64,000 nucleotides of DNA from Tenericutes bacterium ADurb.Bin239 (GTDB lineage: Bacteria; Bacillota_I; Bacilli_A; RFN20; CAG-826). The stretch is from assembly GCA_002069815.1 (NCBI GenBank), contig MWCB01000001.1, positions 1,786 to 65,785 of the forward strand. Direction: 5' to 3'. Made by a program: the position numbers and the translations under genes. The notes beneath the pieces were generated by a model that made no database searches, was not told where the DNA came from, and was given only the letters and a program-made list of their open reading frames with translations. Shown here in pieces: positions 1 through 64,000 of the stretch. Every line of letters begins with the position of its first letter. Position 1 is the stretch's first letter.

Positions 1-1
1 C

Positions 2-259
2 TTAGCCTTAAAGCGTGAAATCAAAGAAGAATTAGCGATGGATATAAGTGTTAAAGATTTATTTATGCATGTTAGTCACGAATATCCTTTGTTTAAATTA
101 GAGATGGATGTATTTATTTGTACTGTTGATAAACCTAGTTTTAAGTTATTAGTTCATAAAGACGGAAATTTCTTTTGTAAGGACGAAATATTAAAATTGC
201 CCTTTTTAGGGGCGGATTTAAAAGTACTAGCGGCAATTAAAAAACGCTTAGATTTCTAA
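2..259 (+). CDS. Nudix (MutT-like) hydrolase, C-terminal fragment; 5' end lies outside the window
   Basis: The frame is open from base 2 (LALKREIKEELAM...). This is the tail of a Nudix box (REx2EE) and precedes the Met at 38 used by the ORF track. Stop at 257-259. Confidence 0.6.
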   Translation, partial: LALKREIKEELAMDISVKDLFMHVSHEYPLFKLEMDVFICTVDKPSFKLLVHKDGNFFCKDEILKLPFLGADLKVLAAIKKRLDF

Positions 260-846
260 AAATGATGTTCTTTCAAATATTCAAAAAGTAAAGCCGTTGC
301 TTTCCCGCGATGGCTTATTTCTTCTTTTTCTTTAATCGTTAATTCGGCGAATGTTTTTTGCTTATGGGGATAAAAGAAGATCGGATCATAACCAAAACCA
401 TCTTCCCCTTTTGGTTCACTTGTAATCATACCTTTAACTTCACCAATAAAAACTTGGGGGAATGGTTCAAGACCGACAAGGGCGATGGCGGCCACAAATT
501 TCGCACTTTTATCACTATGGCCTTCAAGCATCTTAATAATAGCCGCGTTTTTAAGAGAGTAAGGTGCCCCTTCCATAAAACGCGCCGAATTGACACCAGG
601 AAACCCATCAAGTGCATTGATTATTAGTCCGCTATCATCAGCAATCACTGGTAAGTTTGTAAATTTGTGAATAGTGGTGGCTTTAATCACCGCATTATCT
701 TGAAACGTTTCCTCATCTTCTTTAATATCGCCGTTAAAATTAATATCTCCCAAACTTAAAACTTCATAAGGTGTATTTTCAAAAAGGGACTTAAACTCTT
801 TAAGTTTATTTGCATTATTCGTGGCAATAACAATTTGTTTTTTCAT
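256..846 (-). CDS. rdgB: Non-canonical purine NTP pyrophosphatase (dITP/XTP pyrophosphatase, RdgB/HAM1 family)
   Basis: 196 aa. Has N-terminal IVIATNNANKLKEFK and C-terminal GFGYDPIF and SHRGKA motifs typical of RdgB/HAM1. Confidence 0.9.
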   Translation of the reverse strand: MKKQIVIATNNANKLKEFKSLFENTPYEVLSLGDINFNGDIKEDEETFQDNAVIKATTIHKFTNLPVIADDSGLIINALDGFPGVNSARFMEGAPYSLKNAAIIKMLEGHSDKSAKFVAAIALVGLEPFPQVFIGEVKGMITSEPKGEDGFGYDPIFFYPHKQKTFAELTIKEKEEISHRGKATALLFEYLKEHHF

Positions 847-848
847 AG

Positions 849-1922
849 TTATTCAGTATGGGAAACAGCTGGCGCTATTTCCTTTGCATGGTGACGTCTT
901 TCAGAATCAAGCCAAATAGCGCGGAATATTAAGAACACTAATAGCCCAGCAAAGCCAAAGACAACGAGATAAATATGGGGAAATAAAATGGCAATTAAGA
1001 ACACTGGTAACCCGCTTTCTTGCATCGCTACCCTAATATCACCTAAGACTGGCATATTCTTGCGATCAATCCATGGCGAAATAAAGAAACCATCAAAGTT
1101 ATCGGGACCAGGATACTTTTGGCCAATATAATGGAAGGCGATGTTCGTTAATTGCGCTACAATAACAAGCGCTAATAAGACAGTGAGAGCCCCAACATAA
1201 TGTCGCCATTTTGTTCCAATTTTATAAGCATTAATTAAATAAAAAGCGGCAATAACCATCGTTCCATGCCATAGCATAGTGTGAATTGAAATTGAGACAT
1301 GGAGAGTGTATACACCACTAGCTAAAAGCATAACACTGAGGCCGCCCACGAAATTGAATATAGCAATAAAAGAATAAAATGCTTCTTTGATTTTTTCATT
1401 TTTAATAAAGGGTACGATCGGATATAGAATCAGCGGGATTGAACAAAATTGTAAGGGGAATCCGTACCAATGATAATGAGCAAGTCCTTTATAGAGGTCT
1501 AAGAAAATCATCTGTTTATAAAATTCAATCCCGACAAGTAAAATCCCAAATTGGAAAACGGTGTAATCAATGGCATTAAGGCGTCCAAAAAGATAACGCT
1601 GGTTACTTTCTTTGTCGGCTTTTAAACGCGATGAAGCCACAATGATACCAACGACCATAGCGGCAAGCCAAAAAAGATGAAATGGTCCCCACGCTAAGTC
1701 ATCCGGTTGACCCGATGGTAAAAATTTTTCGCCGAACCGCCAACGTTCACCAATTGCAAACATAAAAAACATCGGCGTAAGAATCATATAATATTTTAAA
1801 ATACGTTCGATAATTACATACTTACCTTTTTCATAAGTTTGTAAATAAAGTTTAAGTAAGAGGGCAATTCCTACGTTAAGTACGAATAGTACTAATAAGA
1901 TAAAACCTTGTAGATTAGACAT
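849..1922 (-). CDS. Polytopic integral membrane protein, function unknown
   Basis: 357 aa with about 9-10 hydrophobic helices. Sits 2 nt upstream of rdgB, so is likely co-transcribed. No catalytic motif recognised. Confidence 0.6.
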   Translation of the reverse strand: MSNLQGFILLVLFVLNVGIALLLKLYLQTYEKGKYVIIERILKYYMILTPMFFMFAIGERWRFGEKFLPSGQPDDLAWGPFHLFWLAAMVVGIIVASSRLKADKESNQRYLFGRLNAIDYTVFQFGILLVGIEFYKQMIFLDLYKGLAHYHWYGFPLQFCSIPLILYPIVPFIKNEKIKEAFYSFIAIFNFVGGLSVMLLASGVYTLHVSISIHTMLWHGTMVIAAFYLINAYKIGTKWRHYVGALTVLLALVIVAQLTNIAFHYIGQKYPGPDNFDGFFISPWIDRKNMPVLGDIRVAMQESGLPVFLIAILFPHIYLVVFGFAGLLVFLIFRAIWLDSERRHHAKEIAPAVSHTE

Positions 1923-2089
1923 TGATGCTCCTTAATGCGCATTAAATAATTATATACCTTATCAATTTTTAATTCTATTAAAAGACCATAATTTGTGTTT
2001 GTTCATTATAAAATAATGCCTTTTTGCGGGCAAATCATAGGAAAAAAAGATATCTTTTAACTAAAAAGAGTTAGGTTACAAAATAATCC

Positions 2090-3454
2090 TTATAAGAAAA
2101 TTAGCATTATTGAGGCAATTAAATAATAAGTAAGAATGGCGATTATATCGGCTAGCGTTGTTAAGATTGGACCCGAAGCATTGTCAGCGTCCATCTCCCG
2201 TTTGGTAAAGAATATTGGTAGAAGTGTGCCTAATAAGCCAGAGATGAACATCCCGCTAAATAAGGCAGCCGCGACCACAAAACCTAACTTATAAGGGGCA
2301 ATCAAAGTACCGGCATTAGTCACTTGGGCGGTAACAAACGAGAAAAGCGAGACAACGGCAAAACCTAAGGCGGCCACAACGAGACAATTAAAGATAATAA
2401 TTAATAATTCTTTTCGGAGAAAAGAACGGCGGTCTTCGGTTGTGGATAATTCATTCTTGTGAATGCCTAAAAGGGTAACGGCGAGGTTTTGCGTGCCAAT
2501 ATTACCAGCCATGTCAAGGACCAGCGGTTGGAATAAAACAAGAGCGAATACTTGGCTAAGCGTTAATTCAAAGGCGGGAATAACTAAGAAAATAATCGCA
2601 ATAATGATATTTAAAACGGTAGCAATGATTAACCAAGGTAAACGTTTCGCGCTTCGTTGCCAACCAGTGTAAGATTCATCATGACTCGGTAAGAACGCTA
2701 GTTTGTTATAAAGTTCATCATAGTTATTGATTAATTGTTCTAAGACGTCATCGGCCGTAATAATTCCAAGTAAACTACCTTGGTGATCAATAACCGCAAG
2801 TGAGGTAATGTCATAGTCTTTGACCTTTTTAATGGCTTCTTTAACCGTATTATCATGATATACATAGTAATAATCTTCAATCATTAAATCAGCAATTGTA
2901 TCATTCGCGCGGGCAATAATTAAATCTTTGAGCGGTAAGACACCGACGACCTTATGATTATTGTCAAGCACATAAATATTATCGATAAAGTCATCTTCTT
3001 TAACATTATTAAAGATAAAGGAGGTGGCTTGTTTAATCGTGGCATTAATATTGATAGTTAAAAACTCAGTGCTCATGATGGAAGGGGCGAGGTCGTTTGA
3101 GTAGATAAGTAAATCCTTAATGATATTAGCTCTATCTTCATTAACATATTTTAAAACATCATCTTGTTCATCTTTATCATAATAACCAATGAATTCTTTA
3201 AGTTCATCAACCTCAAGATTATTAAGGACTTGTCGTTTACGTGTTTCACTAAAAGATTCAAATGTTTCCACTTGTTGATATTCACTCAATCGTGAAAAGA
3301 CTTCACTCGTTTTCTTGACTCCAATTAAATCCAAGACTCTAATTTGTTCTTTTTCATCGAGATCATAAAAGATTTCGGCAATGTCGTAAGCTTGCACGGC
3401 TTTTAAATCTCTTTTTAAGGAGTAGTTTGATCGACTAAAATCAATTTTGATCAT
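2090..3454 (-). CDS. mgtE: Magnesium transporter MgtE (paralog 2)
   Basis: 454 aa. Acidic helical N-domain, tandem CBS pair (VVGVLPLKDLI, LLGIITADDVLEQL) and a C-terminal 5-TM domain with LDMAGNIGTQ. Confidence 0.9.
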   Translation of the reverse strand: MIKIDFSRSNYSLKRDLKAVQAYDIAEIFYDLDEKEQIRVLDLIGVKKTSEVFSRLSEYQQVETFESFSETRKRQVLNNLEVDELKEFIGYYDKDEQDDVLKYVNEDRANIIKDLLIYSNDLAPSIMSTEFLTININATIKQATSFIFNNVKEDDFIDNIYVLDNNHKVVGVLPLKDLIIARANDTIADLMIEDYYYVYHDNTVKEAIKKVKDYDITSLAVIDHQGSLLGIITADDVLEQLINNYDELYNKLAFLPSHDESYTGWQRSAKRLPWLIIATVLNIIIAIIFLVIPAFELTLSQVFALVLFQPLVLDMAGNIGTQNLAVTLLGIHKNELSTTEDRRSFLRKELLIIIFNCLVVAALGFAVVSLFSFVTAQVTNAGTLIAPYKLGFVVAAALFSGMFISGLLGTLLPIFFTKREMDADNASGPILTTLADIIAILTYYLIASIMLIFL

Positions 3455-4818
3455 ATCATTCCTACCCCCTTTAAAATTAACGCAGCGAGACCGAAATACA
3501 CTAACGTTGAGAAAAAGTCGATGATGGTCGTAATAAAAGGGCCACTTGCCACTGCAGGGTCAACTTTGAGTGATTTAAAAATATGCGGAATAGCAATTGC
3601 TAACAAGCTTACTAATGAAACAACAATCGTAAGTGAACCAGCAATAATCGCGGCAAAGATTAAGGCGGTTTGGAAACCACTAAATTGGGAAGCACTTGCG
3701 GGCAATCCTATCTGCGTAAAATAAACAAACACAAACGAAATAATAAAAGTAATTAATCCTAAAAGAAGACTAGTGAGAAGATTAGACACAAACTCTTTCC
3801 GTAGTTCTGATCTTTTCATCCGTCCTTCATTTGATATTGCTTTTAGTGCTACCGCGAGTGTTTGGGTCGCAACATTACCCGGTGAGTCAAGCATCAATGG
3901 TTGGAAAAAAGCCAAAATAGTAACGCCACTGATGCTACCAATCATAAAATCACTAAAAGACATTAAAGGGATTGATATAACCATTAAAATAATTAACCAT
4001 GGTAATCGTCTAAGCGCGGTTTTTAACCACTTTTCTGCTTTATGAGTGGCGGGAAGAGCGGCTAATTTTTCATAGTCTTCTTCGACTTCATGCGTGGCGA
4101 CATCAATAATATCATCAAGAGTTAAGATACCAATTAATTCGTTATCCTTATTAATCACTGGTAATTCATACAACTCATAATTTTTCATATCGTAAATAGC
4201 TTCGGTAATTGGTGAATTTGCACTAACAGCGGGAATAGTTTCCATTATTTCACTAATTAATTTAGGACTACGTGCTTTAACGAGCGTTTTTAAGTTAACC
4301 GCCCCTAAATATTGATTGTTTTCATCTACTACAAATAATAAGTTAATAGTTTCAGCTTCTGGGGCTTGCTTAATGAGACTAGTGGATGCTTCTTTAACAT
4401 CCATTCGCGGATTTATAGAAACGTAATCATTTGAAATATAAGCCCCAACGGTATCGTCATCATATTTAATAATATCTTTAATAATGTGTGCTTCTTCAAG
4501 TGTTGTAATGACTTCATCACGGAGTGAAGGATCATCATAAGATTGTAAAATATCAACAGCGTCATCAACAATCAGTTCATCAAGAATCTTTGTTTGTTTT
4601 TCACTTGTAAAAGATGATAAAAAGTCAGCAGCAAGATCTGGTTCTAGATAGGCAAAAATATCCGCGAGTTGATCAGTGGTTAAGGCATCAAAAAAGATAG
4701 CGCGCTCAGCATCTGATAACTCTAGCAGCTCATTAGCGATATCATAAGCGTGCATGTCATTAACGTGGGTTTGGAATTCCTTTTTGCTTAGTTTTGCCCC
4801 TAATAATTCCTTAATCAT
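3451..4818 (-). CDS. mgtE: Magnesium transporter MgtE (paralog 1)
   Basis: 455 aa with the same N-domain/CBS-pair/5-TM architecture and an LDSPGNVATQ motif. Has a 4-nt ATGA overlap with the downstream paralog. Confidence 0.9.
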   Translation of the reverse strand: MIKELLGAKLSKKEFQTHVNDMHAYDIANELLELSDAERAIFFDALTTDQLADIFAYLEPDLAADFLSSFTSEKQTKILDELIVDDAVDILQSYDDPSLRDEVITTLEEAHIIKDIIKYDDDTVGAYISNDYVSINPRMDVKEASTSLIKQAPEAETINLLFVVDENNQYLGAVNLKTLVKARSPKLISEIMETIPAVSANSPITEAIYDMKNYELYELPVINKDNELIGILTLDDIIDVATHEVEEDYEKLAALPATHKAEKWLKTALRRLPWLIILMVISIPLMSFSDFMIGSISGVTILAFFQPLMLDSPGNVATQTLAVALKAISNEGRMKRSELRKEFVSNLLTSLLLGLITFIISFVFVYFTQIGLPASASQFSGFQTALIFAAIIAGSLTIVVSLVSLLAIAIPHIFKSLKVDPAVASGPFITTIIDFFSTLVYFGLAALILKGVGMI

Positions 4819-4948
4819 TTGCTTCGCCTTTCCAAATATTAATACAGTCTCTATTATAGGTTATTAAACATTTTTTACCAAAGGTAAATGTAAAAACAGA
4901 CAATTCGTCATTTTTAGTCATTATTTTTAATCGGTAAAATAATATCTA

Positions 4949-4977
4949 TTGTAAATGATTGTTTATTTTTGTATAAT
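4949..4977 (+). promoter_or_regulatory. Candidate sigma-70-type promoter for the surface-protein operon
   Basis: TTGTAA, 17 nt, then TG-TATAAT (extended -10), about 35 nt upstream of the ATG at 5013, which has a GGGGA RBS. Confidence 0.45.
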
Positions 4978-5012
4978 AGCAACGGTTGTAAAAAATATAA
5001 AGGGGATAACCA

Positions 5013-8000
5013 ATGAAAAAGAACAGAACCACTTATTTGTTGTTGCTGTCCGTTTTTGTGATGGCACTCGGGGGATGTAAATTATTGAGATCAAGTAGTG
5101 TACTTCCACCCGCTTCTAGTTCCGCTCCAAGTGAGTCCGAAGTAAGTACAAGTACTACCACGTCTTCGGAAATCGTAAAAACCGCACTCGCGGCTCCTGT
5201 TATCAGTCAGGAAGGCGAAAACAAAGTCGTTTGGGAGGCAGTTCCTAACGCTATTAATTATCTCATTAGTCTTAATGATCAAGAACATGAAGTGGAAGCA
5301 ACACATTACACTATTACTCAATATGGAAGTTATGAGGTTAAAGTATTAGCGGTTGCTAGTCCAACTTCTGATTTTATTAATTCCGCTTATTCTAATGTTT
5401 TGCAAATTAATTACTATGAAAAATTACCAGCACCAGTCATTGATAAGCAAGATTATAAGACTATTTATTGGCTTCCAGTTGATGATGCTGGTTCTTATCA
5501 AGTCTACGTTAATGATGTAGCGTATGGCGATCCTTTAATTGATACCTTCGCTTTTAGTATTGAAGGTTTTGATTATGGCGTATATGCATTAAATGTCACT
5601 GCTATTCCCGAAAGCGGAGTAGCGAAGAGTGAAAGTGCTCTTTCCAATACGATTACGCTGGAGTTAATTAATCCAGCAACATACCATGAACGGTTAGTGA
5701 TTACTATTTTAACCCCAGCGACTGCTTTTGTTTATGATGACATTTCCTTTAATCATGAACTAAAAGAAATTAATGATGGTGATATTTCTTATATTGATGA
5801 CACTGTCGTTTGGTCGGTCGTCGCTGGTGAAACTTTTGTGGAGAAAAACGCTGACAATATAACATATAAAGCTATTGCTGCGGGGATGGTTACTTTCAAA
5901 GCCGCGCTGAAAATTGATGAAACGGTTTTTGCCACGAAAGAAATTGCTGTAAAAGCTCGTCCTGATTTAGACTTAACATTAGCGGAATATGATTCGCAAA
6001 ATGCAGATGCTAATCGCATTACTTTTGACGCGCCATACGCTGGCAAACTTTATTACTTATTAGCCGATGCAGTTCCAACCGCGAGCGAAATAATTAGTAG
6101 CGGAACGCAAGTAATTGTAAGTGAAGGTGAAAATACTTTCATCCTAAATTTAGGCGGCACTTTAGGTGATGAAGTCGATGTTTATTTCGTGCTTGTTTGT
6201 ATGGAAAATGACATTAATATTGGTAATTCTGAAGTTTTTGGATTAGTGAATGTACCAGTTAAGGTTATTCCTGTTTATGTTTCGACTAAAGATGAACTTT
6301 ATAATGCCCTTGCCGCTAATGAGCGCGCGGTTATGCTTAGTAACGACATCGATATTACTGGATGGGTGCAAATTTCAACGGCATTCACAGGTATTTTAGA
6401 TGGTCAAGGCTTTAGAATCCATGGCGCTACGTTAGTGGGTAAAGAAACTGGTTTATTTAAAACTTTAGGTAATAAGGCTGTTATTCGTAACCTTGTCATT
6501 GATAATGTTCAAGCGGTAGGCTTCACTGGAGCGCGTAACGCTATCCTTGCCTCGGTTATTGAAAAAGACGCAACGGTAACTTTTGATAATATTGCGTTAA
6601 CGAATATTTATATGGATGCAAGCATCGAGGGTAGCGGTCGTTCAACTGCTGCTGCTTTAGTGGCGCAATATTCAAGCACGAGTGATACCTTGACAAAAAT
6701 CAGTATTAAAAATACTTATATTAACTGGCGTTTTGATATCAAACGCAATACCCAAGTTAGTAATGTTGGCAGTATCTTTGGTACATTCGTTAGTGCAGCG
6801 CCAGATGCTCTAACTTTAGATAATGTCTTTGTTGATGCTTATTATACTGGTAACTCCAATAATCAAGCGGGTCTTATCGGCCAAGTTGGTGGTGAAATTG
6901 CGATGAATAACGTCGTCGTTCATGCCGAAAAGTTTGATGGCACTAACCCAGGCTCATTACATGGTGTTGATTTTGGTTATTTACACAATACCGTAACGCC
7001 CGTTATTAATGAAACGAATTCCTTGCTCGTTTCATACACTTGGAATAAATTAGCAAAAAGTGATGTATTCACACTATATAATAGTGTAGACACTATTCCT
7101 GCCTTAGTTAAACAAGCAATCATTGATGCTGATGATAGTAAGTTCGCGCTCGCGGAAGGCGTCTTAGTGATGAACTTATTATCAAAACAATTTAGATTAG
7201 AACATGCAGCCGTGACCCCAATCCTCTCTACTTATCTAGTCGTTAATGACAAAGTCGTAAGTTGGACGGCGGTGGACTTTGCTGCTGGATATGAAGTATA
7301 CGTCAATGAAACGCTAGTTAGTACCCAAACGACAACTTCTTATGATTTAAGTAGTATGAGTCCGGGTGACTACAGTGTGTATGTTATCGTCCTTGGTAAT
7401 GGTTACGATTTATCAAATACGCAATCGGTTAATACCGTCAGTGTAACTATTGAGGAGGTTGATCTTGACCCACTATCTGCTCCCGTTATTGTTTTAACGG
7501 GGACTGAAGTATCGTGGGCCGAGGTTCCCAATGCAATTACTTATCAAGTATATGTGAATAATGAACTAGTCCAAACTAGTCCAAATCGTACCTTCAGCTT
7601 AACTACTTACACTTATGGTGAATATGCGATTAAAGTTATTGCTATTCCTAATGAAGGTGACTATTTACCAAGTGAACCTTCCAATATCGTTATATACGCA
7701 AATAAATTTGAAGTTGCAACCGTCAGTGATTTACAAACCGCTATTGCCAATAATGTTGGCTTTATCAGCATTACGACTGATTTAGATTTAAGTACTTATG
7801 TCACACCGAGTGTTATTTTCTGCGGCGTCCTTGATGGTAATAATCATGATATGACAAACTTAGCAATTACAACTGGTGCGACTGGCTTCTTTAAAAACTT
7901 AGGCGATGGGGCCGCTGTTCGTAATATAAACTTCGTTAGTCCAGTTGTTACCGCTAACGGAGCGACGATGGCTGTTCTTTCGGCCGCAATTGATACGGGT

Positions 8001-8633
8001 GCTCATGTTGAAATTAGTAACGTTGCGATTATTAACGGTCTAACTAATTCAGCAGTAGTTAACTCTTCTTCAACTCAAGGCTGTTTAATCGCCGCCTTTA
8101 ATAATGCGGCCGACGCTGATATGCAAGTAACGTTAAACAATGTATATGTTGATTACACGCACAATATTACCCGCGCTAAAGTTCAAAACAATAATGGGGC
8201 TGTCTTTGGCACCTTAAATGCTGCTAGTGAAAAAGCCGTAATAATTAATAATAGTTACATCAAATTTATGATTAAAGGTTGGTGGAACAATGCGGCCACA
8301 GTAATTGGTAATGGTACCGCCAATGTCGAATTAAACAATACGGTTTTAACGATGGATTGTGCGGATAAGAATGCGGGATCATCGAATATCTATTTTGATA
8401 GCGGTAATAAGTCGATGACTACGACCCTTACAAATTCACTCTTTGTTAGTGATAGCGAAGCCAGTTTCAAAGGAACGGCGGAAGGGGCCGTAATACGAAC
8501 GACGGCAACTATTGTCCTTGCTGACTTAGAAATGTTAGTGACTGGTTCAATCGGGGGCTGGCTCATTGATACAATTAATAACAAGGCGACTATTATCATT
8601 GCCGGTAAACAATATTCAATTAGCGTAGGATAA
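5013..8633 (+). CDS. Large surface lipoprotein with repeated Fn3-like modules, a Big_2-like Ig domain and two GLUG/beta-helix-like modules (putative adhesin)
   Basis: 1206 aa. Signal peptide plus lipobox (VMALGGC), then a Ser/Thr-rich linker. Four copies of a ~75 aa module with W-x-x-V-x-x-A-x-x-Y-x-V-x-V-N (e.g. VVWEAVPNAINYLISLN, VSWAEVPNAITYQVYVNN). Two ~300 aa modules begin V(S/A)T..(E/D)L..A(L/I)A and carry GLFKTLGNKAVIRNL / GFFKNLGDGAAVRNI and AGLIGQVGG. Confidence 0.8.
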   Translation: MKKNRTTYLLLLSVFVMALGGCKLLRSSSVLPPASSSAPSESEVSTSTTTSSEIVKTALAAPVISQEGENKVVWEAVPNAINYLISLNDQEHEVEATHYTITQYGSYEVKVLAVASPTSDFINSAYSNVLQINYYEKLPAPVIDKQDYKTIYWLPVDDAGSYQVYVNDVAYGDPLIDTFAFSIEGFDYGVYALNVTAIPESGVAKSESALSNTITLELINPATYHERLVITILTPATAFVYDDISFNHELKEINDGDISYIDDTVVWSVVAGETFVEKNADNITYKAIAAGMVTFKAALKIDETVFATKEIAVKARPDLDLTLAEYDSQNADANRITFDAPYAGKLYYLLADAVPTASEIISSGTQVIVSEGENTFILNLGGTLGDEVDVYFVLVCMENDINIGNSEVFGLVNVPVKVIPVYVSTKDELYNALAANERAVMLSNDIDITGWVQISTAFTGILDGQGFRIHGATLVGKETGLFKTLGNKAVIRNLVIDNVQAVGFTGARNAILASVIEKDATVTFDNIALTNIYMDASIEGSGRSTAAALVAQYSSTSDTLTKISIKNTYINWRFDIKRNTQVSNVGSIFGTFVSAAPDALTLDNVFVDAYYTGNSNNQAGLIGQVGGEIAMNNVVVHAEKFDGTNPGSLHGVDFGYLHNTVTPVINETNSLLVSYTWNKLAKSDVFTLYNSVDTIPALVKQAIIDADDSKFALAEGVLVMNLLSKQFRLEHAAVTPILSTYLVVNDKVVSWTAVDFAAGYEVYVNETLVSTQTTTSYDLSSMSPGDYSVYVIVLGNGYDLSNTQSVNTVSVTIEEVDLDPLSAPVIVLTGTEVSWAEVPNAITYQVYVNNELVQTSPNRTFSLTTYTYGEYAIKVIAIPNEGDYLPSEPSNIVIYANKFEVATVSDLQTAIANNVGFISITTDLDLSTYVTPSVIFCGVLDGNNHDMTNLAITTGATGFFKNLGDGAAVRNINFVSPVVTANGATMAVLSAAIDTGAHVEISNVAIINGLTNSAVVNSSSTQGCLIAAFNNAADADMQVTLNNVYVDYTHNITRAKVQNNNGAVFGTLNAASEKAVIINNSYIKFMIKGWWNNAATVIGNGTANVELNNTVLTMDCADKNAGSSNIYFDSGNKSMTTTLTNSLFVSDSEASFKGTAEGAVIRTTATIVLADLEMLVTGSIGGWLIDTINNKATIIIAGKQYSISVG

Positions 8634-8638
8634 AGAAT

Positions 8639-10555
8639 ATGCGACGTAAATCATTGCGTTATCTTGGATTATTTGCCTTACTCTTTACGACGCTAAGTAC
8701 GACAACTCTATCTTATACGGAAGTAAAAGGCGCTGTTTCGGCAGCGCCTTCGCGTATCAATATGACAATTTATAATGGGAACGCTAATTCTCGTGGTTTT
8801 AATTGGGTTACCAATCGTTCAGTTACGGCTAGTGCAGTTATTTATACACGTAAGTGGGGGGAAGGACCTGGTGATTGGGACGCTCCGATCCATGCTCCTG
8901 GTGTTAAAAATGAATTTTACCCAGGTTACGTCAGTTGGAAGGCTAAAATCATTGACTTAATTCCTGATGCCGCCTATTACTACCGCATTGTGGCTGATGA
9001 CATCATGTCGCCAATTTATTATTTTAAAGTTAGCAGCGGACAAGATGAATATAATATTTTGCACGTAACCGACACCCAAAATTATGTCGCGGAAGAATAT
9101 GAATGGGCGCGTAAAACAATGCGAATTGCCACCGAACGTTTTGGATTAGCCGATAACATTATTCATACTGGCGACTTCGTACAAACTAATAAAAATCCAG
9201 AATCTAATATTATTGAATGGGGTTACACTCTTGATATATTTAAGGAATTTTATACAGGGACAGTATTAACTCCAGTCGCGGGCAATCATGATGCCGCTCA
9301 TAATATGTTTACGAGTCATTTTAATGTGGAAATACCGCCGCTTGCGGAAACAAACATGGGGTTTTATTATTCTTACGACATTGATGATATTCATGTCACT
9401 GTTTTAAATACGAATGAAGGTTTATCAATGAGTACACCCCTTGCCGCTAATCAACTAGCGTGGTTAGAAAATGATTTAGCTAGCACAACCGCTACTTGGA
9501 AAATTGTAGCGACGCATAAAGGTCCCTTTACGACAGGGCGCCATGCTTTAGAAGGTGATATTGCCTCATTACGGAATGACTTATTACCTCTTTTTAGCGA
9601 GTATCATGTTGATTTAGTGCTCCAAGGGCACGATCATGTTTATGCACGCACGAATCCCTATCACTTCGATAACACAGGGTTTGTGCCTAATTTAGAGGCC
9701 GAAATAAAGACATTCAAAGAAGGCAATCATCTCTATGATTATCACGTTAATCCTGGGACTTTTTATGTGATTCCTAATACGGTTTCAGGTGATAGTAAAA
9801 ATCTCTCACCCATTACTCCTAATAGTGAATTACCAAGTTACTTCTCCTTAGCGCACTCGCCCGTTAACAATAAGCATTTAAATATCCAGCCTAATCTCCC
9901 GATGTATGGGCAAATTGCCATTAAGAATGGGAAGTTAATGTATAAGTCATATGTTATTGATTTTGATGGTAAAGATATGCTTTATGATTACTTTGGTATT
10001 TTCAAATACACTAGTAAAGAAGCAAGTCGAAAAATTAATAATTTACCCACTACTTACAGTGGGTCGATTAAATATGAACTTGCGGAAGCAGTAAGTTATT
10101 ACAATAATCTTCCTGCCAACGAATTAGCGAAAGTAAGCGATGAATTAAAAGAAAAAATCGCTAATTTATCGCGGTTTACAAGCGCTACTGCCTATGACAA
10201 TAGTCGTGAAGTTGTTTATCTTATAAGTATGCTACCGCGGCCCGTTTATACGGCAAAATACGAAGAAAAACTTAATATAATTGCCGAAAAATACGAAAAT
10301 CTATCAAACATTGAAAAAACATTCGTCGAAAACTATGATTTATATACATGTTATCGTAGTGAATTTGAGTGGCGAAAAAGTGCTGCTGAAGTTGATGTCT
10401 TAATTGTAGATGCCGTTACCCGGGAAGATGTAATTAACGCTCGTGCGCAATATGAAACTCTCTGTGAAGCAGCAAAAGCATACGTTGAAAATTACTACAT
10501 TCTTCTTCGTCTAGAACATACTTTTAATATTAACGGAGGTAGTGAAGATGAGTAA
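8639..10555 (+). CDS. Secreted calcineurin-like metallophosphoesterase (purple-acid-phosphatase-like) with a helical C-terminal extension
   Basis: 638 aa with a signal peptide and an N-terminal PAP-type beta domain (SRGFNWVT). Metallophosphoesterase motifs HVTDTQ, HTGDF, GNHD, ATHKGP and GHDHVY. The last ~200 aa are helical. Confidence 0.85.
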   Translation: MRRKSLRYLGLFALLFTTLSTTTLSYTEVKGAVSAAPSRINMTIYNGNANSRGFNWVTNRSVTASAVIYTRKWGEGPGDWDAPIHAPGVKNEFYPGYVSWKAKIIDLIPDAAYYYRIVADDIMSPIYYFKVSSGQDEYNILHVTDTQNYVAEEYEWARKTMRIATERFGLADNIIHTGDFVQTNKNPESNIIEWGYTLDIFKEFYTGTVLTPVAGNHDAAHNMFTSHFNVEIPPLAETNMGFYYSYDIDDIHVTVLNTNEGLSMSTPLAANQLAWLENDLASTTATWKIVATHKGPFTTGRHALEGDIASLRNDLLPLFSEYHVDLVLQGHDHVYARTNPYHFDNTGFVPNLEAEIKTFKEGNHLYDYHVNPGTFYVIPNTVSGDSKNLSPITPNSELPSYFSLAHSPVNNKHLNIQPNLPMYGQIAIKNGKLMYKSYVIDFDGKDMLYDYFGIFKYTSKEASRKINNLPTTYSGSIKYELAEAVSYYNNLPANELAKVSDELKEKIANLSRFTSATAYDNSREVVYLISMLPRPVYTAKYEEKLNIIAEKYENLSNIEKTFVENYDLYTCYRSEFEWRKSAAEVDVLIVDAVTREDVINARAQYETLCEAAKAYVENYYILLRLEHTFNINGGSEDE

Positions 10556-11723
10556 GAAAAAACTTTTTTTGACTTTGTTATTACTACCCTTACTTTTTGG
10601 CTGTGACAATAAAAAATCAAGTTCTAGCACGGAAAAAAACGAGTCGTCTAGCGTTTCAACTGTGGAAACAATACAACTAGAAACGCCGATACCCGAATAT
10701 AGTGTGGGAATGGTAAGTTGGTTACCAATTGAAAACGCTGACAGATACGAAATAGTGCTTAATAATGATCACTACCAAACTACGGAAACTAGTTTTAGCA
10801 TTGAAGAATTTGGGGCGTATACTTTTAAGATCAAAGCCGTTGCCCTTACTCTCTCCATGTTTACTGATTCACCATGGTCCGCGGAAATATCATTTGAATA
10901 TAAAGCATCAGATTTGCCGGCAATGTTTCTTGCAACTTCTTATCTTCGTTTACAAATGGGGGAAACTTATACTATTGTGGCCAAAGATATCGACGAAAAT
11001 ATTCTTGATGGTTTAACTTTTAGGGGTTATGATATTAGCTCAATCGTGATTGATGATAACGGAGTGGTTACGCCTGAGTACCCTGCTCTTAATTATGTTG
11101 AGGTGCGAAAAGATCGTTATAAAACGGCGACTATGTATATTGAAGTTGTGCCCACTCTTTCTTCAAATCTTGGTCATGAGATTGAAATGATGGTTGGTGA
11201 AGCTTTTGATCTTGATATCCAAAGTTTACCGGCGCTGAAAGAAAGTGATTTATTAACTTATGAAAGTAGTGATCCTGAAGTATGTTTTGTTGGTGATACG
11301 GGCATTATTAGTGCCGTTAAAGTTGGAATTGCTACTATTGATGTTGCGTGCTCAAACGGTGGAACCACAACTATTGTCGTTAATGTTATTCCGCTGATTC
11401 CCGCAACTATTACTTTCACCGTCACCATACCAGCGGCACTTGCGGACAATTACGCTATTTATTTAGTGGGTTCCTTTAATGATTGGGCGCCACTTGATCC
11501 TAACTACTTATTCGTGAAAACGGATAATCCGCTTGTGTACATAGGCACATTTTCGACCTTTAATATCCGCACGGTCATTAACTACAAATATATATTAAAA
11601 ACACCAAGTAGTTATTGTTGGGAAGAATATAATCATGATGTGATGGCTAATCGGCCACTGCGTATTACCGAAATCGAAATGCAAGTATATGATACAGTGA
11701 CGGTTTGGCAACCGGAAGTATAA
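10542..11723 (+). CDS. Surface lipoprotein with Fn3-like module, Big_2-like Ig domains and a C-terminal CBM20/CBM48-like glycan-binding module
   Basis: 393 aa. Lipobox LLFGC. The same Fn3-like module as the 1206 aa protein (VSWLPIENADRYEIVLNN). Big_2-like ISAVKVGIATIDV. C-terminal IYLVGSFNDWAP resembles starch/glycogen-binding modules. The start overlaps the upstream stop. Confidence 0.75.
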   Translation: MKMSKKKLFLTLLLLPLLFGCDNKKSSSSTEKNESSSVSTVETIQLETPIPEYSVGMVSWLPIENADRYEIVLNNDHYQTTETSFSIEEFGAYTFKIKAVALTLSMFTDSPWSAEISFEYKASDLPAMFLATSYLRLQMGETYTIVAKDIDENILDGLTFRGYDISSIVIDDNGVVTPEYPALNYVEVRKDRYKTATMYIEVVPTLSSNLGHEIEMMVGEAFDLDIQSLPALKESDLLTYESSDPEVCFVGDTGIISAVKVGIATIDVACSNGGTTTIVVNVIPLIPATITFTVTIPAALADNYAIYLVGSFNDWAPLDPNYLFVKTDNPLVYIGTFSTFNIRTVINYKYILKTPSSYCWEEYNHDVMANRPLRITEIEMQVYDTVTVWQPEV

Positions 11724-11745
11724 TAAATATCATCGTTTGCCTACG

Positions 11746-11777
11746 AAAAAAGCGACTTTTCACTAGGTCGCTTTTTA
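11746..11777 (+). terminator. Rho-independent terminator of the surface-protein operon
   Basis: AAAAAGCGAC-(loop)-GTCGCTTTTT hairpin with a U-tract about 25 nt after the stop at 11723. Confidence 0.7.
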
Positions 11778-11814
11778 ACATATAAGTTTATCTTGTTCGA
11801 GCCTTAATTTTGGC

Positions 11815-11830
11815 TTAATTTTAGGGAACA
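11815..11830. repeat. 16-nt direct repeat copy 1 (TTAATTTTAGGGAACA), 13 nt from the 3' end of tRNA-Gly(CCC)
   Basis: Identical 16-mer at the same 13-nt distance from the second tRNA-Gly (16930-16945). Confidence 0.7.
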
Positions 11831-11843
11831 AGTTCAATTTAAG

Positions 11844-11917
11844 TGGAGCAGCTGACGGGAATCGAACCCGCACGGTTAGCTTGGGAAGCTAAAGTTCTAC
11901 CACTAAACTACAGCTGC
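11844..11917 (-). tRNA. tRNA-Gly (anticodon CCC)
   Basis: The minus strand reads GCAGCTGTAGTTTAGTGGTAGAACTTTAGCTTCCCAAGCTAACCGTGCGGGTTCGATTCCCGTCAGCTGCTCCA. It has a 7-bp acceptor stem, a GGTTCGATTCC T-arm, anticodon arm TTAGC/TTCCCAA/GCTAA and an encoded CCA. Confidence 0.85.
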
Positions 11918-11948
11918 GTATTTTTATTATACAAAAAAAGAACAAAGA

Positions 11949-12533
11949 CTATAACATAAAGCGCTTTTTAAATTCACGGAAAAAGTTAATACGAAGGATT
12001 ATCGCTGTACTTAAGAAAATGGCGAGCGCAACACTGATTGAGACAATCATCGCCCACTCAAGCGGCCGTCCCTTGCGGAGATAGAGCGCGACAGCACTAA
12101 AGACAATCGAAATTACGACAAAGATTAAAAGAGGAAAGAAATTTTGTTTTTGGCGAGCAATATTACTAAAGAATAAAGTTGCCGTCGTTATAAGTCCGGC
12201 TACAACGACGAGCGATGCAACTTCAATGCCAGGCCACTTTGGAAATATAAGATAAATGATAACAATTAAAATCGTGATGTGGATTGATGTTTTAACAGCA
12301 ATGCTTGTACGATTATGTTCCACTAAAGTTGGGGTAAAGACAAATGACCATATCATCCATAAACTCCAGATGGCAATTACACTCCACGCTGGACCACCAA
12401 CTAAAATATTAACTAAACCACACACAAAGGCCGCTAAAAGGAAGGGGAACTTCGCCCAGTAAATAGCGTTCCGCCGTAAGTCGCGGCGAATATTTTTAGC
12501 GGGATACACGACTTTTATGTTCATATAAGGCAC
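11949..12533 (-). CDS. Small polytopic membrane protein, co-transcribed with the HxxxD acyltransferase
   Basis: 194 aa with about 5-6 TM helices. The start overlaps the end of the upstream gene (12496-12533). Confidence 0.6.
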   Translation of the reverse strand: MPYMNIKVVYPAKNIRRDLRRNAIYWAKFPFLLAAFVCGLVNILVGGPAWSVIAIWSLWMIWSFVFTPTLVEHNRTSIAVKTSIHITILIVIIYLIFPKWPGIEVASLVVVAGLITTATLFFSNIARQKQNFFPLLIFVVISIVFSAVALYLRKGRPLEWAMIVSISVALAIFLSTAIILRINFFREFKKRFML

Positions 12534-14007
12534 TTCCTTCGATATTTATTTGTAAGTTATCACGCATTAAGAGCCGATAAAGTTCCTCTTCAAAGGAAGG
12601 ATCTTTGGTACTCTTGGTAATAGTTAAAGTGGCAATTTTGTTAAAAGTAACTAAAGTAATGGCCGCTCGATTAACTTCTGGTGGTCCTAAAACGAAATCG
12701 TAACTCTCGATATAGTCATTGAAGTGACTAGGCGCACTAACGACCCCTAAGTTACTAAAAGTGGTCGTAAAGATTGCTTCCCCCATTAACCCATACGCCA
12801 TTTTAGCAATCGGTGATTTAAGGAAAAGGGGAAAACCGCGCATATCCTTATTCATCCGATAAGTTGAATACATCATCTCACTCATTTTTTCATAACTCGT
12901 ACCCGTCGCAAGCTGTTCTTTAACGAGAGGTAAGGCATCTTCCACATTGGTAATGTCATTGATGGGGAAGCGGATACTTCCATAAAGCGAGAAATTAGCG
13001 AGAGTGTTCGACGGATAATATTTTCTTAAATCAACGGGTACTTGGATTGCAATATCCCCACTATTAGCATCAGTTGCGTAGCGACTTGCAATAAGCAAAA
13101 GCGCTAAAACATAAGCGGTGATGGTTACTCCATAACTTTTAGCGGTTGTATATAATTCATCAGCGTTAAGTCGAAAGTGTAAGATTTGAGTAGGTCGAAT
13201 ATTCGCAATCTTGCCACTCATTTGTAGGGCGCGCTTTTCTTTAAACCCGCTTCGCTTTGTTACCGTTGTGCGTTTAAATTCATTAGCGTCTTCTTCTGGT
13301 AAAGGGGGCCCATTAATATCTAAAACACTAGGATGAGCGCTACTTTCGACGCCAAAGAGCCGAAGATAAGTGTCAAGCAATGTTTGTAAGAAAATCATGC
13401 CGCCACGGCCATCAGTTAAACAATGGAAAAACTCAACACTAACTCGGTTTTTGTAATATAAAACACGGAATGATTTCGAACCAGTAGTTGCAACTTTAAT
13501 CGGACGACACGGTAAGTGTTCTTCTTTTTCAATCGCATATCGTTGTTTATTTGCATCTAAATAATGCCAAAAGAATCCTTTTTTTAAGGTTGTGGCAAAG
13601 CGCGGAAATCGTTTAATGGTAAAGGTCAGGGCAATTTGTAGTAACTCAGGAACAACTTCATCAAGTAAATTAGCCGATAAACGGAACACGGCTTGAAAGC
13701 CATGTTTCATTGACAAAGGATAAATTTTAGCCGCGTCATCAAGGGCGTAATATAAAAGGGGAGGGCGAGCGTAAAAGCCCCCGAGATTTTCATTATCTAA
13801 GCGGCGCATCGCTTCTTTGGGAGCGACACCGATGGCATTAAAGTACATCAGGGCCTGTTCCAAGTCTTTACGGAGTTTCTTTTCCTCGCTTAACGGTAAA
13901 CTCATATGTTGTTTAAAGTTCACCATAAAAGCTTTTACGGCCGCAGCCTCACCTTCATTTAAGTGATTTAAATATTCAATAAATTGACTTACTTTTCGTT
14001 TTCTCAT
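12496..14007 (-). CDS. HxxxD-type acyltransferase (condensation / alcohol acyltransferase-like superfamily)
   Basis: 503 aa. FFHCLTDGRGG matches the HxxxDG catalytic motif of condensation, WS/DGAT and PapA5-type acyltransferases. No adenylation or carrier domains. Confidence 0.6.
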   Translation of the reverse strand: MRKRKVSQFIEYLNHLNEGEAAAVKAFMVNFKQHMSLPLSEEKKLRKDLEQALMYFNAIGVAPKEAMRRLDNENLGGFYARPPLLYYALDDAAKIYPLSMKHGFQAVFRLSANLLDEVVPELLQIALTFTIKRFPRFATTLKKGFFWHYLDANKQRYAIEKEEHLPCRPIKVATTGSKSFRVLYYKNRVSVEFFHCLTDGRGGMIFLQTLLDTYLRLFGVESSAHPSVLDINGPPLPEEDANEFKRTTVTKRSGFKEKRALQMSGKIANIRPTQILHFRLNADELYTTAKSYGVTITAYVLALLLIASRYATDANSGDIAIQVPVDLRKYYPSNTLANFSLYGSIRFPINDITNVEDALPLVKEQLATGTSYEKMSEMMYSTYRMNKDMRGFPLFLKSPIAKMAYGLMGEAIFTTTFSNLGVVSAPSHFNDYIESYDFVLGPPEVNRAAITLVTFNKIATLTITKSTKDPSFEEELYRLLMRDNLQINIEGSALYEHKSRVSR

Positions 14008-14068
14008 GGCAATGTTAATTATATCATGACTATAAAATCATGAATTTGTGAACATATTTTGATATTTA

Positions 14069-14419
14069 TTACTTTTTAGGTTTAAGGGGATAAATACCGC
14101 TGACAGGTAAAGTAAACATAAAGCCAACAACTTGTTTTTTGCAGCCAGCAACGATATCTTGAACAGCTTTAACAACCTGACTAACTTTTTCGGTCTCGGG
14201 AATAACAGTGAAAATCGTTTTTGAATTCTTTTGGTCGTTTTCCAGTGACCGCGCAAAAGGACCAGCAAGTAAGGATAAAAGTCCTTCATTTTGCATGATC
14301 GCCGCCGCCATTCCTTGCGAATCAATAATAGTAGCGCCCCGAACTTGTAAGTCGATAAACTTTTCTAAAATACGATCTAAATACGATAAATCATTTAAAA
14401 CAATAAATAAGATTTGCAT
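14069..14419 (-). CDS. Small PII-like (possibly DarA/PstA-like) regulatory protein
   Basis: 116 aa with a beta-alpha-beta x2 pattern (QILFIVLND / LDRILEKFIDLQV / GATIIDSQG ... TIFTVIPE / VSQVVKAVQDIV / GFMFTLPV). Starts 2 nt after the antiporter stop. Confidence 0.5.
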   Translation of the reverse strand: MQILFIVLNDLSYLDRILEKFIDLQVRGATIIDSQGMAAAIMQNEGLLSLLAGPFARSLENDQKNSKTIFTVIPETEKVSQVVKAVQDIVAGCKKQVVGFMFTLPVSGIYPLKPKK

Positions 14420-14421
14420 AA

Positions 14422-15768
14422 TTATGCTCCTTTCTCCGTTAATTCAACACCTTCAAGGCTTGATAATTTTTCAAGGCGATCAAGACCTCCAATTTCGCCA
14501 GCTTTACTAATGGCAAACTTCGCAAAGACAGGTCCCATTGTTTCATACACTAATACTGATAACATTATTATAGTCGAAATTGCGGGATACATGGGTGCCA
14601 TTTGTGTATAAACAATTGCAAGTAACCCAATGGAGACCCCACCTTGCGGTAATAATGCAATACCTAAATACTTTTTAACAGTGGATTCGGCCTTAACGGC
14701 ATTAGCCCCTACGACGATACCAATCCACTTCCCAAAACCGCGGGCTAAGATATAAACCCCAGCAATTAAGAGTAAGAGCGGGGTTGTGCCTAAAATAGCT
14801 AAGTCTAATCCTGCTCCAGCGAGCGTAAAGAATAAGACATAGAACGGGGTGGCAAAGTCATTAATGGCATTAAAGGTCCGTTCGGGCTTTCGTGAAATAT
14901 TGGCAATCATTGAACCAATCATAATATTCGATAATAACTGACTAAATGATAAGCCGTGTGGTTCAAGGAAATAGTTAATTAAATAAGTTAGACCAATCAC
15001 TCCCATAACGGCAATAAGGGCGAGCACTTGTAAGTCATCACGAATCCGGTCAAATTTATTCGCTAAGATTGATAAGAGCCAGCCAATTACCATCCCTAGA
15101 GCGATCGAACCAAATACTTCAATAAATGGTTTTAAGATCATAAGCCACACGGGGGGTAAGGGACCAGTGGGCGCTAAGATTTGGGCAAAAGAAATAAAGA
15201 ATCCAAATACAACAATACCAAAAATATCATCAAGGGCAGTAATTGGTAAAATCGCACGAGTGACAGGACCATAAGCTCGATATTGCCTGATAACCATTAA
15301 AGTGGCAGCGGGCGCGGTTGCCGCACTCATTGACGCTAAGATTAAACCAAAAGCGACATTAACGTTACTAAACGGATTGTAACCATCGGGCATAATAGCA
15401 GCGGGCTTTGGTAAAAAGAACATCGCCGCAAAGACAACTAAAACGGCACCTAACACTTCGGTCGTGGTCATCACTAAGATTGGTTTACCGACCCGTTTAA
15501 TCGATTTGATACTAAACTCAGCCCCAATTGAAAAAGCGATAAAGGCAAGCGCAATTTGGCTAATAAAGCTTAGACTATCACTATCTTTAACCGTAATTAT
15601 GCCGCCAAAGCCTTTGAAAATGAGACCCATTGAAGGTCCAAGTAAAAGACCAAAAATTAAATAACCAGAAACGTTTGGTAATTTTAATTTTCGGGTCACA
15701 AGTGAGCCGACAAAACCGACGGCAAGCACTATGGAAAGTTTTAGAATTAAAACAAAAATTTCATTCAT
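14422..15768 (-). CDS. Monovalent cation:proton antiporter (CPA2 / Kef-type Na+(K+)/H+ exchanger family), no fused RCK domain
   Basis: 448 aa with about 12-13 TM helices. The N-terminal GYLIFGLLLGPS-type segment is typical of the Na_H_Exchanger family. Confidence 0.75.
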   Translation of the reverse strand: MNEIFVLILKLSIVLAVGFVGSLVTRKLKLPNVSGYLIFGLLLGPSMGLIFKGFGGIITVKDSDSLSFISQIALAFIAFSIGAEFSIKSIKRVGKPILVMTTTEVLGAVLVVFAAMFFLPKPAAIMPDGYNPFSNVNVAFGLILASMSAATAPAATLMVIRQYRAYGPVTRAILPITALDDIFGIVVFGFFISFAQILAPTGPLPPVWLMILKPFIEVFGSIALGMVIGWLLSILANKFDRIRDDLQVLALIAVMGVIGLTYLINYFLEPHGLSFSQLLSNIMIGSMIANISRKPERTFNAINDFATPFYVLFFTLAGAGLDLAILGTTPLLLLIAGVYILARGFGKWIGIVVGANAVKAESTVKKYLGIALLPQGGVSIGLLAIVYTQMAPMYPAISTIIMLSVLVYETMGPVFAKFAISKAGEIGGLDRLEKLSSLEGVELTEKGA

Positions 15769-15784
15769 AACCTTACCTCACCTA

Positions 15785-15935
15785 AAAATAATTAAATTTC
15801 TTAATTACTCCTATGAGGTTAGCTGGCGGGTTCAGGACATTAAGACTATCCTTACAATATATTTGATTCACCCCAATCGACTTTTGGGTCCCCCACTCAT
15901 AAGGATTCGGAGTCCCCTATATCTTATTAGATATA
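15785..15935 (-). promoter_or_regulatory. c-di-AMP riboswitch (ydaO-yuaA class) with terminator-type expression platform
   Basis: The minus strand reads ...GGGGACUCCGAAUCC..GAGUGGGGGACCCAAAAGUCGAUUGGGGUGAAUC....CCUGAACCCGCCAGCUAACCUCAUAGGAG. These are the conserved blocks of the ydaO motif as I recall it. It is followed by the UAAUUAAGAAAUUUAAUUAUUUUU hairpin/U-tract, an AGGUGAGG RBS and the ATG at 15768. Confidence 0.75.
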
Positions 15936-15984
15936 GTAGTAAATGTCAATGTAATTACGGTTCTTTTGTAATAAAAAGGCAGTT

Positions 15985-16716
15985 TTAGGCCGGTTCTTTC
16001 TTTTTCTTAGTGATTTTTCGGTATATTAAGTCAAATAACGAGACAAAGGTTGAAGTTAACACTAAGGTAACAACCGTAAATACGCCAACTTGGGTAAACT
16101 CTAATGAATCGCCATCAATAATAACAACGGAAATAATCATACCAATGAACGCTAAGATGAGATAAATAGTTTCGGCAATTAATTTAGCGACAAACAAATT
16201 ATTCGTTTTAGTGTTAATAAGCCGCATTATTTCTTCAGGTGGTCCCGCGGGATACTCAGTTACGATAACTAAGAAGACACCAAAAGACACTATTACTATT
16301 CCAAGAAAGGAAATAAGGGCTCTAACAAAATAACTACTTTCAAGCGGATTGAAAGTATCAAATAAGATTCCCCACACCGCGATAATAAGCGAAACAAGAA
16401 AGATATTGAGCCACGTAAACACCAGCGCTTTGTTCTTAGTAATAATAAATAAAAGTATTATTGTAAATGTTCCAAATGCTAACGAGGCTATCCCAATCGT
16501 ACTTTTAAGAGTGCTAAAGTCCCCATTTTTGAATAATTGTAAAGAGATACGCGCTAAATAATAATTAAGGGCATCAATGGGGGCGGTTCCCATATTTGTA
16601 TAAATAATAATTTGTACGCCAAAACCAACGATAATAAGACCAATTATATAGACAATCAACTTTATGATAAAGGTTTTATCTAACTTAAATTTGATGTTTT
16701 CTTTTCTATTTTCCAT
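15985..16716 (-). CDS. Polytopic membrane protein (YczE/YitT-like)
   Basis: 243 aa with about 6 TM helices. NMGTAPIDALNYYL resembles the G-x-x-P-x-D-A motif of YczE-type proteins (from memory). Confidence 0.5.
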   Translation of the reverse strand: MENRKENIKFKLDKTFIIKLIVYIIGLIIVGFGVQIIIYTNMGTAPIDALNYYLARISLQLFKNGDFSTLKSTIGIASLAFGTFTIILLFIITKNKALVFTWLNIFLVSLIIAVWGILFDTFNPLESSYFVRALISFLGIVIVSFGVFLVIVTEYPAGPPEEIMRLINTKTNNLFVAKLIAETIYLILAFIGMIISVVIIDGDSLEFTQVGVFTVVTLVLTSTFVSLFDLIYRKITKKKKEPA

Positions 16717-16929
16717 ACCCCGTAATTATAACAACATTCGCCACCTAATTCCATAAACTAACAACGTAAAATTTAGGTAAAAAATAAAAAGACAAATAAT
16801 CCGTAATTTTGATTATCTTTGTGTGGGCCACACAAGAAAAATATCCCTTTCCTTTTGTCTAGGATTTGAGGTACATCTCAAACGGCTAATTTTATTGTAT
16901 TTGTTCCCTTCTATTAGACAGTGGGTTGA

Positions 16930-16945
16930 TTAATTTTAGGGAACA
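16930..16945. repeat. 16-nt direct repeat copy 2 (TTAATTTTAGGGAACA), 13 nt from the 3' end of tRNA-Gly(UCC)
   Basis: Identical to 11815-11830 with the same spacing to the tRNA. Confidence 0.7.
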
Positions 16946-16958
16946 TATTCATCTTGAA

Positions 16959-17032
16959 TGGAGCAGGTGACGGGAATCGAACCCGCGTATTTAGCTTGGA
17001 AGGCTAATGTTCTACCATTGAACTACACCTGC
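16959..17032 (-). tRNA. tRNA-Gly (anticodon UCC)
   Basis: The minus strand reads GCAGGTGTAGTTCAATGGTAGAACATTAGCCTTCCAAGCTAAATACGCGGGTTCGATTCCCGTCACCTGCTCCA, with anticodon loop CUUCCAA. Confidence 0.9.
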
Positions 17033-17041
17033 ATACGTCAC

Positions 17042-17117
17042 TGGCGGACCAGACGGGACTCGAACCCGCGATCTTCTGCGTGACAGGCAGACATGTTAAC
17101 CACTACACTACTGGTCC
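17042..17117 (-). tRNA. tRNA-Asp (anticodon GUC)
   Basis: The minus strand reads GGACCAGTAGTGTAGTGGTTAACATGTCTGCCTGTCACGCAGAAGATCGCGGGTTCGAGTCCCGTCTGGTCCGCCA, with anticodon loop CUGUCAC. Confidence 0.9.
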
Positions 17118-17221
17118 ATTGCTTTACTATTATAGTAAAAATACGATTAATATCAAGTCTTATTATTCATAAAAAGAAAAACCAACGGTTAGGTTGGTTT
17201 CTCATTTACTTTTAGTTATTT

Positions 17222-17884
17222 TTAGAAAAATGTTTTACGCGCTTCAGCTTTAATTTCGGCTGATGTTGCAAACGGAATACGTGTAGTGTAACCTTCTCTT
17301 GCCGCCACAATCATCTTGGTCGGCCAGGCGAAGACATCACTATTCCAACGATTGACGACGTCATTATAAAGTTCACGTGCAGCGGTAATTTCGCGTTGAA
17401 GATAACTGTTTTGTTGCATTGCATCTTGAATCGCTTGATGGGCTTTGAGTTCGGGATAGTTTTCAAAGGCGATATTAAGACGATTGGTAACATCGCCAAC
17501 TTGGCCAGCGACTAAGTTCCGATTTTCATCTAAGGTAGCGCCACTGCGTGCAGCGGCAATGGTAGTAAAGGTATCTTTATCAAGCGCGACCGCCCGATTG
17601 ACTAAACCAACAACGTTATTAAGGATAACGACGCGTTGTTCTAAGTAGTTATCGATTTGACTTGCGTGGTGTTGAATCCGTTGTTGTAATTGTTGGAAGT
17701 GTTTTTTAGCTTGAATCTTCTTAAATAGGAAGATAACGCCCGGAATAATTAGCGGGAACCAGAGTAAGACTTCAAAAAGGGTTGACCCCCATCCTACTTT
17801 CACTGGTAGCTGTTTACTAATTACGTTAACATCATGACCTTCTTTACTAACTGGTCCAGTTAATTCATCTAATTCATTTGCCAT
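17222..17884 (-). CDS. lemA: LemA family membrane protein
   Basis: 220 aa with one N-terminal TM helix. Shows the LemA-type helical region (NRLNIAFENYPELKAHQAIQDAMQQ...EITAARELYNDVVNRWN). Confidence 0.8.
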   Translation of the reverse strand: MANELDELTGPVSKEGHDVNVISKQLPVKVGWGSTLFEVLLWFPLIIPGVIFLFKKIQAKKHFQQLQQRIQHHASQIDNYLEQRVVILNNVVGLVNRAVALDKDTFTTIAAARSGATLDENRNLVAGQVGDVTNRLNIAFENYPELKAHQAIQDAMQQNSYLQREITAARELYNDVVNRWNSDVFAWPTKMIVAAREGYTTRIPFATSAEIKAEARKTFF

Positions 17885-17930
17885 AGTATTTTTCTCCTTT
17901 CTTTAATTATACTATTAATAAATTAATTAA

Positions 17931-19781
17931 TTACTTAAAAAGTTTGTCTAATTCCTCGTTATCTTGTTCGATAAATTTAGCGCCAACGATAAAGGCCATT
18001 ACGTGGCGTCCTGTAACTGGTTTATGATCGGGAGTATATTTGCTTAGATATTCACCAATCTTATCAAAGAATGATTGATCTTTGGCTTTTTTAACATTTT
18101 CTTGATCAAGGACTTTAATGGTGGCATGCGATTCTCTTTCAACTGGAATATATTCAGTCCATGGGACGGGAACCATATGGACACTGCCATTCCCCGCCGT
18201 TTTAGCGACGTAATCGACCCGTTCAACGGTGGTAAAGCCGTGACTTGTAACACTAACGGTATCAAAGTCTTTTCCTTTTTGCACAATCTTCGTTTTCAAA
18301 ATGTTTTGGGTATGACTATCAGGATGACTAAAAGCACTACTTGGGAATTGGTTTACTGTTGATTCATGTTCATAGAATGAAAGGTGCGATTGATATTCTT
18401 TTTCATAAATAAATTCGTGCGGTTTATGTTGTTGATAGAGAGGAATTGCTAAAACAGGGGCAATATTGAAATAGAAACGATGGAGATAGTCATTATTGTA
18501 GTTAACAAATCTCCGCCTAATTTCTTGATTATCATAATGATAGTAATTTTGCGGATCACCGCTATAATCAAAAACTTGTGAGTGGTGGGACCGAATCATA
18601 TTTAAGTTTTTATTTTTAAAGAATTGGAAATTATCACCAAAACCAACGGTTTTATCTTTAATTAAGTCTAAAATTTCACTTTGACCTAACGCAGTAAATA
18701 GTAAGCGATATTCAAGTTCATGGTTTCGGTCATAAGCGTTAAAAAGCGCTTCAAATTCAGTATTGCCAATTGGTGTAAATTGTCGACCTTGTTTAAGCGC
18801 TTTTGCACTTATTTTTTCCATTTCTCGCTTTTCTTTTTCCACGAAACGGCGCAGACTCTTTTCAGTCCAATCAAGTGGTAATTGCGGATAACGCGTAAAC
18901 ACTAAATTAGGGGCCGCTTCATTTCCGTAAATAATATAAGTATCGTTATCATAATACGGACAAGGTTTATTGACCGTCGCGACTAATGTCTCACTTCTTG
19001 TTTCACGACGCGCCTTCCCATCAACGTAAACAGTGACCGTATAAGTAACAACGAGTGAACCGCGATATGTTTTAGTGCCCATAGTCATATTGAGCACGCG
19101 AGCAAGCAAGAACGGATTACCTTGAATTTCGCCTGATTGCACAAATAGCGCTGATTCATTATCGGGGGTAAAATCGCCTAACCCATATTTGCGCACTAAG
19201 TAGTCTAGTCGTCGTGCATCAAAATAAGGATCCATCGTTAGGATTGGAATTGTTTTTTCCACTAGCATGGGGGTCATATTCGCATCAAATAGAGCGTTTA
19301 ACGGATTAACTTGGGACCATGCGAGACTAACTTTTGCTTCACGTTGCTCAATAAGAGCGCTAAGTCTAGTTTGCGAATCACGAATGCGCGGTTTGATTTT
19401 TTTACGAACAACCACAATCGTTGTGATTGCTAGGGCTAATCCAAGAACAGCGATGATGACGCGCGCGAAGGTTGGCATTTTTAATAGGTCTTCGTTATTT
19501 GGTGTGGAAAGCACAAGGAAAGCAATAAAAATAATAAAACCAACGATCGTTAAAAATAAAAGGAAGGCCTGCAAAGCACGCGCTTTACCAAGAGCCTTTT
19601 CTTCATTAGCGATTTTGCCGTTTAACGTATTAATTTCTTTAACCGTAAAATCATTTTCTTCAACATTGATTGCACTTTTCTTTAGTAACTCGTCAAAAAA
19701 CTTATTTACATTTTCATTGTGTAAGCCTTTAAAGCGATCACGATATTCCTCAAGCGGATCAAATATTAGTTGTTTGCTCAT
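17931..19781 (-). CDS. Large 2-TM membrane protein, LemA partner (DUF3137-like C-terminal domain, tentative)
   Basis: 616 aa. N-terminal helical region, two TM helices (about residues 72-92 and 105-125) and a ~480 aa C-terminal domain. The segment NTEFEALFNAYDRNHELEYRLLFTALGQSEILDL resembles LemA-associated DUF3137 proteins (memory only). Confidence 0.55.
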   Translation of the reverse strand: MSKQLIFDPLEEYRDRFKGLHNENVNKFFDELLKKSAINVEENDFTVKEINTLNGKIANEEKALGKARALQAFLLFLTIVGFIIFIAFLVLSTPNNEDLLKMPTFARVIIAVLGLALAITTIVVVRKKIKPRIRDSQTRLSALIEQREAKVSLAWSQVNPLNALFDANMTPMLVEKTIPILTMDPYFDARRLDYLVRKYGLGDFTPDNESALFVQSGEIQGNPFLLARVLNMTMGTKTYRGSLVVTYTVTVYVDGKARRETRSETLVATVNKPCPYYDNDTYIIYGNEAAPNLVFTRYPQLPLDWTEKSLRRFVEKEKREMEKISAKALKQGRQFTPIGNTEFEALFNAYDRNHELEYRLLFTALGQSEILDLIKDKTVGFGDNFQFFKNKNLNMIRSHHSQVFDYSGDPQNYYHYDNQEIRRRFVNYNNDYLHRFYFNIAPVLAIPLYQQHKPHEFIYEKEYQSHLSFYEHESTVNQFPSSAFSHPDSHTQNILKTKIVQKGKDFDTVSVTSHGFTTVERVDYVAKTAGNGSVHMVPVPWTEYIPVERESHATIKVLDQENVKKAKDQSFFDKIGEYLSKYTPDHKPVTGRHVMAFIVGAKFIEQDNEELDKLFK

Positions 19782-19840
19782 AGTTTAATTATAACAAAGG
19801 TGCGATTAGATGGTGCCTAAAACAAATAATTTCTTGCAAA

Positions 19841-20155
19841 TTAATTACTGTCAATAAAACGAATAAGTGGTTCGTAACCAACATAACCGACTCTCGTGCC
19901 AACTGGCTTTCCGTTTTTAAAAAGTTTCATGGTTGGAATCGAAAAGACACTAAATTGTTGCGCAAGTGAACCAAAGTCATCAACATTGACTTTTAAAATG
20001 GTAACATCTTTACGGTTTTCATTAAGTTTATCAAGAACGGGACCAAGCATTCGGCAAGGACCGCACCAATCAGCGTAAAAGTCGACTAAGACGACTCCGT
20101 TTGCAATAATATCTTTAAAATCAGCAGCGTTTCCTAAGTATTTAATCATAAGCAC
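19841..20155 (-). CDS. trxA: Thioredoxin
   Basis: 104 aa with the WCGPC active site. Confidence 0.95.
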   Translation of the reverse strand: MLMIKYLGNAADFKDIIANGVVLVDFYADWCGPCRMLGPVLDKLNENRKDVTILKVNVDDFGSLAQQFSVFSIPTMKLFKNGKPVGTRVGYVGYEPLIRFIDSN

Positions 20156-20161
20156 CTCCTC

Positions 20162-20995
20162 TTAAATTAGTGACAATAGCGCTAAAAGCACTACATGAAC
20201 GGGATAGAAGGCATAATAGATAAGGCGCCAAGCTTTACTACTATGTCCTAACTCTCCATTATAAAGTAACAAGAGCGGAATCCCTAAGAGCGAGAAACTT
20301 TGTAACGCTACATCAGGTATTTCACTATTGTATACGCTTAAAATATACCAAATGACACTGATGAATAAAAGAGAAACGCAACTTGCGACATTATACACAT
20401 GCTGTGCGCCTTTTTGGGCAGCGTTTTCAACATTTGCTTCTTCAATTTGGGTGGGAGTCGGGTACTCTTTAAGTAAGTAGTTAGTAAACTTGCGGGCTAC
20501 GTAAAAGCCAATGATAACCGCTAAGCCAAAGATGCCTTGGTCTCCGGCAAAGGCAATAAGCCAAGCGTTATCAATAAAATGAATGAGGATATTCATCGTT
20601 AAGACAGCGAGAAAGGGAAGTAGATAATACACTTTCTGCCATTCTTTTCTTTCCAAATAGACGAGTAAACTAGCGGCACCACCTAGTGTTGCAAAAATGT
20701 TTTTAAATTCAAGGACGGGATCATAAAATAGCACACCAACAATCATCACTTGCAAAATCAAATACAAGGATAAAAGTCGAAATAAGTATTTATTACTATT
20801 CTTAGTGTAAACTACTCCTTCACTAATGAAAAAAGCATAAAGAACAAAAGCAATCCGTCCGATAATACGCATAACTGTATAAATGGTGAAAGTTGGATTA
20901 ACAAAAACAAGGGCAACATGATCAATAACAACCGCCACTATTGCCATTATTCTGAGTGTGAATGAATTTAGTATTAAATGCTTATTGGCTCGCAT
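20162..20995 (-). CDS. TraX family membrane protein
   Basis: 277 aa, polytopic. The N-terminal FTLRIMAIVAVVIDHVALVF matches the TraX-family signature (LK..A...M..DH). Confidence 0.65.
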   Translation of the reverse strand: MRANKHLILNSFTLRIMAIVAVVIDHVALVFVNPTFTIYTVMRIIGRIAFVLYAFFISEGVVYTKNSNKYLFRLLSLYLILQVMIVGVLFYDPVLEFKNIFATLGGAASLLVYLERKEWQKVYYLLPFLAVLTMNILIHFIDNAWLIAFAGDQGIFGLAVIIGFYVARKFTNYLLKEYPTPTQIEEANVENAAQKGAQHVYNVASCVSLLFISVIWYILSVYNSEIPDVALQSFSLLGIPLLLLYNGELGHSSKAWRLIYYAFYPVHVVLLALLSLI

Positions 20996-21803
20996 ATAAA
21001 GTAGCTAGTGAAATAATATAAGACACTAAGTTATTAGTGATATGCGCAACTGTCGAACCAGCCAAACCTTCTTTTTCATAGATAAAACAAAACACTAATC
21101 CACTGACTATATAACCAGGTATATTAATAAACTCCTCAATTAATTTGGCATAATCAACCGTATTAGCGTCCGTCATTGGAACATTAAAGTGAAGGAAACC
21201 AAAAACGAGTGCACTAATAATGTAAGCCGCAATGTTATTTTTCTTAGCGATAGCTGCAAATAATCCAAAACGATATGTTAATTCTTCGACGATTGGTCCT
21301 AGCAATACTATCCACAGAAAAGAACTAACAGGGTAGCGCGAAAGTATCAAATTAATCGTTTGTTGATTTAAGTTTTCTTCGGCTTTACCAAAGATAATTT
21401 GCATTAATAAAGTCGTAGTAACAGAAGTAATAATAACAATAAAACCATAAAATATACCACGAAGATATGGCTTAATTTCTGTAAATTGTTTAACAAGCGG
21501 AGCAAGGGATTTGGTCAATAATAAAAATCCAACAAAAGCGGTAAAGGTTATGACATAAGTCAAAAAGTTAGTCCAAGCATGAAAAGCAATTTCATCATCT
21601 GCTCCAAACGCAGCTTCCATAATGATTTGAACGATAAAAATAGTTAGCACTAACACAATCAAACCAAAAGCAAACGCCAAGTAATTAATCCGTGCGCTAT
21701 CCTTTGGCTTTCGGTTTTGCGGAAGCGGTTCAAGCATAAAAGTTACTTGACTACGCTCACTTTCATTACTTACTTCATTAATATTTTTTTCTTCATCTTG
21801 CAT
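20982..21803 (-). CDS. CPBP family intramembrane glutamic endopeptidase (CAAX protease / Abi family)
   Basis: 273 aa with the three CPBP motifs EELTYRF, FGFLH and HITNN. Confidence 0.85.
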   Translation of the reverse strand: MQDEEKNINEVSNESERSQVTFMLEPLPQNRKPKDSARINYLAFAFGLIVLVLTIFIVQIIMEAAFGADDEIAFHAWTNFLTYVITFTAFVGFLLLTKSLAPLVKQFTEIKPYLRGIFYGFIVIITSVTTTLLMQIIFGKAEENLNQQTINLILSRYPVSSFLWIVLLGPIVEELTYRFGLFAAIAKKNNIAAYIISALVFGFLHFNVPMTDANTVDYAKLIEEFINIPGYIVSGLVFCFIYEKEGLAGSTVAHITNNLVSYIISLATLYASQ

Positions 21804-21878
21804 ACATTAAGATTATAACATTCTGACAATTTTTACGATACTAAAGCAAAAATAAATAATTCTTGATAGAATTAAACT

Positions 21879-22487
21879 ATGGGTTATGTCATAAATAAAA
21901 GTTATGTAAACGAAATAGTTGTGGAGAAATCACGATTTATTGCTCTTTTGCATCCACTTAGTAGCGACGAAGATTTTGATGATCACTTTGAAAAATCAAA
22001 AAAGACATATCGTGACGCTAGGCACTATACTTTTGCTTTTAGATATGGCAACTTAGAAAAATGTAGTGATGATGGTGAACCGCAAAACACCGCGGGATTA
22101 CCGCTTTTAAATCTACTCAAAAATCATAATTTAGTGAATACTGCAATCATTGTTGTCCGTTATTTCGGCGGAAAAAAACTTGGGGCAGGACGTCTTCTTC
22201 GCACCTATGTTGACGCTGGTAACAAGGTTATTTTACTAGCGGATAAATACTTAGAATTACCAGCCTTTCAATATGAAATTAGTGTCCCAATTAGTGATTA
22301 TGAAAGAACTAGACACTACTTAGAAAAAGATGGATATGTTATTGATGAAAGTGATTTTAGTGAAATTGATGTTAGGGTTTTAGTACGGGTAAGCAAAGAT
22401 AACGAAGAATCATTTGAAAGCCTATATAATGTGATAAGTAAAAAAGAAACAGTCATGCATAGGAAATATCGAGATGAACAAGAATGA
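21879..22487 (+). CDS. yigZ: YigZ / IMPACT family protein
   Basis: 202 aa. EKSRFIA, DARHYTFAF, SDDGEPQNTAG and VVRYFGGKKLG match the UPF0029/IMPACT N-domain. Confidence 0.85.
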   Translation: MGYVINKSYVNEIVVEKSRFIALLHPLSSDEDFDDHFEKSKKTYRDARHYTFAFRYGNLEKCSDDGEPQNTAGLPLLNLLKNHNLVNTAIIVVRYFGGKKLGAGRLLRTYVDAGNKVILLADKYLELPAFQYEISVPISDYERTRHYLEKDGYVIDESDFSEIDVRVLVRVSKDNEESFESLYNVISKKETVMHRKYRDEQE

Positions 22488-23238
22488 TAAAAGCAATATT
22501 AACCATATAATCGGTATTGTTTCCGGTAAAGGCGGAGTTGGTAAAAGTTATGTAACGGGCTCTTTAGCGGTCGAACTTGCAAAGCAAGGTTATCGTGTCG
22601 GAATATTAGACGGGGATGTTACTGGCCCCTCTATTCCGCATATGTTTAATATTGATAGCGGTGTTTATGGTGATGAGGAAATTATATATCCCGCCGCGAG
22701 TAAAGTCTTCCACATTAAAATAATATCAAGTGCCCTTCTGCTTGCTCACGATGAAGATCCAATTATGTGGCGCGGTCCTTTAATTGGTAGCCTTGTTACC
22801 CAGTTTTACACCACAGTTAATTGGGGTGAATTAGATTATTTATTAATCGACTTCCCACCAGGGACTAGTGATGTCGCCATCAGTGCGTTTGCGAATATTC
22901 CAGTCGATGGTATCATTCTCGTAACTACTCCACAACAAATGGTTCAACAAATTGTGAAAAAAACTTACAAGATGGCCAAAGAGATGAAAGTAAAGTTAAT
23001 TGGTGTTATTGAAAACATGGCTTATATTGTCTTACCCGAAAGCAAAGAAAAGTATTATCTATACGGCCAAAATAAGTTGGAAAATTTACAAAAAACATTT
23101 CCAATTAAGGTTTTAGGATCACTTCCCTTGCTACCAGCGAATACAAAACTTGTCGATGAAGGTAAAATAGAAGTAACCGATACCAGTGCATTTACAAATG
23201 TAGTTGAATCACTAATAAAGGAGTTGGAATATGAATAA
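22474..23238 (+). CDS. Mrp/NBP35 (ApbC) family ATP-binding Fe-S cluster carrier
   Basis: 254 aa with the deviant Walker A SGKGGVGKS, plus DFPPGTSD and IENM motifs. Confidence 0.85.
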   Translation: MNKNDKSNINHIIGIVSGKGGVGKSYVTGSLAVELAKQGYRVGILDGDVTGPSIPHMFNIDSGVYGDEEIIYPAASKVFHIKIISSALLLAHDEDPIMWRGPLIGSLVTQFYTTVNWGELDYLLIDFPPGTSDVAISAFANIPVDGIILVTTPQQMVQQIVKKTYKMAKEMKVKLIGVIENMAYIVLPESKEKYYLYGQNKLENLQKTFPIKVLGSLPLLPANTKLVDEGKIEVTDTSAFTNVVESLIKELEYE

Positions 23239-24442
23239 ATATAAAGAAAGACGCGAACGGCTTTATAAAAAGCTCGCGAATGATAGTGCCCTTATTCTTT
23301 TTAGTGGCAGTGAAATAAAGAAAAGTGCGGATGCATTTTATGATTTTGAAGTTAATCGCAATTTCTTTTATTTAACGGGTATTAAACAAGAAGGCTCAAT
23401 TTTATTTGTAACTAAAATCCGCAGTAAAATTAAAGAAACTATTTTAACGAGTCCTTATGACGCTCATAAAGAAATATGGACCGGTCGGCGGTTGAAACCA
23501 AGTTCCGCGACTGAAATATGTGGTATTGAAAACTATAAGAGCACTGATGAATTTGACACTTTGCTTAAAACCTTAGAAGGCAAAGTTACCACTATTTACC
23601 TTGATCAAGAACCTGGTATCTTAACACACACAGGGATGCTAACAACACGTTTTGCTCTGCAAATCGGGGGTATTCCTGAGACGAAGGTCGAAAATGTTTA
23701 TCCTTTAATCGTTCGGATGCGGATGGTAAAAGATGAAGTAGAAATACAGTTAATCAGAGATAGTATTGCGCTTACTGGTAAAGCTTTAAGTCACGCTCTT
23801 ACTAAAATTAAACCAGGAGCGTATGAATATGAAATTGCGGCCGCTTTTGAATATAAGATTAAAAAAGCACATGGAAAACTTGGGTTTAGTACTATTGCGG
23901 CAACAGGCGATAATGCCGTTATCTTGCACTATCCGAATTTAGGTTCTAAACTTGAACCTGGTCAATTACTTCTTCTTGACTTAGGTGGACATAACAATAT
24001 GTATACCGCTGATATATCAAGAACTATTCCGGTCAGTGGCAAATTTACGCCTCTCCAAGTTACGGTTTATGAAATCGTTCTCGCGTGCAATAAAGCTGTC
24101 ATTAATTTTATTAGACCAGGCAAGACGATTATGGATTTACAAAATTATACACGTGAATTTCTTAAGGACCGCTTAGTGAAGGCTAAATTAATGGACCCAA
24201 GTGAAGATATTAGCAACTACTATTATCATGGTGTCAGTCATCACTTAGGACTTGATACGCATGATCCAAGTGATCGCGCTTTACCGCTAGAAAAAGGTAA
24301 TGTAATCACAGTAGAACCAGGACTCTATTTTGCTAAGCACGGTATTGGAGTCCGGATTGAGGATAATATCCTTATTACGGAAAAAGGGGCCGAGAACTTG
24401 TCAATTAGTATTCCCAAAGAAATAAAGGAGATTATTAGTTAA
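23231..24442 (+). CDS. pepP: Xaa-Pro aminopeptidase (M24B family)
   Basis: 403 aa with an AMP_N-like N-domain (NRNFFYLTG). M24 metal ligand motifs are DLGG..YTADISRT, HGVSHHLGLDTHD, VEPGLY and RIED. Confidence 0.85.
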   Translation: MNKYKERRERLYKKLANDSALILFSGSEIKKSADAFYDFEVNRNFFYLTGIKQEGSILFVTKIRSKIKETILTSPYDAHKEIWTGRRLKPSSATEICGIENYKSTDEFDTLLKTLEGKVTTIYLDQEPGILTHTGMLTTRFALQIGGIPETKVENVYPLIVRMRMVKDEVEIQLIRDSIALTGKALSHALTKIKPGAYEYEIAAAFEYKIKKAHGKLGFSTIAATGDNAVILHYPNLGSKLEPGQLLLLDLGGHNNMYTADISRTIPVSGKFTPLQVTVYEIVLACNKAVINFIRPGKTIMDLQNYTREFLKDRLVKAKLMDPSEDISNYYYHGVSHHLGLDTHDPSDRALPLEKGNVITVEPGLYFAKHGIGVRIEDNILITEKGAENLSISIPKEIKEIIS

Positions 24443-25926
24443 TGGAAAAATATATTTTAACAATTGACCAAGGGACAACCTCGACTAGAGCTATGCTCTT
24501 TGATAAAAACGCGGAAATTGCTTTTATCGCCCAAGAGGAAGTAAAGTGTTATTTTCCAAAGCCAGGATATGTTGAACAAGATGCAATTGAGTTATGGCTT
24601 AGTGTCCTTAGTGTCATTAACCAAGTGCTGATTAAAGCAAATCTAACCTTTTATCATATCGCGGCAATGGGAATTACTAATCAACGCGAAACAACGATTG
24701 TATGGGATCGAAACACAGGAATGCCTGTCGCTAATGCGATTGTGTGGCAAAGTCGACAGAGCGCTAATATTTGTAATAATCTTAGTAAACATAAAAATAT
24801 GATTCATAAGAAAACAGGCTTACTTATCAATCCATACTTTAGTGCAAGTAAAATTCGCTATATTTTAGACCATTTGCCGAGCGGGCAAGCGCGCGCAGAA
24901 GCTGGTGAACTTATGTTTGGCACTGTCGATACTTGGTTAATTTACAAATTAACAAATGAAACACGCCATGTTACCGATATTACGAATGCTTCACGAACGA
25001 TGTTATTTAACATTAATACTTTAGACTGGGATGATGAAATCCTGAAAGTATTTAATATTCCGAAAAGTATGTTACCTAAAGTATTAGCGAGCGCTGATGA
25101 TTTTGGCGAAACAAGTTATTTCCACAATACTATTCCAATCGCGGGGGTTGCAGGTGACCAACAAGCTGCCCTTTTTGGGCAAATGTGCTTAAAGCCAGGC
25201 GATGCGAAAAATACATATGGCACTGGTTGCTTTATGTTAATGAACATTGGTGACAAAGTGCATCTTTCCAAAAACGGATTGTTAACTACAGTAGCGTGGA
25301 AGATTGGCGATAGAGTCACTTATGCGCTTGAAGGGAGCGTGTTTATGGGTGGTGCAAGTGTCCAATGGTTGCGCGACCAACTTAAATTGTTTAGAAACGC
25401 GGCCGATACGGAAGAAATGGCGTACGCTGCCACGCAAAATGATAACATTTATTTTGTTCCAGCTTTTGTTGGATTAGGTACACCCTACTGGGATGATAAT
25501 GCCCGGGGGGCTATTTTTGGTCTAACAAGAGAGGCGAGCAGATTAGAAATAGCAAGAGCCACCTTAGAAGCTATTGCGTATCAATCACGCGATGTCTTTG
25601 ACATTATGATTAAAGAATCAAAACAAGACTTAAAAGTTTTAAGTGTTGATGGCGGCGCATCGGTCAATAACTATTTGATGCAATTCCAAGCTGATATTTT
25701 AAATACCACTATCCGTGTTCCTAAAGTTTATGAAACAACTTCACTTGGTGTTTGCTATTTAGCGGGACTTCACGTTGGTTTCTTTCCATCAATTAGAACA
25801 ATTACCAGGATTCACGAATATACTCGGACATACAAACCTAAAATGGCTGAAAAAGAACGGGAAGACAAGTACGCTGGTTGGAAAAAAGCAGTACGGGCCG
25901 TCCTTACTTTTAGTAAAGAAGAGTAA
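24442..25926 (+). CDS. glpK: Glycerol kinase
   Basis: 494 aa with IDQGTTSTR, NQRETT, GDQQAALFGQ and VDGGAS motifs. Confidence 0.95.
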   Translation: MEKYILTIDQGTTSTRAMLFDKNAEIAFIAQEEVKCYFPKPGYVEQDAIELWLSVLSVINQVLIKANLTFYHIAAMGITNQRETTIVWDRNTGMPVANAIVWQSRQSANICNNLSKHKNMIHKKTGLLINPYFSASKIRYILDHLPSGQARAEAGELMFGTVDTWLIYKLTNETRHVTDITNASRTMLFNINTLDWDDEILKVFNIPKSMLPKVLASADDFGETSYFHNTIPIAGVAGDQQAALFGQMCLKPGDAKNTYGTGCFMLMNIGDKVHLSKNGLLTTVAWKIGDRVTYALEGSVFMGGASVQWLRDQLKLFRNAADTEEMAYAATQNDNIYFVPAFVGLGTPYWDDNARGAIFGLTREASRLEIARATLEAIAYQSRDVFDIMIKESKQDLKVLSVDGGASVNNYLMQFQADILNTTIRVPKVYETTSLGVCYLAGLHVGFFPSIRTITRIHEYTRTYKPKMAEKEREDKYAGWKKAVRAVLTFSKEE

Positions 25927-26021
25927 AATTAATACAATTCACATTTCGTAAATTTTAAATTTTTTTATAAAAATAGTATATCGGTAATTATTTCTTGATA
26001 TAATTAAGTGTAAGGAGGTAA

Positions 26022-26987
26022 ATGATGATGATGAAAGGTTGGCAATTTACAAAAACTAACGCCCCTTTGACGTTAGTAGAAAAAGAAATCCCCAAAGCTT
26101 TACCTGGGGAAGTTGTGATTAAGACAGGAGCATGCGGGCTCTGTCATAGTGATGTTGGAGTGTTGCGCGATGAAGGGTGGCTTAGTATGATGAAAGTCCC
26201 CATCATAATGGGACATGAATGCGCTGGTACAATTATTGAAGTTGGAAAAGGTGTTAAGGACTTTAAAGTCGGTGATCGCGTCGCTATTTGTCCAACTGGT
26301 CCTTCGGGTAAAGGAGCCCCAGGGTATCTATATGATGGCGGTTTTGGCACGCATGTTCAGGCTAACGCTCAAGATTTAGTTCTCGTACCTGAAGGACTAA
26401 CAATGGCCGAAGCTGCGGCAGCTACGGATGCTGGGATGACTTCTTATCACGCCATATTTACAATTGGGAAAGCTCGTCCTGATATGAATATTGCGTTAAT
26501 TGGCATTGGTGGCTTAGGGCAATTTGGGCTCCAAACTTTACTAGCGTCTGGTTTTAAAAACGTTTATGCTGTTGACATTAGTGAAGCAGCCCTCGAGTTA
26601 GCGCAAAAAATAGGCGCTAAAAAAGTAGTGCGCAACATTAAAGACCTAAAAGATAAAAACTTAGATTTAATTGTTGATTTTGCTGGTTTTGGTATTACCA
26701 CGACCGAGGCCATTGAAACCGTAGTCCACGGTGGTACTGTTGTTTTAGTCGGTATGGGTCGCTTAGAGTTTAAGGTAAATGTTGCTGATTTTATCGTTGG
26801 CCAAAAACGGGTTCTAGCTTCTATTGGCGGAACAAAGGAAGGTATTGCCGCTATTTATGAATTGATGAAGAGTGGTAAATTAACTCCTAAACTGACCAAG
26901 ATTAAACCAAGTGAAATTCCCGAAGGAATATTATTACTTGAACAAGGTAAAGTTCAAGGTCGGCTGGTCGCATGTTACGAAGAGTAG
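26022..26987 (+). CDS. Zinc-dependent alcohol dehydrogenase family oxidoreductase (MDR superfamily)
   Basis: 321 aa with CGLCHSD and GHECAG zinc-ligand motifs and a Rossmann GIGGLG. AGGAGG RBS upstream. Confidence 0.85.
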   Translation: MMMMKGWQFTKTNAPLTLVEKEIPKALPGEVVIKTGACGLCHSDVGVLRDEGWLSMMKVPIIMGHECAGTIIEVGKGVKDFKVGDRVAICPTGPSGKGAPGYLYDGGFGTHVQANAQDLVLVPEGLTMAEAAAATDAGMTSYHAIFTIGKARPDMNIALIGIGGLGQFGLQTLLASGFKNVYAVDISEAALELAQKIGAKKVVRNIKDLKDKNLDLIVDFAGFGITTTEAIETVVHGGTVVLVGMGRLEFKVNVADFIVGQKRVLASIGGTKEGIAAIYELMKSGKLTPKLTKIKPSEIPEGILLLEQGKVQGRLVACYEE

Positions 26988-27018
26988 TGATACTTTTATT
27001 TGGTTTATCTTAAAATAT

Positions 27019-27050
27019 ACCGCTGGTTGCCTCAATCAGCGGTTTTTTTA
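27019..27050 (+). terminator. Rho-independent terminator after the dehydrogenase gene
   Basis: ACCGCTG-(11 nt)-CAGCGGT followed by TTTTTTT. Confidence 0.75.
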
Positions 27051-27135
27051 TAAAGTTCTAAGTTATATTAACATTGTTAATAAAACTATAGAAAAATTAG
27101 TCAAAAAATGGTGTTGTTTGTTATAATCAAGATAT

Positions 27136-29454
27136 ATGAATAATTTGATTACGCTTCTTTCTAAATCGGATTATGTAATTGTTGATTATGCAACTAAACT
27201 TGAACTTTTAAAATTGCGCATTCAAAACCCAACTTTATCATTTAAAATTTTAACGGTTGATGAAGTAATTTGTAAATTTTTAGGTGGCGCTAATGATCAA
27301 AGTCTTTTTGCCCTGATTGCAAAATATGATGGTCTTTCTTATAAGCATGCCCAAACAATTAATAACACTATCGTATTTCCCAGTGAAGGGAAAAGTAATA
27401 AAAAACTAAAAACATTAACCGCTTATCGTAATGCTTTGAAGGATTTGAATTTATTAGCGGCCGATCCGTTAGTTACTTATAGTCTAAAAAATAAAACGAT
27501 ACTCTTACCAAAATACTTAGAAAATAATTATCTTCTTATCAACCTTTTAAATCAAGTTCAAACAAATCTCATATTTTTAGACAATGTGCATAATTACACT
27601 CATAGCGTCACAATTTTTCCAACTGGGATTGATGAAGTTTATGATGTATTAAATCAGATTTCAGGATTGCTTGCGCACGGAGTTCCTTCGCATAATATTA
27701 AGATTATTCGACCAACAAATAATTACGAAAAACTCCTCCGTAAATTAGCGCCACAATTTAATATTGTATTAGGGCCCGAATTATTTCCCCTCAGTGCTTT
27801 TACGGATGTCAATATATTTGTAAATCAGTTTCGCGGTCAAAGAATAGAAACTTCCGATGTTTTTACGCAACTTATAGGATTAAACAATACTCCTTCACTT
27901 ATAGCTCTCTATAACTTAATTCAGAACATTGATTTTGATGCGGTTGATAATAAGTATCATTATGAAATTTTAAGCGATAAAGTAAAAAGAGAATTCATCG
28001 CGCTCGACACTAATAATGGAATTGAATTTATTGAAGAAATACCATTGGTAAGCAATAATAGCATGCATTATTTCTATTTGAACTTTGCCCATGGTAGTGC
28101 ACCAGCTATTAAAAGTTTAAGTCCTTATTTAAATAATGTTGAACGAAAAGAGCTAGGCTTGCTTGATGATGAGACTACGGCACTAATTGACGAAAATAGA
28201 CTTATTACCACGCTTCTAAATAATAAGAATATCCATATTTCCTTCGCGACTATTTTAGGTCAAGAAAATTATGAGTTGAGTAATATTGTTAATAGACTTG
28301 AATACAATACTATTGAACATGATCTAGAATCGGATATTTATAGTCAGCAGTACTTAAATTATCTTTATGGAAGAGCGGCGGATAAATACATTCGTTACAA
28401 CATCGATGATAGACATTTTGGGTCGCTGATGATGAGTAATGATAAACATCCTTACTACAATAGTTTTAATTTTGAATTCAAAGGCCTTGAATATGTGCAT
28501 GACACTATTTATTTATCACCAACCAAAATTCAACTATATCAAAGTGTGCCCTTTGACTACTTTGCGTGTTATCTTTTGCATATTAAAGATGAAAGACCAA
28601 GCATTCATAAAGATTATGGAAGCTTTGTTCATAGTGTACTTGAACATAGTAAAGATGAACAGACTTTTATTGCTAGTTTTAATCACTATCTTGATCACTA
28701 TAATTTTAGTTCAAAGGATCGTTTCTTCGTGGAAAACGATTATGAATTAATCGCGGAGGCCTTCCGTTTTAATAAGCGATATTTAGAAGTTGTTAAGCCC
28801 ACGAACATACATTCAGAAATTGCAATTAAAGTACAATTTGCCGACAAATGTGTCTTAAACGGACGATTAGACCGAATTTTATTGTTTGAAAATGGCGATA
28901 AAAAATATGCCTTTGTTGTTGATTTCAAAACAGGGACCGCAAGTAGTAGACCCCGATATTATGCAGAAGGATTAGAACTCCAATTACCAATCTACGGTTT
29001 ATTGCTTTCTCTTGATTGCGAGTATAAAGAATATGATGTAGCGGCTCTTCTTCTAAATTCAATTCAGTTAGGTTCATCTTACGCTGCTGGCAGTCCCGAG
29101 ACCTTCAAAGAAGCAATAAATGAGAATTTATATTTCACAGGAATATTAGTTAATGAACCAGAAAGATTATCAGTAATTAATGCAAACGCTGATGGTCCCG
29201 AAACCTTTTTTAAGATTGGAGGACGAACGAAAATCAAAACCTTGGTGGATCTTACAAATCTCGAAGATTATAATCGCTATATTAAGTTAGCGCATGATAA
29301 AGTTGCCGAGACTTTTAATGGTATTAGAGCGAATGACTTTGCCGTCCGTCAAAAGTTTATTGGCGGCAATAGTTCAGCAAAATATTCGCCATATAAACAG
29401 TTAAGTTTTATCGCACAATACACTACTTCAAATGAGGATGATTATGATGAATAA
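27136..29454 (+). CDS. addB: Helicase-nuclease complex subunit B (AddB/RexB type, degenerate helicase-like N-terminus)
   Basis: 772 aa, immediately upstream of and overlapping addA. C-terminal PD-(D/E)xK nuclease motif GRLDRILLF...YAFVVDFKTG...QLPIY. No Walker A recognised. Confidence 0.75.
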   Translation: MNNLITLLSKSDYVIVDYATKLELLKLRIQNPTLSFKILTVDEVICKFLGGANDQSLFALIAKYDGLSYKHAQTINNTIVFPSEGKSNKKLKTLTAYRNALKDLNLLAADPLVTYSLKNKTILLPKYLENNYLLINLLNQVQTNLIFLDNVHNYTHSVTIFPTGIDEVYDVLNQISGLLAHGVPSHNIKIIRPTNNYEKLLRKLAPQFNIVLGPELFPLSAFTDVNIFVNQFRGQRIETSDVFTQLIGLNNTPSLIALYNLIQNIDFDAVDNKYHYEILSDKVKREFIALDTNNGIEFIEEIPLVSNNSMHYFYLNFAHGSAPAIKSLSPYLNNVERKELGLLDDETTALIDENRLITTLLNNKNIHISFATILGQENYELSNIVNRLEYNTIEHDLESDIYSQQYLNYLYGRAADKYIRYNIDDRHFGSLMMSNDKHPYYNSFNFEFKGLEYVHDTIYLSPTKIQLYQSVPFDYFACYLLHIKDERPSIHKDYGSFVHSVLEHSKDEQTFIASFNHYLDHYNFSSKDRFFVENDYELIAEAFRFNKRYLEVVKPTNIHSEIAIKVQFADKCVLNGRLDRILLFENGDKKYAFVVDFKTGTASSRPRYYAEGLELQLPIYGLLLSLDCEYKEYDVAALLLNSIQLGSSYAAGSPETFKEAINENLYFTGILVNEPERLSVINANADGPETFFKIGGRTKIKTLVDLTNLEDYNRYIKLAHDKVAETFNGIRANDFAVRQKFIGGNSSAKYSPYKQLSFIAQYTTSNEDDYDE

Positions 29455-32400
29455 AACGAAAGAAGACAAGATTGTATTTAGTCCCAAGCAAGAAGAAGCA
29501 CTCTCTTTGGCCAAGGAAAACATCCTTGTTTCGGCTGGGGCTGGCAGCGGTAAAACCGCGGTTTTAGTCGAACGTATTATTCGTATTTTAGTTGATAAAG
29601 AAGTTCCGCTTGATCGAATTCTCGTTTTAACTTTCACGAAAGCGGGAGCCCAAGAATTTAAAAACCGAATTAAGAAAGCATTACGGGAAAAACCTGAACA
29701 TGCTTCCAAAGCTTTCGCCGTTGATAACGCGGATATTACGACTTTCGATGCTTATGCTTTAAAGATTTTACGAAAGTATGGATATTATGCAGATTTAGAT
29801 AGCGATGTTGTTAATCTTGATCAAGGCTTAGAATTGGTGCTTATGCGTCGATATTTTGATGAAGTTATGGAGGATTATTATAAAGATCCGCCTTTAGCGT
29901 TTCGTTATTTTACCAAACGCTTTTTATCAAAAAAAGATGACAAATTATTTGAACTAATAACTAAATTTGATAGCCAACTAAAATTACAAATTGATGCCGA
30001 GACTTATTTGGAAAATTATATAGAGAAATTTTATTCGGACGCTAAGTTTAAAGCAATTTATAAAGAATTTAATGAATATGTTGTAAATACCATTCGAAAA
30101 GTAGCGCAGGCTATTAAAAATCTTAATTGTGAGCGACATTTGCAAAAATATGAAACATTCCTGAACAAATTTGGCCAAATCTTATCTTTTGATGATTATA
30201 TGAATGATTTAGATAGTTTCATTTACCAAAATCGTCCTGCTGGAACTCTTCGTGATTATCCCGAGGACCGACCATTTGCTAACATTATTAAAGAATATAT
30301 TGCCGACCTGAAAAGTGTTCAAGTTTATGAATCACGAGCGAAAATGTACGAGGTCTTTCAAGAAACGAAAGGACATGCGGCTTTTATCCTCGAAATATAT
30401 CGTAAAATTAGAGAACGATTAGCCGTTTTTAAAAATGAAAAAAGCGCTTATACCTTTAGTGATATCGCCTATAGCGCTTATAGACTTGTGTGTATTCCTG
30501 AAGTACAAAATGAATTAAGAAATCAATATGAATATATTTTGATTGATGAATATCAAGATACAAGTGATATTCAAGAAGAATTTATTCAAAAAATCGCTAA
30601 TAACAACGTTTATATGGTAGGTGACATTAAACAAAGTATCTATGCTTTTAGAAACGCTAATTGTGATATATTTCGCGAAAAATATGCTCGCTACCGCGCT
30701 GGAAAAGAAGGAAAGAAAGTTGACCTAAATGATAACTATCGAAGTCGTCCCGAAGTACTAAATGCAATTAACGCGATACTAAATGAGCTTATGACTGAAG
30801 ACTTTGGTAGTGCTAATTACAAGAAAGAACATCAAATTAATCAAGGCAATAAAAAGTACGATAAGTTTAAAGTTTCTAATCAAAAAGTTGGTCTTGAAGT
30901 TATTAATTATACAATTCCTAAAAAGAATAAAGATGAGCCGCTCGCCAATGAATCAATTCGTAAAAGTTTTGAATATGAAACGGAATATATTGTGAGCGAT
31001 ATTGAACGTAAGATTAAAGAAAAATACCAAGTTTTAGACAAAAATGGGTTGCGCGATGTAAGGTATGGTGACTTTACGATTCTTCTCGCCCAAGGCACAA
31101 AATTTGATGATATTGAACGCCGCTTTATTGACGCTGGTATTCCCGTCCATGTCCACAGAGATGAAAAGGCTAGTGAGAACAATATCAATATTGCGATTAA
31201 TAACTTATTACGAATCTATATTGCCTACACGAAAGATGATGAACCACGTGGCTATGAATTTCGTTTAGCAGTGGCAAGTTTCTTACGCGGCTTTGTTAAT
31301 AATTACACTGATCAAGCACTCTTTGATTTATTAAAAGATGAGAATTGGGACTTTACCAGTGATCCCGTTTTAATGCAAATTAAACATCTCGCTCAGACTA
31401 GTAATCATCTACCAGTTTCTAAAATAATTGATAAACTTGTCACTACTTTTGATATTTATGGTGCACTCTTTAATATTGGCGATTTAACCCAAAATAATAT
31501 GAAATTATCGAATAAACTTGAAGAATTAGAAAATTTAGCGGCGCTTGGTCTTGATTTAGAAGAGATTGTAAATTACTTTGGAGAACGGGAGCGAATTGGT
31601 GTTGAAGTTGAACTTAAGCGGGTCAAGTTAGAAAAAGAAGCAGTTAATATCATGACGATTCATAGTTCGAAAGGACTTGAATTTCCAATTGTATACTATA
31701 TGGATTTAGCAAATAATTTTTATCGGATGGAACGGCGACAAACTTTAACGATTTGTCCGAAGTATGGTTTTATACTGCCTGAGCCCGCTTTAAACATACA
31801 GAAAAGTTTTTTGGGTTATTTAGCGGACATTCGCTACAGCATTGAAACTCTTTCGGAGCGAATTCGTTTACTTTACGTTGCGCTGACAAGGGCAAAAGAA
31901 TTAATGGTTATTATTCATCCTCTTGAAGAAAAGATAGACGAATTAAAACCTTTCGAAAAAACGAATAGTCTTAAGAACCTACTTCTTCAATCTCCCTACT
32001 ATCAAAGTTTGATCAAAGAAGTTGAGATTGAATTCTTACCATTTAAAGATGTTGAGCCTAAAAAAGGTGACTTTGCTACCGAGTTTATAATTAAAAATCA
32101 TGGCTATATTTTTGAAAGCGCAAAATTAGATTTTGCTATTAATGAAAAAAATGATGTTGATGAAAAAGTATTGCAACGTGGTATCTTGCTGCATCGCTAT
32201 TTTGAAGAATATGATTTCGTAACAAAGAGTTTAGATTATATTATGGCCGCCAGTGACCGAGAACACATTCGCAATTTAGTTGCCCTACCTTTATTTGCGG
32301 GTGTTGAAAATGGCAATATTTATCGTGAATATGAATTCATTGATGAAAATACCAATAAAACATACGCGATTGATTGTTTTGTTGTCCTTGCCGATAAAAT

Positions 32401-32563
32401 TATTTTAATTGACCTAAAATTAGCGAATATTGATCATCCAAGTTACGACTTGCAAGTTGAAAATTACGCTAGGTATTTAAAGAAGGTGTTTAGGTTACCA
32501 GTGAATGCCTATCTGCTTAGCATTTTGCATCTAAAGTATAGAAAGGTGGAGATAAATGAATAA
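29432..32563 (+). CDS. addA: Helicase-nuclease complex subunit A (AddA/RexA, UvrD-type helicase plus RecB-type nuclease)
   Basis: 1043 aa. SF1 helicase motifs are AGAGSGKT, DEYQDT, NYRS, TIHSSKGLEF and LLYVALTRAK. C-terminal nuclease-like IDCFVV...ILIDLKL. Confidence 0.9.
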   Translation: MRMIMMNKTKEDKIVFSPKQEEALSLAKENILVSAGAGSGKTAVLVERIIRILVDKEVPLDRILVLTFTKAGAQEFKNRIKKALREKPEHASKAFAVDNADITTFDAYALKILRKYGYYADLDSDVVNLDQGLELVLMRRYFDEVMEDYYKDPPLAFRYFTKRFLSKKDDKLFELITKFDSQLKLQIDAETYLENYIEKFYSDAKFKAIYKEFNEYVVNTIRKVAQAIKNLNCERHLQKYETFLNKFGQILSFDDYMNDLDSFIYQNRPAGTLRDYPEDRPFANIIKEYIADLKSVQVYESRAKMYEVFQETKGHAAFILEIYRKIRERLAVFKNEKSAYTFSDIAYSAYRLVCIPEVQNELRNQYEYILIDEYQDTSDIQEEFIQKIANNNVYMVGDIKQSIYAFRNANCDIFREKYARYRAGKEGKKVDLNDNYRSRPEVLNAINAILNELMTEDFGSANYKKEHQINQGNKKYDKFKVSNQKVGLEVINYTIPKKNKDEPLANESIRKSFEYETEYIVSDIERKIKEKYQVLDKNGLRDVRYGDFTILLAQGTKFDDIERRFIDAGIPVHVHRDEKASENNINIAINNLLRIYIAYTKDDEPRGYEFRLAVASFLRGFVNNYTDQALFDLLKDENWDFTSDPVLMQIKHLAQTSNHLPVSKIIDKLVTTFDIYGALFNIGDLTQNNMKLSNKLEELENLAALGLDLEEIVNYFGERERIGVEVELKRVKLEKEAVNIMTIHSSKGLEFPIVYYMDLANNFYRMERRQTLTICPKYGFILPEPALNIQKSFLGYLADIRYSIETLSERIRLLYVALTRAKELMVIIHPLEEKIDELKPFEKTNSLKNLLLQSPYYQSLIKEVEIEFLPFKDVEPKKGDFATEFIIKNHGYIFESAKLDFAINEKNDVDEKVLQRGILLHRYFEEYDFVTKSLDYIMAASDREHIRNLVALPLFAGVENGNIYREYEFIDENTNKTYAIDCFVVLADKIILIDLKLANIDHPSYDLQVENYARYLKKVFRLPVNAYLLSILHLKYRKVEINE

Positions 32564-33644
32564 AAAGATTTATACACCGATACATAAGGAAGACTTTAGA
32601 CGACTTCTTCGTCATTACAATGTCCCAGAATCAATTGAAGATAATATTTTATACGATTTATACAGCGAATCAGTTGAATTACTTGTTGCTCACCATGAAA
32701 CGTTTGACAATATACCTTATGTTAACCTTGACCATCAACGCTTGATTCTCCATCTCATTCATGACTACAATTACCGCATGCGAAATTTAGAACTAAATAC
32801 GCGGCTGGAATTGTTAAAGAATGATTTATTTCATAATAAACTTATCAATGTGGTGGTTGATAAATATGGTAGTAGCGCGTTCTTTAAATATGATTCGGGG
32901 ACGTACTTGACCCCATTTTCAATGGAAATATCGACCATTAATGTTTACCTAAATTTCATTATGTTGAAATTACCGTTGCTCCCGCTTGAAAATAGGAGAA
33001 TGGAACTTTTTGCTGAATTACTCCGTAATGCCTTTTCCTATATACATACAATTACCGAATTGTTGGTACGCGGTTTTGAAAAAGAAGCGTTTGCTACGTG
33101 GCGGTCGCTTCATGAATTAGAAGCAACTTTACTTTTGATTCAAGATGATAAAATGTTAAAAGCTTATGAACAACACATCCTTTACTCTCTGGCCTTTAAC
33201 AAACTTGTGCCCAAAGCAGAATGTGATCGAATATTCGTCGAAATCAAAACTAAAATGAAAGAATTAAACTTAAAAAGCAAAGATACTAAAAGGTTTATTG
33301 AATATGGTTGGCTTTTAGCGCATCAAGCCTTTGATATGAATATTCACAAGTTCAATTTTCGTGATGGTGTTCAAACTATTGCTAAGCTTGAAGATAAGCG
33401 TGAAGTATATAAGCTTGCTAGCGAAGTTACCCATAGTTCACCAGTCGCGCTTTTCACTAATCGTCGCTATTTTTTGGCTATGGTACTTGATAATCTTTAC
33501 ACGACATTTTTGCGAATTGAGGCCCTTTTTGCCGAGTTATATGTACAAAATGTTGAAAAATCAGAAGTTGATTTTTATAAAATTGCACGCGATATCTACC
33601 TTGAAGATATCAAACTAGTTCAGAGCCGAATACCAAGAAGATAA
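32556..33644 (+). CDS. Hypothetical all-alpha protein, translationally coupled to addA; paralog of 48861-49934
   Basis: 362 aa. The start ATG lies inside the addA stop region (8-nt overlap). Shares FxxWRSLxExxxTLLLI and YxxASxxxH blocks with the 357 aa protein at 48861-49934. Possibly DUF5677-like (memory only). Confidence 0.6.
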   Translation: MNKKIYTPIHKEDFRRLLRHYNVPESIEDNILYDLYSESVELLVAHHETFDNIPYVNLDHQRLILHLIHDYNYRMRNLELNTRLELLKNDLFHNKLINVVVDKYGSSAFFKYDSGTYLTPFSMEISTINVYLNFIMLKLPLLPLENRRMELFAELLRNAFSYIHTITELLVRGFEKEAFATWRSLHELEATLLLIQDDKMLKAYEQHILYSLAFNKLVPKAECDRIFVEIKTKMKELNLKSKDTKRFIEYGWLLAHQAFDMNIHKFNFRDGVQTIAKLEDKREVYKLASEVTHSSPVALFTNRRYFLAMVLDNLYTTFLRIEALFAELYVQNVEKSEVDFYKIARDIYLEDIKLVQSRIPRR

Positions 33645-33651
33645 AATGAAA

Positions 33652-33675
33652 GAGCCACCGAGAGTGGCCCTTCTT
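33652..33675. terminator. Weak hairpin between convergent genes (possible bidirectional terminator)
   Basis: GAGCCAC-CGAGA-GTGGCCC followed by a short T-rich run, located between the stops at 33644 (+) and 33695 (-). Confidence 0.35.
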
Positions 33676-33694
33676 AGTAAAGTTATCGGTTAGA

Positions 33695-35353
33695 TTAGAC
33701 GTCCTCGAAACAACTTCCGCCGATGAATTCACGTAATAATGAGTTTGATGGAACCCATTCTTCATCCATGTCGAGAAAATATTTGAGCATTCGAATTAAG
33801 CGTTCGGCAAGGGGGAAGAATTCACTTAAATAATCAAATTCTAGAAGTAGTGGCAACGCATGTTTTTTCATAACCGCTAACTCGTAGGAAAGAAGTGAGT
33901 TGAAGACATAGTCAGCTTCTTCTTGTGTGTCGTAAATCCATTTAAATTCTCCAGCGCGCACACTTGGCCACATTGCCATTGTTTCTTGCGCACTTGCATT
34001 ACGATATTTTTTATCACGAACAATACGCCGGAGTAACCGTAAGTCAGTAAGGCTAATGGGGTTGTGGTCGTCAATATTGATTTGGGCTTGTGGTGCAATG
34101 TAGATTTTATATTTTTGGTGTTTTGGAATGTAACTCGTTAATTGTTCATTAAGGGCGTGAATACCTTCAATAATGATAGGTTGGTTGGCCGCCACTTTAA
34201 GTTTACGTCCATTGACCCGCTTTCCAAGTTTAAAGTCAAACCTAGGTAATTCGACTTCCTCACCATTAATTAAGTCGAGCATGTTTTTATTAAATAGTTC
34301 GATGTCAAGGGCATAAATTGATTCTAAATCAAAATTACCATGTTCATCGCGCGGTGCCAATTCGCGGGGTAAATAATAGTCGTCAATCGATAAACGTATT
34401 GCGTTTAAGCCCCGACTCATCAGCTCAGTACGCAGTCTATTTGCGAACGTTGTTTTGCCCGAACTACTCGGACCGGCAATACAAATAAGACGAATGTCTT
34501 CCGAGTCCTCTAAAATTCGTTGTCCTAATTCACTTAACATTTGATAGTGTTTTGCTTCCGCAATATTAATTAACTCAACGATGTGTCCTTTTTCAATGTA
34601 GGAGTTAATATGTGCGACACTATCAAGGTTCGTTAATTTGGCCCAATTGTGGCTTGCTTTTAATGCTTTACCGAACATTGGAGCATCTTTAAATTCGGGA
34701 ATTTCACCTTTTGTCTCACTGCGTGGATATTGTAGTAACATTCCTGGAGAATAAGGCCGTATAATGAAATTCTTTAAATAACCAGATGAAGGAACCATAT
34801 AACCATACATATAGTTTTCATAGCCATCACATTCATAAACATGAACTGTTGGTTCAGGGCGATATTTTAAGATTTCAAGTTTATCTTTATAGCCTAAGCG
34901 TTTATATAGCTCTTCCGCTTCTTCAACACTAATCTTAGTCCGATGAAATGGAAGATCAGCATCAACAATATTTCGCATTTCTCTTTGTAATTTTTCGACC
35001 AAAAGCCGATCAACGGTAACGCCTTTATTCGTCACCTGAATAAAGATAGAACGTGAGACGTTGTAAGAGAAGCGAACATTTAACTCGGGGCGAATTTTTT
35101 TCATCGCCATCGCCGCGACAAAGCGGAGTGATGTTTGATAAATACGAATACCTTCACTATCATCAAGTGTTTTGGTTTCAAGATTAGTGTCTCTATTTAA
35201 AATGAATGTTAACTCTCGAACACGTCCGTTGACATATGCATAAATTAAATTCTTATCGTTACCAACGATATCTAAAATACGGGTCGGTTTGTCATAAATA
35301 GTCGTTTTTCCGTTATAAGTAACCTTAAAACTTTTGAAATTTTTGTTTATCAT
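33695..35353 (-). CDS. Uridine kinase/phosphoribulokinase-family nucleoside kinase with N-terminal TGS/ThrRS-like region
   Basis: 552 aa. P-loop IAGPSSSGKTTFANRL and SIDDYY sit in the C-terminal half, after a long N-terminal domain as in the long 'uridine kinase' proteins of Firmicutes. Confidence 0.7.
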   Translation of the reverse strand: MINKNFKSFKVTYNGKTTIYDKPTRILDIVGNDKNLIYAYVNGRVRELTFILNRDTNLETKTLDDSEGIRIYQTSLRFVAAMAMKKIRPELNVRFSYNVSRSIFIQVTNKGVTVDRLLVEKLQREMRNIVDADLPFHRTKISVEEAEELYKRLGYKDKLEILKYRPEPTVHVYECDGYENYMYGYMVPSSGYLKNFIIRPYSPGMLLQYPRSETKGEIPEFKDAPMFGKALKASHNWAKLTNLDSVAHINSYIEKGHIVELINIAEAKHYQMLSELGQRILEDSEDIRLICIAGPSSSGKTTFANRLRTELMSRGLNAIRLSIDDYYLPRELAPRDEHGNFDLESIYALDIELFNKNMLDLINGEEVELPRFDFKLGKRVNGRKLKVAANQPIIIEGIHALNEQLTSYIPKHQKYKIYIAPQAQINIDDHNPISLTDLRLLRRIVRDKKYRNASAQETMAMWPSVRAGEFKWIYDTQEEADYVFNSLLSYELAVMKKHALPLLLEFDYLSEFFPLAERLIRMLKYFLDMDEEWVPSNSLLREFIGGSCFEDV

Positions 35354-35449
35354 AGATTCTCCTTCTATTTTGTTTGTCTAAATATTTGCACTTATTATAT
35401 ACAACAATACTTAAATTTCCTAAAGAAATAAAAAAAATAGGTTTATGAA

Positions 35450-36208
35450 TTAAGAAAAGTATGTTTTATATTCAGTAATAATCGTTTTCAGTTCCGTGCT
35501 ATCACTACTTATGGATATCACTTCATCATCATTTCCGTAACGTAAAGTTGGAAGTTCTAGCGTAACATCACTATCAAAAAGGTAATTAGTGTAGCCTTTT
35601 TTGGCAAATAAAGGGAAGAAATTTTCATTTATCAAAGTTTGATGGTCGATATTATTAAAGTTGTATGAAAAAGTAACATATTTATCCGCTGTGGGTGTCA
35701 TTTCTTCTTTATTATCTATCACAAATAATGATGTCGTCTTAACATGCTGCTTAAAAAATTTATCAACATCAATCTGCGTTTGTAAATTACTCGTTCCCCG
35801 GTTACGGAAAACAATTTCACCATCTTTATAGATAAGAAAATACGGAGTAACACTGACTTCAGTTTTCTCATAGTAGTAACCAATATTCTCATTGTAATCT
35901 TGACCCCACATATCGACATAATAAATTTCAATTTTAACTTTACTAACATAATTTAAAAGTAACGGTTCAAGTTCACGGCAATGACCACATCGTTCACTTC
36001 CAAAATACAGAACAAAAGATTTTTTACCCATGGTAAAGGCTTTATGGTAGTCAATGGTCATGTTTTTCATATAATTATCACTTGTTATGGTTGTTTCTGT
36101 GCGGAGTGGAACTATGATTTTATTAGATTTAAATGTGTCGCATCCGTTTAAAAAAACCAGCGCATTGCCGATAATTAGTAACATTTGTAAAATTTTTTGC
36201 TTTTTCAT
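35450..36208 (-). CDS. Thioredoxin-fold lipoprotein (thiol-disulfide oxidoreductase-like)
   Basis: Start re-picked at internal MKKQKILQMLLIIGNALVFLNGC (signal plus lipobox), giving 252 aa. The longer track ORF would overlap ppa. CGHC redox motif in FGSERCGHCRELEP. Confidence 0.7.
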   Translation of the reverse strand: MKKQKILQMLLIIGNALVFLNGCDTFKSNKIIVPLRTETTITSDNYMKNMTIDYHKAFTMGKKSFVLYFGSERCGHCRELEPLLLNYVSKVKIEIYYVDMWGQDYNENIGYYYEKTEVSVTPYFLIYKDGEIVFRNRGTSNLQTQIDVDKFFKQHVKTTSLFVIDNKEEMTPTADKYVTFSYNFNNIDHQTLINENFFPLFAKKGYTNYLFDSDVTLELPTLRYGNDDEVISISSDSTELKTIITEYKTYFS

Positions 36209-36274
36209 ATTATAATTAAACCACAATAACAAGTAGACAACAATTGTGAGGATTATTACTTTTAAGGAGTTATT

Positions 36275-36823
36275 ATGAATATTTGGCATGACATGAACCC
36301 AGATCGCATCATGAGTGAACGTTTTGATGCTGTCATTGAAATTAGTAGGGGACAACAATCAAAATATGAATTGGACAAGGAAACGGGATTAATTAGGCTT
36401 GATCGCGTTCTCTATACATCAACCCATTATCCGCAAAACTATGGCTTTATCCCCCGCACTTATGCGGGCGATGATGACCCACTTGATGTTTTAATTTTAT
36501 GCTCACAACCATTAGTGCCAATGACGATTGTTACTTGTATTCCAATTGGTGCTATCAAAATGATTGATACTGGTGAAATGGATGAAAAGATTATTGCCAT
36601 TGCTGCCAATGATCCAACTTACGCATCTTATGGTTCGGCTAAAGAGATTCCTCAACATGTCTTCCAAGAAATTCGCCACTTTTTCCAAGTGTACAAGACA
36701 CTTGAAGGTAAAGAAACGGTTGTTCACCATATTCAGGGTCGGGAACGCGCAATTAAGATTATTGATGAGGCAATTGTTAAGTACAACGAAGTGTATGGCA
36801 ATCGTCAAAAAGCTGACAAATAA
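36275..36823 (+). CDS. ppa: Inorganic pyrophosphatase (family I)
   Basis: 182 aa with YPQNYGFIP, DGDPLDVL-type (DDDPLDVLIL) and DEKIIA motifs. Confidence 0.95.
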   Translation: MNIWHDMNPDRIMSERFDAVIEISRGQQSKYELDKETGLIRLDRVLYTSTHYPQNYGFIPRTYAGDDDPLDVLILCSQPLVPMTIVTCIPIGAIKMIDTGEMDEKIIAIAANDPTYASYGSAKEIPQHVFQEIRHFFQVYKTLEGKETVVHHIQGRERAIKIIDEAIVKYNEVYGNRQKADK

Positions 36824-37326
36824 TGCTACACATCATTCTTTATCAACCGGAGATGCCTGCTAATGTCGGCAACATCATGCGAACAGCCATGGCGCTTAAC
36901 GCGACCTTGCATATAATTGGACCAACACCAATTAAATTTGATGATAAGAGCTTAAAACGTGCCGGAATGGACTATATTGGCGACTTATCTTTTTTTATTT
37001 ATGAATCAATAGATGAGTTTATGAATAAACACAAGGACCAAAATATTTTCTATGTGAGTCGCTACAGTAACAAGAATTATACTGAGTTTGATTACGGGCG
37101 CTTCGATCAAGGGATTTATATAATGTTTGGTAATGAATCATACGGATTACCAATGGATTTATTACGCCATAATAAAGAAAAAACGCTACGAATACCGATG
37201 GTAGCCTCAGCGCGTAGTCTAAATTTAAGCAATGCCGTAGCTATCGTTAGCTATGAAATTATGCGGCAACAAGAGTTTTACAATCTTGCCACTAGTGAAG
37301 TAATTAAAGGCGACGATTATTTATAA
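36823..37326 (+). CDS. trmL: tRNA (cytidine/uridine-34 2'-O)-methyltransferase TrmL (SpoU/TrmH family)
   Basis: 167 aa with PANVGNIMRT, FGNESYGLP and IPM..SARSLNLSNAVAIVSYE (SPOUT knot). Confidence 0.85.
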   Translation: MLHIILYQPEMPANVGNIMRTAMALNATLHIIGPTPIKFDDKSLKRAGMDYIGDLSFFIYESIDEFMNKHKDQNIFYVSRYSNKNYTEFDYGRFDQGIYIMFGNESYGLPMDLLRHNKEKTLRIPMVASARSLNLSNAVAIVSYEIMRQQEFYNLATSEVIKGDDYL

Positions 37327-38693
37327 AAGCGTTTAATCTCAGATTCAAAAATAGGATTTAATTCATCGTTAAATCGTAAAAATATTGTGTTAAATTTACG
37401 GGCAATTACTTGACCAGGGAATACCCCTTTTTTAATATTATAAATCGGTGTAAATAATACTTCTCCATCAACTTTTTTTGCCAAAAATAAAGATAACATT
37501 CCCGCAAATTCTAACACGTTTTTTGAGGGGCTTTCGTCCCTAATAATTATATGAGAACCAGGCATGTTTTTAATGTGCATAAAAATGTCAGTTTTCTTAG
37601 CAATTTTAAAAGTTAAATAATCATTTTGCTTGTTGTTTTTACCGAATAAAATATCAATATTTTCGTGTGATATCACATACGGATTAAGCTTAGAAATGAC
37701 TTGACGCTTATCCCGTCTTTTGAATAGATTTAGTTCTTCGTAAATTTGATAAATTTCGCCAGCATCGTTTAGATTTTGAAGATGACTTTCAATGCTTTCT
37801 AGATAATTAATCCGCTCCCGTGTTTGATTTATTTTCTGGTTTAATATTTCTTCTGATTTTTTAATTTTTTTAGCTCTTTTAAATAGTATTTCGGCATTTT
37901 TTAAAGCATCAAATCGGGGGTCAACTTCAATATTTTCGTCATTGATTTGCACGAAATAGCCGGAAATTGCCGGTTTATATGTCAATAATAGGTTTGCATT
38001 GTAATATAAGGACGGTAAATCTGTTATCTTCTCTAAGTCTTTCTCAAAGTTCTTGATTAAGCGCTTTAAACGTTTAATATTTGTTTCTAAATATACATAT
38101 AAATCACGAAAATTTTGCTTTTTTATTCGATCCGCATTCTCTCCTAAATAGTTGTTTAGATAGTCCTTTGTTGTGCTCTTTTTGGAAGTATCAAAATCGC
38201 CTTTTTCAGGTAGTGAGTATTTGTTTCCCGCTCGAATAAAACGACCGTCTTTTTCGCGTTCTTGATGATACCGATATGCCGTTAAAATACGGTTGTTATT
38301 ATCGACTAAAACAGCTTGGGGATGACGCGGAATAAATTCAATGAAAAGTGTCATTTTTTCTTTCTCTAAAATATTATTTCTCAGCTCAAAAATTAAGGCT
38401 AAAATCATGTCATTATTTGGTTGTTCTAGTGCCACTAATTTGCCACCTAGAAATCGTCGCAAATTAATGGCGAAACTATGTAGTTCTCCTCCTTGTGGAA
38501 AGTTTTTTAAGTCAGCGTTAAAGACGAGAAACGGGGTGTGATTATTTAGAGAAATAAAAAGGTTTTGTCCGTGACTAAAATCAAAGACAAAATCAACTAG
38601 ACTGAGTTGTCGAATTCGTTCAAGGTATAGTCCGGAAAAATGCTTATTTGCATTTAATAAGTCACGTAAATCACTTGGATATAGTCTTTGCAT
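37317..38693 (-). CDS. NFACT-family protein (FbpA/RqcH-like, short form)
   Basis: 458 aa with an NFACT-N-like N-terminus, a central coiled coil and a C-terminal NFACT-R/DUF814 motif (FMHIKNMPGSHIIIRD). Confidence 0.7.
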   Translation of the reverse strand: MQRLYPSDLRDLLNANKHFSGLYLERIRQLSLVDFVFDFSHGQNLFISLNNHTPFLVFNADLKNFPQGGELHSFAINLRRFLGGKLVALEQPNNDMILALIFELRNNILEKEKMTLFIEFIPRHPQAVLVDNNNRILTAYRYHQEREKDGRFIRAGNKYSLPEKGDFDTSKKSTTKDYLNNYLGENADRIKKQNFRDLYVYLETNIKRLKRLIKNFEKDLEKITDLPSLYYNANLLLTYKPAISGYFVQINDENIEVDPRFDALKNAEILFKRAKKIKKSEEILNQKINQTRERINYLESIESHLQNLNDAGEIYQIYEELNLFKRRDKRQVISKLNPYVISHENIDILFGKNNKQNDYLTFKIAKKTDIFMHIKNMPGSHIIIRDESPSKNVLEFAGMLSLFLAKKVDGEVLFTPIYNIKKGVFPGQVIARKFNTIFLRFNDELNPIFESEIKRFYK

Positions 38694-38770
38694 GTCTTTA
38701 TTCTACAACAAGTTTGTTATTTATTAATAAATAAGATACAATTTATTCAGTAAATTTATGGGAGAAAGGT

Positions 38771-39343
38771 ATGAAACAAGGCTTTATCGTTTTAATAAGT
38801 GGCCCTTCTGGAGTTGGAAAAGGCACAATTATTAATAGCCTTTTAGAAGATAAGTCGTTAAATTTAAAATTTAGTGTGTCGATGACCACTAGAAAGCCAC
38901 GGCCGAAGGAAAAACACGGGAAACACTATTTTTTTGTTACTCATGAAGAATTTGCCGCTAATTTAGCACGTGGTAATTTTTTAGAACACGCCATGTTCGT
39001 TGGTAATCGTTATGGCACTCCTCGTGATTATGTCGAAAAGTTATTAAAACAAGGGAAAAATGTTTTAATCGAAATTGAAGTGGAAGGCGCACGCCAATTA
39101 TTAAATAATGTTCCACCCGAAAGTGTTCTCTCATTGTATGTTACGCCCCCGTCGGTTGATGAACTTGTTCGACGTCTCCATCACCGCGGATCAGAAGACG
39201 AAACTACGATTCAAAAACGAGCGGAACGATTTAAAGAAGAGATTAAATACCAAAATCAATATCAATATACCATCATCAATGATGACTTAGAAACATGTAT
39301 TAACGAAATCAAAACCTTAATTAAGGAGAAGATGAACAAGTAA
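38771..39343 (+). CDS. gmk: Guanylate kinase
   Basis: 190 aa with GPSGVGKGT and TTRKPR motifs. Confidence 0.95.
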   Translation: MKQGFIVLISGPSGVGKGTIINSLLEDKSLNLKFSVSMTTRKPRPKEKHGKHYFFVTHEEFAANLARGNFLEHAMFVGNRYGTPRDYVEKLLKQGKNVLIEIEVEGARQLLNNVPPESVLSLYVTPPSVDELVRRLHHRGSEDETTIQKRAERFKEEIKYQNQYQYTIINDDLETCINEIKTLIKEKMNK

Positions 39344-39346
39344 CTT

Positions 39347-41536
39347 ATGCAAATTATTGAGGTTTTAACGCAATATTCTAAATTAAATCGCCCTTTTACA
39401 TATTTTTATGATGGCGACGATTTAGAAGTTGGGGTTCGTGTTCTCACTAATTTCAACAATCGAGAAATTGTTGGATATGTCACCAAAGTTTCTTCTACGG
39501 ATGAAACAATTGAAGCGGCAAGTAATAGATTAGGATATGAACTAGTCAAAATAACTAATGTTTTAGATGAAAAACCTTTATTGACGAACGAATTAATGGA
39601 ATTAAGTGATTATGTAACTTCATATTATTTAACAAATAAAATTAGTGTGTTAAACGCAATGCTGCCCCCTTCAATGCGACCAACTAAATCAAGTCTGCGC
39701 GCCCCTAAAATCGCGACGCAAAATAAGATTAGTTTCAATCCTAAATTTAAGGATTTTGAAGAGTTAACAACAAAGCAGACAGCGCTTTTAAATGAGATTA
39801 TTTCGCTCGGCAGTATTATGCAAACCTCCGCTAATCGTCATCTCATCGCCAAACTAATAGAAAAAGAAGCTGTGATTATTGAGGAAGTCGAAAAATATAG
39901 ACTTCAATATGATGATTATCCACAGGAAAAACCCCACGCCTTGACTCATGCACAAAAAGAAGCTGTTAAAACGATTTTAGCTGATGATAAAGAAACATTT
40001 TTACTTCATGGTATTACAGGCAGTGGTAAAACTGAAGTTTATTTGGCGCTTGCGGCACATTATTTAGCGCAAGATAAACAAGTTATTATGTTAGTGCCAG
40101 AAATTGCTCTTACGGGTACAATGCTGGCTAATTTTTACCGCCGTTTTGGAAAGAAAATTGCAATTCTCCATAGTGAATTAACACCTGCCGAAAAGTATGA
40201 TGAATATCGTCGTATCCGCGACGGAGAAGTTGATATAGTGGTGGGTGCGCGCAGCGCTGTTTTTGCTCCTTTGCACCAAATCGGACTCATTATATTAGAT
40301 GAAGAACATTCCGAATCATATAAACAAGATGTTGCTCCTTTTTATCATGCTATGACTGTGGCACAAATGCGCGCTAAAAATCACAGTGCAAAAATTGTTG
40401 TGGGTAGCGCGACACCAAGCATTGAAACAATGGCAAGAGCTAAAAAAGAGGTTTATGGCTATTATTTTCTTAGTGAACGCATTAACTTACAACCTTTACC
40501 TGAAACAACAATTGTTAATATGTTAGATTATAAAAATATAACATCAACATCCCCGTATATTTCTAAACTATTAGCAAGTGAAATAAAGAAATCGCTTGAT
40601 GAAAAAACACAAGTAATCTTGCTTGTTAATAGACGCGGATATGCAACCTATGTTAGTTGTCGTGAATGTGGTACACCCAAAAAGTGCCCGACCTGTGCGA
40701 TATCTTTAACTTACCATAAAGTGGACCATACCCTAAAGTGCCATCACTGTGGCCTTTCTTTCCCAGTTAAGGGTCCTTGTGAAAAATGTGGGGGCACCAA
40801 CTTTTCGTATGCTGGTTTTGCAACGCAGAAAGCGGAAGAAGATATTAGGAATATGTTTCCTGATGCTCGCATCTTACGGCTTGATAGTGATGTGAGTCGT
40901 CGTGATAAAACGCCCCAAGTTGTGCTTAATAAATTTATGAAACATGAAGCTGATATTTTAATCGGTACCCAAATGGTATCCAAGGGTCATGACTTCCCGC
41001 TTGTTAGTCTGGTCGGTGTCATTGGTACTGATGCAAGCCTAGCAATACCTTCGTTTAGAAGTAGCGAGCGAACTTTCCAATTAATTACGCAAGCGATTGG
41101 AAGATCAGGTCGAGAGAAAATTAAAGGAAAAGCGATTATCCAAACAATGTTACCCGATCATTATGTTATTCAACATGCGAAAAATCAAGATTATTTTGCA
41201 TTCTACGATATGGAATTACGTCAACGTTATTTTACTCTTAATCCCCCGTTCTATTTCTTGTTATCAATTGCAATGAGTCATCAAAATGAAAAAACAGTCC
41301 GTAATACTATTGAAATTTTGAAGCACAATTTGATTGATGCACTTGGAGAAGATGCATACGTTATTGGGCCAACGGCTACTTTTTATCCAGCAAGCGGTAA
41401 GACTTATAACGAAACGCTTATTGTTCGATATAAGAATTATTTCAAAATAAAGCCAGTTTTATTGCAAACATTAAGTCCATTTAAGGAGCAATCATCCTTA
41501 TATGTGCATATAAATGTTGACCCATATGATATTTAG
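39347..41536 (+). CDS. priA: Primosomal protein N' (replication restart helicase PriA)
   Basis: 729 aa with GITGSGKTE, ILDEEH and a Cys-rich zinc insert (CRECG..CPTC...CHHCG...CEKCG). Confidence 0.95.
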   Translation: MQIIEVLTQYSKLNRPFTYFYDGDDLEVGVRVLTNFNNREIVGYVTKVSSTDETIEAASNRLGYELVKITNVLDEKPLLTNELMELSDYVTSYYLTNKISVLNAMLPPSMRPTKSSLRAPKIATQNKISFNPKFKDFEELTTKQTALLNEIISLGSIMQTSANRHLIAKLIEKEAVIIEEVEKYRLQYDDYPQEKPHALTHAQKEAVKTILADDKETFLLHGITGSGKTEVYLALAAHYLAQDKQVIMLVPEIALTGTMLANFYRRFGKKIAILHSELTPAEKYDEYRRIRDGEVDIVVGARSAVFAPLHQIGLIILDEEHSESYKQDVAPFYHAMTVAQMRAKNHSAKIVVGSATPSIETMARAKKEVYGYYFLSERINLQPLPETTIVNMLDYKNITSTSPYISKLLASEIKKSLDEKTQVILLVNRRGYATYVSCRECGTPKKCPTCAISLTYHKVDHTLKCHHCGLSFPVKGPCEKCGGTNFSYAGFATQKAEEDIRNMFPDARILRLDSDVSRRDKTPQVVLNKFMKHEADILIGTQMVSKGHDFPLVSLVGVIGTDASLAIPSFRSSERTFQLITQAIGRSGREKIKGKAIIQTMLPDHYVIQHAKNQDYFAFYDMELRQRYFTLNPPFYFLLSIAMSHQNEKTVRNTIEILKHNLIDALGEDAYVIGPTATFYPASGKTYNETLIVRYKNYFKIKPVLLQTLSPFKEQSSLYVHINVDPYDI

Positions 41537-41550
41537 AAAGGAATGAAGTT

Positions 41551-41982
41551 ATGGTTATTATTAAAATTTATTCACAAGACGTATATGTTGCTGCTGAAAT
41601 TAGCGTCAAACACGCCGCCGAAATTGCCAAAGTCTTAGATCTTCAGAAAGAAGATATATTTATTATTGGTAGCGATGGTGCTTTAATTGCTGAGGGCGTA
41701 GATCAAGTAAGTTGGTTTACTTACCTTGAAGTAACTCTTCCGTCCGAATTAGTGCACAAACAAGATGCTCTTAGTAAAGTATTGCTTGAAGTTTTCACTA
41801 ATTATGGTGTTCATCTTATGATTAAATACGATTACGTGCCGAAAACCAATTTAGTGAAGATTTTAAACCCTGAATTTAAAGTTTTTAATGAAACAATGGT
41901 TGAAGTATTCACACATGGTAATTACTACGACGATGAGAATGATGATTGGGATGATGACTGGGATGATGAAGAAGGAGACTAA
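41551..41982 (+). CDS. Small hypothetical protein (tautomerase-fold/DUF1904-like?) with an acidic Trp-containing C-terminal tail
   Basis: 143 aa, 14 nt after priA. The C-terminus is YYDDENDDWDDDWDDEEGD. Confidence 0.55.
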   Translation: MVIIKIYSQDVYVAAEISVKHAAEIAKVLDLQKEDIFIIGSDGALIAEGVDQVSWFTYLEVTLPSELVHKQDALSKVLLEVFTNYGVHLMIKYDYVPKTNLVKILNPEFKVFNETMVEVFTHGNYYDDENDDWDDDWDDEEGD

Positions 41983-42036
41983 TTTTCTAATTAATTAGAA
42001 ACACTATGCAAAAGGGTGGTATACTAATATAGGTAG

Positions 42037-43260
42037 GTGGTTATGATAAAACACATTTTAGACACAACAGAACAAATTATTGAAGGAAGTCTTGCTTATC
42101 AACAATTTAGCAAAGATTTAAAGCAAGATAACAATTATTCGCAAGCCGAAAAACATCAAATTCGAACGCTTGTAAATGCACTTTTAAATCGCTATTTCCG
42201 TTATTTTTATTCTTTAACCGAAGGTGAAGAAACAACATTATCACGGCATGACGTACTAGCGTTAAGTCTTTTTAGTTTTAACCGTGAGAAAAAAGTAATG
42301 GATCTAACTTATGAAGATTTCCTCGCCTCCTTACCAAGTGAAACCCAAGTGAAATTTGAGGAAGCCTATCCTGATACTTTTTTCCCAATTAAAATTCCAA
42401 AGCACTTCCATAGTGAAAACCCCGCTCTTTCGTTAGCGGCGCGCTTTAGTGTTCCATTGCCGCTTGTTGAACAATTAATTTCTGATATTGGGCACAAGAA
42501 CTTATTGAAGTTTTTTACCAATCGATATCGCGAAACTTATGGGCTTATTAATCATCAAGTGATTACTGATGATGAATTTTTTGCCAAAATGCCCCTTTTT
42601 GTTCGCGGGTTAAATGCTGGTGAATTTGAATATAAGGGCAAGGATTACATTAAAAAGTCCCCAGCCTACAATAATAATGAGATTGTAATTGCGAGCCAAA
42701 CGCTCTTAGATGTAGTGAATCTCATTGAAAGTACGAAGCCTAAATCCTTACTTTTCGTTCAATATGAAGACACTTCTTTAATGTTAGTGCTTGCTCTTAA
42801 GTATCCCGAAATTAATATCCATTTCTATAAAGAAGATACTCGTTCGCGATTCATCGTGCGTCATTTAGTAAAAAAGTTTGCATTGCAAAATGTTTCTTAT
42901 ATTGACAAAATCACGCAAACATATGACTTTGTTTTGACAACTCTCGAAAGTTCCAACATTAATGGTGATGTTCGCCATCGCGATTTCTATTTCCGGCTTC
43001 CCGAAAACTTACAATTTTATGCTGCGCGAAGTCGTGAAGAGCTCGAAGAATTGAAAGAGTATGTGGATGAAGACGGTCACTTAATGTTTATTACGACAAC
43101 GGTCTTACGCTTTGAAACACACTTACAAGCGGTTGCTTTTGTCCGTGATTTTCCCGAATTTGAATTAAAACAAGAAAAACAATATTTCCATTTTGTCACA
43201 AACAATGAAACACTCTACTATGCCCTTCTAAAGAAAGGTGCCCATGGCGAAGAAGCTTAA
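42037..43260 (+). CDS. Degenerate RsmB/Sun-like protein (catalytic and SAM-binding motifs lost)
   Basis: 407 aa in the syntenic rsmB slot before rlmN. DFVLTTLESSNINGDVRHRDFYFR aligns by eye to D.vLlDaPCSg.G..rr.Pd, and FITTTVLRFETH to YsTCs...EN. Both catalytic Cys and the AAPGGK motif are absent. Confidence 0.55.
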   Translation: MVMIKHILDTTEQIIEGSLAYQQFSKDLKQDNNYSQAEKHQIRTLVNALLNRYFRYFYSLTEGEETTLSRHDVLALSLFSFNREKKVMDLTYEDFLASLPSETQVKFEEAYPDTFFPIKIPKHFHSENPALSLAARFSVPLPLVEQLISDIGHKNLLKFFTNRYRETYGLINHQVITDDEFFAKMPLFVRGLNAGEFEYKGKDYIKKSPAYNNNEIVIASQTLLDVVNLIESTKPKSLLFVQYEDTSLMLVLALKYPEINIHFYKEDTRSRFIVRHLVKKFALQNVSYIDKITQTYDFVLTTLESSNINGDVRHRDFYFRLPENLQFYAARSREELEELKEYVDEDGHLMFITTTVLRFETHLQAVAFVRDFPEFELKQEKQYFHFVTNNETLYYALLKKGAHGEEA

Positions 43261-44308
43261 TTTCTATGATTATTCACTACCTAAACTCCAAACTTTTCTC
43301 GTGGAACAGGGGTTTAAAAAATATAGCGCCACGCAAATGTTTGAGTGGGTCTATTTAAAAGACGAATTAGACTTTCAGAATATGACCAACTTAGCACTGC
43401 TTACTCGTGATTATATGATCGCTAATTTTACTTTTGAATTACCTACTGTTAGTGAAATTCAAGAAAGTAAAGATGGTACTGTTAAATTTCTATTGAAGTT
43501 AGGCGACAACTCCCTCATTGAAACGGTTCTTATGCGCTATCGTTATGGGAATGTTGTCTGTGTTACCACGCAAGTTGGTTGTAATATGGGATGCCGTTTC
43601 TGTGCATCGGGCCTCCTTAAGAAAAAGCGCGACCTAACACCTGGTGAAATGCTTGGGCAAGTCTTAATAGTCAATAACTATTTAAAAGAGCGAGCCGAAC
43701 CTAGGCATACTACCCATGCTGTGCTTATGGGTATTGGTGAACCATTTGATAATTTTACTAACATTATTGACTTTATCGACTTATTAAATAACCCAAAATC
43801 ATTAGCGATTGGGGCTCGTCATATTACTGTTTCCACCTGTGGTATTGTCCCTAAAATTAAAGAGTTTGCCGATCTAAAATTGCAAGTTAAATTGGCAATT
43901 TCATTGCACGCTGCTATTGATGAAAAACGTAATAAAATAATGCCGATTAACAAAGCTTATCCTTTAAAAGAAGTCATTTCTGCTGTAAAATATTACGAAA
44001 GTAAGACTAATAAGCGAGTAACATACGAATATATTATGTTAGATGATTTTAATGATAGTCTTGAAGACGCCCAAGCCCTTGTTCGTCTTATAAAAGGGAC
44101 TAATGGCTTTGTTAATTTAATAGCGTATAATCCGATTGCTGAATTTGATTATAAACCAGCGGTCCGTGACCATGTTTATGTTTTTGCTAACGCCCTTAAA
44201 AAAATGGGAGTACAAACCACGATCCGGAAAGATTTTGGTAATGATATTGATGCCGCTTGTGGTCAACTGCGGGCGAAAATGGAGAAGAAAAATGGCCACG
44301 ACCGTTAA
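43238..44308 (+). CDS. rlmN: 23S rRNA/tRNA adenine-C2 methyltransferase RlmN (radical SAM)
   Basis: 356 aa with the CNMGCRFCASG radical-SAM cluster motif, GIGEP and C-terminal AACGQL. The start may instead be the ATG at 43244. Confidence 0.9.
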   Translation: MPMAKKLNFYDYSLPKLQTFLVEQGFKKYSATQMFEWVYLKDELDFQNMTNLALLTRDYMIANFTFELPTVSEIQESKDGTVKFLLKLGDNSLIETVLMRYRYGNVVCVTTQVGCNMGCRFCASGLLKKKRDLTPGEMLGQVLIVNNYLKERAEPRHTTHAVLMGIGEPFDNFTNIIDFIDLLNNPKSLAIGARHITVSTCGIVPKIKEFADLKLQVKLAISLHAAIDEKRNKIMPINKAYPLKEVISAVKYYESKTNKRVTYEYIMLDDFNDSLEDAQALVRLIKGTNGFVNLIAYNPIAEFDYKPAVRDHVYVFANALKKMGVQTTIRKDFGNDIDAACGQLRAKMEKKNGHDR

Positions 44309-45044
44309 AGGAACATTTGCGGCGAAAAGTGATCGCGGTTTAGTCCGCCTTCATAATGAAGATCGTGCGGCCGTCCTCTTAAACCAAAAGGGTGATTTGC
44401 TTTTTGTTGTTTGCGATGGTCTTGGTGGTCATAATAAAGGAGACTTTGCTTCTAAACTAGCGATTGATATGCTGATGACGGCCTTTGCGAATAATCGCGG
44501 GTTTTTGACGACGAATAGTATTAAACGTTTCTTTAATAAAAATATTCGCGCTATTAATAAAGCTATCTTTGAGGAAAGCATTTTAGCTGAAGATATGAGC
44601 AATATGTCCACGACCCTTAATGCGGTGGTATTAACCCGTTCAAAGCTTTGTAATGTTAATATTGGTGATAGTCGCTTCTATTTATGTACAGACGATGATA
44701 TGTACTTAATGAGTGAAGACCAAACGGTGGTTGGTTATCTTGTTCGTACTAGACAAATCACCCCCGAAGAAGCATTAATCCATCCGAAACGTCATATCTT
44801 GACCAATGCGCTTGGCACAATGCCAACGGTTACTTTTGACTTTCGGAAGTTTCAATATCGGGGGGAACGTATTTTAGTGTGTAGTGATGGTCTTTACAAT
44901 ATGCTCGATAGCGAAGACATCTTAGGGATATTAAGGACAACACAAACCGTAGAATTTAAAGTAGACGCACTCGTCGCGCTCGCTAATCATCGCGGGGGAG
45001 CCGACAATATTGGAGTTGCATTATGGGAGCCAGACAATGATTAG
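44292..45044 (+). CDS. prpC: PP2C-family Ser/Thr protein phosphatase (PrpC/Stp)
   Basis: Start re-picked at MATTVKGTFAAKSDRG, giving 250 aa. Motifs are NED, VCDGLGGH, CSDGL and GGADN. Confidence 0.85.
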   Translation: MATTVKGTFAAKSDRGLVRLHNEDRAAVLLNQKGDLLFVVCDGLGGHNKGDFASKLAIDMLMTAFANNRGFLTTNSIKRFFNKNIRAINKAIFEESILAEDMSNMSTTLNAVVLTRSKLCNVNIGDSRFYLCTDDDMYLMSEDQTVVGYLVRTRQITPEEALIHPKRHILTNALGTMPTVTFDFRKFQYRGERILVCSDGLYNMLDSEDILGILRTTQTVEFKVDALVALANHRGGADNIGVALWEPDND

Positions 45045-45924
45045 AATAGGTGATTTAATAGACAATCGTTATCGGATTGTAAGCTTGCTTGGTGAAGGCG
45101 GGATGGGCACGGTTTATGAAGCTGTTGATATTATTACAAAACGAAATGTAGCGCTTAAATTTTTAAAGGCGAATGTTGCGCGCGATAAGGTAAATCTCGC
45201 TCGTTTTGAAATTGAAGCAAAAGCGACCGCGACATTAAATCATCCCAATATTGTTCGCGTTATCAGTGTTGGAAAATATGAAAACTTACCATATATGGTT
45301 AACGAATTAATCATTGGAAATAATTTAGAAGATGAACTACAATCCCGGGGTCGATACACCTTTTTAGAGGCTGCTGATATTATTGATCAACTGTGTAATG
45401 CCGTCAGTTTAGCGCATAAAAACGGAGTAATTCACCGTGATATTAAACCAAGTAATATTTATATAACCAAAGAAGGTCTTGTTAAACTCGGTGACTTTGG
45501 CATTGCTCGCTATAGTGATTCTAAGCGCGTGACAAGTAACACTAATATTGTGGGAAGTGCTCATTACTTAGCGCCCGAAGTATGCCGTGGTGGGGAAGCT
45601 TCACCCCGCAGTGATATTTATGCACTTGGTATTAATTTCTTTGAATTAATTACGGGACATGTTCCTTTCGATGGTGATTCAAATGTGGCCATTGCCGTTA
45701 AACAAATCAAGGAAAAATTCCCGAGCCCGCGTAAGTATGTAAAGAATACACCGAAAGCTATTGAAAAAATTATTAAAAAATGTTGTAAGAAAAATCCGCG
45801 TGATCGTTACCAAGATGTAGCAGCGCTGCAAGAAGATATATCAAAACTAAAGATAAATCCAAAATTATTAAAGCCGCGGCAATCGATTTGGGTCCGTTGG
45901 TTTGGATTTGTAGCTGAGGATTAG
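45037..45924 (+). CDS. prkC: Hanks-type Ser/Thr protein kinase, kinase domain only (no TM or PASTA region)
   Basis: Start re-picked at MIRIGDLIDNRYRI, giving 295 aa with an ATGA overlap onto prpC. Motifs are GEGGMGTVYEA, VALK, HRDIKPSN, DFGIA and APE. Confidence 0.85.
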   Translation: MIRIGDLIDNRYRIVSLLGEGGMGTVYEAVDIITKRNVALKFLKANVARDKVNLARFEIEAKATATLNHPNIVRVISVGKYENLPYMVNELIIGNNLEDELQSRGRYTFLEAADIIDQLCNAVSLAHKNGVIHRDIKPSNIYITKEGLVKLGDFGIARYSDSKRVTSNTNIVGSAHYLAPEVCRGGEASPRSDIYALGINFFELITGHVPFDGDSNVAIAVKQIKEKFPSPRKYVKNTPKAIEKIIKKCCKKNPRDRYQDVAALQEDISKLKINPKLLKPRQSIWVRWFGFVAED

Positions 45925-46785
45925 ATGGCAGGACTTGTCATCAATAAACAAAAATCAAGTTTTATCGTCATGAAAGACGGCGAAACTTATGTGACAAAAC
46001 CAAGCGGTAACTTAATCAAGTCCCGGCAAATGATTTATGTTGGCGATTATGTTGAAATTGATACTGAAAATAATTTAATTAGTGAACTTTTACCCCGTCG
46101 TAATTTTTTAATTAGACCACCAATCGCTAATGTTGATATTGTGCTGATTGTTATGTCAATGGTGCAGCCCGACTTTAGTCTTTTTCTCGTCGAAAAGTTT
46201 TTAAGTTACGCTAATTTTGCGGAGATAAAACCAGTTGTCATCATTACAAAACAAGATAAATTAGCAACAGATGAACTTTTAAGTTCAATTCAAGCAAGTC
46301 TTGATAAATTAGCGGTTAAAAATTATGTGGTCAATAATAAAACAGGGGAAGGACTTGAAGATGTCCGTAAGTATTTGCACGGTAAAGTCGTAGCGCTTAT
46401 GGGTCAATCAGGAGTTGGCAAATCTAGTTTTATTAATGCTTTAACTGATTATGATCGGGAAGTGGGTAAGTTTTCGATAAATATCAACCGTGGTCGTCAT
46501 GTCACCAAAGAAGTAATAATGCTCCCTTTTAACGAAGGTTATCTCGTGGATACACCGGGCTTTAGTGCGTTTGAATTGCCGCTTACCAAAGGTGATTTAG
46601 CTGAAAATTTTCCAGGGTTTAAAAAATATATTGGCACTTGCAAATTTAATGATTGTCTCCATATTAATGAGATTGGGTGCACGGTTAAAGAAGATGTCAA
46701 TGCCGGCTTAATTAGCGAAGAGAGTTACAATAACTATGTTACAATAAGTGGGGAATTGAAACTTTATAGTGAGGATTATAAATGA
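45925..46785 (+). CDS. rsgA: Ribosome small-subunit biogenesis GTPase RsgA (CpgA/YloQ)
   Basis: 286 aa with a circularly permuted GTPase (TKQDK ... GQSGVGKSS ... DTPGF) and a C-terminal zinc knuckle CKFNDCLHINEIGC. Confidence 0.9.
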   Translation: MAGLVINKQKSSFIVMKDGETYVTKPSGNLIKSRQMIYVGDYVEIDTENNLISELLPRRNFLIRPPIANVDIVLIVMSMVQPDFSLFLVEKFLSYANFAEIKPVVIITKQDKLATDELLSSIQASLDKLAVKNYVVNNKTGEGLEDVRKYLHGKVVALMGQSGVGKSSFINALTDYDREVGKFSININRGRHVTKEVIMLPFNEGYLVDTPGFSAFELPLTKGDLAENFPGFKKYIGTCKFNDCLHINEIGCTVKEDVNAGLISEESYNNYVTISGELKLYSEDYK

Positions 46786-47447
46786 GTAAGAAAGTTTATG
46801 TTGCGCCATCACTCCTAGCGGCTGATTTTAAAAATTTGCACAAAGAGATGCTAATTTTATTACAAAATCACGTTAAATATTTACATTTCGATGTAATGGA
46901 TGGACACTTTGTGCCAAATCTCTCATTTGGTATTCCACTTTTAGAAGCCCTTAAACCGCATTATGCTTTTATATATGATGTTCACTTAATGGTTGCTAAT
47001 CCTGAATTCATCGCTTTTAAGTTTGTTGAAGCGGGCGCTGATATAATTACCTTTCATGTGGAAGCGATGGAAAATGATAAAGCAATCCTTAAATTAATTA
47101 ACGATTTAAAAAAGGCAAAAGTTAAAGTGGGGATGAGTGTTAAACCAAATACCCCAGTTGAAACCTTGGCGCCGTATTTAAAACATTTAGATCTCGTTCT
47201 TATAATGTCAGTGGAACCAGGTTTTGGTGGTCAATCGTTTATGGAAAGTGCCCTTGTTAAAATTGCTTGGCTAAAGCAAGAACGGGATAAGGCTAACTAT
47301 CATTATGTTATCGAAGTAGATGGGGGTATCAATAATGAAACGGGGGCTTTTTGCCGCGCAGCGGGTGCCGATATTTTAGTTGCGGGCTCTTATCTATTTG
47401 GAAAAGATGATATTGCCGAAAGGATTTTGGAGCTAAGAGATGAATAA
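46782..47447 (+). CDS. rpe: Ribulose-phosphate 3-epimerase
   Basis: 221 aa with FDVMDGHFVPN, MSVEPGFGGQ and VDGGI motifs. Confidence 0.95.
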   Translation: MSKKVYVAPSLLAADFKNLHKEMLILLQNHVKYLHFDVMDGHFVPNLSFGIPLLEALKPHYAFIYDVHLMVANPEFIAFKFVEAGADIITFHVEAMENDKAILKLINDLKKAKVKVGMSVKPNTPVETLAPYLKHLDLVLIMSVEPGFGGQSFMESALVKIAWLKQERDKANYHYVIEVDGGINNETGAFCRAAGADILVAGSYLFGKDDIAERILELRDE

Positions 47448-48090
47448 TATAGTTCACATTGCTTTCTTTGTTGCCTTTTCTTTCTCAGCGGTTACTCTTG
47501 TTTTTCAGTTATCGCTTTACCGCTATAAACAAGATCGGAAATATTCATTTCGAAATGAATTACCATTTGAATTAGTCCAAGGGACAGATGTAAAGTTTAC
47601 TAACTATCATTACATCTTGCTTTTTATTGTGGCGCTGGCCCAAATACTATTTGCTTTTAATTATCTATCACAAATTTATTCATGGTATGAATATTTACTA
47701 GTGGGCAGTCTTGCTTTAAGTGCCATTATGTTTTATCTTTTATTCTTTGTTAAAGTTTTTGAGATAAAGAAGCATATTATCGTCGTAATTTTACAAACGC
47801 TTGCGGTTGTGACCAGTTATTTTGCTTTTGGCCTATTTGCCCATATTAGTCCATTTGGAAAGCAAAATATCGTATTTGGTATTATCGGTTATGTAATTGC
47901 TGCTCTTAGTTTATTAACATTATTAAATCCGCGTTTAAGACGATGGCCAATTATGGATAAAAGAGTACAGCAAGATGGAACGATTTTGATTTTACGTCCG
48001 AAATACTTTATGCTTGCTCTTTATGAATGGGGTTTTATCGCTTTGCAGTTTTTGCTGATGATTATAATGTACGTCTATCTTTATATTTAG
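47440..48090 (+). CDS. Polytopic membrane protein, unknown function
   Basis: 216 aa with about 6 TM helices and an 8-nt overlap with rpe. Occupies the slot where thiN usually follows rpe. Confidence 0.55.
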   Translation: MNNIVHIAFFVAFSFSAVTLVFQLSLYRYKQDRKYSFRNELPFELVQGTDVKFTNYHYILLFIVALAQILFAFNYLSQIYSWYEYLLVGSLALSAIMFYLLFFVKVFEIKKHIIVVILQTLAVVTSYFAFGLFAHISPFGKQNIVFGIIGYVIAALSLLTLLNPRLRRWPIMDKRVQQDGTILILRPKYFMLALYEWGFIALQFLLMIIMYVYLYI

Positions 48091-48107
48091 GGAAGGGATG
48101 AAAAACA

Positions 48108-48140
48108 TAAAAAAAACTCACACTCGTGTGAGCTTTTTTA
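48108..48140. terminator. Bidirectional rho-independent terminator between convergent genes
   Basis: AAAAAA-CTCACA-CTCG-TGTGAG-CTTTTTT. There are A/T tracts on both sides, so it serves both the + strand membrane gene and the - strand rpmB. Confidence 0.75.
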
Positions 48141-48329
48141 TACCTTAGCGGACTTATTAAGTGAGCGATATGCTCGTGCCGACATCCGGACGGTTTGGAC
48201 GCGGCCATCAACTTCAACTTTGTAATTTTGTAAGTTTACGCCCCAGCGCCGTCTCGTTGCGCGAAGTGAGTGACTGCGTTTATTGCCACTTAAGGGTCCT
48301 TTGCCAGATACTGGACAATGTCTAGCCAT
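48138..48329 (-). CDS. rpmB: 50S ribosomal protein L28
   Basis: 63 aa, MARHCPVSGKGPLSGNKRSHSLRATRRRW... Confidence 0.95.
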   Translation of the reverse strand: MARHCPVSGKGPLSGNKRSHSLRATRRRWGVNLQNYKVEVDGRVQTVRMSARAYRSLNKSAKV

Positions 48330-48414
48330 AATTTTTCCTCCCCATTCAATAAATGCTACATTAAGATAACATTTATGTTATAAATTTGCAAATAGAAATG
48401 AATATTTTTGTGTT

Positions 48415-48864
48415 TTAGAACTTAATTTTGGGAAATCTTCGATGAAGTTCATCTTTATCCACGAGATTAGTGCACCGTTCAAGCATCGCCTCGTATACAA
48501 GTTTTTTAGGGTCATGCGCTAAATAACGTTCATCCCCAATCCGGGTGACGAAGCGCATACTTAATTTTTTACTAGAATACACTTCGTCAATATAAATGAT
48601 GTCATCAAATTTGTAATAGAGAATATTGCCACCTTTGTGGTGAACGATTTCGTGCTTTGTAAGTTCGTAATAACTATTCTTATAACCAAACACTAAGTAA
48701 ATAGCGGTAACAACACTCCATCCGATGATGACGAGATAATGATTTAAGGTTGGCGGAAACTTAATTCCGACGATAAGGTAAAAAATAATACTCATTAACA
48801 AGTAGATTGGTAGGTAGATGAGGAGGAGTCCTTTAAAACTAGTGTATATTTTTTTATTTTTCAT
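48415..48864 (-). CDS. Small 2-TM membrane protein with a C-terminal bacterial PH-like (bPH/YdbS-YdbT-like) domain, tentative
   Basis: 149 aa with two adjacent TM helices, then YYELTKHEIVHHKGGNILYYKFDDIIYID, a beta-rich PH-like pattern. ATGA overlap with the upstream 357 aa gene. Confidence 0.55.
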   Translation of the reverse strand: MKNKKIYTSFKGLLLIYLPIYLLMSIIFYLIVGIKFPPTLNHYLVIIGWSVVTAIYLVFGYKNSYYELTKHEIVHHKGGNILYYKFDDIIYIDEVYSSKKLSMRFVTRIGDERYLAHDPKKLVYEAMLERCTNLVDKDELHRRFPKIKF

Positions 48865-49934
48865 GTTGTTTGGATTTTCGCACTAAAATCGATAAAACGC
48901 CCATTAAAGTTTTTGACTTCGGTGCGCACTCCTTGTTCTAATTTTTTGGCATCCGCGAGGTCATTAGTGAATAAGTCACTAATATAGACACGGACCGCTT
49001 CATAAAGTTTGAAATATAAAGTTAGTAAGTATTTTTCAAAATCAATTTCAAGTTTTAAGTCGTCGGGACTTATTAAGTATTCATGAACGAAAAGAGAGGC
49101 AAAGGCGTAATGCGGATATAAGTCGCCCATATTGACCAGTTCAAGAAGTGTCTTCAAGGTGTAGTCTTCATCTTTTTTAATAAGTTCACCTGCCCAACCA
49201 ATGCGTTCGGCGATATAATCAGGTACTCCCCTTTTTCCTAAATGCTGTCTTGTTTCTTTTGATTTATCTTTTTGGACTTGGCGACTAGCGTCTTTGACCT
49301 TGACCCGCATAAGCGCTAAGTTTCGTCTTTCACTAAATTTACCAACGAGATGCTCGTTTTTGTATAAGATTAATAAAGTAGTAGTCGTTTCGAGTAAACT
49401 GCGCCAAATAATAAAGGAGTCATTATAAAACTCGCGCTCAAGGAGCATTATGCCCGACACTAATTCTTGGAAGAAGCGGTCCGTTAAGTTATAGAGTGTT
49501 TTTTGTGGATCTTTAAACTTACTAGCGTCAACTCCCTTAAACTTTTGATAGCGGCGATCAATTAAATTTTCAAAATTAAAGATAATCGGATCAACGTATT
49601 CATCACGCGTAAATGTATGATTAGGATTTTGTTTGGCTTCCTCAGCCTTAATTACGTCTTTAATAATCTTATCGATATGTTGACTATTTTTAAAATATGT
49701 TCGCTGATACTCAATACTATTGTTTTTAATCGTGCGACTATGCCTTTTAATAATGATCTCCGCGAAAACTTCAAAGGACCGAGCGCGAATCCCGAAGGTC
49801 TTCCGATATTCAGGATAAGCATTTTTAATGGCGGTTCTAAAATAGTTAAGCTTTTCTTTCGTATTTGGCGAAATATGGATATCATCACTTAAAAGGCTAG
49901 CAACTGTGTTTTGACTGAGTTCATAATTTGCCAT
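48861..49934 (-). CDS. Hypothetical all-alpha protein, paralog of 32556-33644
   Basis: 357 aa. FYNDSFIIWRSLLETTTTLLILY and YAFASLFVHEY blocks match FEKEAFATWRSLHELEATLLLIQ and YKLASEVTHSS of the addA-coupled protein. Divergent from the SMC-like operon. Confidence 0.6.
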   Translation of the reverse strand: MANYELSQNTVASLLSDDIHISPNTKEKLNYFRTAIKNAYPEYRKTFGIRARSFEVFAEIIIKRHSRTIKNNSIEYQRTYFKNSQHIDKIIKDVIKAEEAKQNPNHTFTRDEYVDPIIFNFENLIDRRYQKFKGVDASKFKDPQKTLYNLTDRFFQELVSGIMLLEREFYNDSFIIWRSLLETTTTLLILYKNEHLVGKFSERRNLALMRVKVKDASRQVQKDKSKETRQHLGKRGVPDYIAERIGWAGELIKKDEDYTLKTLLELVNMGDLYPHYAFASLFVHEYLISPDDLKLEIDFEKYLLTLYFKLYEAVRVYISDLFTNDLADAKKLEQGVRTEVKNFNGRFIDFSAKIQTT

Positions 49935-50060
49935 AAGTTACCGCCTTTCTTTTTAAAATATAAATAAAACTAAATATTTCACTTTTATTATACAAGTTTG
50001 ATACCATTTCCCTTTTTTATATGATAATATAAAACATATAAATGAAGGAGATTATTTTTT

Positions 50061-51476
50061 TTGAGCCTATTTACAATCATTCCCAGTAACTTCTTCTCGA
50101 TCCTCGCGAGCAAAAATAAAGAAATATATGCCGAAGCGCTTCTTTTATTGCACCATTCTATTGAAGATAATGAATTGCTCATTAAGAAGCGTGATTTTAC
50201 TCGTAACCTGCGTGATCGTCTTAACGAGTTAGCGCTTAATGTTGATATGGAAGCGGAAGAAGAAGGAGATGACGATGAAATCGTTAATTATAGCGATAAA
50301 GCGGCTTTTATCGTACGTCGGTTAGAAGAGTGTGGCTGGATTGACGTCGAAGTTAATCCTGACAACTTTGAAGAATATATTGCCCTTCCAAGTTATAGTA
50401 TTAATGTTATCTCGCTTTTAAACGAGTTAGTTAAGGAAAGCACCGCTGAATACGTATCACTTGTTCATGCGACTTATAGTGAACTTAAATTAGAAGATGA
50501 AATGCGGGATGAATTTATGTACGCTACCTTAGTGCGGGCTTTTGAAAATACCAAACGCCTTAATGTTGAATTAATTATGCTGGCCCATAGTATTCGTATT
50601 TTCCAAAATAGACTTGGCAAAGTCTTCAGTACGAATAATATTTTAAGTGACTATTTCGATATATACAAAACACGTGTTAGTGACCGCTATTATCACCCGT
50701 TAAAGACGTTTGATAGTGTTGCTAAATTTAAACGTCCTATTTTACAAATATTACAAAAATGGCTCTATGAAGAAGATATTCGTCAGCAACTAGTGGCGCA
50801 GTCATTAATGTGGAGCCGCAATAAAAACGCGAAAGAAGCTGAAGCTGACATTATTAATAAAATTAACTACATCACTGATATGTATGAACGAGTTAATGAG
50901 ACGATTGGGCAAATTGACCAAAAGCACTACGAATATACGAAAGCGAGTGCTTCAAAGATTCTTTATTTAAATGCGGCGGATAAATCAATTAAAGGACACT
51001 TAGATTTTATCTTCAAGACTTATGCCGAAACTTTAAGTAAAGGCGAAAGTGTGGCGCCAATCTTAAATGGTATTAATCAGACGATAACATTTGCGCAACA
51101 TGGTTATGTTACCCCTGATTCATTAACGCTACCCATCATCCGGCAACTGCGCGGTGAGAGCATTCCAATGTCACTTACCGACTTTGATGATGTCCGCGAT
51201 ATGTTAATGCAAGGCTTTCTTGATGAAACGAGTAATCAATTTTCTAATGATGCCATCTTTGATTTTATGGATTTCGCCTTTGGCGATGAAAGTGAAGTGC
51301 ATATCAGTGATATTCCTTTGCCTAGCTTTGATGCCTTCTTACTTTTAATCCTCGCCACGATTAAAACAAACGATGAAGAATGTTTTTATATCGTTGAAAC
51401 TGATCCTGGGAATGTGAGTAGCCATGGATACCGTTTACCAAATTTACGATTTGTACGAAAGGAGTTAACCTTATAA
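50061..51476 (+). CDS. jetA: JetA/MksF-like (kleisin-type) subunit of an SMC-like complex
   Basis: 471 aa with a TTG start 10 nt after an AAGGAG RBS. Mostly helical with an acidic insert. The call rests on size and on being first in a 471/212/1124 aa operon with kleisin-KITE-SMC order. Confidence 0.5.
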   Translation: MSLFTIIPSNFFSILASKNKEIYAEALLLLHHSIEDNELLIKKRDFTRNLRDRLNELALNVDMEAEEEGDDDEIVNYSDKAAFIVRRLEECGWIDVEVNPDNFEEYIALPSYSINVISLLNELVKESTAEYVSLVHATYSELKLEDEMRDEFMYATLVRAFENTKRLNVELIMLAHSIRIFQNRLGKVFSTNNILSDYFDIYKTRVSDRYYHPLKTFDSVAKFKRPILQILQKWLYEEDIRQQLVAQSLMWSRNKNAKEAEADIINKINYITDMYERVNETIGQIDQKHYEYTKASASKILYLNAADKSIKGHLDFIFKTYAETLSKGESVAPILNGINQTITFAQHGYVTPDSLTLPIIRQLRGESIPMSLTDFDDVRDMLMQGFLDETSNQFSNDAIFDFMDFAFGDESEVHISDIPLPSFDAFLLLILATIKTNDEECFYIVETDPGNVSSHGYRLPNLRFVRKELTL

Positions 51477-51477
51477 T

Positions 51478-52116
51478 ATGTTTGAAGAAACCTTTTTACA
51501 ATTAACACGAGCTGATCAAGAAGCATTTGCAAGAGCGATTAATCAACTCTTGCTTACGAGTTTTATTGTTCGTGATGATTTTGATCGCCGGGAAAAAACA
51601 ATTAAAATTAACCCCACCTATCGCTTTATCGAACGTCATTTTGACTTAATTAATGACTATTTAAGTTATGCGGGATGGCGGGTTGATAAAGATTTAATTC
51701 TTGGGGTTTTTAGTCTTGTTAATGAATATGACCATAATCGATTACGATTTGACCGCGAAGTTAGTCTCGTTCTTTTTGTCTTACGTTTAATTTATGAAGA
51801 AGAACGGAAAGAAGGAGGGCATGTAGGTGATTCGGTTTACCTCACAACGCCGCTTGTTATGAAAGTAATGCATGACCGCGGGATTGGTTTCCCAAATAAA
51901 CGTTTAAGTGGACGCTTAATTGGCCGCTGTTTGAAGGAAATTGCGTCACACAATATCATTGCAAGAGTATCAGGAAGTTATGATGAAGGTAACGTGACAT
52001 TTTACTTACTACCATCAATTACTTTTGCCGTTGATAATGATAAAATCGTTGCAATTAGCGAAGCCTTAGAAAAACTTGCCTTACGTGATGCTGAGGCGCA
52101 AGGTGGTGAATTATGA
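51478..52116 (+). CDS. jetB: JetB/MksE-like (KITE, DUF4194-like) subunit
   Basis: 212 aa, starting 1 nt after the upstream stop. Size and pattern (FIERHFDLINDYLSYAGWRVDKDLILGVFSL, then LSLVLFVLRLIYEEE) fit MukE/MksE/JetB-type tandem winged-helix proteins. Confidence 0.55.
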   Translation: MFEETFLQLTRADQEAFARAINQLLLTSFIVRDDFDRREKTIKINPTYRFIERHFDLINDYLSYAGWRVDKDLILGVFSLVNEYDHNRLRFDREVSLVLFVLRLIYEEERKEGGHVGDSVYLTTPLVMKVMHDRGIGFPNKRLSGRLIGRCLKEIASHNIIARVSGSYDEGNVTFYLLPSITFAVDNDKIVAISEALEKLALRDAEAQGGEL

Positions 52117-55100
52117 AACTATTAAAGACTGTTAAAATCATTAATTGGCACTATTTTTGGAATCAGACGATGAATATTGAAAAGATCGTCTTCTTAACGG
52201 GGGTAAACGCTAGTGGAAAGTCCACGTTAATTGACGCCATGCAAGTCGTTCTCCTCGGTGATACATCGGGTCGCTACTTTAATAAAGCTGCGGCGGAAAA
52301 ATCAAACCGTACGCTCCGCGGCTATCTTCGCGGGGAATTAGGCGACTCACTTGAAGGTGGTTTCCACTATTTACGGAATGGTCGCTTTACTTCTTACATC
52401 GTTTTAGAGTTTTATGATGATGTGCATGACGAATACTTTAATTTAGGAATCGTGTTTGATGTGTTTGATGATGGAGGGGTCGATCACCGTTTCTTTATGC
52501 TTGATGCCCCGATGCCGGCGAATGAATTTATCGTTGATAACGTTCCGCTTGAATATAAAGATTTAAACCAATATTTACAAACCCACTATCCGAATAAATT
52601 TAAGTTTTATGACACAAATCGACAATATCAAGATGCTTTAAAACGTAAACTTGGTAATTTAAAGGATAAATACTTCAGTTTGCTGAAGAAAGCCGTCAGT
52701 TTCTCGCCGATTACTGATATTACAACCTTTATTACTGAATATGTGACTGAATCACAAGGAGCAATTGATATTGCGCCAATGCAAGAGAATATTCTTCAAT
52801 ACAAAAAGTTAGAAGATGAAGCCGCTCTTATGCGCTATAAAGTGGAACGCTTACATGAAATTGCTAAAAACTATGAAGTATATAAAGGACATAAGGAGCA
52901 ACTTACTCTTTTTGAATATGTTTTAGAAAAAGCAACCTTACAAAATGACTTAAATAGATTAGCGACTTATGATAATCAATATCTTGGTTACCAAAAACGC
53001 TTAACCGATATTGAAAGTGAACTAGCCGACTTAGATGTTGATTTAGCCGAACTCAATAAACGACGGGTGAAATTAATTCAAGATAGTTCGACCAATGATA
53101 CATATCGAATAACCGATGAAATTAATGAACATAAAAAAGTCGCCGAAGAAAAAATTAGAAGTCTTAAGTTTCTTAATATGCAAGTGCGAAGCGACTTAGA
53201 AAACTATGTTTTAACCTTTGACCGGCTCGCTAATGAAGTCTTAGAAAAGGTTACTGCCATGGATGAAAAACGGTTAAAGAAGGACGGACTTTTCGCTCGT
53301 GAAGAACTACTAGAAAGCGCCGAAAACATCGTAAAAGAAAATCATCGGATTACGGCGGTCCTTAACAAAGATATTAATGAATTAAGCGAAGCAATGCTTA
53401 ATGACTGGCGCAATGCGCAAGCGAAGTTTAAACAAAACTTAGGGGCTTTCACTTTGAGTCTTGGACGCTTAATTAATGACTACCAAGTAAATGAAGCCAT
53501 TCTTAAACAACAAGAAATTGATTTACGCGGTGGCGGTAAACCCTATGAATATAATCTCCTGCAAGTAAGAAATGAACTTCAAAATAAATTATCAGCGAAA
53601 CATGGCTATAAAGTGGAAGTGAGTATCTTCAGTGACTTAATTGATATTCGCGATCAAAAATGGACCAATGCGATTGAAGGTTACCTTGGTGGTCAACGCT
53701 TCCATCTCTTTGTCGAAGGTCAATATTTCCTAGATGCTTATGACATTTTGAAAGATTTATTACAACAATATAATTATTACGGCACAAATTTGGTTGATGT
53801 CGATCAAATTATTGAACGGCGGTTTAGCGCTATGCCTAATTCCATCGCCGAAGAAATTCTTACGGACCATATCGGCGCCCGGGCTTACGCTGATTTCTTA
53901 CTAGGAAGATTACAAAAGTGTAATACTATTCAAGAAGCGCGAAATAGTGGAAACGGGATTACCCCAGACACTGATTTATATCGTAACTTCACGTTTGGGC
54001 GTATTAATCCTCGTCTCTACCAACAAAAATACATCGGTCGTCAGATTGAAGAAGCGGATATTAATGCGAAAAAAGCTGAACTAGCGGCGCACGGTGCAAC
54101 CCTTCGTTCTTATCAAGAACTCTTGCAAGTGCTCTTACCGGGAAATGATGTTGAAATTGTAAACACGAATGAAATCGCTGCCCTTGGTAGCCAAGTTAAA
54201 CGGATTCAAGAATTACCAAGTCTTGAACAAAGCATTGAATTTTATGAAGAAGAACTCGGTCGGCACGACTTAACTTTGATTGAAGGTATCCATCGCCGCA
54301 TTAACTTAGTCGAAACTGATATTAAAGGGATTGAAAATCAAAAAGCAGGTCTCGTCGAAGAACGCGGGAAGATCTCAACGAACATGCAAATTTTAAAGAA
54401 TGAACGGATGCCCGAAACAAAACAAATTATTCAAGAACGACAAACTAAGCTTGATGAAAGTTATGATGCCTTCTTTATCAGTGATGTCGCCGAGCCTTTC
54501 TTCCAAAATCTAATTGCCGAAGGAAAGAATCCGCTTGATATTAACGCTGAGTACCGGCAAGCATTTAGTAACGCTCTCTATCTTTCTAATAGTGTATTTA
54601 ACCAAGTAAAGAAATTACGGAAAGAGTATGTCGTTGATTATCGCTTAACTTATGACGTTGAAACCGAGCATAACGATGATTTTGCGATGGAATTAAATGA
54701 TCTTTTAGAAGTTAAACTTCCCGAATATGAAGAAAAGATTAATGATGCTTATCGTAAAGCCGTCAAACAATTTAAAGATGACTTCATCTCGAAATTACGG
54801 AGCGCGATTGAAACAGTGGAAGATCAAATTGCCGAACTTAACGAAGCGCTTAGTATGTCAACATTTGGGGAAGACTCGTATCAATTTACCGTTAAACCAA
54901 GTACTATTTATCGGGTTTATTACGATATGATTAAAGATGATTTATTACTGAAAGTAACGGATGACGATAGCGAATTCTTCCAAAAATATGATGATGTTAT
55001 GAAGGATTTATTTGCGCAAATCGTGTTAGCAGGTGATGGCGATAAAAATGCAGCGGTACTCGCTAATGTTGAAAAATTCACCGACTATCGGAACTACTTA

Positions 55101-55487
55101 GAGTTTGACCTAATTGTCCGTAATAAAGATGGTCGTGAACAACGACTTTCACGCGTGCTAATGAAGAAGTCTGGTGGTGAAACCCAAACTCCATTCTACA
55201 TTAGTGTCCTTGCTAGTTTTGCTTATCTCTACCGCGTTAATGAACCCGGCGAACTTAGTAATAGTGCCCGTCTAATTATTTTTGACGAAGCCTTTAGTAA
55301 GATGGATAGTGGGCGGATTAAAGAATCAATTCGCTTATTACGCCGCTTTGGTTTACAAGCAATTATTAGTGCCCCAAGTGATAAAGTCGCGGATATTAGT
55401 CCGCTAGTTGATGAAACGCTAGTTGTCTTACGGGGTAAGAATCACAGTCATGTTCAACTATTTGCCCGCGAAGAGGATTTAACATAA
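52113..55487 (+). CDS. jetC: JetC/MksB-like SMC-family ATPase
   Basis: 1124 aa. N-terminal IINWHYF...LTGVNASGKSTLIDAM (Walker A), about 750 aa of coiled-coil-like sequence, and C-terminal KKSGGETQTPFYISVLASF (signature) plus LIIFDEAFSKMD (Walker B/D-loop). Confidence 0.7.
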   Translation: MKLLKTVKIINWHYFWNQTMNIEKIVFLTGVNASGKSTLIDAMQVVLLGDTSGRYFNKAAAEKSNRTLRGYLRGELGDSLEGGFHYLRNGRFTSYIVLEFYDDVHDEYFNLGIVFDVFDDGGVDHRFFMLDAPMPANEFIVDNVPLEYKDLNQYLQTHYPNKFKFYDTNRQYQDALKRKLGNLKDKYFSLLKKAVSFSPITDITTFITEYVTESQGAIDIAPMQENILQYKKLEDEAALMRYKVERLHEIAKNYEVYKGHKEQLTLFEYVLEKATLQNDLNRLATYDNQYLGYQKRLTDIESELADLDVDLAELNKRRVKLIQDSSTNDTYRITDEINEHKKVAEEKIRSLKFLNMQVRSDLENYVLTFDRLANEVLEKVTAMDEKRLKKDGLFAREELLESAENIVKENHRITAVLNKDINELSEAMLNDWRNAQAKFKQNLGAFTLSLGRLINDYQVNEAILKQQEIDLRGGGKPYEYNLLQVRNELQNKLSAKHGYKVEVSIFSDLIDIRDQKWTNAIEGYLGGQRFHLFVEGQYFLDAYDILKDLLQQYNYYGTNLVDVDQIIERRFSAMPNSIAEEILTDHIGARAYADFLLGRLQKCNTIQEARNSGNGITPDTDLYRNFTFGRINPRLYQQKYIGRQIEEADINAKKAELAAHGATLRSYQELLQVLLPGNDVEIVNTNEIAALGSQVKRIQELPSLEQSIEFYEEELGRHDLTLIEGIHRRINLVETDIKGIENQKAGLVEERGKISTNMQILKNERMPETKQIIQERQTKLDESYDAFFISDVAEPFFQNLIAEGKNPLDINAEYRQAFSNALYLSNSVFNQVKKLRKEYVVDYRLTYDVETEHNDDFAMELNDLLEVKLPEYEEKINDAYRKAVKQFKDDFISKLRSAIETVEDQIAELNEALSMSTFGEDSYQFTVKPSTIYRVYYDMIKDDLLLKVTDDDSEFFQKYDDVMKDLFAQIVLAGDGDKNAAVLANVEKFTDYRNYLEFDLIVRNKDGREQRLSRVLMKKSGGETQTPFYISVLASFAYLYRVNEPGELSNSARLIIFDEAFSKMDSGRIKESIRLLRRFGLQAIISAPSDKVADISPLVDETLVVLRGKNHSHVQLFAREEDLT

Positions 55488-55506
55488 GGCTAACGAAAGG
55501 AGAAGT

Positions 55507-56364
55507 ATGGAATTAAAGTTTATTGACGGAATAAGAGCCTATCATGTGCGCTTATCCCGGCGCTATACGCTGGAAGCTATTATCTCCATCTTTGTTTTGT
55601 TCGCCCTAAGCCTAACCCTTATCGTCCTTGAATTATTTACTGAAATAGATTTAAAAGTTCCTTTTTATCGTCTTTTTATTTGGATTACACTTTATGTAGG
55701 ACTCTTTTTATTCATCGTAATATATTTCCCGCTTCGTTATCAAAAGTTACAAAATGCCCTTAACGCCGAATTTTTTAAACGGGCAAGTGCCGTAAAAATT
55801 GATTTAATTCCTAATCCCTTGGGGGGCACAAAGTTTGATTACAACTCGCTTTTAAAAGCGGCAGGTATAAGCGTGCCCCTAACGGGAATAAAAACGATTG
55901 CGCGCTATGAATTTACGAAACGATTATTTCATGTCTTATATTTTAATGATGGGGAAAAAGAGAGTGCTATTATTCATTTACCGATGAAAGAATCACCGTA
56001 CTATTTACAAATTAATAATGGTAATTTTGCTCCGCCTGAACAATATGAAGGGACCCCGATTGTAAAGATTGCGTATGTATCGCCTTACAATCTTCAATAT
56101 TACGCCACAAGTAGCGCCACAAATGCTAAAATATATTTAAGAAAAGAAATTGAAACGCGCTTTGTTAAATTTTTAAAAATTTACGATGCGAAATATCAAT
56201 ATGTGGCGACCTACACTGATGAATTCTTAAAAGTGGAAGGTCTATCATCACCTTTGCGACTTCGACTAGGGGGTCGCTATAATAATGAACGTTACGCTAG
56301 ACGCTTAGCAAGTTTACGCTTGTTACAATCGCTTATGTTAGCGATGCTTGAAAGGGGGAAGTAA
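55507..56364 (+). CDS. 2-TM membrane protein of unknown function, occupying the fourth position of the SMC-like operon
   Basis: 285 aa with a GGAG RBS 19 nt after the jetC-like stop. Two TM helices (about residues 25-45 and 55-78) are followed by a ~200 aa soluble domain. No Toprim or nuclease motif seen. Confidence 0.6.
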   Translation: MELKFIDGIRAYHVRLSRRYTLEAIISIFVLFALSLTLIVLELFTEIDLKVPFYRLFIWITLYVGLFLFIVIYFPLRYQKLQNALNAEFFKRASAVKIDLIPNPLGGTKFDYNSLLKAAGISVPLTGIKTIARYEFTKRLFHVLYFNDGEKESAIIHLPMKESPYYLQINNGNFAPPEQYEGTPIVKIAYVSPYNLQYYATSSATNAKIYLRKEIETRFVKFLKIYDAKYQYVATYTDEFLKVEGLSSPLRLRLGGRYNNERYARRLASLRLLQSLMLAMLERGK

Positions 56365-56365
56365 G

Positions 56366-57496
56366 ATGGCAAAAGAGTTAATCGCAATGATTTTAGCGGG
56401 AGGAAAAGGTACGCGTCTCTACGAGCTGACACGAAAAGACGCTAAACCTGCCGTCCACTTCGGCGGGAAGTATCGTATTATTGACTATGCTTTAAGTAAC
56501 TGTGCTCATAGCGGGCTTGATACGGTTGGAGTCTTAGCGCAATATGAATCAATTAGTCTTAGTCGCTATATTGGTAATGGCGAAAAATGGGGATTAAACG
56601 GGGTTCGCAGTAATACCGTCACTATCCCACCCCGTCAAACTGAAAGTGGCAGTAACTGGTTTATTGGAACGGCCGACGCGATTTACCAAAACCTGGAATT
56701 TATTGATTCTTATGATCCAGAAAACGTTCTTATTTTAAGTGGTGACCATATTTATCGGATGGATTATTCAAAGATGCTAGAAACACACTTACATAATAAT
56801 GCTGATTTAACGATTGCGGTTATTGATGTCACCCTAGAAGAAGCGAAGCGTTTTGGCATTCTAAGCGCTGATGAAAATGATCGGATTACCGAGTTTGTGG
56901 AAAAACCGCCCAAACCGAAATCAACATTAGCGAGTATGGGTATTTATATTTTTAACTATAAAGTACTAAGACAAGCACTAGTTAATGACGCTAAAGATGA
57001 AAAAAGTGATCATGACTTTGGTAAAAATATTATTCCAACTATGTTAGCGAAAAAGAAACGACTTTTTGTCCACCGCTTTAAAGGATATTGGAAAGATGTG
57101 GGTACGGTTGATTCTTTATGGGAAGCTAATATGGATTTAATCGAGATGATGGATGAAGATTTCTACGCTGGTGATAAACATTACTTTCGACTTTTTAGCG
57201 AAGACACGAACAGTGTTCCCCAATATATTGGCAAAAAAGCGAAAGTGACCAATAGTGTGGTTAACCAAGGCGCTATTATTTTAGGAACAGTGGACGGTTC
57301 AATTATTTCAAACGAAGTGTTTATTGAAGTGGGCGCAGTGGTTAAAGATAGTGTAATCATGCCTGGTGTTACCGTGGGACGTAATGCCTTTATTAATAAG
57401 GCGATTGTCGCCAATGATTTAATAGTTCCCGATGATATGCAGATAAATGTTGCGGGTGAGAAAGTATTACTCGTCCATGAAGGAGTAGTGAAATGA
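56366..57496 (+). CDS. glgC: Glucose-1-phosphate adenylyltransferase, catalytic subunit
   Basis: Start re-picked at MAKELIAMILAGGKGTRL after a GGGGGAAG RBS, giving 376 aa. Motifs are GGKGTRL, GTADA and a C-terminal left-handed beta-helix. Confidence 0.9.
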   Translation: MAKELIAMILAGGKGTRLYELTRKDAKPAVHFGGKYRIIDYALSNCAHSGLDTVGVLAQYESISLSRYIGNGEKWGLNGVRSNTVTIPPRQTESGSNWFIGTADAIYQNLEFIDSYDPENVLILSGDHIYRMDYSKMLETHLHNNADLTIAVIDVTLEEAKRFGILSADENDRITEFVEKPPKPKSTLASMGIYIFNYKVLRQALVNDAKDEKSDHDFGKNIIPTMLAKKKRLFVHRFKGYWKDVGTVDSLWEANMDLIEMMDEDFYAGDKHYFRLFSEDTNSVPQYIGKKAKVTNSVVNQGAIILGTVDGSIISNEVFIEVGAVVKDSVIMPGVTVGRNAFINKAIVANDLIVPDDMQINVAGEKVLLVHEGVVK

Positions 57497-58608
57497 AAGT
57501 TTTAGCGTATTTAAATTTACACCATTCGCCACGACTTGGACCCCTGACTGTTAGTCGTTCAAGTGCGGTTGTTAGTTTCCTTGGTCGGTATGCGATTATG
57601 GACTTTATGTTGAGTAACTTCAGTAACTCAGGGTTTGACCGCGTCGCTACTTTAGTTGATAATCATCCTGATTCCGTCTTGAAACATTTTGGTAGTCGTA
57701 ATACATTTAATATTAACACTAAGCTTGGTTTAGAAATAATCGCTTATAACGAAAGTGGATCAAAAGCTGGTCCACGCTATAACACGGATGTTGCTAATAT
57801 TCTCTTTAATAGTTGGATTTTAGAGCAAACCGATCCTGATTATGTTGTGGTCGCTCCTAGTTATTTTGTGTTACCACTTGATTTTCGGCCAATCTTAAAA
57901 CAACATATGGCGAATAAATCAAAAGTAACCGCGGTCTATCAGCGTGTTTACAATGCACGTAATGAATACATTGGTCGTTCTATTTTTGATTTGAACACAG
58001 ATGGTCATGTTATTAATATTTCCCGAAACAAAGGAGAGAAGGATGAACGAAATATCGGCTTAGAAACATATATTTTCTCACGCGATGCTTTTGAACTTTT
58101 AATTAAAGATGCCCAAAAAATTAGTTCATTTTATACCCTTAGTGATATTGTTGCCTATCACGCCCTTAAAGACTTACGGGTTGATACTTATGAATATCTT
58201 GGTTATATGCGCTGTTTTGATAGTTACCAACATTACTACGATTATAGTTTTGAACTTCTTAACTATCGAATCCGGCGACAACTCTTTTTACCGCATTGGC
58301 CGATTTACACCGTAACCCATGATACGCCCCCCGCGAAGTATGAAGCAACCGCTGATGTTAATAATGCTTTTATCGCTAATGGTTCGTTAATTTGTGGGAC
58401 CATTCGGAATGCAATTATTTCGCGGAACGTTAAAGTTGAAGAAGGCGCAGTTGTGGAAAATTCGATTATCTTTACTGATTCCATTGTTCGCCGCAATAAA
58501 ATAATTAGTCACGCTATTATCGATAAGCAAGCCGAAGTCGCGGTTGCCGCTGAATTAGCGGGAACCCCTGATGATATCATTTATGTACGGAAAGGAGATC
58601 GAGTGTAA
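57493..58608 (+). CDS. glgD: Glucose-1-phosphate adenylyltransferase, GlgD regulatory subunit
   Basis: 371 aa. A GlgC paralog that lacks the GGxGxRL motif, overlaps glgC (ATGA), and sits in the Firmicute glgC-glgD-glgA order. Confidence 0.8.
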   Translation: MKVLAYLNLHHSPRLGPLTVSRSSAVVSFLGRYAIMDFMLSNFSNSGFDRVATLVDNHPDSVLKHFGSRNTFNINTKLGLEIIAYNESGSKAGPRYNTDVANILFNSWILEQTDPDYVVVAPSYFVLPLDFRPILKQHMANKSKVTAVYQRVYNARNEYIGRSIFDLNTDGHVINISRNKGEKDERNIGLETYIFSRDAFELLIKDAQKISSFYTLSDIVAYHALKDLRVDTYEYLGYMRCFDSYQHYYDYSFELLNYRIRRQLFLPHWPIYTVTHDTPPAKYEATADVNNAFIANGSLICGTIRNAIISRNVKVEEGAVVENSIIFTDSIVRRNKIISHAIIDKQAEVAVAAELAGTPDDIIYVRKGDRV

Positions 58609-60044
58609 TGAAAATACTAATGGTGGCAAGTGAAAGTAGTCCACTTGCGAAAACAGGTGGTTTAGCCGATGTCGTCTATGCTCTAAGTAAAGAGTTAGCA
58701 ATCCTTGGTGAAGAAGTAAGTATTGTCATGCCTTTTTACGCGAATATTCGGCGCAGTCCTGATCAAGAAATTCGTTTTTTAGCTAATGTTCAAGTTCCAC
58801 TTGGATGGCGCTTCCAAAATGCAAAGGTCTATAAAACCTTCATTGATGGTATTACCTTCTATTTAATTGAAAATGAATACTATTTTGGTCGTGAAGGATT
58901 TTATGGATATGATGATGATACCGAACGATTTGCCTTCTTTAGTGTGGCGGTCCGTAATATGCTCCAAACTCTTAAAATAAAACCTGATGTCCTGCATATT
59001 CATGATTATCACGGGGGTATGATTCCGGCCTTGATTAAAATTCAAAACGCGAAAATGCGTTTCTTTAGTAAGATGAAATTTGTGGTTACGATTCATAACC
59101 CGGCTTTCCAAGGCGAATTCCATCCTGATTTACTTCCTGACTTTTATGATATTCGCAAAGAATACTTTGAAGATGGGACGCTTCGTTACCGCGATAAAGT
59201 TAACGCTTTAAAAGCGGCCATTGTGTTTGCCGATAAGATTAATACCGTTAGTCCCACCCACGCGCAAGAATTATTAACCCCTGAAGGTTCAAAAGGGTTA
59301 GACGGTATTTTAAAATTACGGAAAGATGATTTTGTGGGGATCCTTAACGGAATCGATTACGATGAATTTAATCCGTCCACGGATAAACACATTCCGTTTC
59401 GGTATGGGAAAACAAAACCGGGGGTCAAAGCTAAAAACAAAGTTAAACTTTTTGAAGAACTCCGTATTAAGGGAGATGAGAATACACCGCTATTTGCCAT
59501 GGTAACGCGATTAACCTGGCAAAAAGGCATTGATTTAGTCATTCCCGCGATTGTTGAAGTACTGGAGCAGGGCGCTAATGTTGTGGTTGTGGGTAGTGGC
59601 GAATATGGGTATGAGCAAGCGCTTGAACAACTTCGGGACCGTTATCCTGATAATATGGCGATCTACATTGGCTATAACAATCCCTTAGCCCATCGTGTGT
59701 ATGCGGCTAGCGATTTCTTCTTTATGCCAAGCCTTTTTGAACCGTGCGGGATCGGCCAAATGATTGCGCAACGTTATGGTTCCCTTCCCATTGTCCGCAC
59801 TACCGGTGGACTTAAGGATACAGTGATAGGGTATGATGGCACTAATGCTGATGTCGCTGATGGCTTTATCTTTGATAATTATGATGAGTACTGGATGAAA
59901 CTTACGACCAATTATGCCCTTGAACAATATAAGAACCCCGAAGTCTTTAAAGAACTTCGGAAAAATGCAATGAATAAAAATAACGACTGGGCCGAAGCTG
60001 GAAAAAGGTACCTCGCTCTCTATGAAAGTATTGTAAATCCATAA
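58608..60044 (+). CDS. glgA: Glycogen synthase (ADP-glucose type)
   Basis: 478 aa with N-terminal SESSPLAKTGGLADV and the C-terminal GT5 motif EPCGIGQM. Confidence 0.95.
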   Translation: MKILMVASESSPLAKTGGLADVVYALSKELAILGEEVSIVMPFYANIRRSPDQEIRFLANVQVPLGWRFQNAKVYKTFIDGITFYLIENEYYFGREGFYGYDDDTERFAFFSVAVRNMLQTLKIKPDVLHIHDYHGGMIPALIKIQNAKMRFFSKMKFVVTIHNPAFQGEFHPDLLPDFYDIRKEYFEDGTLRYRDKVNALKAAIVFADKINTVSPTHAQELLTPEGSKGLDGILKLRKDDFVGILNGIDYDEFNPSTDKHIPFRYGKTKPGVKAKNKVKLFEELRIKGDENTPLFAMVTRLTWQKGIDLVIPAIVEVLEQGANVVVVGSGEYGYEQALEQLRDRYPDNMAIYIGYNNPLAHRVYAASDFFFMPSLFEPCGIGQMIAQRYGSLPIVRTTGGLKDTVIGYDGTNADVADGFIFDNYDEYWMKLTTNYALEQYKNPEVFKELRKNAMNKNNDWAEAGKRYLALYESIVNP

Positions 60045-60057
60045 ATATGGTATAATT

Positions 60058-60207
60058 TGCGTGCGAGTGAAGAATAAATAACTTAGTGTTAAGTTATGTC
60101 TCACCTTCAGTTATCTCGCTGTGACCTAGCATTAATAGGAAATGAAGTAATAAAATAAGGTGGTACCGCGGACTTTCCGCCCTTAGGTAACACCTTTTAT
60201 TTTTGGA
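60058..60207 (+). promoter_or_regulatory. T-box leader (tRNA-Leu responsive) of leuS, preceded by an extended -10 promoter (TGGTATAAT near 60048-60056)
   Basis: Stem I is GCGAG...CTCGC with the candidate specifier CUC-A. The conserved T-box sequence is AAGGUGGUACCGCGG at about 60147-60161. The terminator arm is AAGGTG...CACCTT followed by TTATTTTT, then a GGAGG RBS and the ATG at 60217. Confidence 0.85.
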
Positions 60208-60216
60208 GGTAGGAGT

Positions 60217-62616
60217 ATGGCCTATGATTTTAGAGCCGCGGAGAAGAAGTGGCAAAAATATTGGGAAGAAAATCACACATTTCATACTGACATGTATGAC
60301 TTTAGTAAACCAAAGTATTACGTGTTAGATATGTTTCCGTATCCTTCGGGTGACGGACTTCATGTTGGGCATGTTGAAGGTTATACCGCTACTGATATTG
60401 TGGCCCGCTTTAAACGGATGCAAGGATATAATGTTCTCCATCCTATCGGTTTTGATGCTTTTGGCTTACCCGCGGAACAATATGCGATACGCACTAACAA
60501 TCACCCCGCCATTTTTACGAATGAGAATATTATTAATTTTCGCCGACAATTGAAGGCCCTTGGATTTAGTTATGACTTCAGTAAAGAAATATCGACAAGT
60601 GATCCCCATTATTACAAATGGACCCAATGGATTTTTACTGAACTATTTAAAAGTGATTTAGCTTATGTTGATAATATCCCCGTTAATTTTTGTCCAGAAC
60701 TTGGTACAGTACTCGCTAATGAAGAAGTGATTGACGGTAAAAGTGAAGTCGGTGGTTTCCCTGTCATTCGCAAACCAATGCGGCAGTGGTTGTTACGCAT
60801 TACGGAGTACGCTGAACGTCTCCTTACCGATTTAGAAGGCCTTCTTTGGCCTAGTTCGACGGTTGATATGCAAAAAAACTGGATTGGTAAAAGTGAAGGA
60901 ACGATTATTACTTTTAAAGTAGCGGGCACTAAACATACGTTTGCTGTTTTTACGACACGTGTCGATACACTTTATGGTGCGACTTATGCGTGTCTAGCGC
61001 CTGAACATCCGCTTGTGTTAAAGGTCGTGAGTAAAGCACAAAAAGCGGAAGTAAAAAAATATTTAGAAGCCGCGACTCGTAAGAGTGATTTGGAACGAAC
61101 CGAACTTAATAAGGATAAAACTGGGGTTTATCTCGGGGTGAACGCTATTAATCCGATCAATGATAAAGAAATTCCGTTGTATGTTGCCGATTATGTGTTA
61201 GGGTCCTATGGAGAAGGGGCAGTGATGGCGGTACCTGCTCATGACGAACGTGATTATGAATTTGCTAAACGCCACAATTTGCCAATGGTCCAAGTTTTAG
61301 CCGGTGATATTAGTGAAAAGGCTTTTATTGATGATGCCCCTCATATTAACAGTCCGCTTATTAATGGCTTAAATATCGAAGATAGCAAGCAAGTCCTTAA
61401 CGCTCATTTAGCTAAATTAGGATTAGGGAAAGCAACCACCAATTATAAATTACGCGATTGGTTATTCTCCCGGCAACGGTACTGGGGTGAACCAATTCCA
61501 ATTATGATTGATGAAAAGGAGAACTTTATCCCTGTCCCCTTAAAAGATTTACCGCTTACTTTGCCCCTACTTACGGAATATAAGCCAAGCGGGACGGGTG
61601 AATCACCCTTAGCGCTTGCCACTGATTGGGTCAATACGACATATAAAGGTAAAAAGGTTAAACGCGAAACAAATACGATGCCGCAGTGGGCGGGCTCTTG
61701 TTGGTATTATATTCGTTATTTAGATCCCCATAATGATAAAGCAATTGCCGATCCCAAACTAATTAAGCACTGGTTACCCGTTGACCTTTATATTGGGGGT
61801 GCTGAACATGCGGTCTTGCACTTACTTTACGCGCGTTTTTGGCATAAATTTTTATATGACAAAGGAATAGTAAATACGAAAGAACCATTTACTAGACTAT
61901 TCCATCAAGGAATGATTCTAGGAGAAAACGGCGAAAAGATGTCAAAATCACGGGGTAATGTTGTTAATCCGGATGAGATTATCGCTGAATATAGCGTTGA
62001 CGCGCTCCGGCTATATGAAATGTTTATGGGCCCACTTGAGGCAAGCTTGCCGTGGTCAAATACTGGGTTAGAAGGAGCGCTTCGCTTCTTAAATCGAGTG
62101 GCCCGAATTGCTAGTGATGAATTTCCAGTACCGCTTGTTCAAACAAATAGCGGCGAGTTAGATTACTCGTATCATTACACTGTAAAAAAAGTTACTGAAG
62201 ATTATGAAAAACTTGCATTTAATACGGCGATTGCCCAAATGATGATCTTCGTTAATGATATGTATAAGGCTAAAGAAGTTTATATCCCTTATTTTATCGG
62301 GCTCATTAAATTACTTTATCCAATTGCGCCCCATCTTGGCGAAGAACTCTATTCAAAATTTGTTGATGTTGCTACGATTACTTATGAAGCGTGGCCAACA
62401 TATAGTGCGGCTAAGTTAGTCGTCAATGAAGTCGCGATTGCTGTTCAAGTTAACGGTAAACTTCGTGCGACGATTACGGCGAAACTAAATGAGAGTAAAG
62501 AAACCTTAGAAAAATTGGCGTTGAATCATGAAAATGTCATTCGCTTTACCGAGGGTTTAACAATAAAACGTATAATTGTAGTCCCGAATAAAATCATTAA
62601 TATCGTCGTTTCTTAA
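60217..62616 (+). CDS. leuS: Leucine--tRNA ligase
   Basis: 799 aa with a HIGH-type motif (LHVGHVEGY), KMSKS and a CP1 editing-domain insert. Confidence 0.95.
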
Positions 62617-62678
62617 ATAATATATTAGAATAATATAGGCACGTTACTTAGTTAACTAAGAATGTAGCGGAGGTAGTT

Positions 62679-63446
62679 ATGAATTTAACGATTGACATTG
62701 GCAACAGTGTAATTGGTCTTGCTCTTGTTGCTGACGGTGAAGTTGTCGAAGCTTATAGTGTGGAAACAAGAAAAGCCGAACAACTTGATTTTTATTTAGT
62801 TACTTTTAAAAATCTCTTAGGCGATTATATTAAAAAGGATATTGTTAAAGGCGCTATTATTGCTAGCGTCGTTCCCCGTCTTACCTTAATGATTAAAGAA
62901 GCAGTGACGCGCCTTTTTAACGTTACGCCGTTAATTGTCGGTCCTGGTGTTAAAAATGGCCTCGTTTTAAAAGTTGATCATCCCCTTGAAGTTGGGGCCG
63001 ATATTGTAGCTTGCGGAGTGGGAGCTTATAAGTTTGGGAGTGGTCCTTTTATCATCATTGATTTAGGAACGGCTAATAAATATATTTACGTTGATGATAA
63101 ACGGGTCTTCCATGGTGTCGCCATCAGCGCTGGTATTAAAGTAGCATTTGAAGGCCTTGTTCAAAGCGCTGATCAATTATTAATTGTTCCATTTGTAATG
63201 CCAAATAAAGTTCTTGGCAAAAATACGAAAGACGCTCTCGCAAGTGGTGCGTTGAATGGTTTATTAAGTGAAATGAACGGATTTGTTAGTCTCATAAAAG
63301 AAGAAGTTGGAGGTAATCCGAAGGTCTTATTAACGGGTGGTAATGCGCTTTATATCCACGATTACATTGATAAATGCTTTAAATATATCCCCCATTTAGT
63401 GCATTACGGTTTAAATGAGATTTTGGTAAAGAACTATGCAAAATAA
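62679..63446 (+). CDS. coaX: Type III pantothenate kinase
   Basis: 255 aa with LTIDIGNS, IIDLGTA and the ASKHA-fold pattern typical of CoaX. Confidence 0.85.
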   Translation: MNLTIDIGNSVIGLALVADGEVVEAYSVETRKAEQLDFYLVTFKNLLGDYIKKDIVKGAIIASVVPRLTLMIKEAVTRLFNVTPLIVGPGVKNGLVLKVDHPLEVGADIVACGVGAYKFGSGPFIIIDLGTANKYIYVDDKRVFHGVAISAGIKVAFEGLVQSADQLLIVPFVMPNKVLGKNTKDALASGALNGLLSEMNGFVSLIKEEVGGNPKVLLTGGNALYIHDYIDKCFKYIPHLVHYGLNEILVKNYAK

Positions 63447-64000
63447 AAAGAAACTAATTCATAACATAGCAATTGATGCTTTATTTATCACTATCATTTT
63501 AGTGATGGGTCTAGTTCCGTATCTAGGCTTTATTAGTATTGGAAATATTTCGGCCACTATCTTACCAATCCCTGTTATTCTTGGCGCAGCGCTTTTAGGA
63601 CCAAAACGTGGGGTTCTTTACGCATTTGTATTTGGTGTATCTTCCTTTTTAATTGCCATTTTACGACCAACAGGGGCCGATGCTTTATTTATTGATCCGC
63701 TTATTAGTATTGTACCGCGGGTTCTGTTTGGCATTATTATTGGTTTAATCGCTTGGCCGATTTTTAGAGATAAAGTTAGTTTTAAGACTAAAAGATTCGT
63801 TGTCTTTCCTTTTTCAGGAATGGCCATGATGATTCATTCAACTCTCGTCTTAACGATGATTTATATTCGCTATATTGATGATTTTAACAAATTTATATTG
63901 CCAGTCCTCGTGCCCATTGTGCTAGTGGAAACACTGTTTGCTATGATTGTTGTACCAGTTTTATATAATGCCTTATATCTCCCGTTTGAAAATGCAAAGT
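63436..64000 (+). CDS. ECF-transporter substrate-specific (S) component, possibly pantothenate (PanT-like); 3' end outside the window
   Basis: Not in the ORF track because no stop lies within the window. The ATG at 63436 overlaps the coaX stop. The translation MQNKKKLIHNIAIDALFITIILVMGLVPYLGFI... is a ~6-TM small integral membrane protein typical of ECF S components. Confidence 0.6.
   Translation, partial: MQNKKKLIHNIAIDALFITIILVMGLVPYLGFISIGNISATILPIPVILGAALLGPKRGVLYAFVFGVSSFLIAILRPTGADALFIDPLISIVPRVLFGIIIGLIAWPIFRDKVSFKTKRFVVFPFSGMAMMIHSTLVLTMIYIRYIDDFNKFILPVLVPIVLVETLFAMIVVPVLYNALYLPFENAK

What the first reader, a model, noticed from the sequence alone, without database searches (positions are those of the whole stretch)
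48415..49934. Divergent two-gene cassette: 357 aa helical protein plus small 2-TM PH-like membrane protein, next to the SMC-like operon
A 357 aa soluble all-alpha protein and a 149 aa protein are translationally coupled by an ATGA overlap at 48861-48864. The small protein has two TM helices and a beta-rich PH-like tail.

The pair is transcribed divergently from the jetABC-like operon across a 126-bp AT-rich intergenic region. It is wedged between rpmB, the end of a conserved housekeeping cluster, and the SMC-like genes.

A cytosolic protein paired with a tiny membrane protein is a common layout for abortive-infection or toxin-like modules. I recognise neither protein as a characterised family. 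The location beside a Wadjet-like system suggests a small defence islet.
Basis: inference. Interest (0 to 1): 0.6.

Follow-up and report, generated by a model that had tools for sequence, protein, structure and literature searches.

The report
Two unrelated genes fused into one operon
The two overlapping genes are real and expressed, but they are not an ancestral two-gene defence cassette: an uncharacterised DUF5677 gene landed in one genus in front of an older small membrane-protein gene that other relatives carry alone.

Summary
A 357-aa all-helical protein and a 149-aa protein with two TM helices and a PH-like domain overlap by ATGA. They are divergent from jetABC across a 126-bp gap of 19% GC.

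The "defence cassette" reading does not hold.
- **The 149-aa gene is old.** It sits next to rpmB in most genera of this family of small-genome uncultured Bacilli. It is there with jetABC, without jetABC, and without any DUF5677 gene.
- **The 357-aa gene is a Pfam DUF5677 member.** It lies at this spot only in the window's own genus. Its nearest relatives (25-34% identity, five other genera) sit alone at four other housekeeping loci. Some of those genomes lack jetABC. In others the gene lies 135-527 kb from, or on another contig than, the membrane gene.
- **No mobility or defence signal was found.** There is no PADLOC, phage or plasmid match, no GC anomaly and no flanking repeats. dN/dS (0.14-0.20) is close to that of neighbouring housekeeping genes.

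The best reading is a genus-specific operon fusion. The membrane gene has no SD. Elsewhere it looks leaderless; here it is translated by stop-start coupling.

The biochemical functions remain unknown. DUF5677 has no solved fold match and no HEPN motif.

The parts
48861..49934 (-). 357-aa cytosolic all-alpha protein of the DUF5677 family (PF18928 core at residues 153-286). Residues conserved across the wider family are W177, R178, E182, W247, Y276 and H284.
   Evidence: ORF. Pfam score 42.3 bits against a cut-off of 27.1. All 16 subfamily members hit DUF5677. AF2 pLDDT 86.8. Conserved residues. dN/dS is 0.14-0.20.
48415..48864 (-). 149-aa membrane protein ('TM149'): short N-terminal strand, two TM helices, and a cytoplasmic PH-like domain. 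It belongs to a Pfam-less family confined to these uncultured Bacilli.
   Evidence: ORF. AF2 pLDDT 92.4. Foldseek top 50 are all PH domains. No Pfam hit. 147 clusters, all annotated hypothetical, none with a Pfam domain. dN/dS is 0.08-0.14.
48861..48864 (-). ATGA stop-start overlap. TM149 has no Shine-Dalgarno sequence (upstream AAAATCCAAACAAC), so its translation probably depends on coupling.
   Evidence: The overlap is conserved in 8 of 8 genus loci.
49935..50060 (.). 126-bp divergent promoter region at 19% GC. A TATAAT box on the - strand at 49992-49987 lies 52 nt before the DUF5677 start. A TTGATA-16-TATGAT promoter-like site on the + strand at 49998-50025 serves jetA.
   Evidence: The -10 box on the DUF5677 strand is conserved in all 8 genus loci.
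48330..48414 (-). 85-bp gap with rpmB's own promoter-like site (TTGCAA at 48391-48386, 17-nt spacer, TATCTT at 48368-48363) and a strong SD (GGGGAGG). No terminator lies between TM149 and rpmB.
   Evidence: TTGCAA directly upstream of rpmB is seen in four of the seven genus loci that hold rpmB, including two with 0.6-0.8 kb inserted after TM149.
48138..48329 (-). rpmB (L28), the constant downstream neighbour of TM149 in this family. A bidirectional terminator lies at 48110-48139.
50061..55487 (+). jetA-jetB-jetC. This is context, not part of the pair. No JetD is present in the genome.
   Evidence: JetA is present in 125 of 151 genomes of the order.
32556..33644 (+). Second, very divergent DUF5677 paralog (362 aa) directly after addA. 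It shares only the WRSLxE core with the 357-aa protein.

Best explanation
The "cassette" is a genus-specific operon fusion of two genes with separate histories.

**Shown.**
- TM149 is an old resident of the rpmB flank in this family. It faces jetA where jetABC is present and glgC where it is absent.
- In the ancestor of the window's genus, a single DUF5677 gene came to lie between TM149 and its promoter.
- Since then the two genes overlap by ATGA, and the arrangement is fixed.
- The nearest DUF5677 relatives in five other genera stand alone at four other housekeeping loci.

**Inferred.**
- TM149 lacks an SD. In many other genera a TATAAT box sits 6-15 nt before its ATG, so it is probably translated there from a leaderless mRNA.
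- After the insertion, termination-reinitiation at ATGA replaced leaderless initiation.
- The DUF5677 protein most likely acts on its own, as a cytosolic enzyme-like protein. Its invariant R178/E182 (helix 170-192), W247, Y276 and H284 (helix 270-285) would form the active or binding site.
- TM149 most likely is a membrane-anchored adaptor that presents a PH-like domain on the cytoplasmic face.
- Neither protein needs the other, or JetABC.
For: **TM149 without DUF5677.** TM149 lies between rpmB and jetA in genera g7, g8, g9 and g12. It lies between rpmB and glgC in 11 JetA-less genomes examined of six genera.

**Distribution of DUF5677.** Full-length relatives occur in 26 of 301 family genomes and 6 of 48 genera. 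Only the window's genus (11 of 11 sampled) has the jetCBA<>DUF5677-TM149-rpmB order.

**Separation elsewhere.**
- In g68 and g72 all three genes are present, with TM149<>jetA adjacent and DUF5677 135-527 kb away.
- In g74 DUF5677 lies on another contig.
- g79 and g62 have DUF5677 but no JetA.

**Contexts of relatives.** They are tkt-DUF5677-asp23-nusB, pncA...glmS, ABC exporter<>DUF5677...asnA, and upstream of a P-type ATPase. The tkt|asp23 site is empty in the window's genome.

**Coupling and expression.** The ATGA overlap and the -10 box are conserved in 8 of 8 loci. TM149 has no SD. Leaderless-like TATAAT boxes appear in other genera. An RNA contig lies across the junction.

**Selection and mobility.** Purifying selection is similar to rpe, rsgA and the neighbouring 216-aa membrane-protein gene. 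There is no PADLOC, phage or plasmid match, no GC anomaly and no flanking repeats.
Against: - Eight of eight conserved overlaps over deep divergence (41% identity) could also mean that selection keeps the two proteins co-expressed in this genus.
- DUF5677 is patchy (6 of 48 genera) and occupies five different loci. That is accessory-gene behaviour, typical of conflict genes.
- A preprint found DUF5677 enriched beside serine recombinases in Bacillota (PMC12632615).
- The leaderless inference rests on -10-like boxes and my own ORF start calls, not on mapped transcript starts.
- dS is near saturation, so the dN/dS values are rough.
- The biochemical roles are inference only.
Confidence: 0.62

Rival explanations
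1. The pair is a two-gene abortive-infection or toxin-like defence module. The cytosolic DUF5677 protein would sense or act, and the small membrane protein would be the effector or partner. Together they would form a defence islet beside Wadjet.
For: - Translational coupling is conserved throughout the genus.
- The DUF5677 family is enriched next to serine recombinases in Bacillota (PMC12632615). Earlier AI notes describe it as prophage cargo.
- The gene is patchy and changes locus between genera.
- In family f7 the same TM149|jetA gap holds variable cargo, including a WYL-WCX regulator plus an unknown 455-aa gene.
Against: - TM149 predates the pairing. It is kept alone in at least 13 sampled genera, including genomes with neither jetABC nor this DUF5677 subfamily.
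- DUF5677 relatives elsewhere have no TM149 neighbour.
- There are no PADLOC hits for either protein or for 16 relatives, and no phage or plasmid homologs.
- The pair is fixed in 11 of 11 genus genomes, with housekeeping-like dN/dS and native GC.
- The one DUF5677 ORF tested in E. faecalis was not among the five that protected.
Confidence: 0.12
2. The pair, or TM149 alone, is an accessory of the JetD-less JetABC complex. It could be a membrane tether, a regulator or a replacement effector, co-regulated from the shared divergent promoter region.
For: The divergent TM149<>jetA adjacency is conserved in three families of the order. Of 19 genomes with both genes, 15 have them directly adjacent and 3 within 4 kb, although the gene on TM149's other side differs between families. 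In the window's genus the 112-134 bp shared promoter region is conserved.
Against: - TM149 is retained in 15 JetA-less genomes of 9 genera. In the 11 of these examined, the jetABC block is gone and TM149 faces glgC.
- JetA occurs in more than 100 sampled genomes without TM149.
- DUF5677 relatives occur in JetA-less genera, and are unlinked where JetA is present.
- There is no PADLOC Wadjet model hit for either protein.
- TM149 is unrelated to the 285-aa 2-TM protein that follows jetC.
Confidence: 0.1
3. The DUF5677 protein is a stand-alone HEPN-type RNase (HepS-like abortive-infection nuclease) that happens to be co-transcribed with TM149.
For: - Earlier AI notes on other DUF5677 genes suggested a HEPN-like fold and an Rx4H motif.
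- The protein is all-alpha, with invariant R and H residues.
- Csx1 appears in the Foldseek list.
Against: - In this subfamily the motif is I-W-R178-S-L-L-E182-T-T-T. No His lies 4-6 residues after R178.
- Across the wider family only R, E, W, Y and H284 are invariant, and H284 lies 106 residues from R178.
- The Csx1 hit has E 1.1 and probability 0.10. No HEPN structure, HepS included, is among the 50 best-listed hits, and none has E below 0.4.
- No HEPN Pfam family hits any of 16 members.
Confidence: 0.08

Closest known systems
Pfam DUF5677 (PF18928), a family of unknown function
   Same: The domain hit is above the gathering score (42.3 vs 27.1 bits). All 16 full-length relatives hit it. The core residues are shared with the wider family: WR-x-L-x-E, G-W, and Y...AS..VH.
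   Different: - This is a narrow full-length subfamily: 12 clusters at 50% identity among 1.84 billion proteins.
- It has its own 150-residue N-terminal and 70-residue C-terminal helical extensions.
- It is chromosomal and stable within a genus rather than on a mobile element.
- No function is known for any member. The one member tested for phage defence was not among the positives (PMC12632615).
Bacterial membrane-anchored PH-domain proteins (bPH_2/YdbS-YdbT type, DUF2244, DUF6585)
   Same: The architecture is the same: an N-terminal two-helix membrane hairpin followed by a small PH-like beta-sandwich capped by a C-terminal helix. Six of 29 relatives weakly match DUF6585.
   Different: The window's protein has no significant Pfam match, and bPH_2 was not hit. 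The fold match to PH domains is consistent but weak in E-value. An extra N-terminal strand is predicted. The comparison with YdbS/YdbT rests on my own knowledge and was not tested.
Type I Wadjet JetABCD
   Same: The neighbouring jetA, jetB and jetC are clear members by PADLOC and Pfam.
   Different: Neither protein of the pair matches any Wadjet component. JetD is absent from the genome. The pair's distribution is independent of jetABC.
HepS, the single-protein HEPN anticodon nuclease of prophage Gifsy-1 (PMC13043305)
   Same: It is also a single all-helical protein of similar size, with conserved Arg and His residues. Earlier notes proposed it as an analogue for DUF5677.
   Different: HepS has a canonical RX4-6H motif (R100/H105). 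This protein has none, and Foldseek against the PDB gives no HEPN match.

Membership tests
DUF5677 (PF18928) | Profile HMM match above Pfam's gathering score | tested here: met
   42.3 bits against a cut-off of 27.1, residues 153-286. 16 of 16 subfamily members match, best E 1.4e-15.
DUF5677 (PF18928) | Family-wide conserved core residues (WRxLxE, GW, Y..AS..VH) | tested here: met
   R178, E182, W247 and H284 are invariant, and W177 and Y276 at least 90% conserved, in an alignment with 16 distant family representatives and the in-window paralog.
HEPN superfamily | Rx4-6H catalytic motif | tested here: not met
   R178 is followed by S-L-L-E-T-T-T. No His lies at +5 to +7 in any of the 21 or 16 aligned members.
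HEPN superfamily | Structural similarity to solved HEPN domains | tested here: not met
   Foldseek against the PDB gives a best E of 0.43. Csx1 scores E 1.1 with probability 0.10. The profile search against PDB sequences finds nothing.
PH-like fold / bacterial PH (bPH) membrane proteins | Seven-strand-type beta-sandwich capped by a C-terminal helix, similar to solved PH domains | tested here: inconclusive
   All 50 best Foldseek hits are PH domains, with probability mostly 0.9-1.0 (lowest 0.69). E is only 8e-3 to 0.17 and TM-score about 0.35 on the full-length query.
PH-like fold / bacterial PH (bPH) membrane proteins | Sequence match to a bPH Pfam family (for example bPH_2, PF03703) | tested here: not met
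   The window protein has no Pfam hit at E below 0.1. Relatives hit only DUF6585 (6 of 29), DUF6560, 8xMP and EbsA, all weakly.
Wadjet (JetABCD) | Match to a JetA, JetB, JetC or JetD model | tested here: not met
   There are no PADLOC hits for either protein of the pair. JetD_C is absent from the whole genome.
Known anti-phage defence systems (PADLOC 2.0) | Any component model match | tested here: not met
   No families match either protein. For the 16 DUF5677 relatives there are only two chance-level hits.
Two-gene toxin-antitoxin / abortive-infection module | The two partners co-occur and stay adjacent across genomes | tested here: not met
   Adjacency is found only in one genus. Each gene occurs without the other in many genera.
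Mobile genomic islet | Deviant composition, flanking repeats, mobility genes, or homologs on phages or plasmids | tested here: not met
   GC is 0.366 and 0.349 against 0.369 for the window. There are no meaningful repeats, no phage or plasmid tblastn hits, and no integrase in the flanks.

The most novel reading that the evidence does not exclude
The gap between TM149 and jetA would be a long-lived chromosomal landing site for accessory or immune cargo beside a nuclease-free JetABC. In this reading the DUF5677 protein is a domesticated single-protein immune sensor or effector with a new active site (R-E...W...Y...H, not HEPN). In this genus it has been wired by stop-start coupling to a PH-domain membrane protein, so the two now work as a new cytosol-to-membrane abortive-infection pair.
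Probability: 0.1. Interest if true: 0.6.

Novelty: new member of a known kind. Interest (0 to 1): 0.25.

Why it matters
Mostly this is a caution. A tidy, translationally coupled pair of a soluble and a tiny membrane protein beside a defence-type operon looks like a toxin or Abi module. Comparative context shows it to be a secondary fusion of unrelated genes.

Three smaller points could be useful.
- **A candidate natural experiment in translation initiation.** An SD-less, apparently leaderless gene may have switched to stop-start coupling when another gene landed in front of it.
- **A Pfam-less protein family.** The 2-TM PH-like family (147 or more clusters) is confined to small-genome uncultured Bacilli from digesters and sludge.
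- **A stable DUF5677 lineage.** This subfamily is chromosomally stable and under purifying selection. Its conserved residues give a clean mutagenesis target for a family whose function is still unknown.

Tried and rejected
**Sequence and structure searches that found nothing**
- PDB sequence searches with the single protein and with profiles.
- Foldseek of the DUF5677 model against PDB and BFVD. The best E values were 0.43 and 0.87, all generic helical bundles.
- PADLOC, NCBIfam and PHROGs for both proteins.
- tblastn against phage and plasmid collections.
- An Rfam scan of 47900-50200.
- A repeat search for target-site duplications around the DUF5677 gene, which gave only chance-level AT-rich matches.

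**Ideas tested and dropped**
- TM149 is not related to the 285-aa 2-TM protein after jetC: hhalign probability 0.3%.
- The idea that the 357-aa protein is a recent duplicate of the addA-linked paralog was rejected. Only a 27-residue motif aligns.
- The palindrome ATAACATTTATGTTAT at 48366-48381 as an operator was rejected. It is conserved only in the closest relative.

**Technical failures**
- The search for related loci with the 16-sequence alignment failed for lack of a conserved stretch. A 5-sequence alignment worked.
I used NG86 dN/dS between orthologs instead.
- Model coordinates are not exposed to the Python box, so I could not test 3D clustering of the conserved residues.
- Relocation versus fresh acquisition of the DUF5677 gene could not be settled. 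The g79-type locus (ABC exporter/asnA) has no clear counterpart in this genome.

Full report
**Observation.** The two ORFs exist as described. The 357-aa gene lies at 48861-49934 (-) and the 149-aa gene at 48415-48864 (-). They overlap in ATGA at 48861-48864. The gap to jetA (49935-50060) is 126 bp at 19% GC. jetA, jetB and jetC are clear Wadjet-type genes by Pfam and PADLOC. A JetD_C domain is absent from the whole 1.29-Mb genome. rpmB lies 85 bp downstream of the small gene.

**The 357-aa protein.**
- It matches Pfam DUF5677 (PF18928) at 42.3 bits against a cut-off of 27.1, over residues 153-286.
- It matches nothing in PADLOC, NCBIfam or PDB sequences.
- An AlphaFold2 model built from 21 homologs has pLDDT 86.8 and pTM 0.78. 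It has 17 helices and no strands.
- Foldseek finds no credible match in the PDB (best E 0.43) or in BFVD (best E 0.87).
- Within the full-length subfamily the invariant polar residues are H65, R178, E182, Y276, S280, H284, Y307, E333 and R337.
- Against distant DUF5677 representatives and the in-window paralog, only R178, E182, W247 and H284 stay invariant. W177 and Y276 are at least 90% conserved.
- The motif reads I-W-R-S-L-L-E-T-T-T, so there is no HEPN Rx4-6H. HepS, the HEPN protein that earlier notes proposed as an analogue, has a canonical R100/H105 motif. No HEPN family or structure matches here.

**The 149-aa protein (TM149).**
- It has no Pfam family.
- A model built from 29 relatives has pLDDT 92.4. 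It shows a short N-terminal strand, helices 10-32 and 40-63, six strands and two C-terminal helices.
- All 50 best Foldseek hits in the PDB are PH domains (Rtt106, Bcr, TFIIH p62, SSRP1, GRK2). Probability is mostly 0.9-1.0, lowest 0.69, but E is only 8e-3 to 0.17.
- A profile search of 5.8 billion proteins finds 147 clusters of 146-175 aa. All are annotated hypothetical, none has a Pfam domain, and the few that carry an organism label come from uncultured Bacilli.

**The pair is not an evolutionary unit.**
- *Within the window's genus.* The order glgDC-(285 aa)-jetCBA<>DUF5677-TM149-rpmB-...-rpe-rsgA is found in every locus examined, down to 41% DUF5677 identity. The ATGA overlap is kept in 8 of 8 loci and the gap to jetA is 112-134 bp.
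- *Other genera with jetABC.* TM149 lies between rpmB and jetA with no DUF5677 gene (genera g7, g8, g9, g12).
- *Genomes without jetABC.* In the 11 examined, of six genera, TM149 faces glgC directly.
- *Full-length DUF5677 relatives.* They occur in 26 of 301 family genomes and 6 of 48 genera. In the five other genera (25-34% identity) the gene stands alone at four other loci:
  - tkt-DUF5677-asp23-nusB-xseA (g68, g62);
  - between pncA/DEAD-box helicase and glmS (g72);
  - upstream of a P-type ATPase (g74);
  - divergent from an ABC exporter pair near asnA (g79).
- *Genomes with all three genes.* In g68 and g72, TM149<>jetA remain adjacent and DUF5677 lies 135-527 kb away. In g74 it lies on another contig.
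- *Genera without JetA.* g79 and g62 have DUF5677 but no JetA.
- *An empty site.* The tkt|asp23 site is empty in the window's genome, with about a 400-bp gap across a contig break.

**No sign of a mobile or defence islet.**
- GC of both genes (0.366 and 0.349) equals that of the window (0.369).
- There are no flanking repeats and no integrase nearby.
- There are no phage or plasmid homologs.
- There are no PADLOC hits, even for 16 relatives.
- dN/dS is 0.14-0.20 for DUF5677 and 0.08-0.14 for TM149. That is like rpe (0.10-0.16), rsgA (0.04-0.13) and the neighbouring 216-aa membrane-protein gene, and above jetA and jetB (0.04-0.08). dS is close to saturation, so these values are rough.
- A preprint reports DUF5677 enriched beside serine recombinases in Bacillota. 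The DUF5677 ORF it tested was not among the five of nine that gave phage protection (PMC12632615).

**How the operon probably works.**
- DUF5677 has an SD (GAAAGG). A TATAAT box on its strand at 49992-49987 lies 52 nt upstream. A -10 box at that position is conserved in all 8 genus loci.
- TM149 has no SD (AAAATCCAAACAAC-ATG).
- In genera without the insert, TM149 also lacks an SD in most cases, and a TATAAT box often lies 6-15 nt before its ATG (for example L066, L076, L079, L080). That is the signature of a leaderless or near-leaderless mRNA.
- My inference is that the DUF5677 gene landed between TM149 and its promoter, and that stop-start coupling at ATGA replaced leaderless initiation.
- rpmB has its own promoter-like site and a strong SD. 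TTGCAA directly upstream of rpmB is seen in four of the seven genus loci that hold rpmB. Two of these have 0.6-0.8 kb of extra DNA between TM149 and rpmB. No terminator separates TM149 from rpmB in the window.
- Metatranscriptome contigs from digester and sludge samples cover the DUF5677 interior, the TM149 3' half and rpmB. One 211-nt contig spans the junction (48705-48916). This is thin evidence: depth is about 2, and DNA carry-over is possible.

**Relation to JetABC.**
- JetA is present in 125 of 151 sampled genomes of the order. My JetD and JetA searches agree.
- The divergent TM149<>jetA adjacency is conserved in families f1, f3 and f7. Of 19 genomes with both genes, 15 have them directly adjacent and 3 within 4 kb. 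The gene on TM149's other side differs between families.
- This is the one observation that could point to a link.
- Against a link, TM149 persists in 15 JetA-less genomes, and JetA occurs in more than 100 genomes without TM149.
- I read the adjacency as old synteny, with about 10% for a real link.

- In family f7 (g38) the TM149|jetA gap holds different cargo in each of three genomes. Two hold BspA-type LRR lipoproteins. One holds a WYL-WCX regulator with an unknown 455-aa gene.
- Together with the DUF5677 insertion, this suggests the gap tolerates or attracts insertions.
- DUF5677 is clearly an accessory, locus-hopping gene at family level.
- I therefore keep about 12% for a two-gene defence module, and 10% for the boldest reading.

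**Verdict.** The locus is a genus-specific operon fusion of a DUF5677-family gene with an older PH-like membrane-protein gene. The biochemical functions of both remain unknown, and I give my functional assignments as inference only.

Noticed in passing
L066:1462, L069:1375, L076:1959, L079:1498, L080:1977, L083:1459, L086:1495 (TM149 starts in other genera): TM149 homologs in genera without the DUF5677 insert mostly lack an SD and have a TATAAT box 6-15 nt before the ATG. This suggests leaderless or near-leaderless mRNAs.
   Followed up: partly
L118:8155-11142; L117:6363-6941; L119:8044-10755: In family f7 (genus g38) the gap between the TM149 homolog and jetA holds different cargo in each of three genomes. 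One has a WYL-WCX regulator, an unknown 455-aa protein and a 61-aa beta-flower-like peptide. The others have BspA-type LRR lipoproteins of 193 aa and 904 aa. The gap may be an insertion hotspot.
   Followed up: partly
L067, L069, L071, L072, L073, L075, L076, L084, L090-L092: In JetA-less genomes of the family, the whole jetABC plus 285-aa membrane-gene block is absent and TM149 faces glgC directly. The block is therefore a clean presence/absence unit between TM149 and glgC.
   Followed up: partly
window 32556-33644 (+): A second, very divergent DUF5677 paralog (362 aa) overlaps the end of addA. It shares only the WRSLxE core with the 357-aa protein.
   Followed up: partly
L002 (between 9517 and 10331) and L054 (between TM149 and rpmB): In two species of the genus, 0.6-0.8 kb is inserted between TM149 and rpmB. 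One insert carries a 163-aa ABC-ATPase fragment on the opposite strand, the other a small membrane ORF. rpmB keeps its own TTGCAA promoter-like site.
   Followed up: no
window 48366-48381: The perfect 7+2+7 palindrome ATAACAT-TT-ATGTTAT lies in the spacer of the putative rpmB promoter. It is conserved only in the closest relative, so it is probably not an operator.
   Followed up: yes
own genome C1:161335-162843 and C21:1-1165: tkt is split across a contig break (C1 end / C21 start). About 400 bp separate it from asp23. This is the site where genera g68 and g62 carry their DUF5677 gene, and it is empty here.
   Followed up: partly
window 48875: The one metatranscriptome contig that spans the ATGA junction lacks one base at 48875, 11 nt before the DUF5677 stop. 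This is probably a strain difference or an assembly error in a T-rich stretch.
   Followed up: no
window 55507-56364 (+): The 285-aa 2-TM protein after jetC has no Pfam or PADLOC family and is unrelated to TM149 by profile comparison.
   Followed up: partly

Follow-up and report, generated by a model that had tools for sequence, protein, structure and literature searches.

The window analysed here, a 64,000-nucleotide stretch of contig MWCB01000001.1 from Tenericutes bacterium ADurb.Bin239, carries a three-gene operon for a kleisin, a KITE protein and an SMC-like ATPase, followed on the same strand by a gene for a two-TM protein and by glycogen synthesis genes. The features of the locus are the following:

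48415-48864, minus strand: orf149, a two-TM protein of 149 aa, in a divergent pair with the DUF5677 gene
48861-49934, minus strand: DUF5677 protein of 357 aa (PF18928, E = 1.1e-10), divergent and upstream of jetA
49998-50025, plus strand: promoter-like TTGATA-16-TATGAT upstream of jetA, from a consensus scan and a pattern match only
50061-51476, plus strand: jetA, kleisin, MksF/MukF-like, 471 aa, TTG start with GGAG about 10 nt upstream
51478-52116, plus strand: jetB, KITE protein, MksE/MukE-like, 212 aa, after a 1-nt gap
52113-55487, plus strand: jetC, SMC-like ATPase, MksB/MukB-like, 1124 aa, with a 4-nt ATGA overlap with jetB
55507-56364, plus strand: two-TM protein of 285 aa, 19 nt past the jetC stop, RBS AAAGGAG
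56366-60044, plus strand: glgC-glgD-glgA (Pfam NTP_transferase and Glyco_transf_5), co-oriented and downstream of the 285-aa gene

The coordinates and junctions of the first-pass annotation, from the TTG start and the 1-nt gap to the 4-nt overlap and the 19-nt spacing with its RBS, were all recovered. The promoter-like site sits in a 126-nt divergent intergenic region, beyond which the DUF5677 gene and orf149 together span 48415-49934 on the minus strand. The start of glgC is most likely the ATG at 56366, 1 nt past the stop of the 285-aa gene, and its RBS falls within the 3' end of that gene. It had been stated that the operon runs into glgCDA with no visible terminator, and indeed no intergenic terminator-like site was found on the plus strand between 50061 and the 3' end of glgC; the first such site (57365-57388) lies within glgC, near its 3' end. 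The jetABC and glgCDA genes are probably co-transcribed as one transcription unit.

By profile similarity far above chance, the region 50061-55487 encodes full-length JetA, JetB and JetC of the Wadjet type I family. JetA matches PF18982 (E = 3.5e-89, profile positions 2-434 of 434) and, over its full length, the PADLOC model JetA1 (PDLC00449, E = 1.7e-126), and is 43-92% identical across 38 species; the earlier expectation of a DUF3375 protein has to be corrected, the type I JetA family being PF18982/DUF5716. JetB matches PF13835 (DUF4194, E = 2.2e-16) and JetB1 (PDLC00502, E = 6.3e-65), so that the first two ORFs fall into kleisin and KITE families and the proposed kleisin-KITE-SMC order holds. 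JetC matches JetC1 (PDLC00519, 1099 bits, residues 1-1121), contains AAA_29 and SbcC_Walker_B domains, and has intact motifs, as had been read from its sequence: Walker A GVNASGKST at aa 30-38, the signature SGGE at 1020, and the Walker B/D-loop IIFDEAFSKMD at 1055-1065. Among solved structures, E. coli GF4-3 JetC (8as8/8q72/9qxt) is the nearest to it. The locus thus shares its three protein families, its gene order, its protein size class and its best PADLOC models with the type I Wadjet systems JetABCD (E. coli GF4-3 JET, PDB 8as8/8q72; P. aeruginosa PA14), although the identity of JetC to the characterised or plasmid-borne systems is no more than about 20-26%.

Unlike these systems, the locus has no operonic JetD/MksG Toprim nuclease, the fourth gene encoding the two-TM protein instead. 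None of the ten JetD-sized ORFs of the window was recognised as JetD in a PADLOC scan, and a tblastn search with the canonical Firmicute JetD of Cohnella as the single query gave no match at E <= 10 in the window and in the related loci L001-L054. The upstream DUF5677 protein has no PADLOC match and is therefore not JetD. Among 43 related species, no JetD-sized gene follows jetC at any of the loci (nor in the contigs L059-L064), and no JetD was present within about 10 kb among the PADLOC matches listed. The single JetD query and the PADLOC family matches listed have limited sensitivity, and their reach was the window and locus flanks of about 10 kb; within it, the absence of a nuclease from the operon stands as first described, and no canonical jetD lies beside jetABC in the window or in the 43 species loci. 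SMC, ScpA and ScpB were likewise not identified in the annotated parts of the window and of the locus flanks.

The operon without JetD occupies one core locus in 43 species-level genomes and in further metagenomic contigs, in the fixed gene order rsgA-rpe-(rpmB)-orf149, jetABC, glgCDA, leuS; all loci were found via JetC, so that the sample is JetC-centred. In the 43 species its three ORFs, for JetA, JetB and JetC, are all uninterrupted and of full length. Most species of the clade keep orf149 upstream of jetA, the DUF5677 gene is confined to the subclade of the window, and in L021, L061 and L062 an alpha-amylase cluster takes the place of glgCDA. Immediately upstream, the gene content varies as in a hotspot, and L001, L003 and L004 carry a DpnII R-M system there.

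Evolutionary rates were estimated between the window and the related locus L012. The dN values of JetA, JetB and JetC (0.059, 0.056 and 0.051) are at or below that of LeuS (0.079), with 0.062 for RsgA and 0.072 for GlgC; dN/dS of JetABC is about 0.04, an absolute value that is only rough since dS is saturated (1.1-3). JetC identity follows that of LeuS (r = 0.976, n = 22) and of GlgC (r = 0.96, n = 41), and the Walker A, signature, Walker B and D-loop of JetC are invariant in 41 species. At deep divergence JetC evolves faster, with about 45-50% identity versus about 65% for LeuS. With one locus kept across the 43 species, dN values no higher than that of LeuS and a JetC-LeuS correlation of 0.98, jetABC shows a housekeeping-type pattern, read here as vertical inheritance under strong purifying selection. 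That jetABC is what remains of a defence system in decay after nuclease loss could account for the missing JetD, yet it is hardly conceivable with three intact, full-length ORFs in 43 species, a dN/dS of this order and invariant catalytic motifs.

It may also be asked whether JetABC still acts against plasmids or other mobile elements, either by sensing small circular DNA through total extrusion and leaving the cut to a nuclease from another locus, whether JetD or some unrelated enzyme, or without cleavage, by compacting, silencing or mis-segregating plasmids. Smc5/6 acts on viral DNA in such a way, without cutting. By their PADLOC scores the proteins are genuine type I Wadjet components, the hotspot with its DpnII systems lies just upstream, and the JetD searches covered the window and the locus flanks rather than whole genomes. 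However, JetD is operonic in all described Wadjet systems that we know of, and here the searched flanks of about 10 kb yielded none in any of the 43 species. Moreover, defence systems are typically patchy and mobile, whereas this locus is fixed and evolves at LeuS-like rates, and the operon persists in genomes with an apparent size of about 1 Mb (contigs of 0.93 and 1.08 Mb), which favours a core role. An anti-plasmid function is therefore considered unlikely.

The fourth gene was examined as the candidate effector. A hydropathy scan confirmed the two TM helices that had been noticed in its product, at about residues 20-49 and 51-78, and by charge count the soluble domain and both termini are predicted to be cytoplasmic. 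The protein has no PADLOC or NCBIfam match, no Pfam family at E <= 1, and no more than 11 relatives in a set of 1.8 billion representatives. Other species carry in this position genes of a third profile group (group C), which match PF11335 (DUF3137) with 30.8-34.5 bits against a gathering cut-off of 26.1. Profile comparison with hhalign links the group of the window (A) to group B (E = 3.7e-4) and group B to group C (E = 0.003); the direct A-C comparison gives E = 0.05 and is not significant. The alignment is collinear with common motifs, and the pLDDT of the AF2 model of the 285-aa protein rises from 68 to 85.8 once group C sequences join the alignment. The protein also shares with the DUF3137 proteins of group C its length and genomic position, the N-terminal two-TM hairpin and a cytoplasmic, beta-rich domain (about 200 aa) with a C-terminal helix, and differs from them in having no Pfam match of its own. 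It is probably a diverged DUF3137 membrane protein. The confident AF2 model (pLDDT 85.8) matched no nuclease or other solved fold in the PDB, and gave no recognisable sign of a nuclease, pore or toxin.

The distribution of this gene differs from that of jetABC. In about 22 of the 43 species it is missing and jetC leads directly to glgC across 4-200 nt; the copy in L023 has an internal deletion, and only a relic is left in L024. Its presence is scattered on the JetC tree, which indicates several losses, and its dN (0.23, with dN/dS of about 0.21, window versus L012) is 4-5 times that of JetABC. The gene lies -26 to +18 nt, mostly 1-2 nt, from the downstream glucan gene and 8-56 nt from jetC, spacings by which it is translationally coupled to glgC rather than to jetC. 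It is an optional, dispensable and fast-evolving gene outside the core machine. Where it was proposed that a membrane protein had replaced the nuclease as effector, for example by damaging the membrane or by tethering captured plasmids to it, the support consisted of its fourth place in the order with its own RBS; to this can be added that genes of this type adjoin jetC in every member examined and were found only there in the JetC-centred sample, and that the soluble domain is predicted to be cytoplasmic. Its co-occurrence with the ATPase, which was to be checked, thus holds in one direction only: the members examined all lie beside jetC, but about half of the species with an equally conserved jetABC do without it. 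In addition, its decay in two loci, its rate, its coupling to glgC, the absence of a recognised effector fold and the ordinary DUF3137 proteins that are its group C counterparts make an effector role very improbable.

Another possibility is that the 285-aa gene belongs to the alpha-glucan unit, for instance as a membrane factor of glycogen metabolism. In nearly all species its stop lies 1-4 nt from the glgC start or overlaps it, with the glgC RBS inside the gene, and in L021, L061 and L062, where the alpha-amylase cluster stands in place of glgCDA, the gene is retained and lies within 6 nt of the first gene of that cluster or overlaps it. On the other hand, many species have glgCDA without a gene of this type, no member was seen beside glg genes away from jetC in the JetC-centred sample, and DUF3137 has no known link to glycogen. 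This assignment is accordingly regarded as tentative, with perhaps some chance of being correct.

The reading we favour, with moderate confidence, is that the locus encodes a nuclease-free type I Wadjet motor, domesticated as a chromosome organiser of the MksBEF/MukBEF kind, with the 285-aa gene as no core part of it. Judging from their homologues in E. coli and P. aeruginosa JetABC and in MukBEF, the JetA kleisin, the JetB KITE protein and the JetC ATPase would most likely assemble and extrude DNA loops using ATP; with JetD/MksG missing, fully extruded plasmids could not be cleaved. It is the evolutionary pattern that points to a chromosomal role: a complex that has lost its nuclease and is inherited like a housekeeping gene throughout a clade would more probably organise the chromosome than kill plasmids. 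This agrees with the first of two readings originally offered, a nuclease-less condensin-like complex, which fits the fixed core locus, the tRNA synthetase-like rates and the invariant ATPase motifs.

A chromosome-organising role has been established for P. aeruginosa MksBEF and E. coli MukBEF (PMC10586767, PMC7617805), and loss of MksG/JetD has been documented across the Wadjet group (Burmann et al. 2025, PMC7617805). The window operon shares with these complexes, and with the "FEB" operons of Data S1 of the latter study, a kleisin-KITE-SMC order without MksG/JetD; JAFLUZ010000005.1, which is locus L022 here (JetC 56% identical), is itself such an operon without G in Data S1 (PMC7617805). The second reading, that this would be an undescribed architecture, was therefore too strong for its nuclease-less part. 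The locus differs from MksBEF/MukBEF in belonging to a Firmicute lineage, in its type I JetABC rather than Muk sequence class and in its fusion to glgCDA; it differs from type I Wadjet in lying at a chromosomal core site rather than in a defence island, with a housekeeping-like rate. Clade-wide vertical inheritance of such a complex is not known to have been described before.

In addition, Smc-ScpAB might have given way to JetABC as the sole chromosomal condensin of this clade of uncultured Bacilli, which is of order level and has genomes of about 1 Mb; we consider this suggestion rather doubtful. In a weaker variant of it, the DUF3137-like protein may tie the JetABC complex to the membrane in some lineages. 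An evolutionary link is assumed between Wadjet and MukBEF, in that an SMC complex of defence can turn into a chromosome organiser once its nuclease is lost, and to our knowledge only a few such domestications, MukBEF and P. aeruginosa MksBEF, have been studied. Here a whole Firmicute clade carries a core-gene signature on a recognisably type I JetABC, in an operon with glycogen synthesis genes. Its interest depends on the presence or absence of Smc-ScpAB: if present, JetABC is one more nuclease-free Mks-type complex, a known kind; if missing, the clade would offer a clean natural experiment in the passage from a plasmid-sensing loop extruder to a condensin, and a replacement would be a Firmicute parallel to the gamma-proteobacterial MukBEF takeover with the type I Wadjet features still intact. 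For annotation pipelines, JetABC matches without JetD should not be labelled as defence systems, nor should the gene after jetC be presumed to be an effector. Another Firmicute operon of this composition occurs on a 251-kb replicon of Agathobacter rectalis (NZ_CP143948.1), where JetA-JetB-JetC is followed by a carbonic anhydrase gene with no JetD annotated after jetC; it differs from the locus described here in its JetC (22% identical), its unrelated context and its place on a secondary replicon.

The three tightly packed genes of the SMC operon, which the first-pass annotation had read as a kleisin-KITE-SMC set, gave full-length matches in profile searches to PADLOC JetA1 (E = 1.7e-126; PF18982, E = 3.5e-89), JetB1 (E = 6e-65; DUF4194 in Pfam) and JetC1 (1099 bits), and on Pfam and PADLOC evidence they are assigned to type I Wadjet jetA, jetB and jetC. 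The nearest solved structure to JetC by sequence is that of E. coli GF4-3 JetC (8as8/8q72/9qxt); residue F919 of the E. coli protein, considered for the JetD docking site, corresponds to V948 of the window protein in an alignment too uncertain to rely on, and this column is variable within the clade of uncultured small-genome Bacilli sharing this locus. The coordinates and junctions proposed earlier agree exactly with the ORF map:

50061-51476, + strand: jetA, 471 aa, TTG start
51478-52116, + strand: jetB, 212 aa, 1-nt gap from the preceding ORF
52113-55487, + strand: jetC, 1124 aa, 4-nt overlap with the preceding ORF
55507-56364, + strand: 285-aa two-TM gene, preceded by a 19-nt gap, RBS AAAGGAG

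A promoter-like site is found at 49998-50025. The glgC start is most plausibly the ATG at 56366, 1 nt past the stop of the 285-aa gene, which also contains the glgC RBS, and glgD, glgA, leuS and coaX follow in that order. That the operon runs into glgCDA with no visible terminator was confirmed: from 50061 as far as the glgC 3' end, the spaces between genes hold no terminator-like site on the + strand, and the first one on that strand (57365-57388) is located within glgC close to its 3' end; a T-box ahead of leuS, sought as a marker of the operon end, gave no Rfam match. The distance from the jetC stop to the glgC start is only 4-15 nt in several species (L030, L053, L039, L042 and L036), so that the SMC and glycogen synthesis genes appear to form one operon and to be functionally paired.

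A JetC scan of GTDB species representatives yielded 43 loci with JetC proteins 44-93% identical, in which the gene after jetA-jetB-jetC is either glgC itself or a two-TM ORF of ~285-316 aa that precedes glucan genes, the exception being L033, which is rearranged 3' of jetC; further metagenomic contigs, including one of 1.08 Mb, present the same arrangement. The absence of the Toprim nuclease JetD, claimed from the window, extends to this set: no JetD-sized gene directly follows jetC in the 43 species loci, the canonical JetD encoded in a jetABCD operon on a Cohnella plasmid (L055), used as tblastn query, had no match in the window or in loci L001-L054, and PADLOC recognised no JetD among ten JetD-sized window ORFs. 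None of the neighbours considered as a hidden JetD, namely the divergently encoded DUF5677 protein of 357 aa, the protein of 149 aa and other window ORFs of 350-455 aa, has a PADLOC match, and the idea was rejected. PADLOC alignment-mode scans of 75 unknown locus ORF clusters and 32 window ORFs returned no strong JetD match among the best 25 families listed, which were mostly kinase models, so that these scans exclude strong JetD matches only. A JetD-containing sister group sought through JetC matches was not found, the best 120 all falling within the clade.

In JetABCD systems, the larynx of JetC is where JetD docks, and JetD cleaves the bent DNA remaining once a plasmid has been extruded completely (10.1101/2023.11.03.565488). 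By homology, the clade proteins would be expected to form a kleisin-KITE-SMC dimer of motors and to extrude DNA loops; with no JetD, the bent DNA left after total plasmid extrusion could not be cut, and the cleavage step would be missing. The role of jetABC is most likely chromosome organisation of the MksBEF/MukBEF kind, a reading that we consider probable though far from certain. Plasmid defence, either non-nucleolytic or carried out by a nuclease acting in trans, seems unlikely.

The first-pass annotation had also raised, as one of two readings, that a membrane protein replaces the nuclease, which would make the operon a membrane-effector derivative of Wadjet. Neither Pfam nor PADLOC nor NCBIfam gave a match for the window 285-aa protein; among 1.8 billion representatives searched by profile, only 11 proteins were recovered, and profile searches of PDB sequences found nothing. 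Genes of equal length, two-TM architecture and position occur elsewhere, here termed group B (L020, L048 and L051) and group C (L021, L022, L027, L045, L046 and L052), the latter exceeding the Pfam threshold for DUF3137. Profiles link the window protein's own group A to B (E = 3.7e-4) and B to C (E = 0.003) weakly and A to C without significance, in a collinear alignment. AF2 confidence for the window protein was low at first (pLDDT 68) and rose to 85.8 when group C sequences were added, the resulting model predicting a TM hairpin together with a beta-rich domain and a C-terminal helix; with either model, Foldseek against the PDB gave nothing significant, neither a solved fold nor a nuclease, and the YbjN-like and T3SS-chaperone-like matches are weak (TM 0.36-0.38). 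The close family, 8-11 clusters, is always located after jetC. A gene of this type is missing in ~22 of the 43 species, where the jetC-glgC gap is 4-200 nt. It carries an internal deletion in L023 and is only a relic in L024, and its scattered presence on the JetC tree implies several losses. Its rate of evolution is 4-5 times that of JetABC (dN 0.23, dN/dS ~0.2), and it lies mostly 1-2 nt from the downstream glucan gene and 8-56 nt from jetC, a spacing by which it is judged translationally coupled to the glucan gene. Locus L021, taken as a test of the two-TM gene apart from glycogen genes, proved void because the genes 3' of it are another alpha-glucan cluster. Taken together, dispensability, fast rate, coupling to the glucan gene and the lack of a nuclease fold indicate an optional passenger of the operon rather than a replacement effector, and the membrane-effector derivative is very improbable. 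In a few species (L021, 14372-20091; L061, 8935-14648) an alpha-amylase-family gene and three ORFs of ~359, 331 and 680 aa with no Pfam match stand in for glgCDA, the place after jetC and the DUF3137-like gene being unchanged.

Across the clade, jetABC occupies a single core locus, rsgA-rpe-(rpmB)-orf149 / jetABC / glgCDA / leuS-coaX, orf149 being the 149-aa two-TM gene divergent from jetA. Rates for the Jet proteins and three neighbours were taken from a comparison of the window with L012, the closest other species:

dN between the window and L012
JetA: 0.059
JetB: 0.056
JetC: 0.051
LeuS: 0.079
RsgA: 0.062
GlgC: 0.072

JetC identity to the window correlates across species with that of LeuS (r = 0.976) and GlgC (r = 0.96), and across 41 species there is no variation in the JetC Walker A, signature, Walker B and D-loop motifs; this JetC comprises more than 1000 clusters at 90% identity, the best 120 all at least 48% identical. 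The fixed locus, low dN, LeuS/GlgC correlation and invariant motifs are the signature of a vertically inherited and functionally constrained gene set, and not that of a mobile defence island. That jetABC is a decaying relic is barely conceivable, given these invariant motifs and a JetABC dN/dS of ~0.04 in the same pair (dS saturated). To our knowledge, neither clade-wide vertical inheritance of jetABC at housekeeping rates, nor its fusion with glgCDA, nor a variable DUF3137-like gene beside it has been described.

Loss of the nuclease is itself established for the Wadjet group (Burmann et al., PMC7617805), and many operons lacking it are in the FEB list of that study, among them those of Anaeroplasma, 'Tenericutes' MAGs and JAFLUZ010000005.1, the last of which is clade locus L022. 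Agathobacter rectalis (L056, NZ_CP143948.1, a 251-kb replicon) likewise has jetABC without jetD (2759-8351), in an unrelated operon; the genes after jetC encode a carbonic anhydrase of the gamma class and a transporter of the MFS type. This suggests repeated origins of nuclease-free JetABC within Firmicutes. No SMC-like genes were found in the locus flanks; that the ~1 Mb clade genomes lack Smc-ScpAB is a tentative and rather doubtful proposition, and if true, jetABC would be a Firmicute counterpart of the MukBEF replacement.

Upstream, orf149 (48415-48864, - strand) encodes two TM helices and a ~90-aa soluble tail and is kept divergent from jetA in most clade species (25-86% identity); a weak bPH_7 match was obtained for a relative in L064. 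Two distant DUF5677 paralogues (PF18928; mutual BLASTP weak, E = 5e-4) both adjoin DNA-handling machines, one (32556-33644, + strand) directly after an AddB/AddA-like nuclease-helicase pair (27136-32563) and the other (48861-49934, - strand) divergent from jetA. Gene content varies at a hotspot upstream of orf149/DUF5677 (L001/L003/L004 1-2925 versus the same position in L002 and L005): some strains have a DpnII-type R-M system accompanied by additional methylases, others an HTH or HAD gene, and L009 has CotH/esterase/metallophosphatase genes. Elsewhere in the window the following were noted:

2090-4818, - strand: tandem MgtE magnesium-transporter paralogues (454 and 455 aa)
5013-11723, + strand: 1206-aa ORF with no Pfam family, purple-acid-phosphatase-like metallophosphatase (638 aa) and Big-like domain protein (393 aa), a cluster also conserved in JGI contig L058
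11847-11917, 16962-17032 and 17045-17117, - strand: tRNA genes
17222-19781, - strand: LemA gene (220 aa) adjoining a 616-aa protein with no Pfam match
15793-15922, - strand: c-di-AMP riboswitch (RF00379, 80 bits) upstream of a 448-aa gene (14422-15768)
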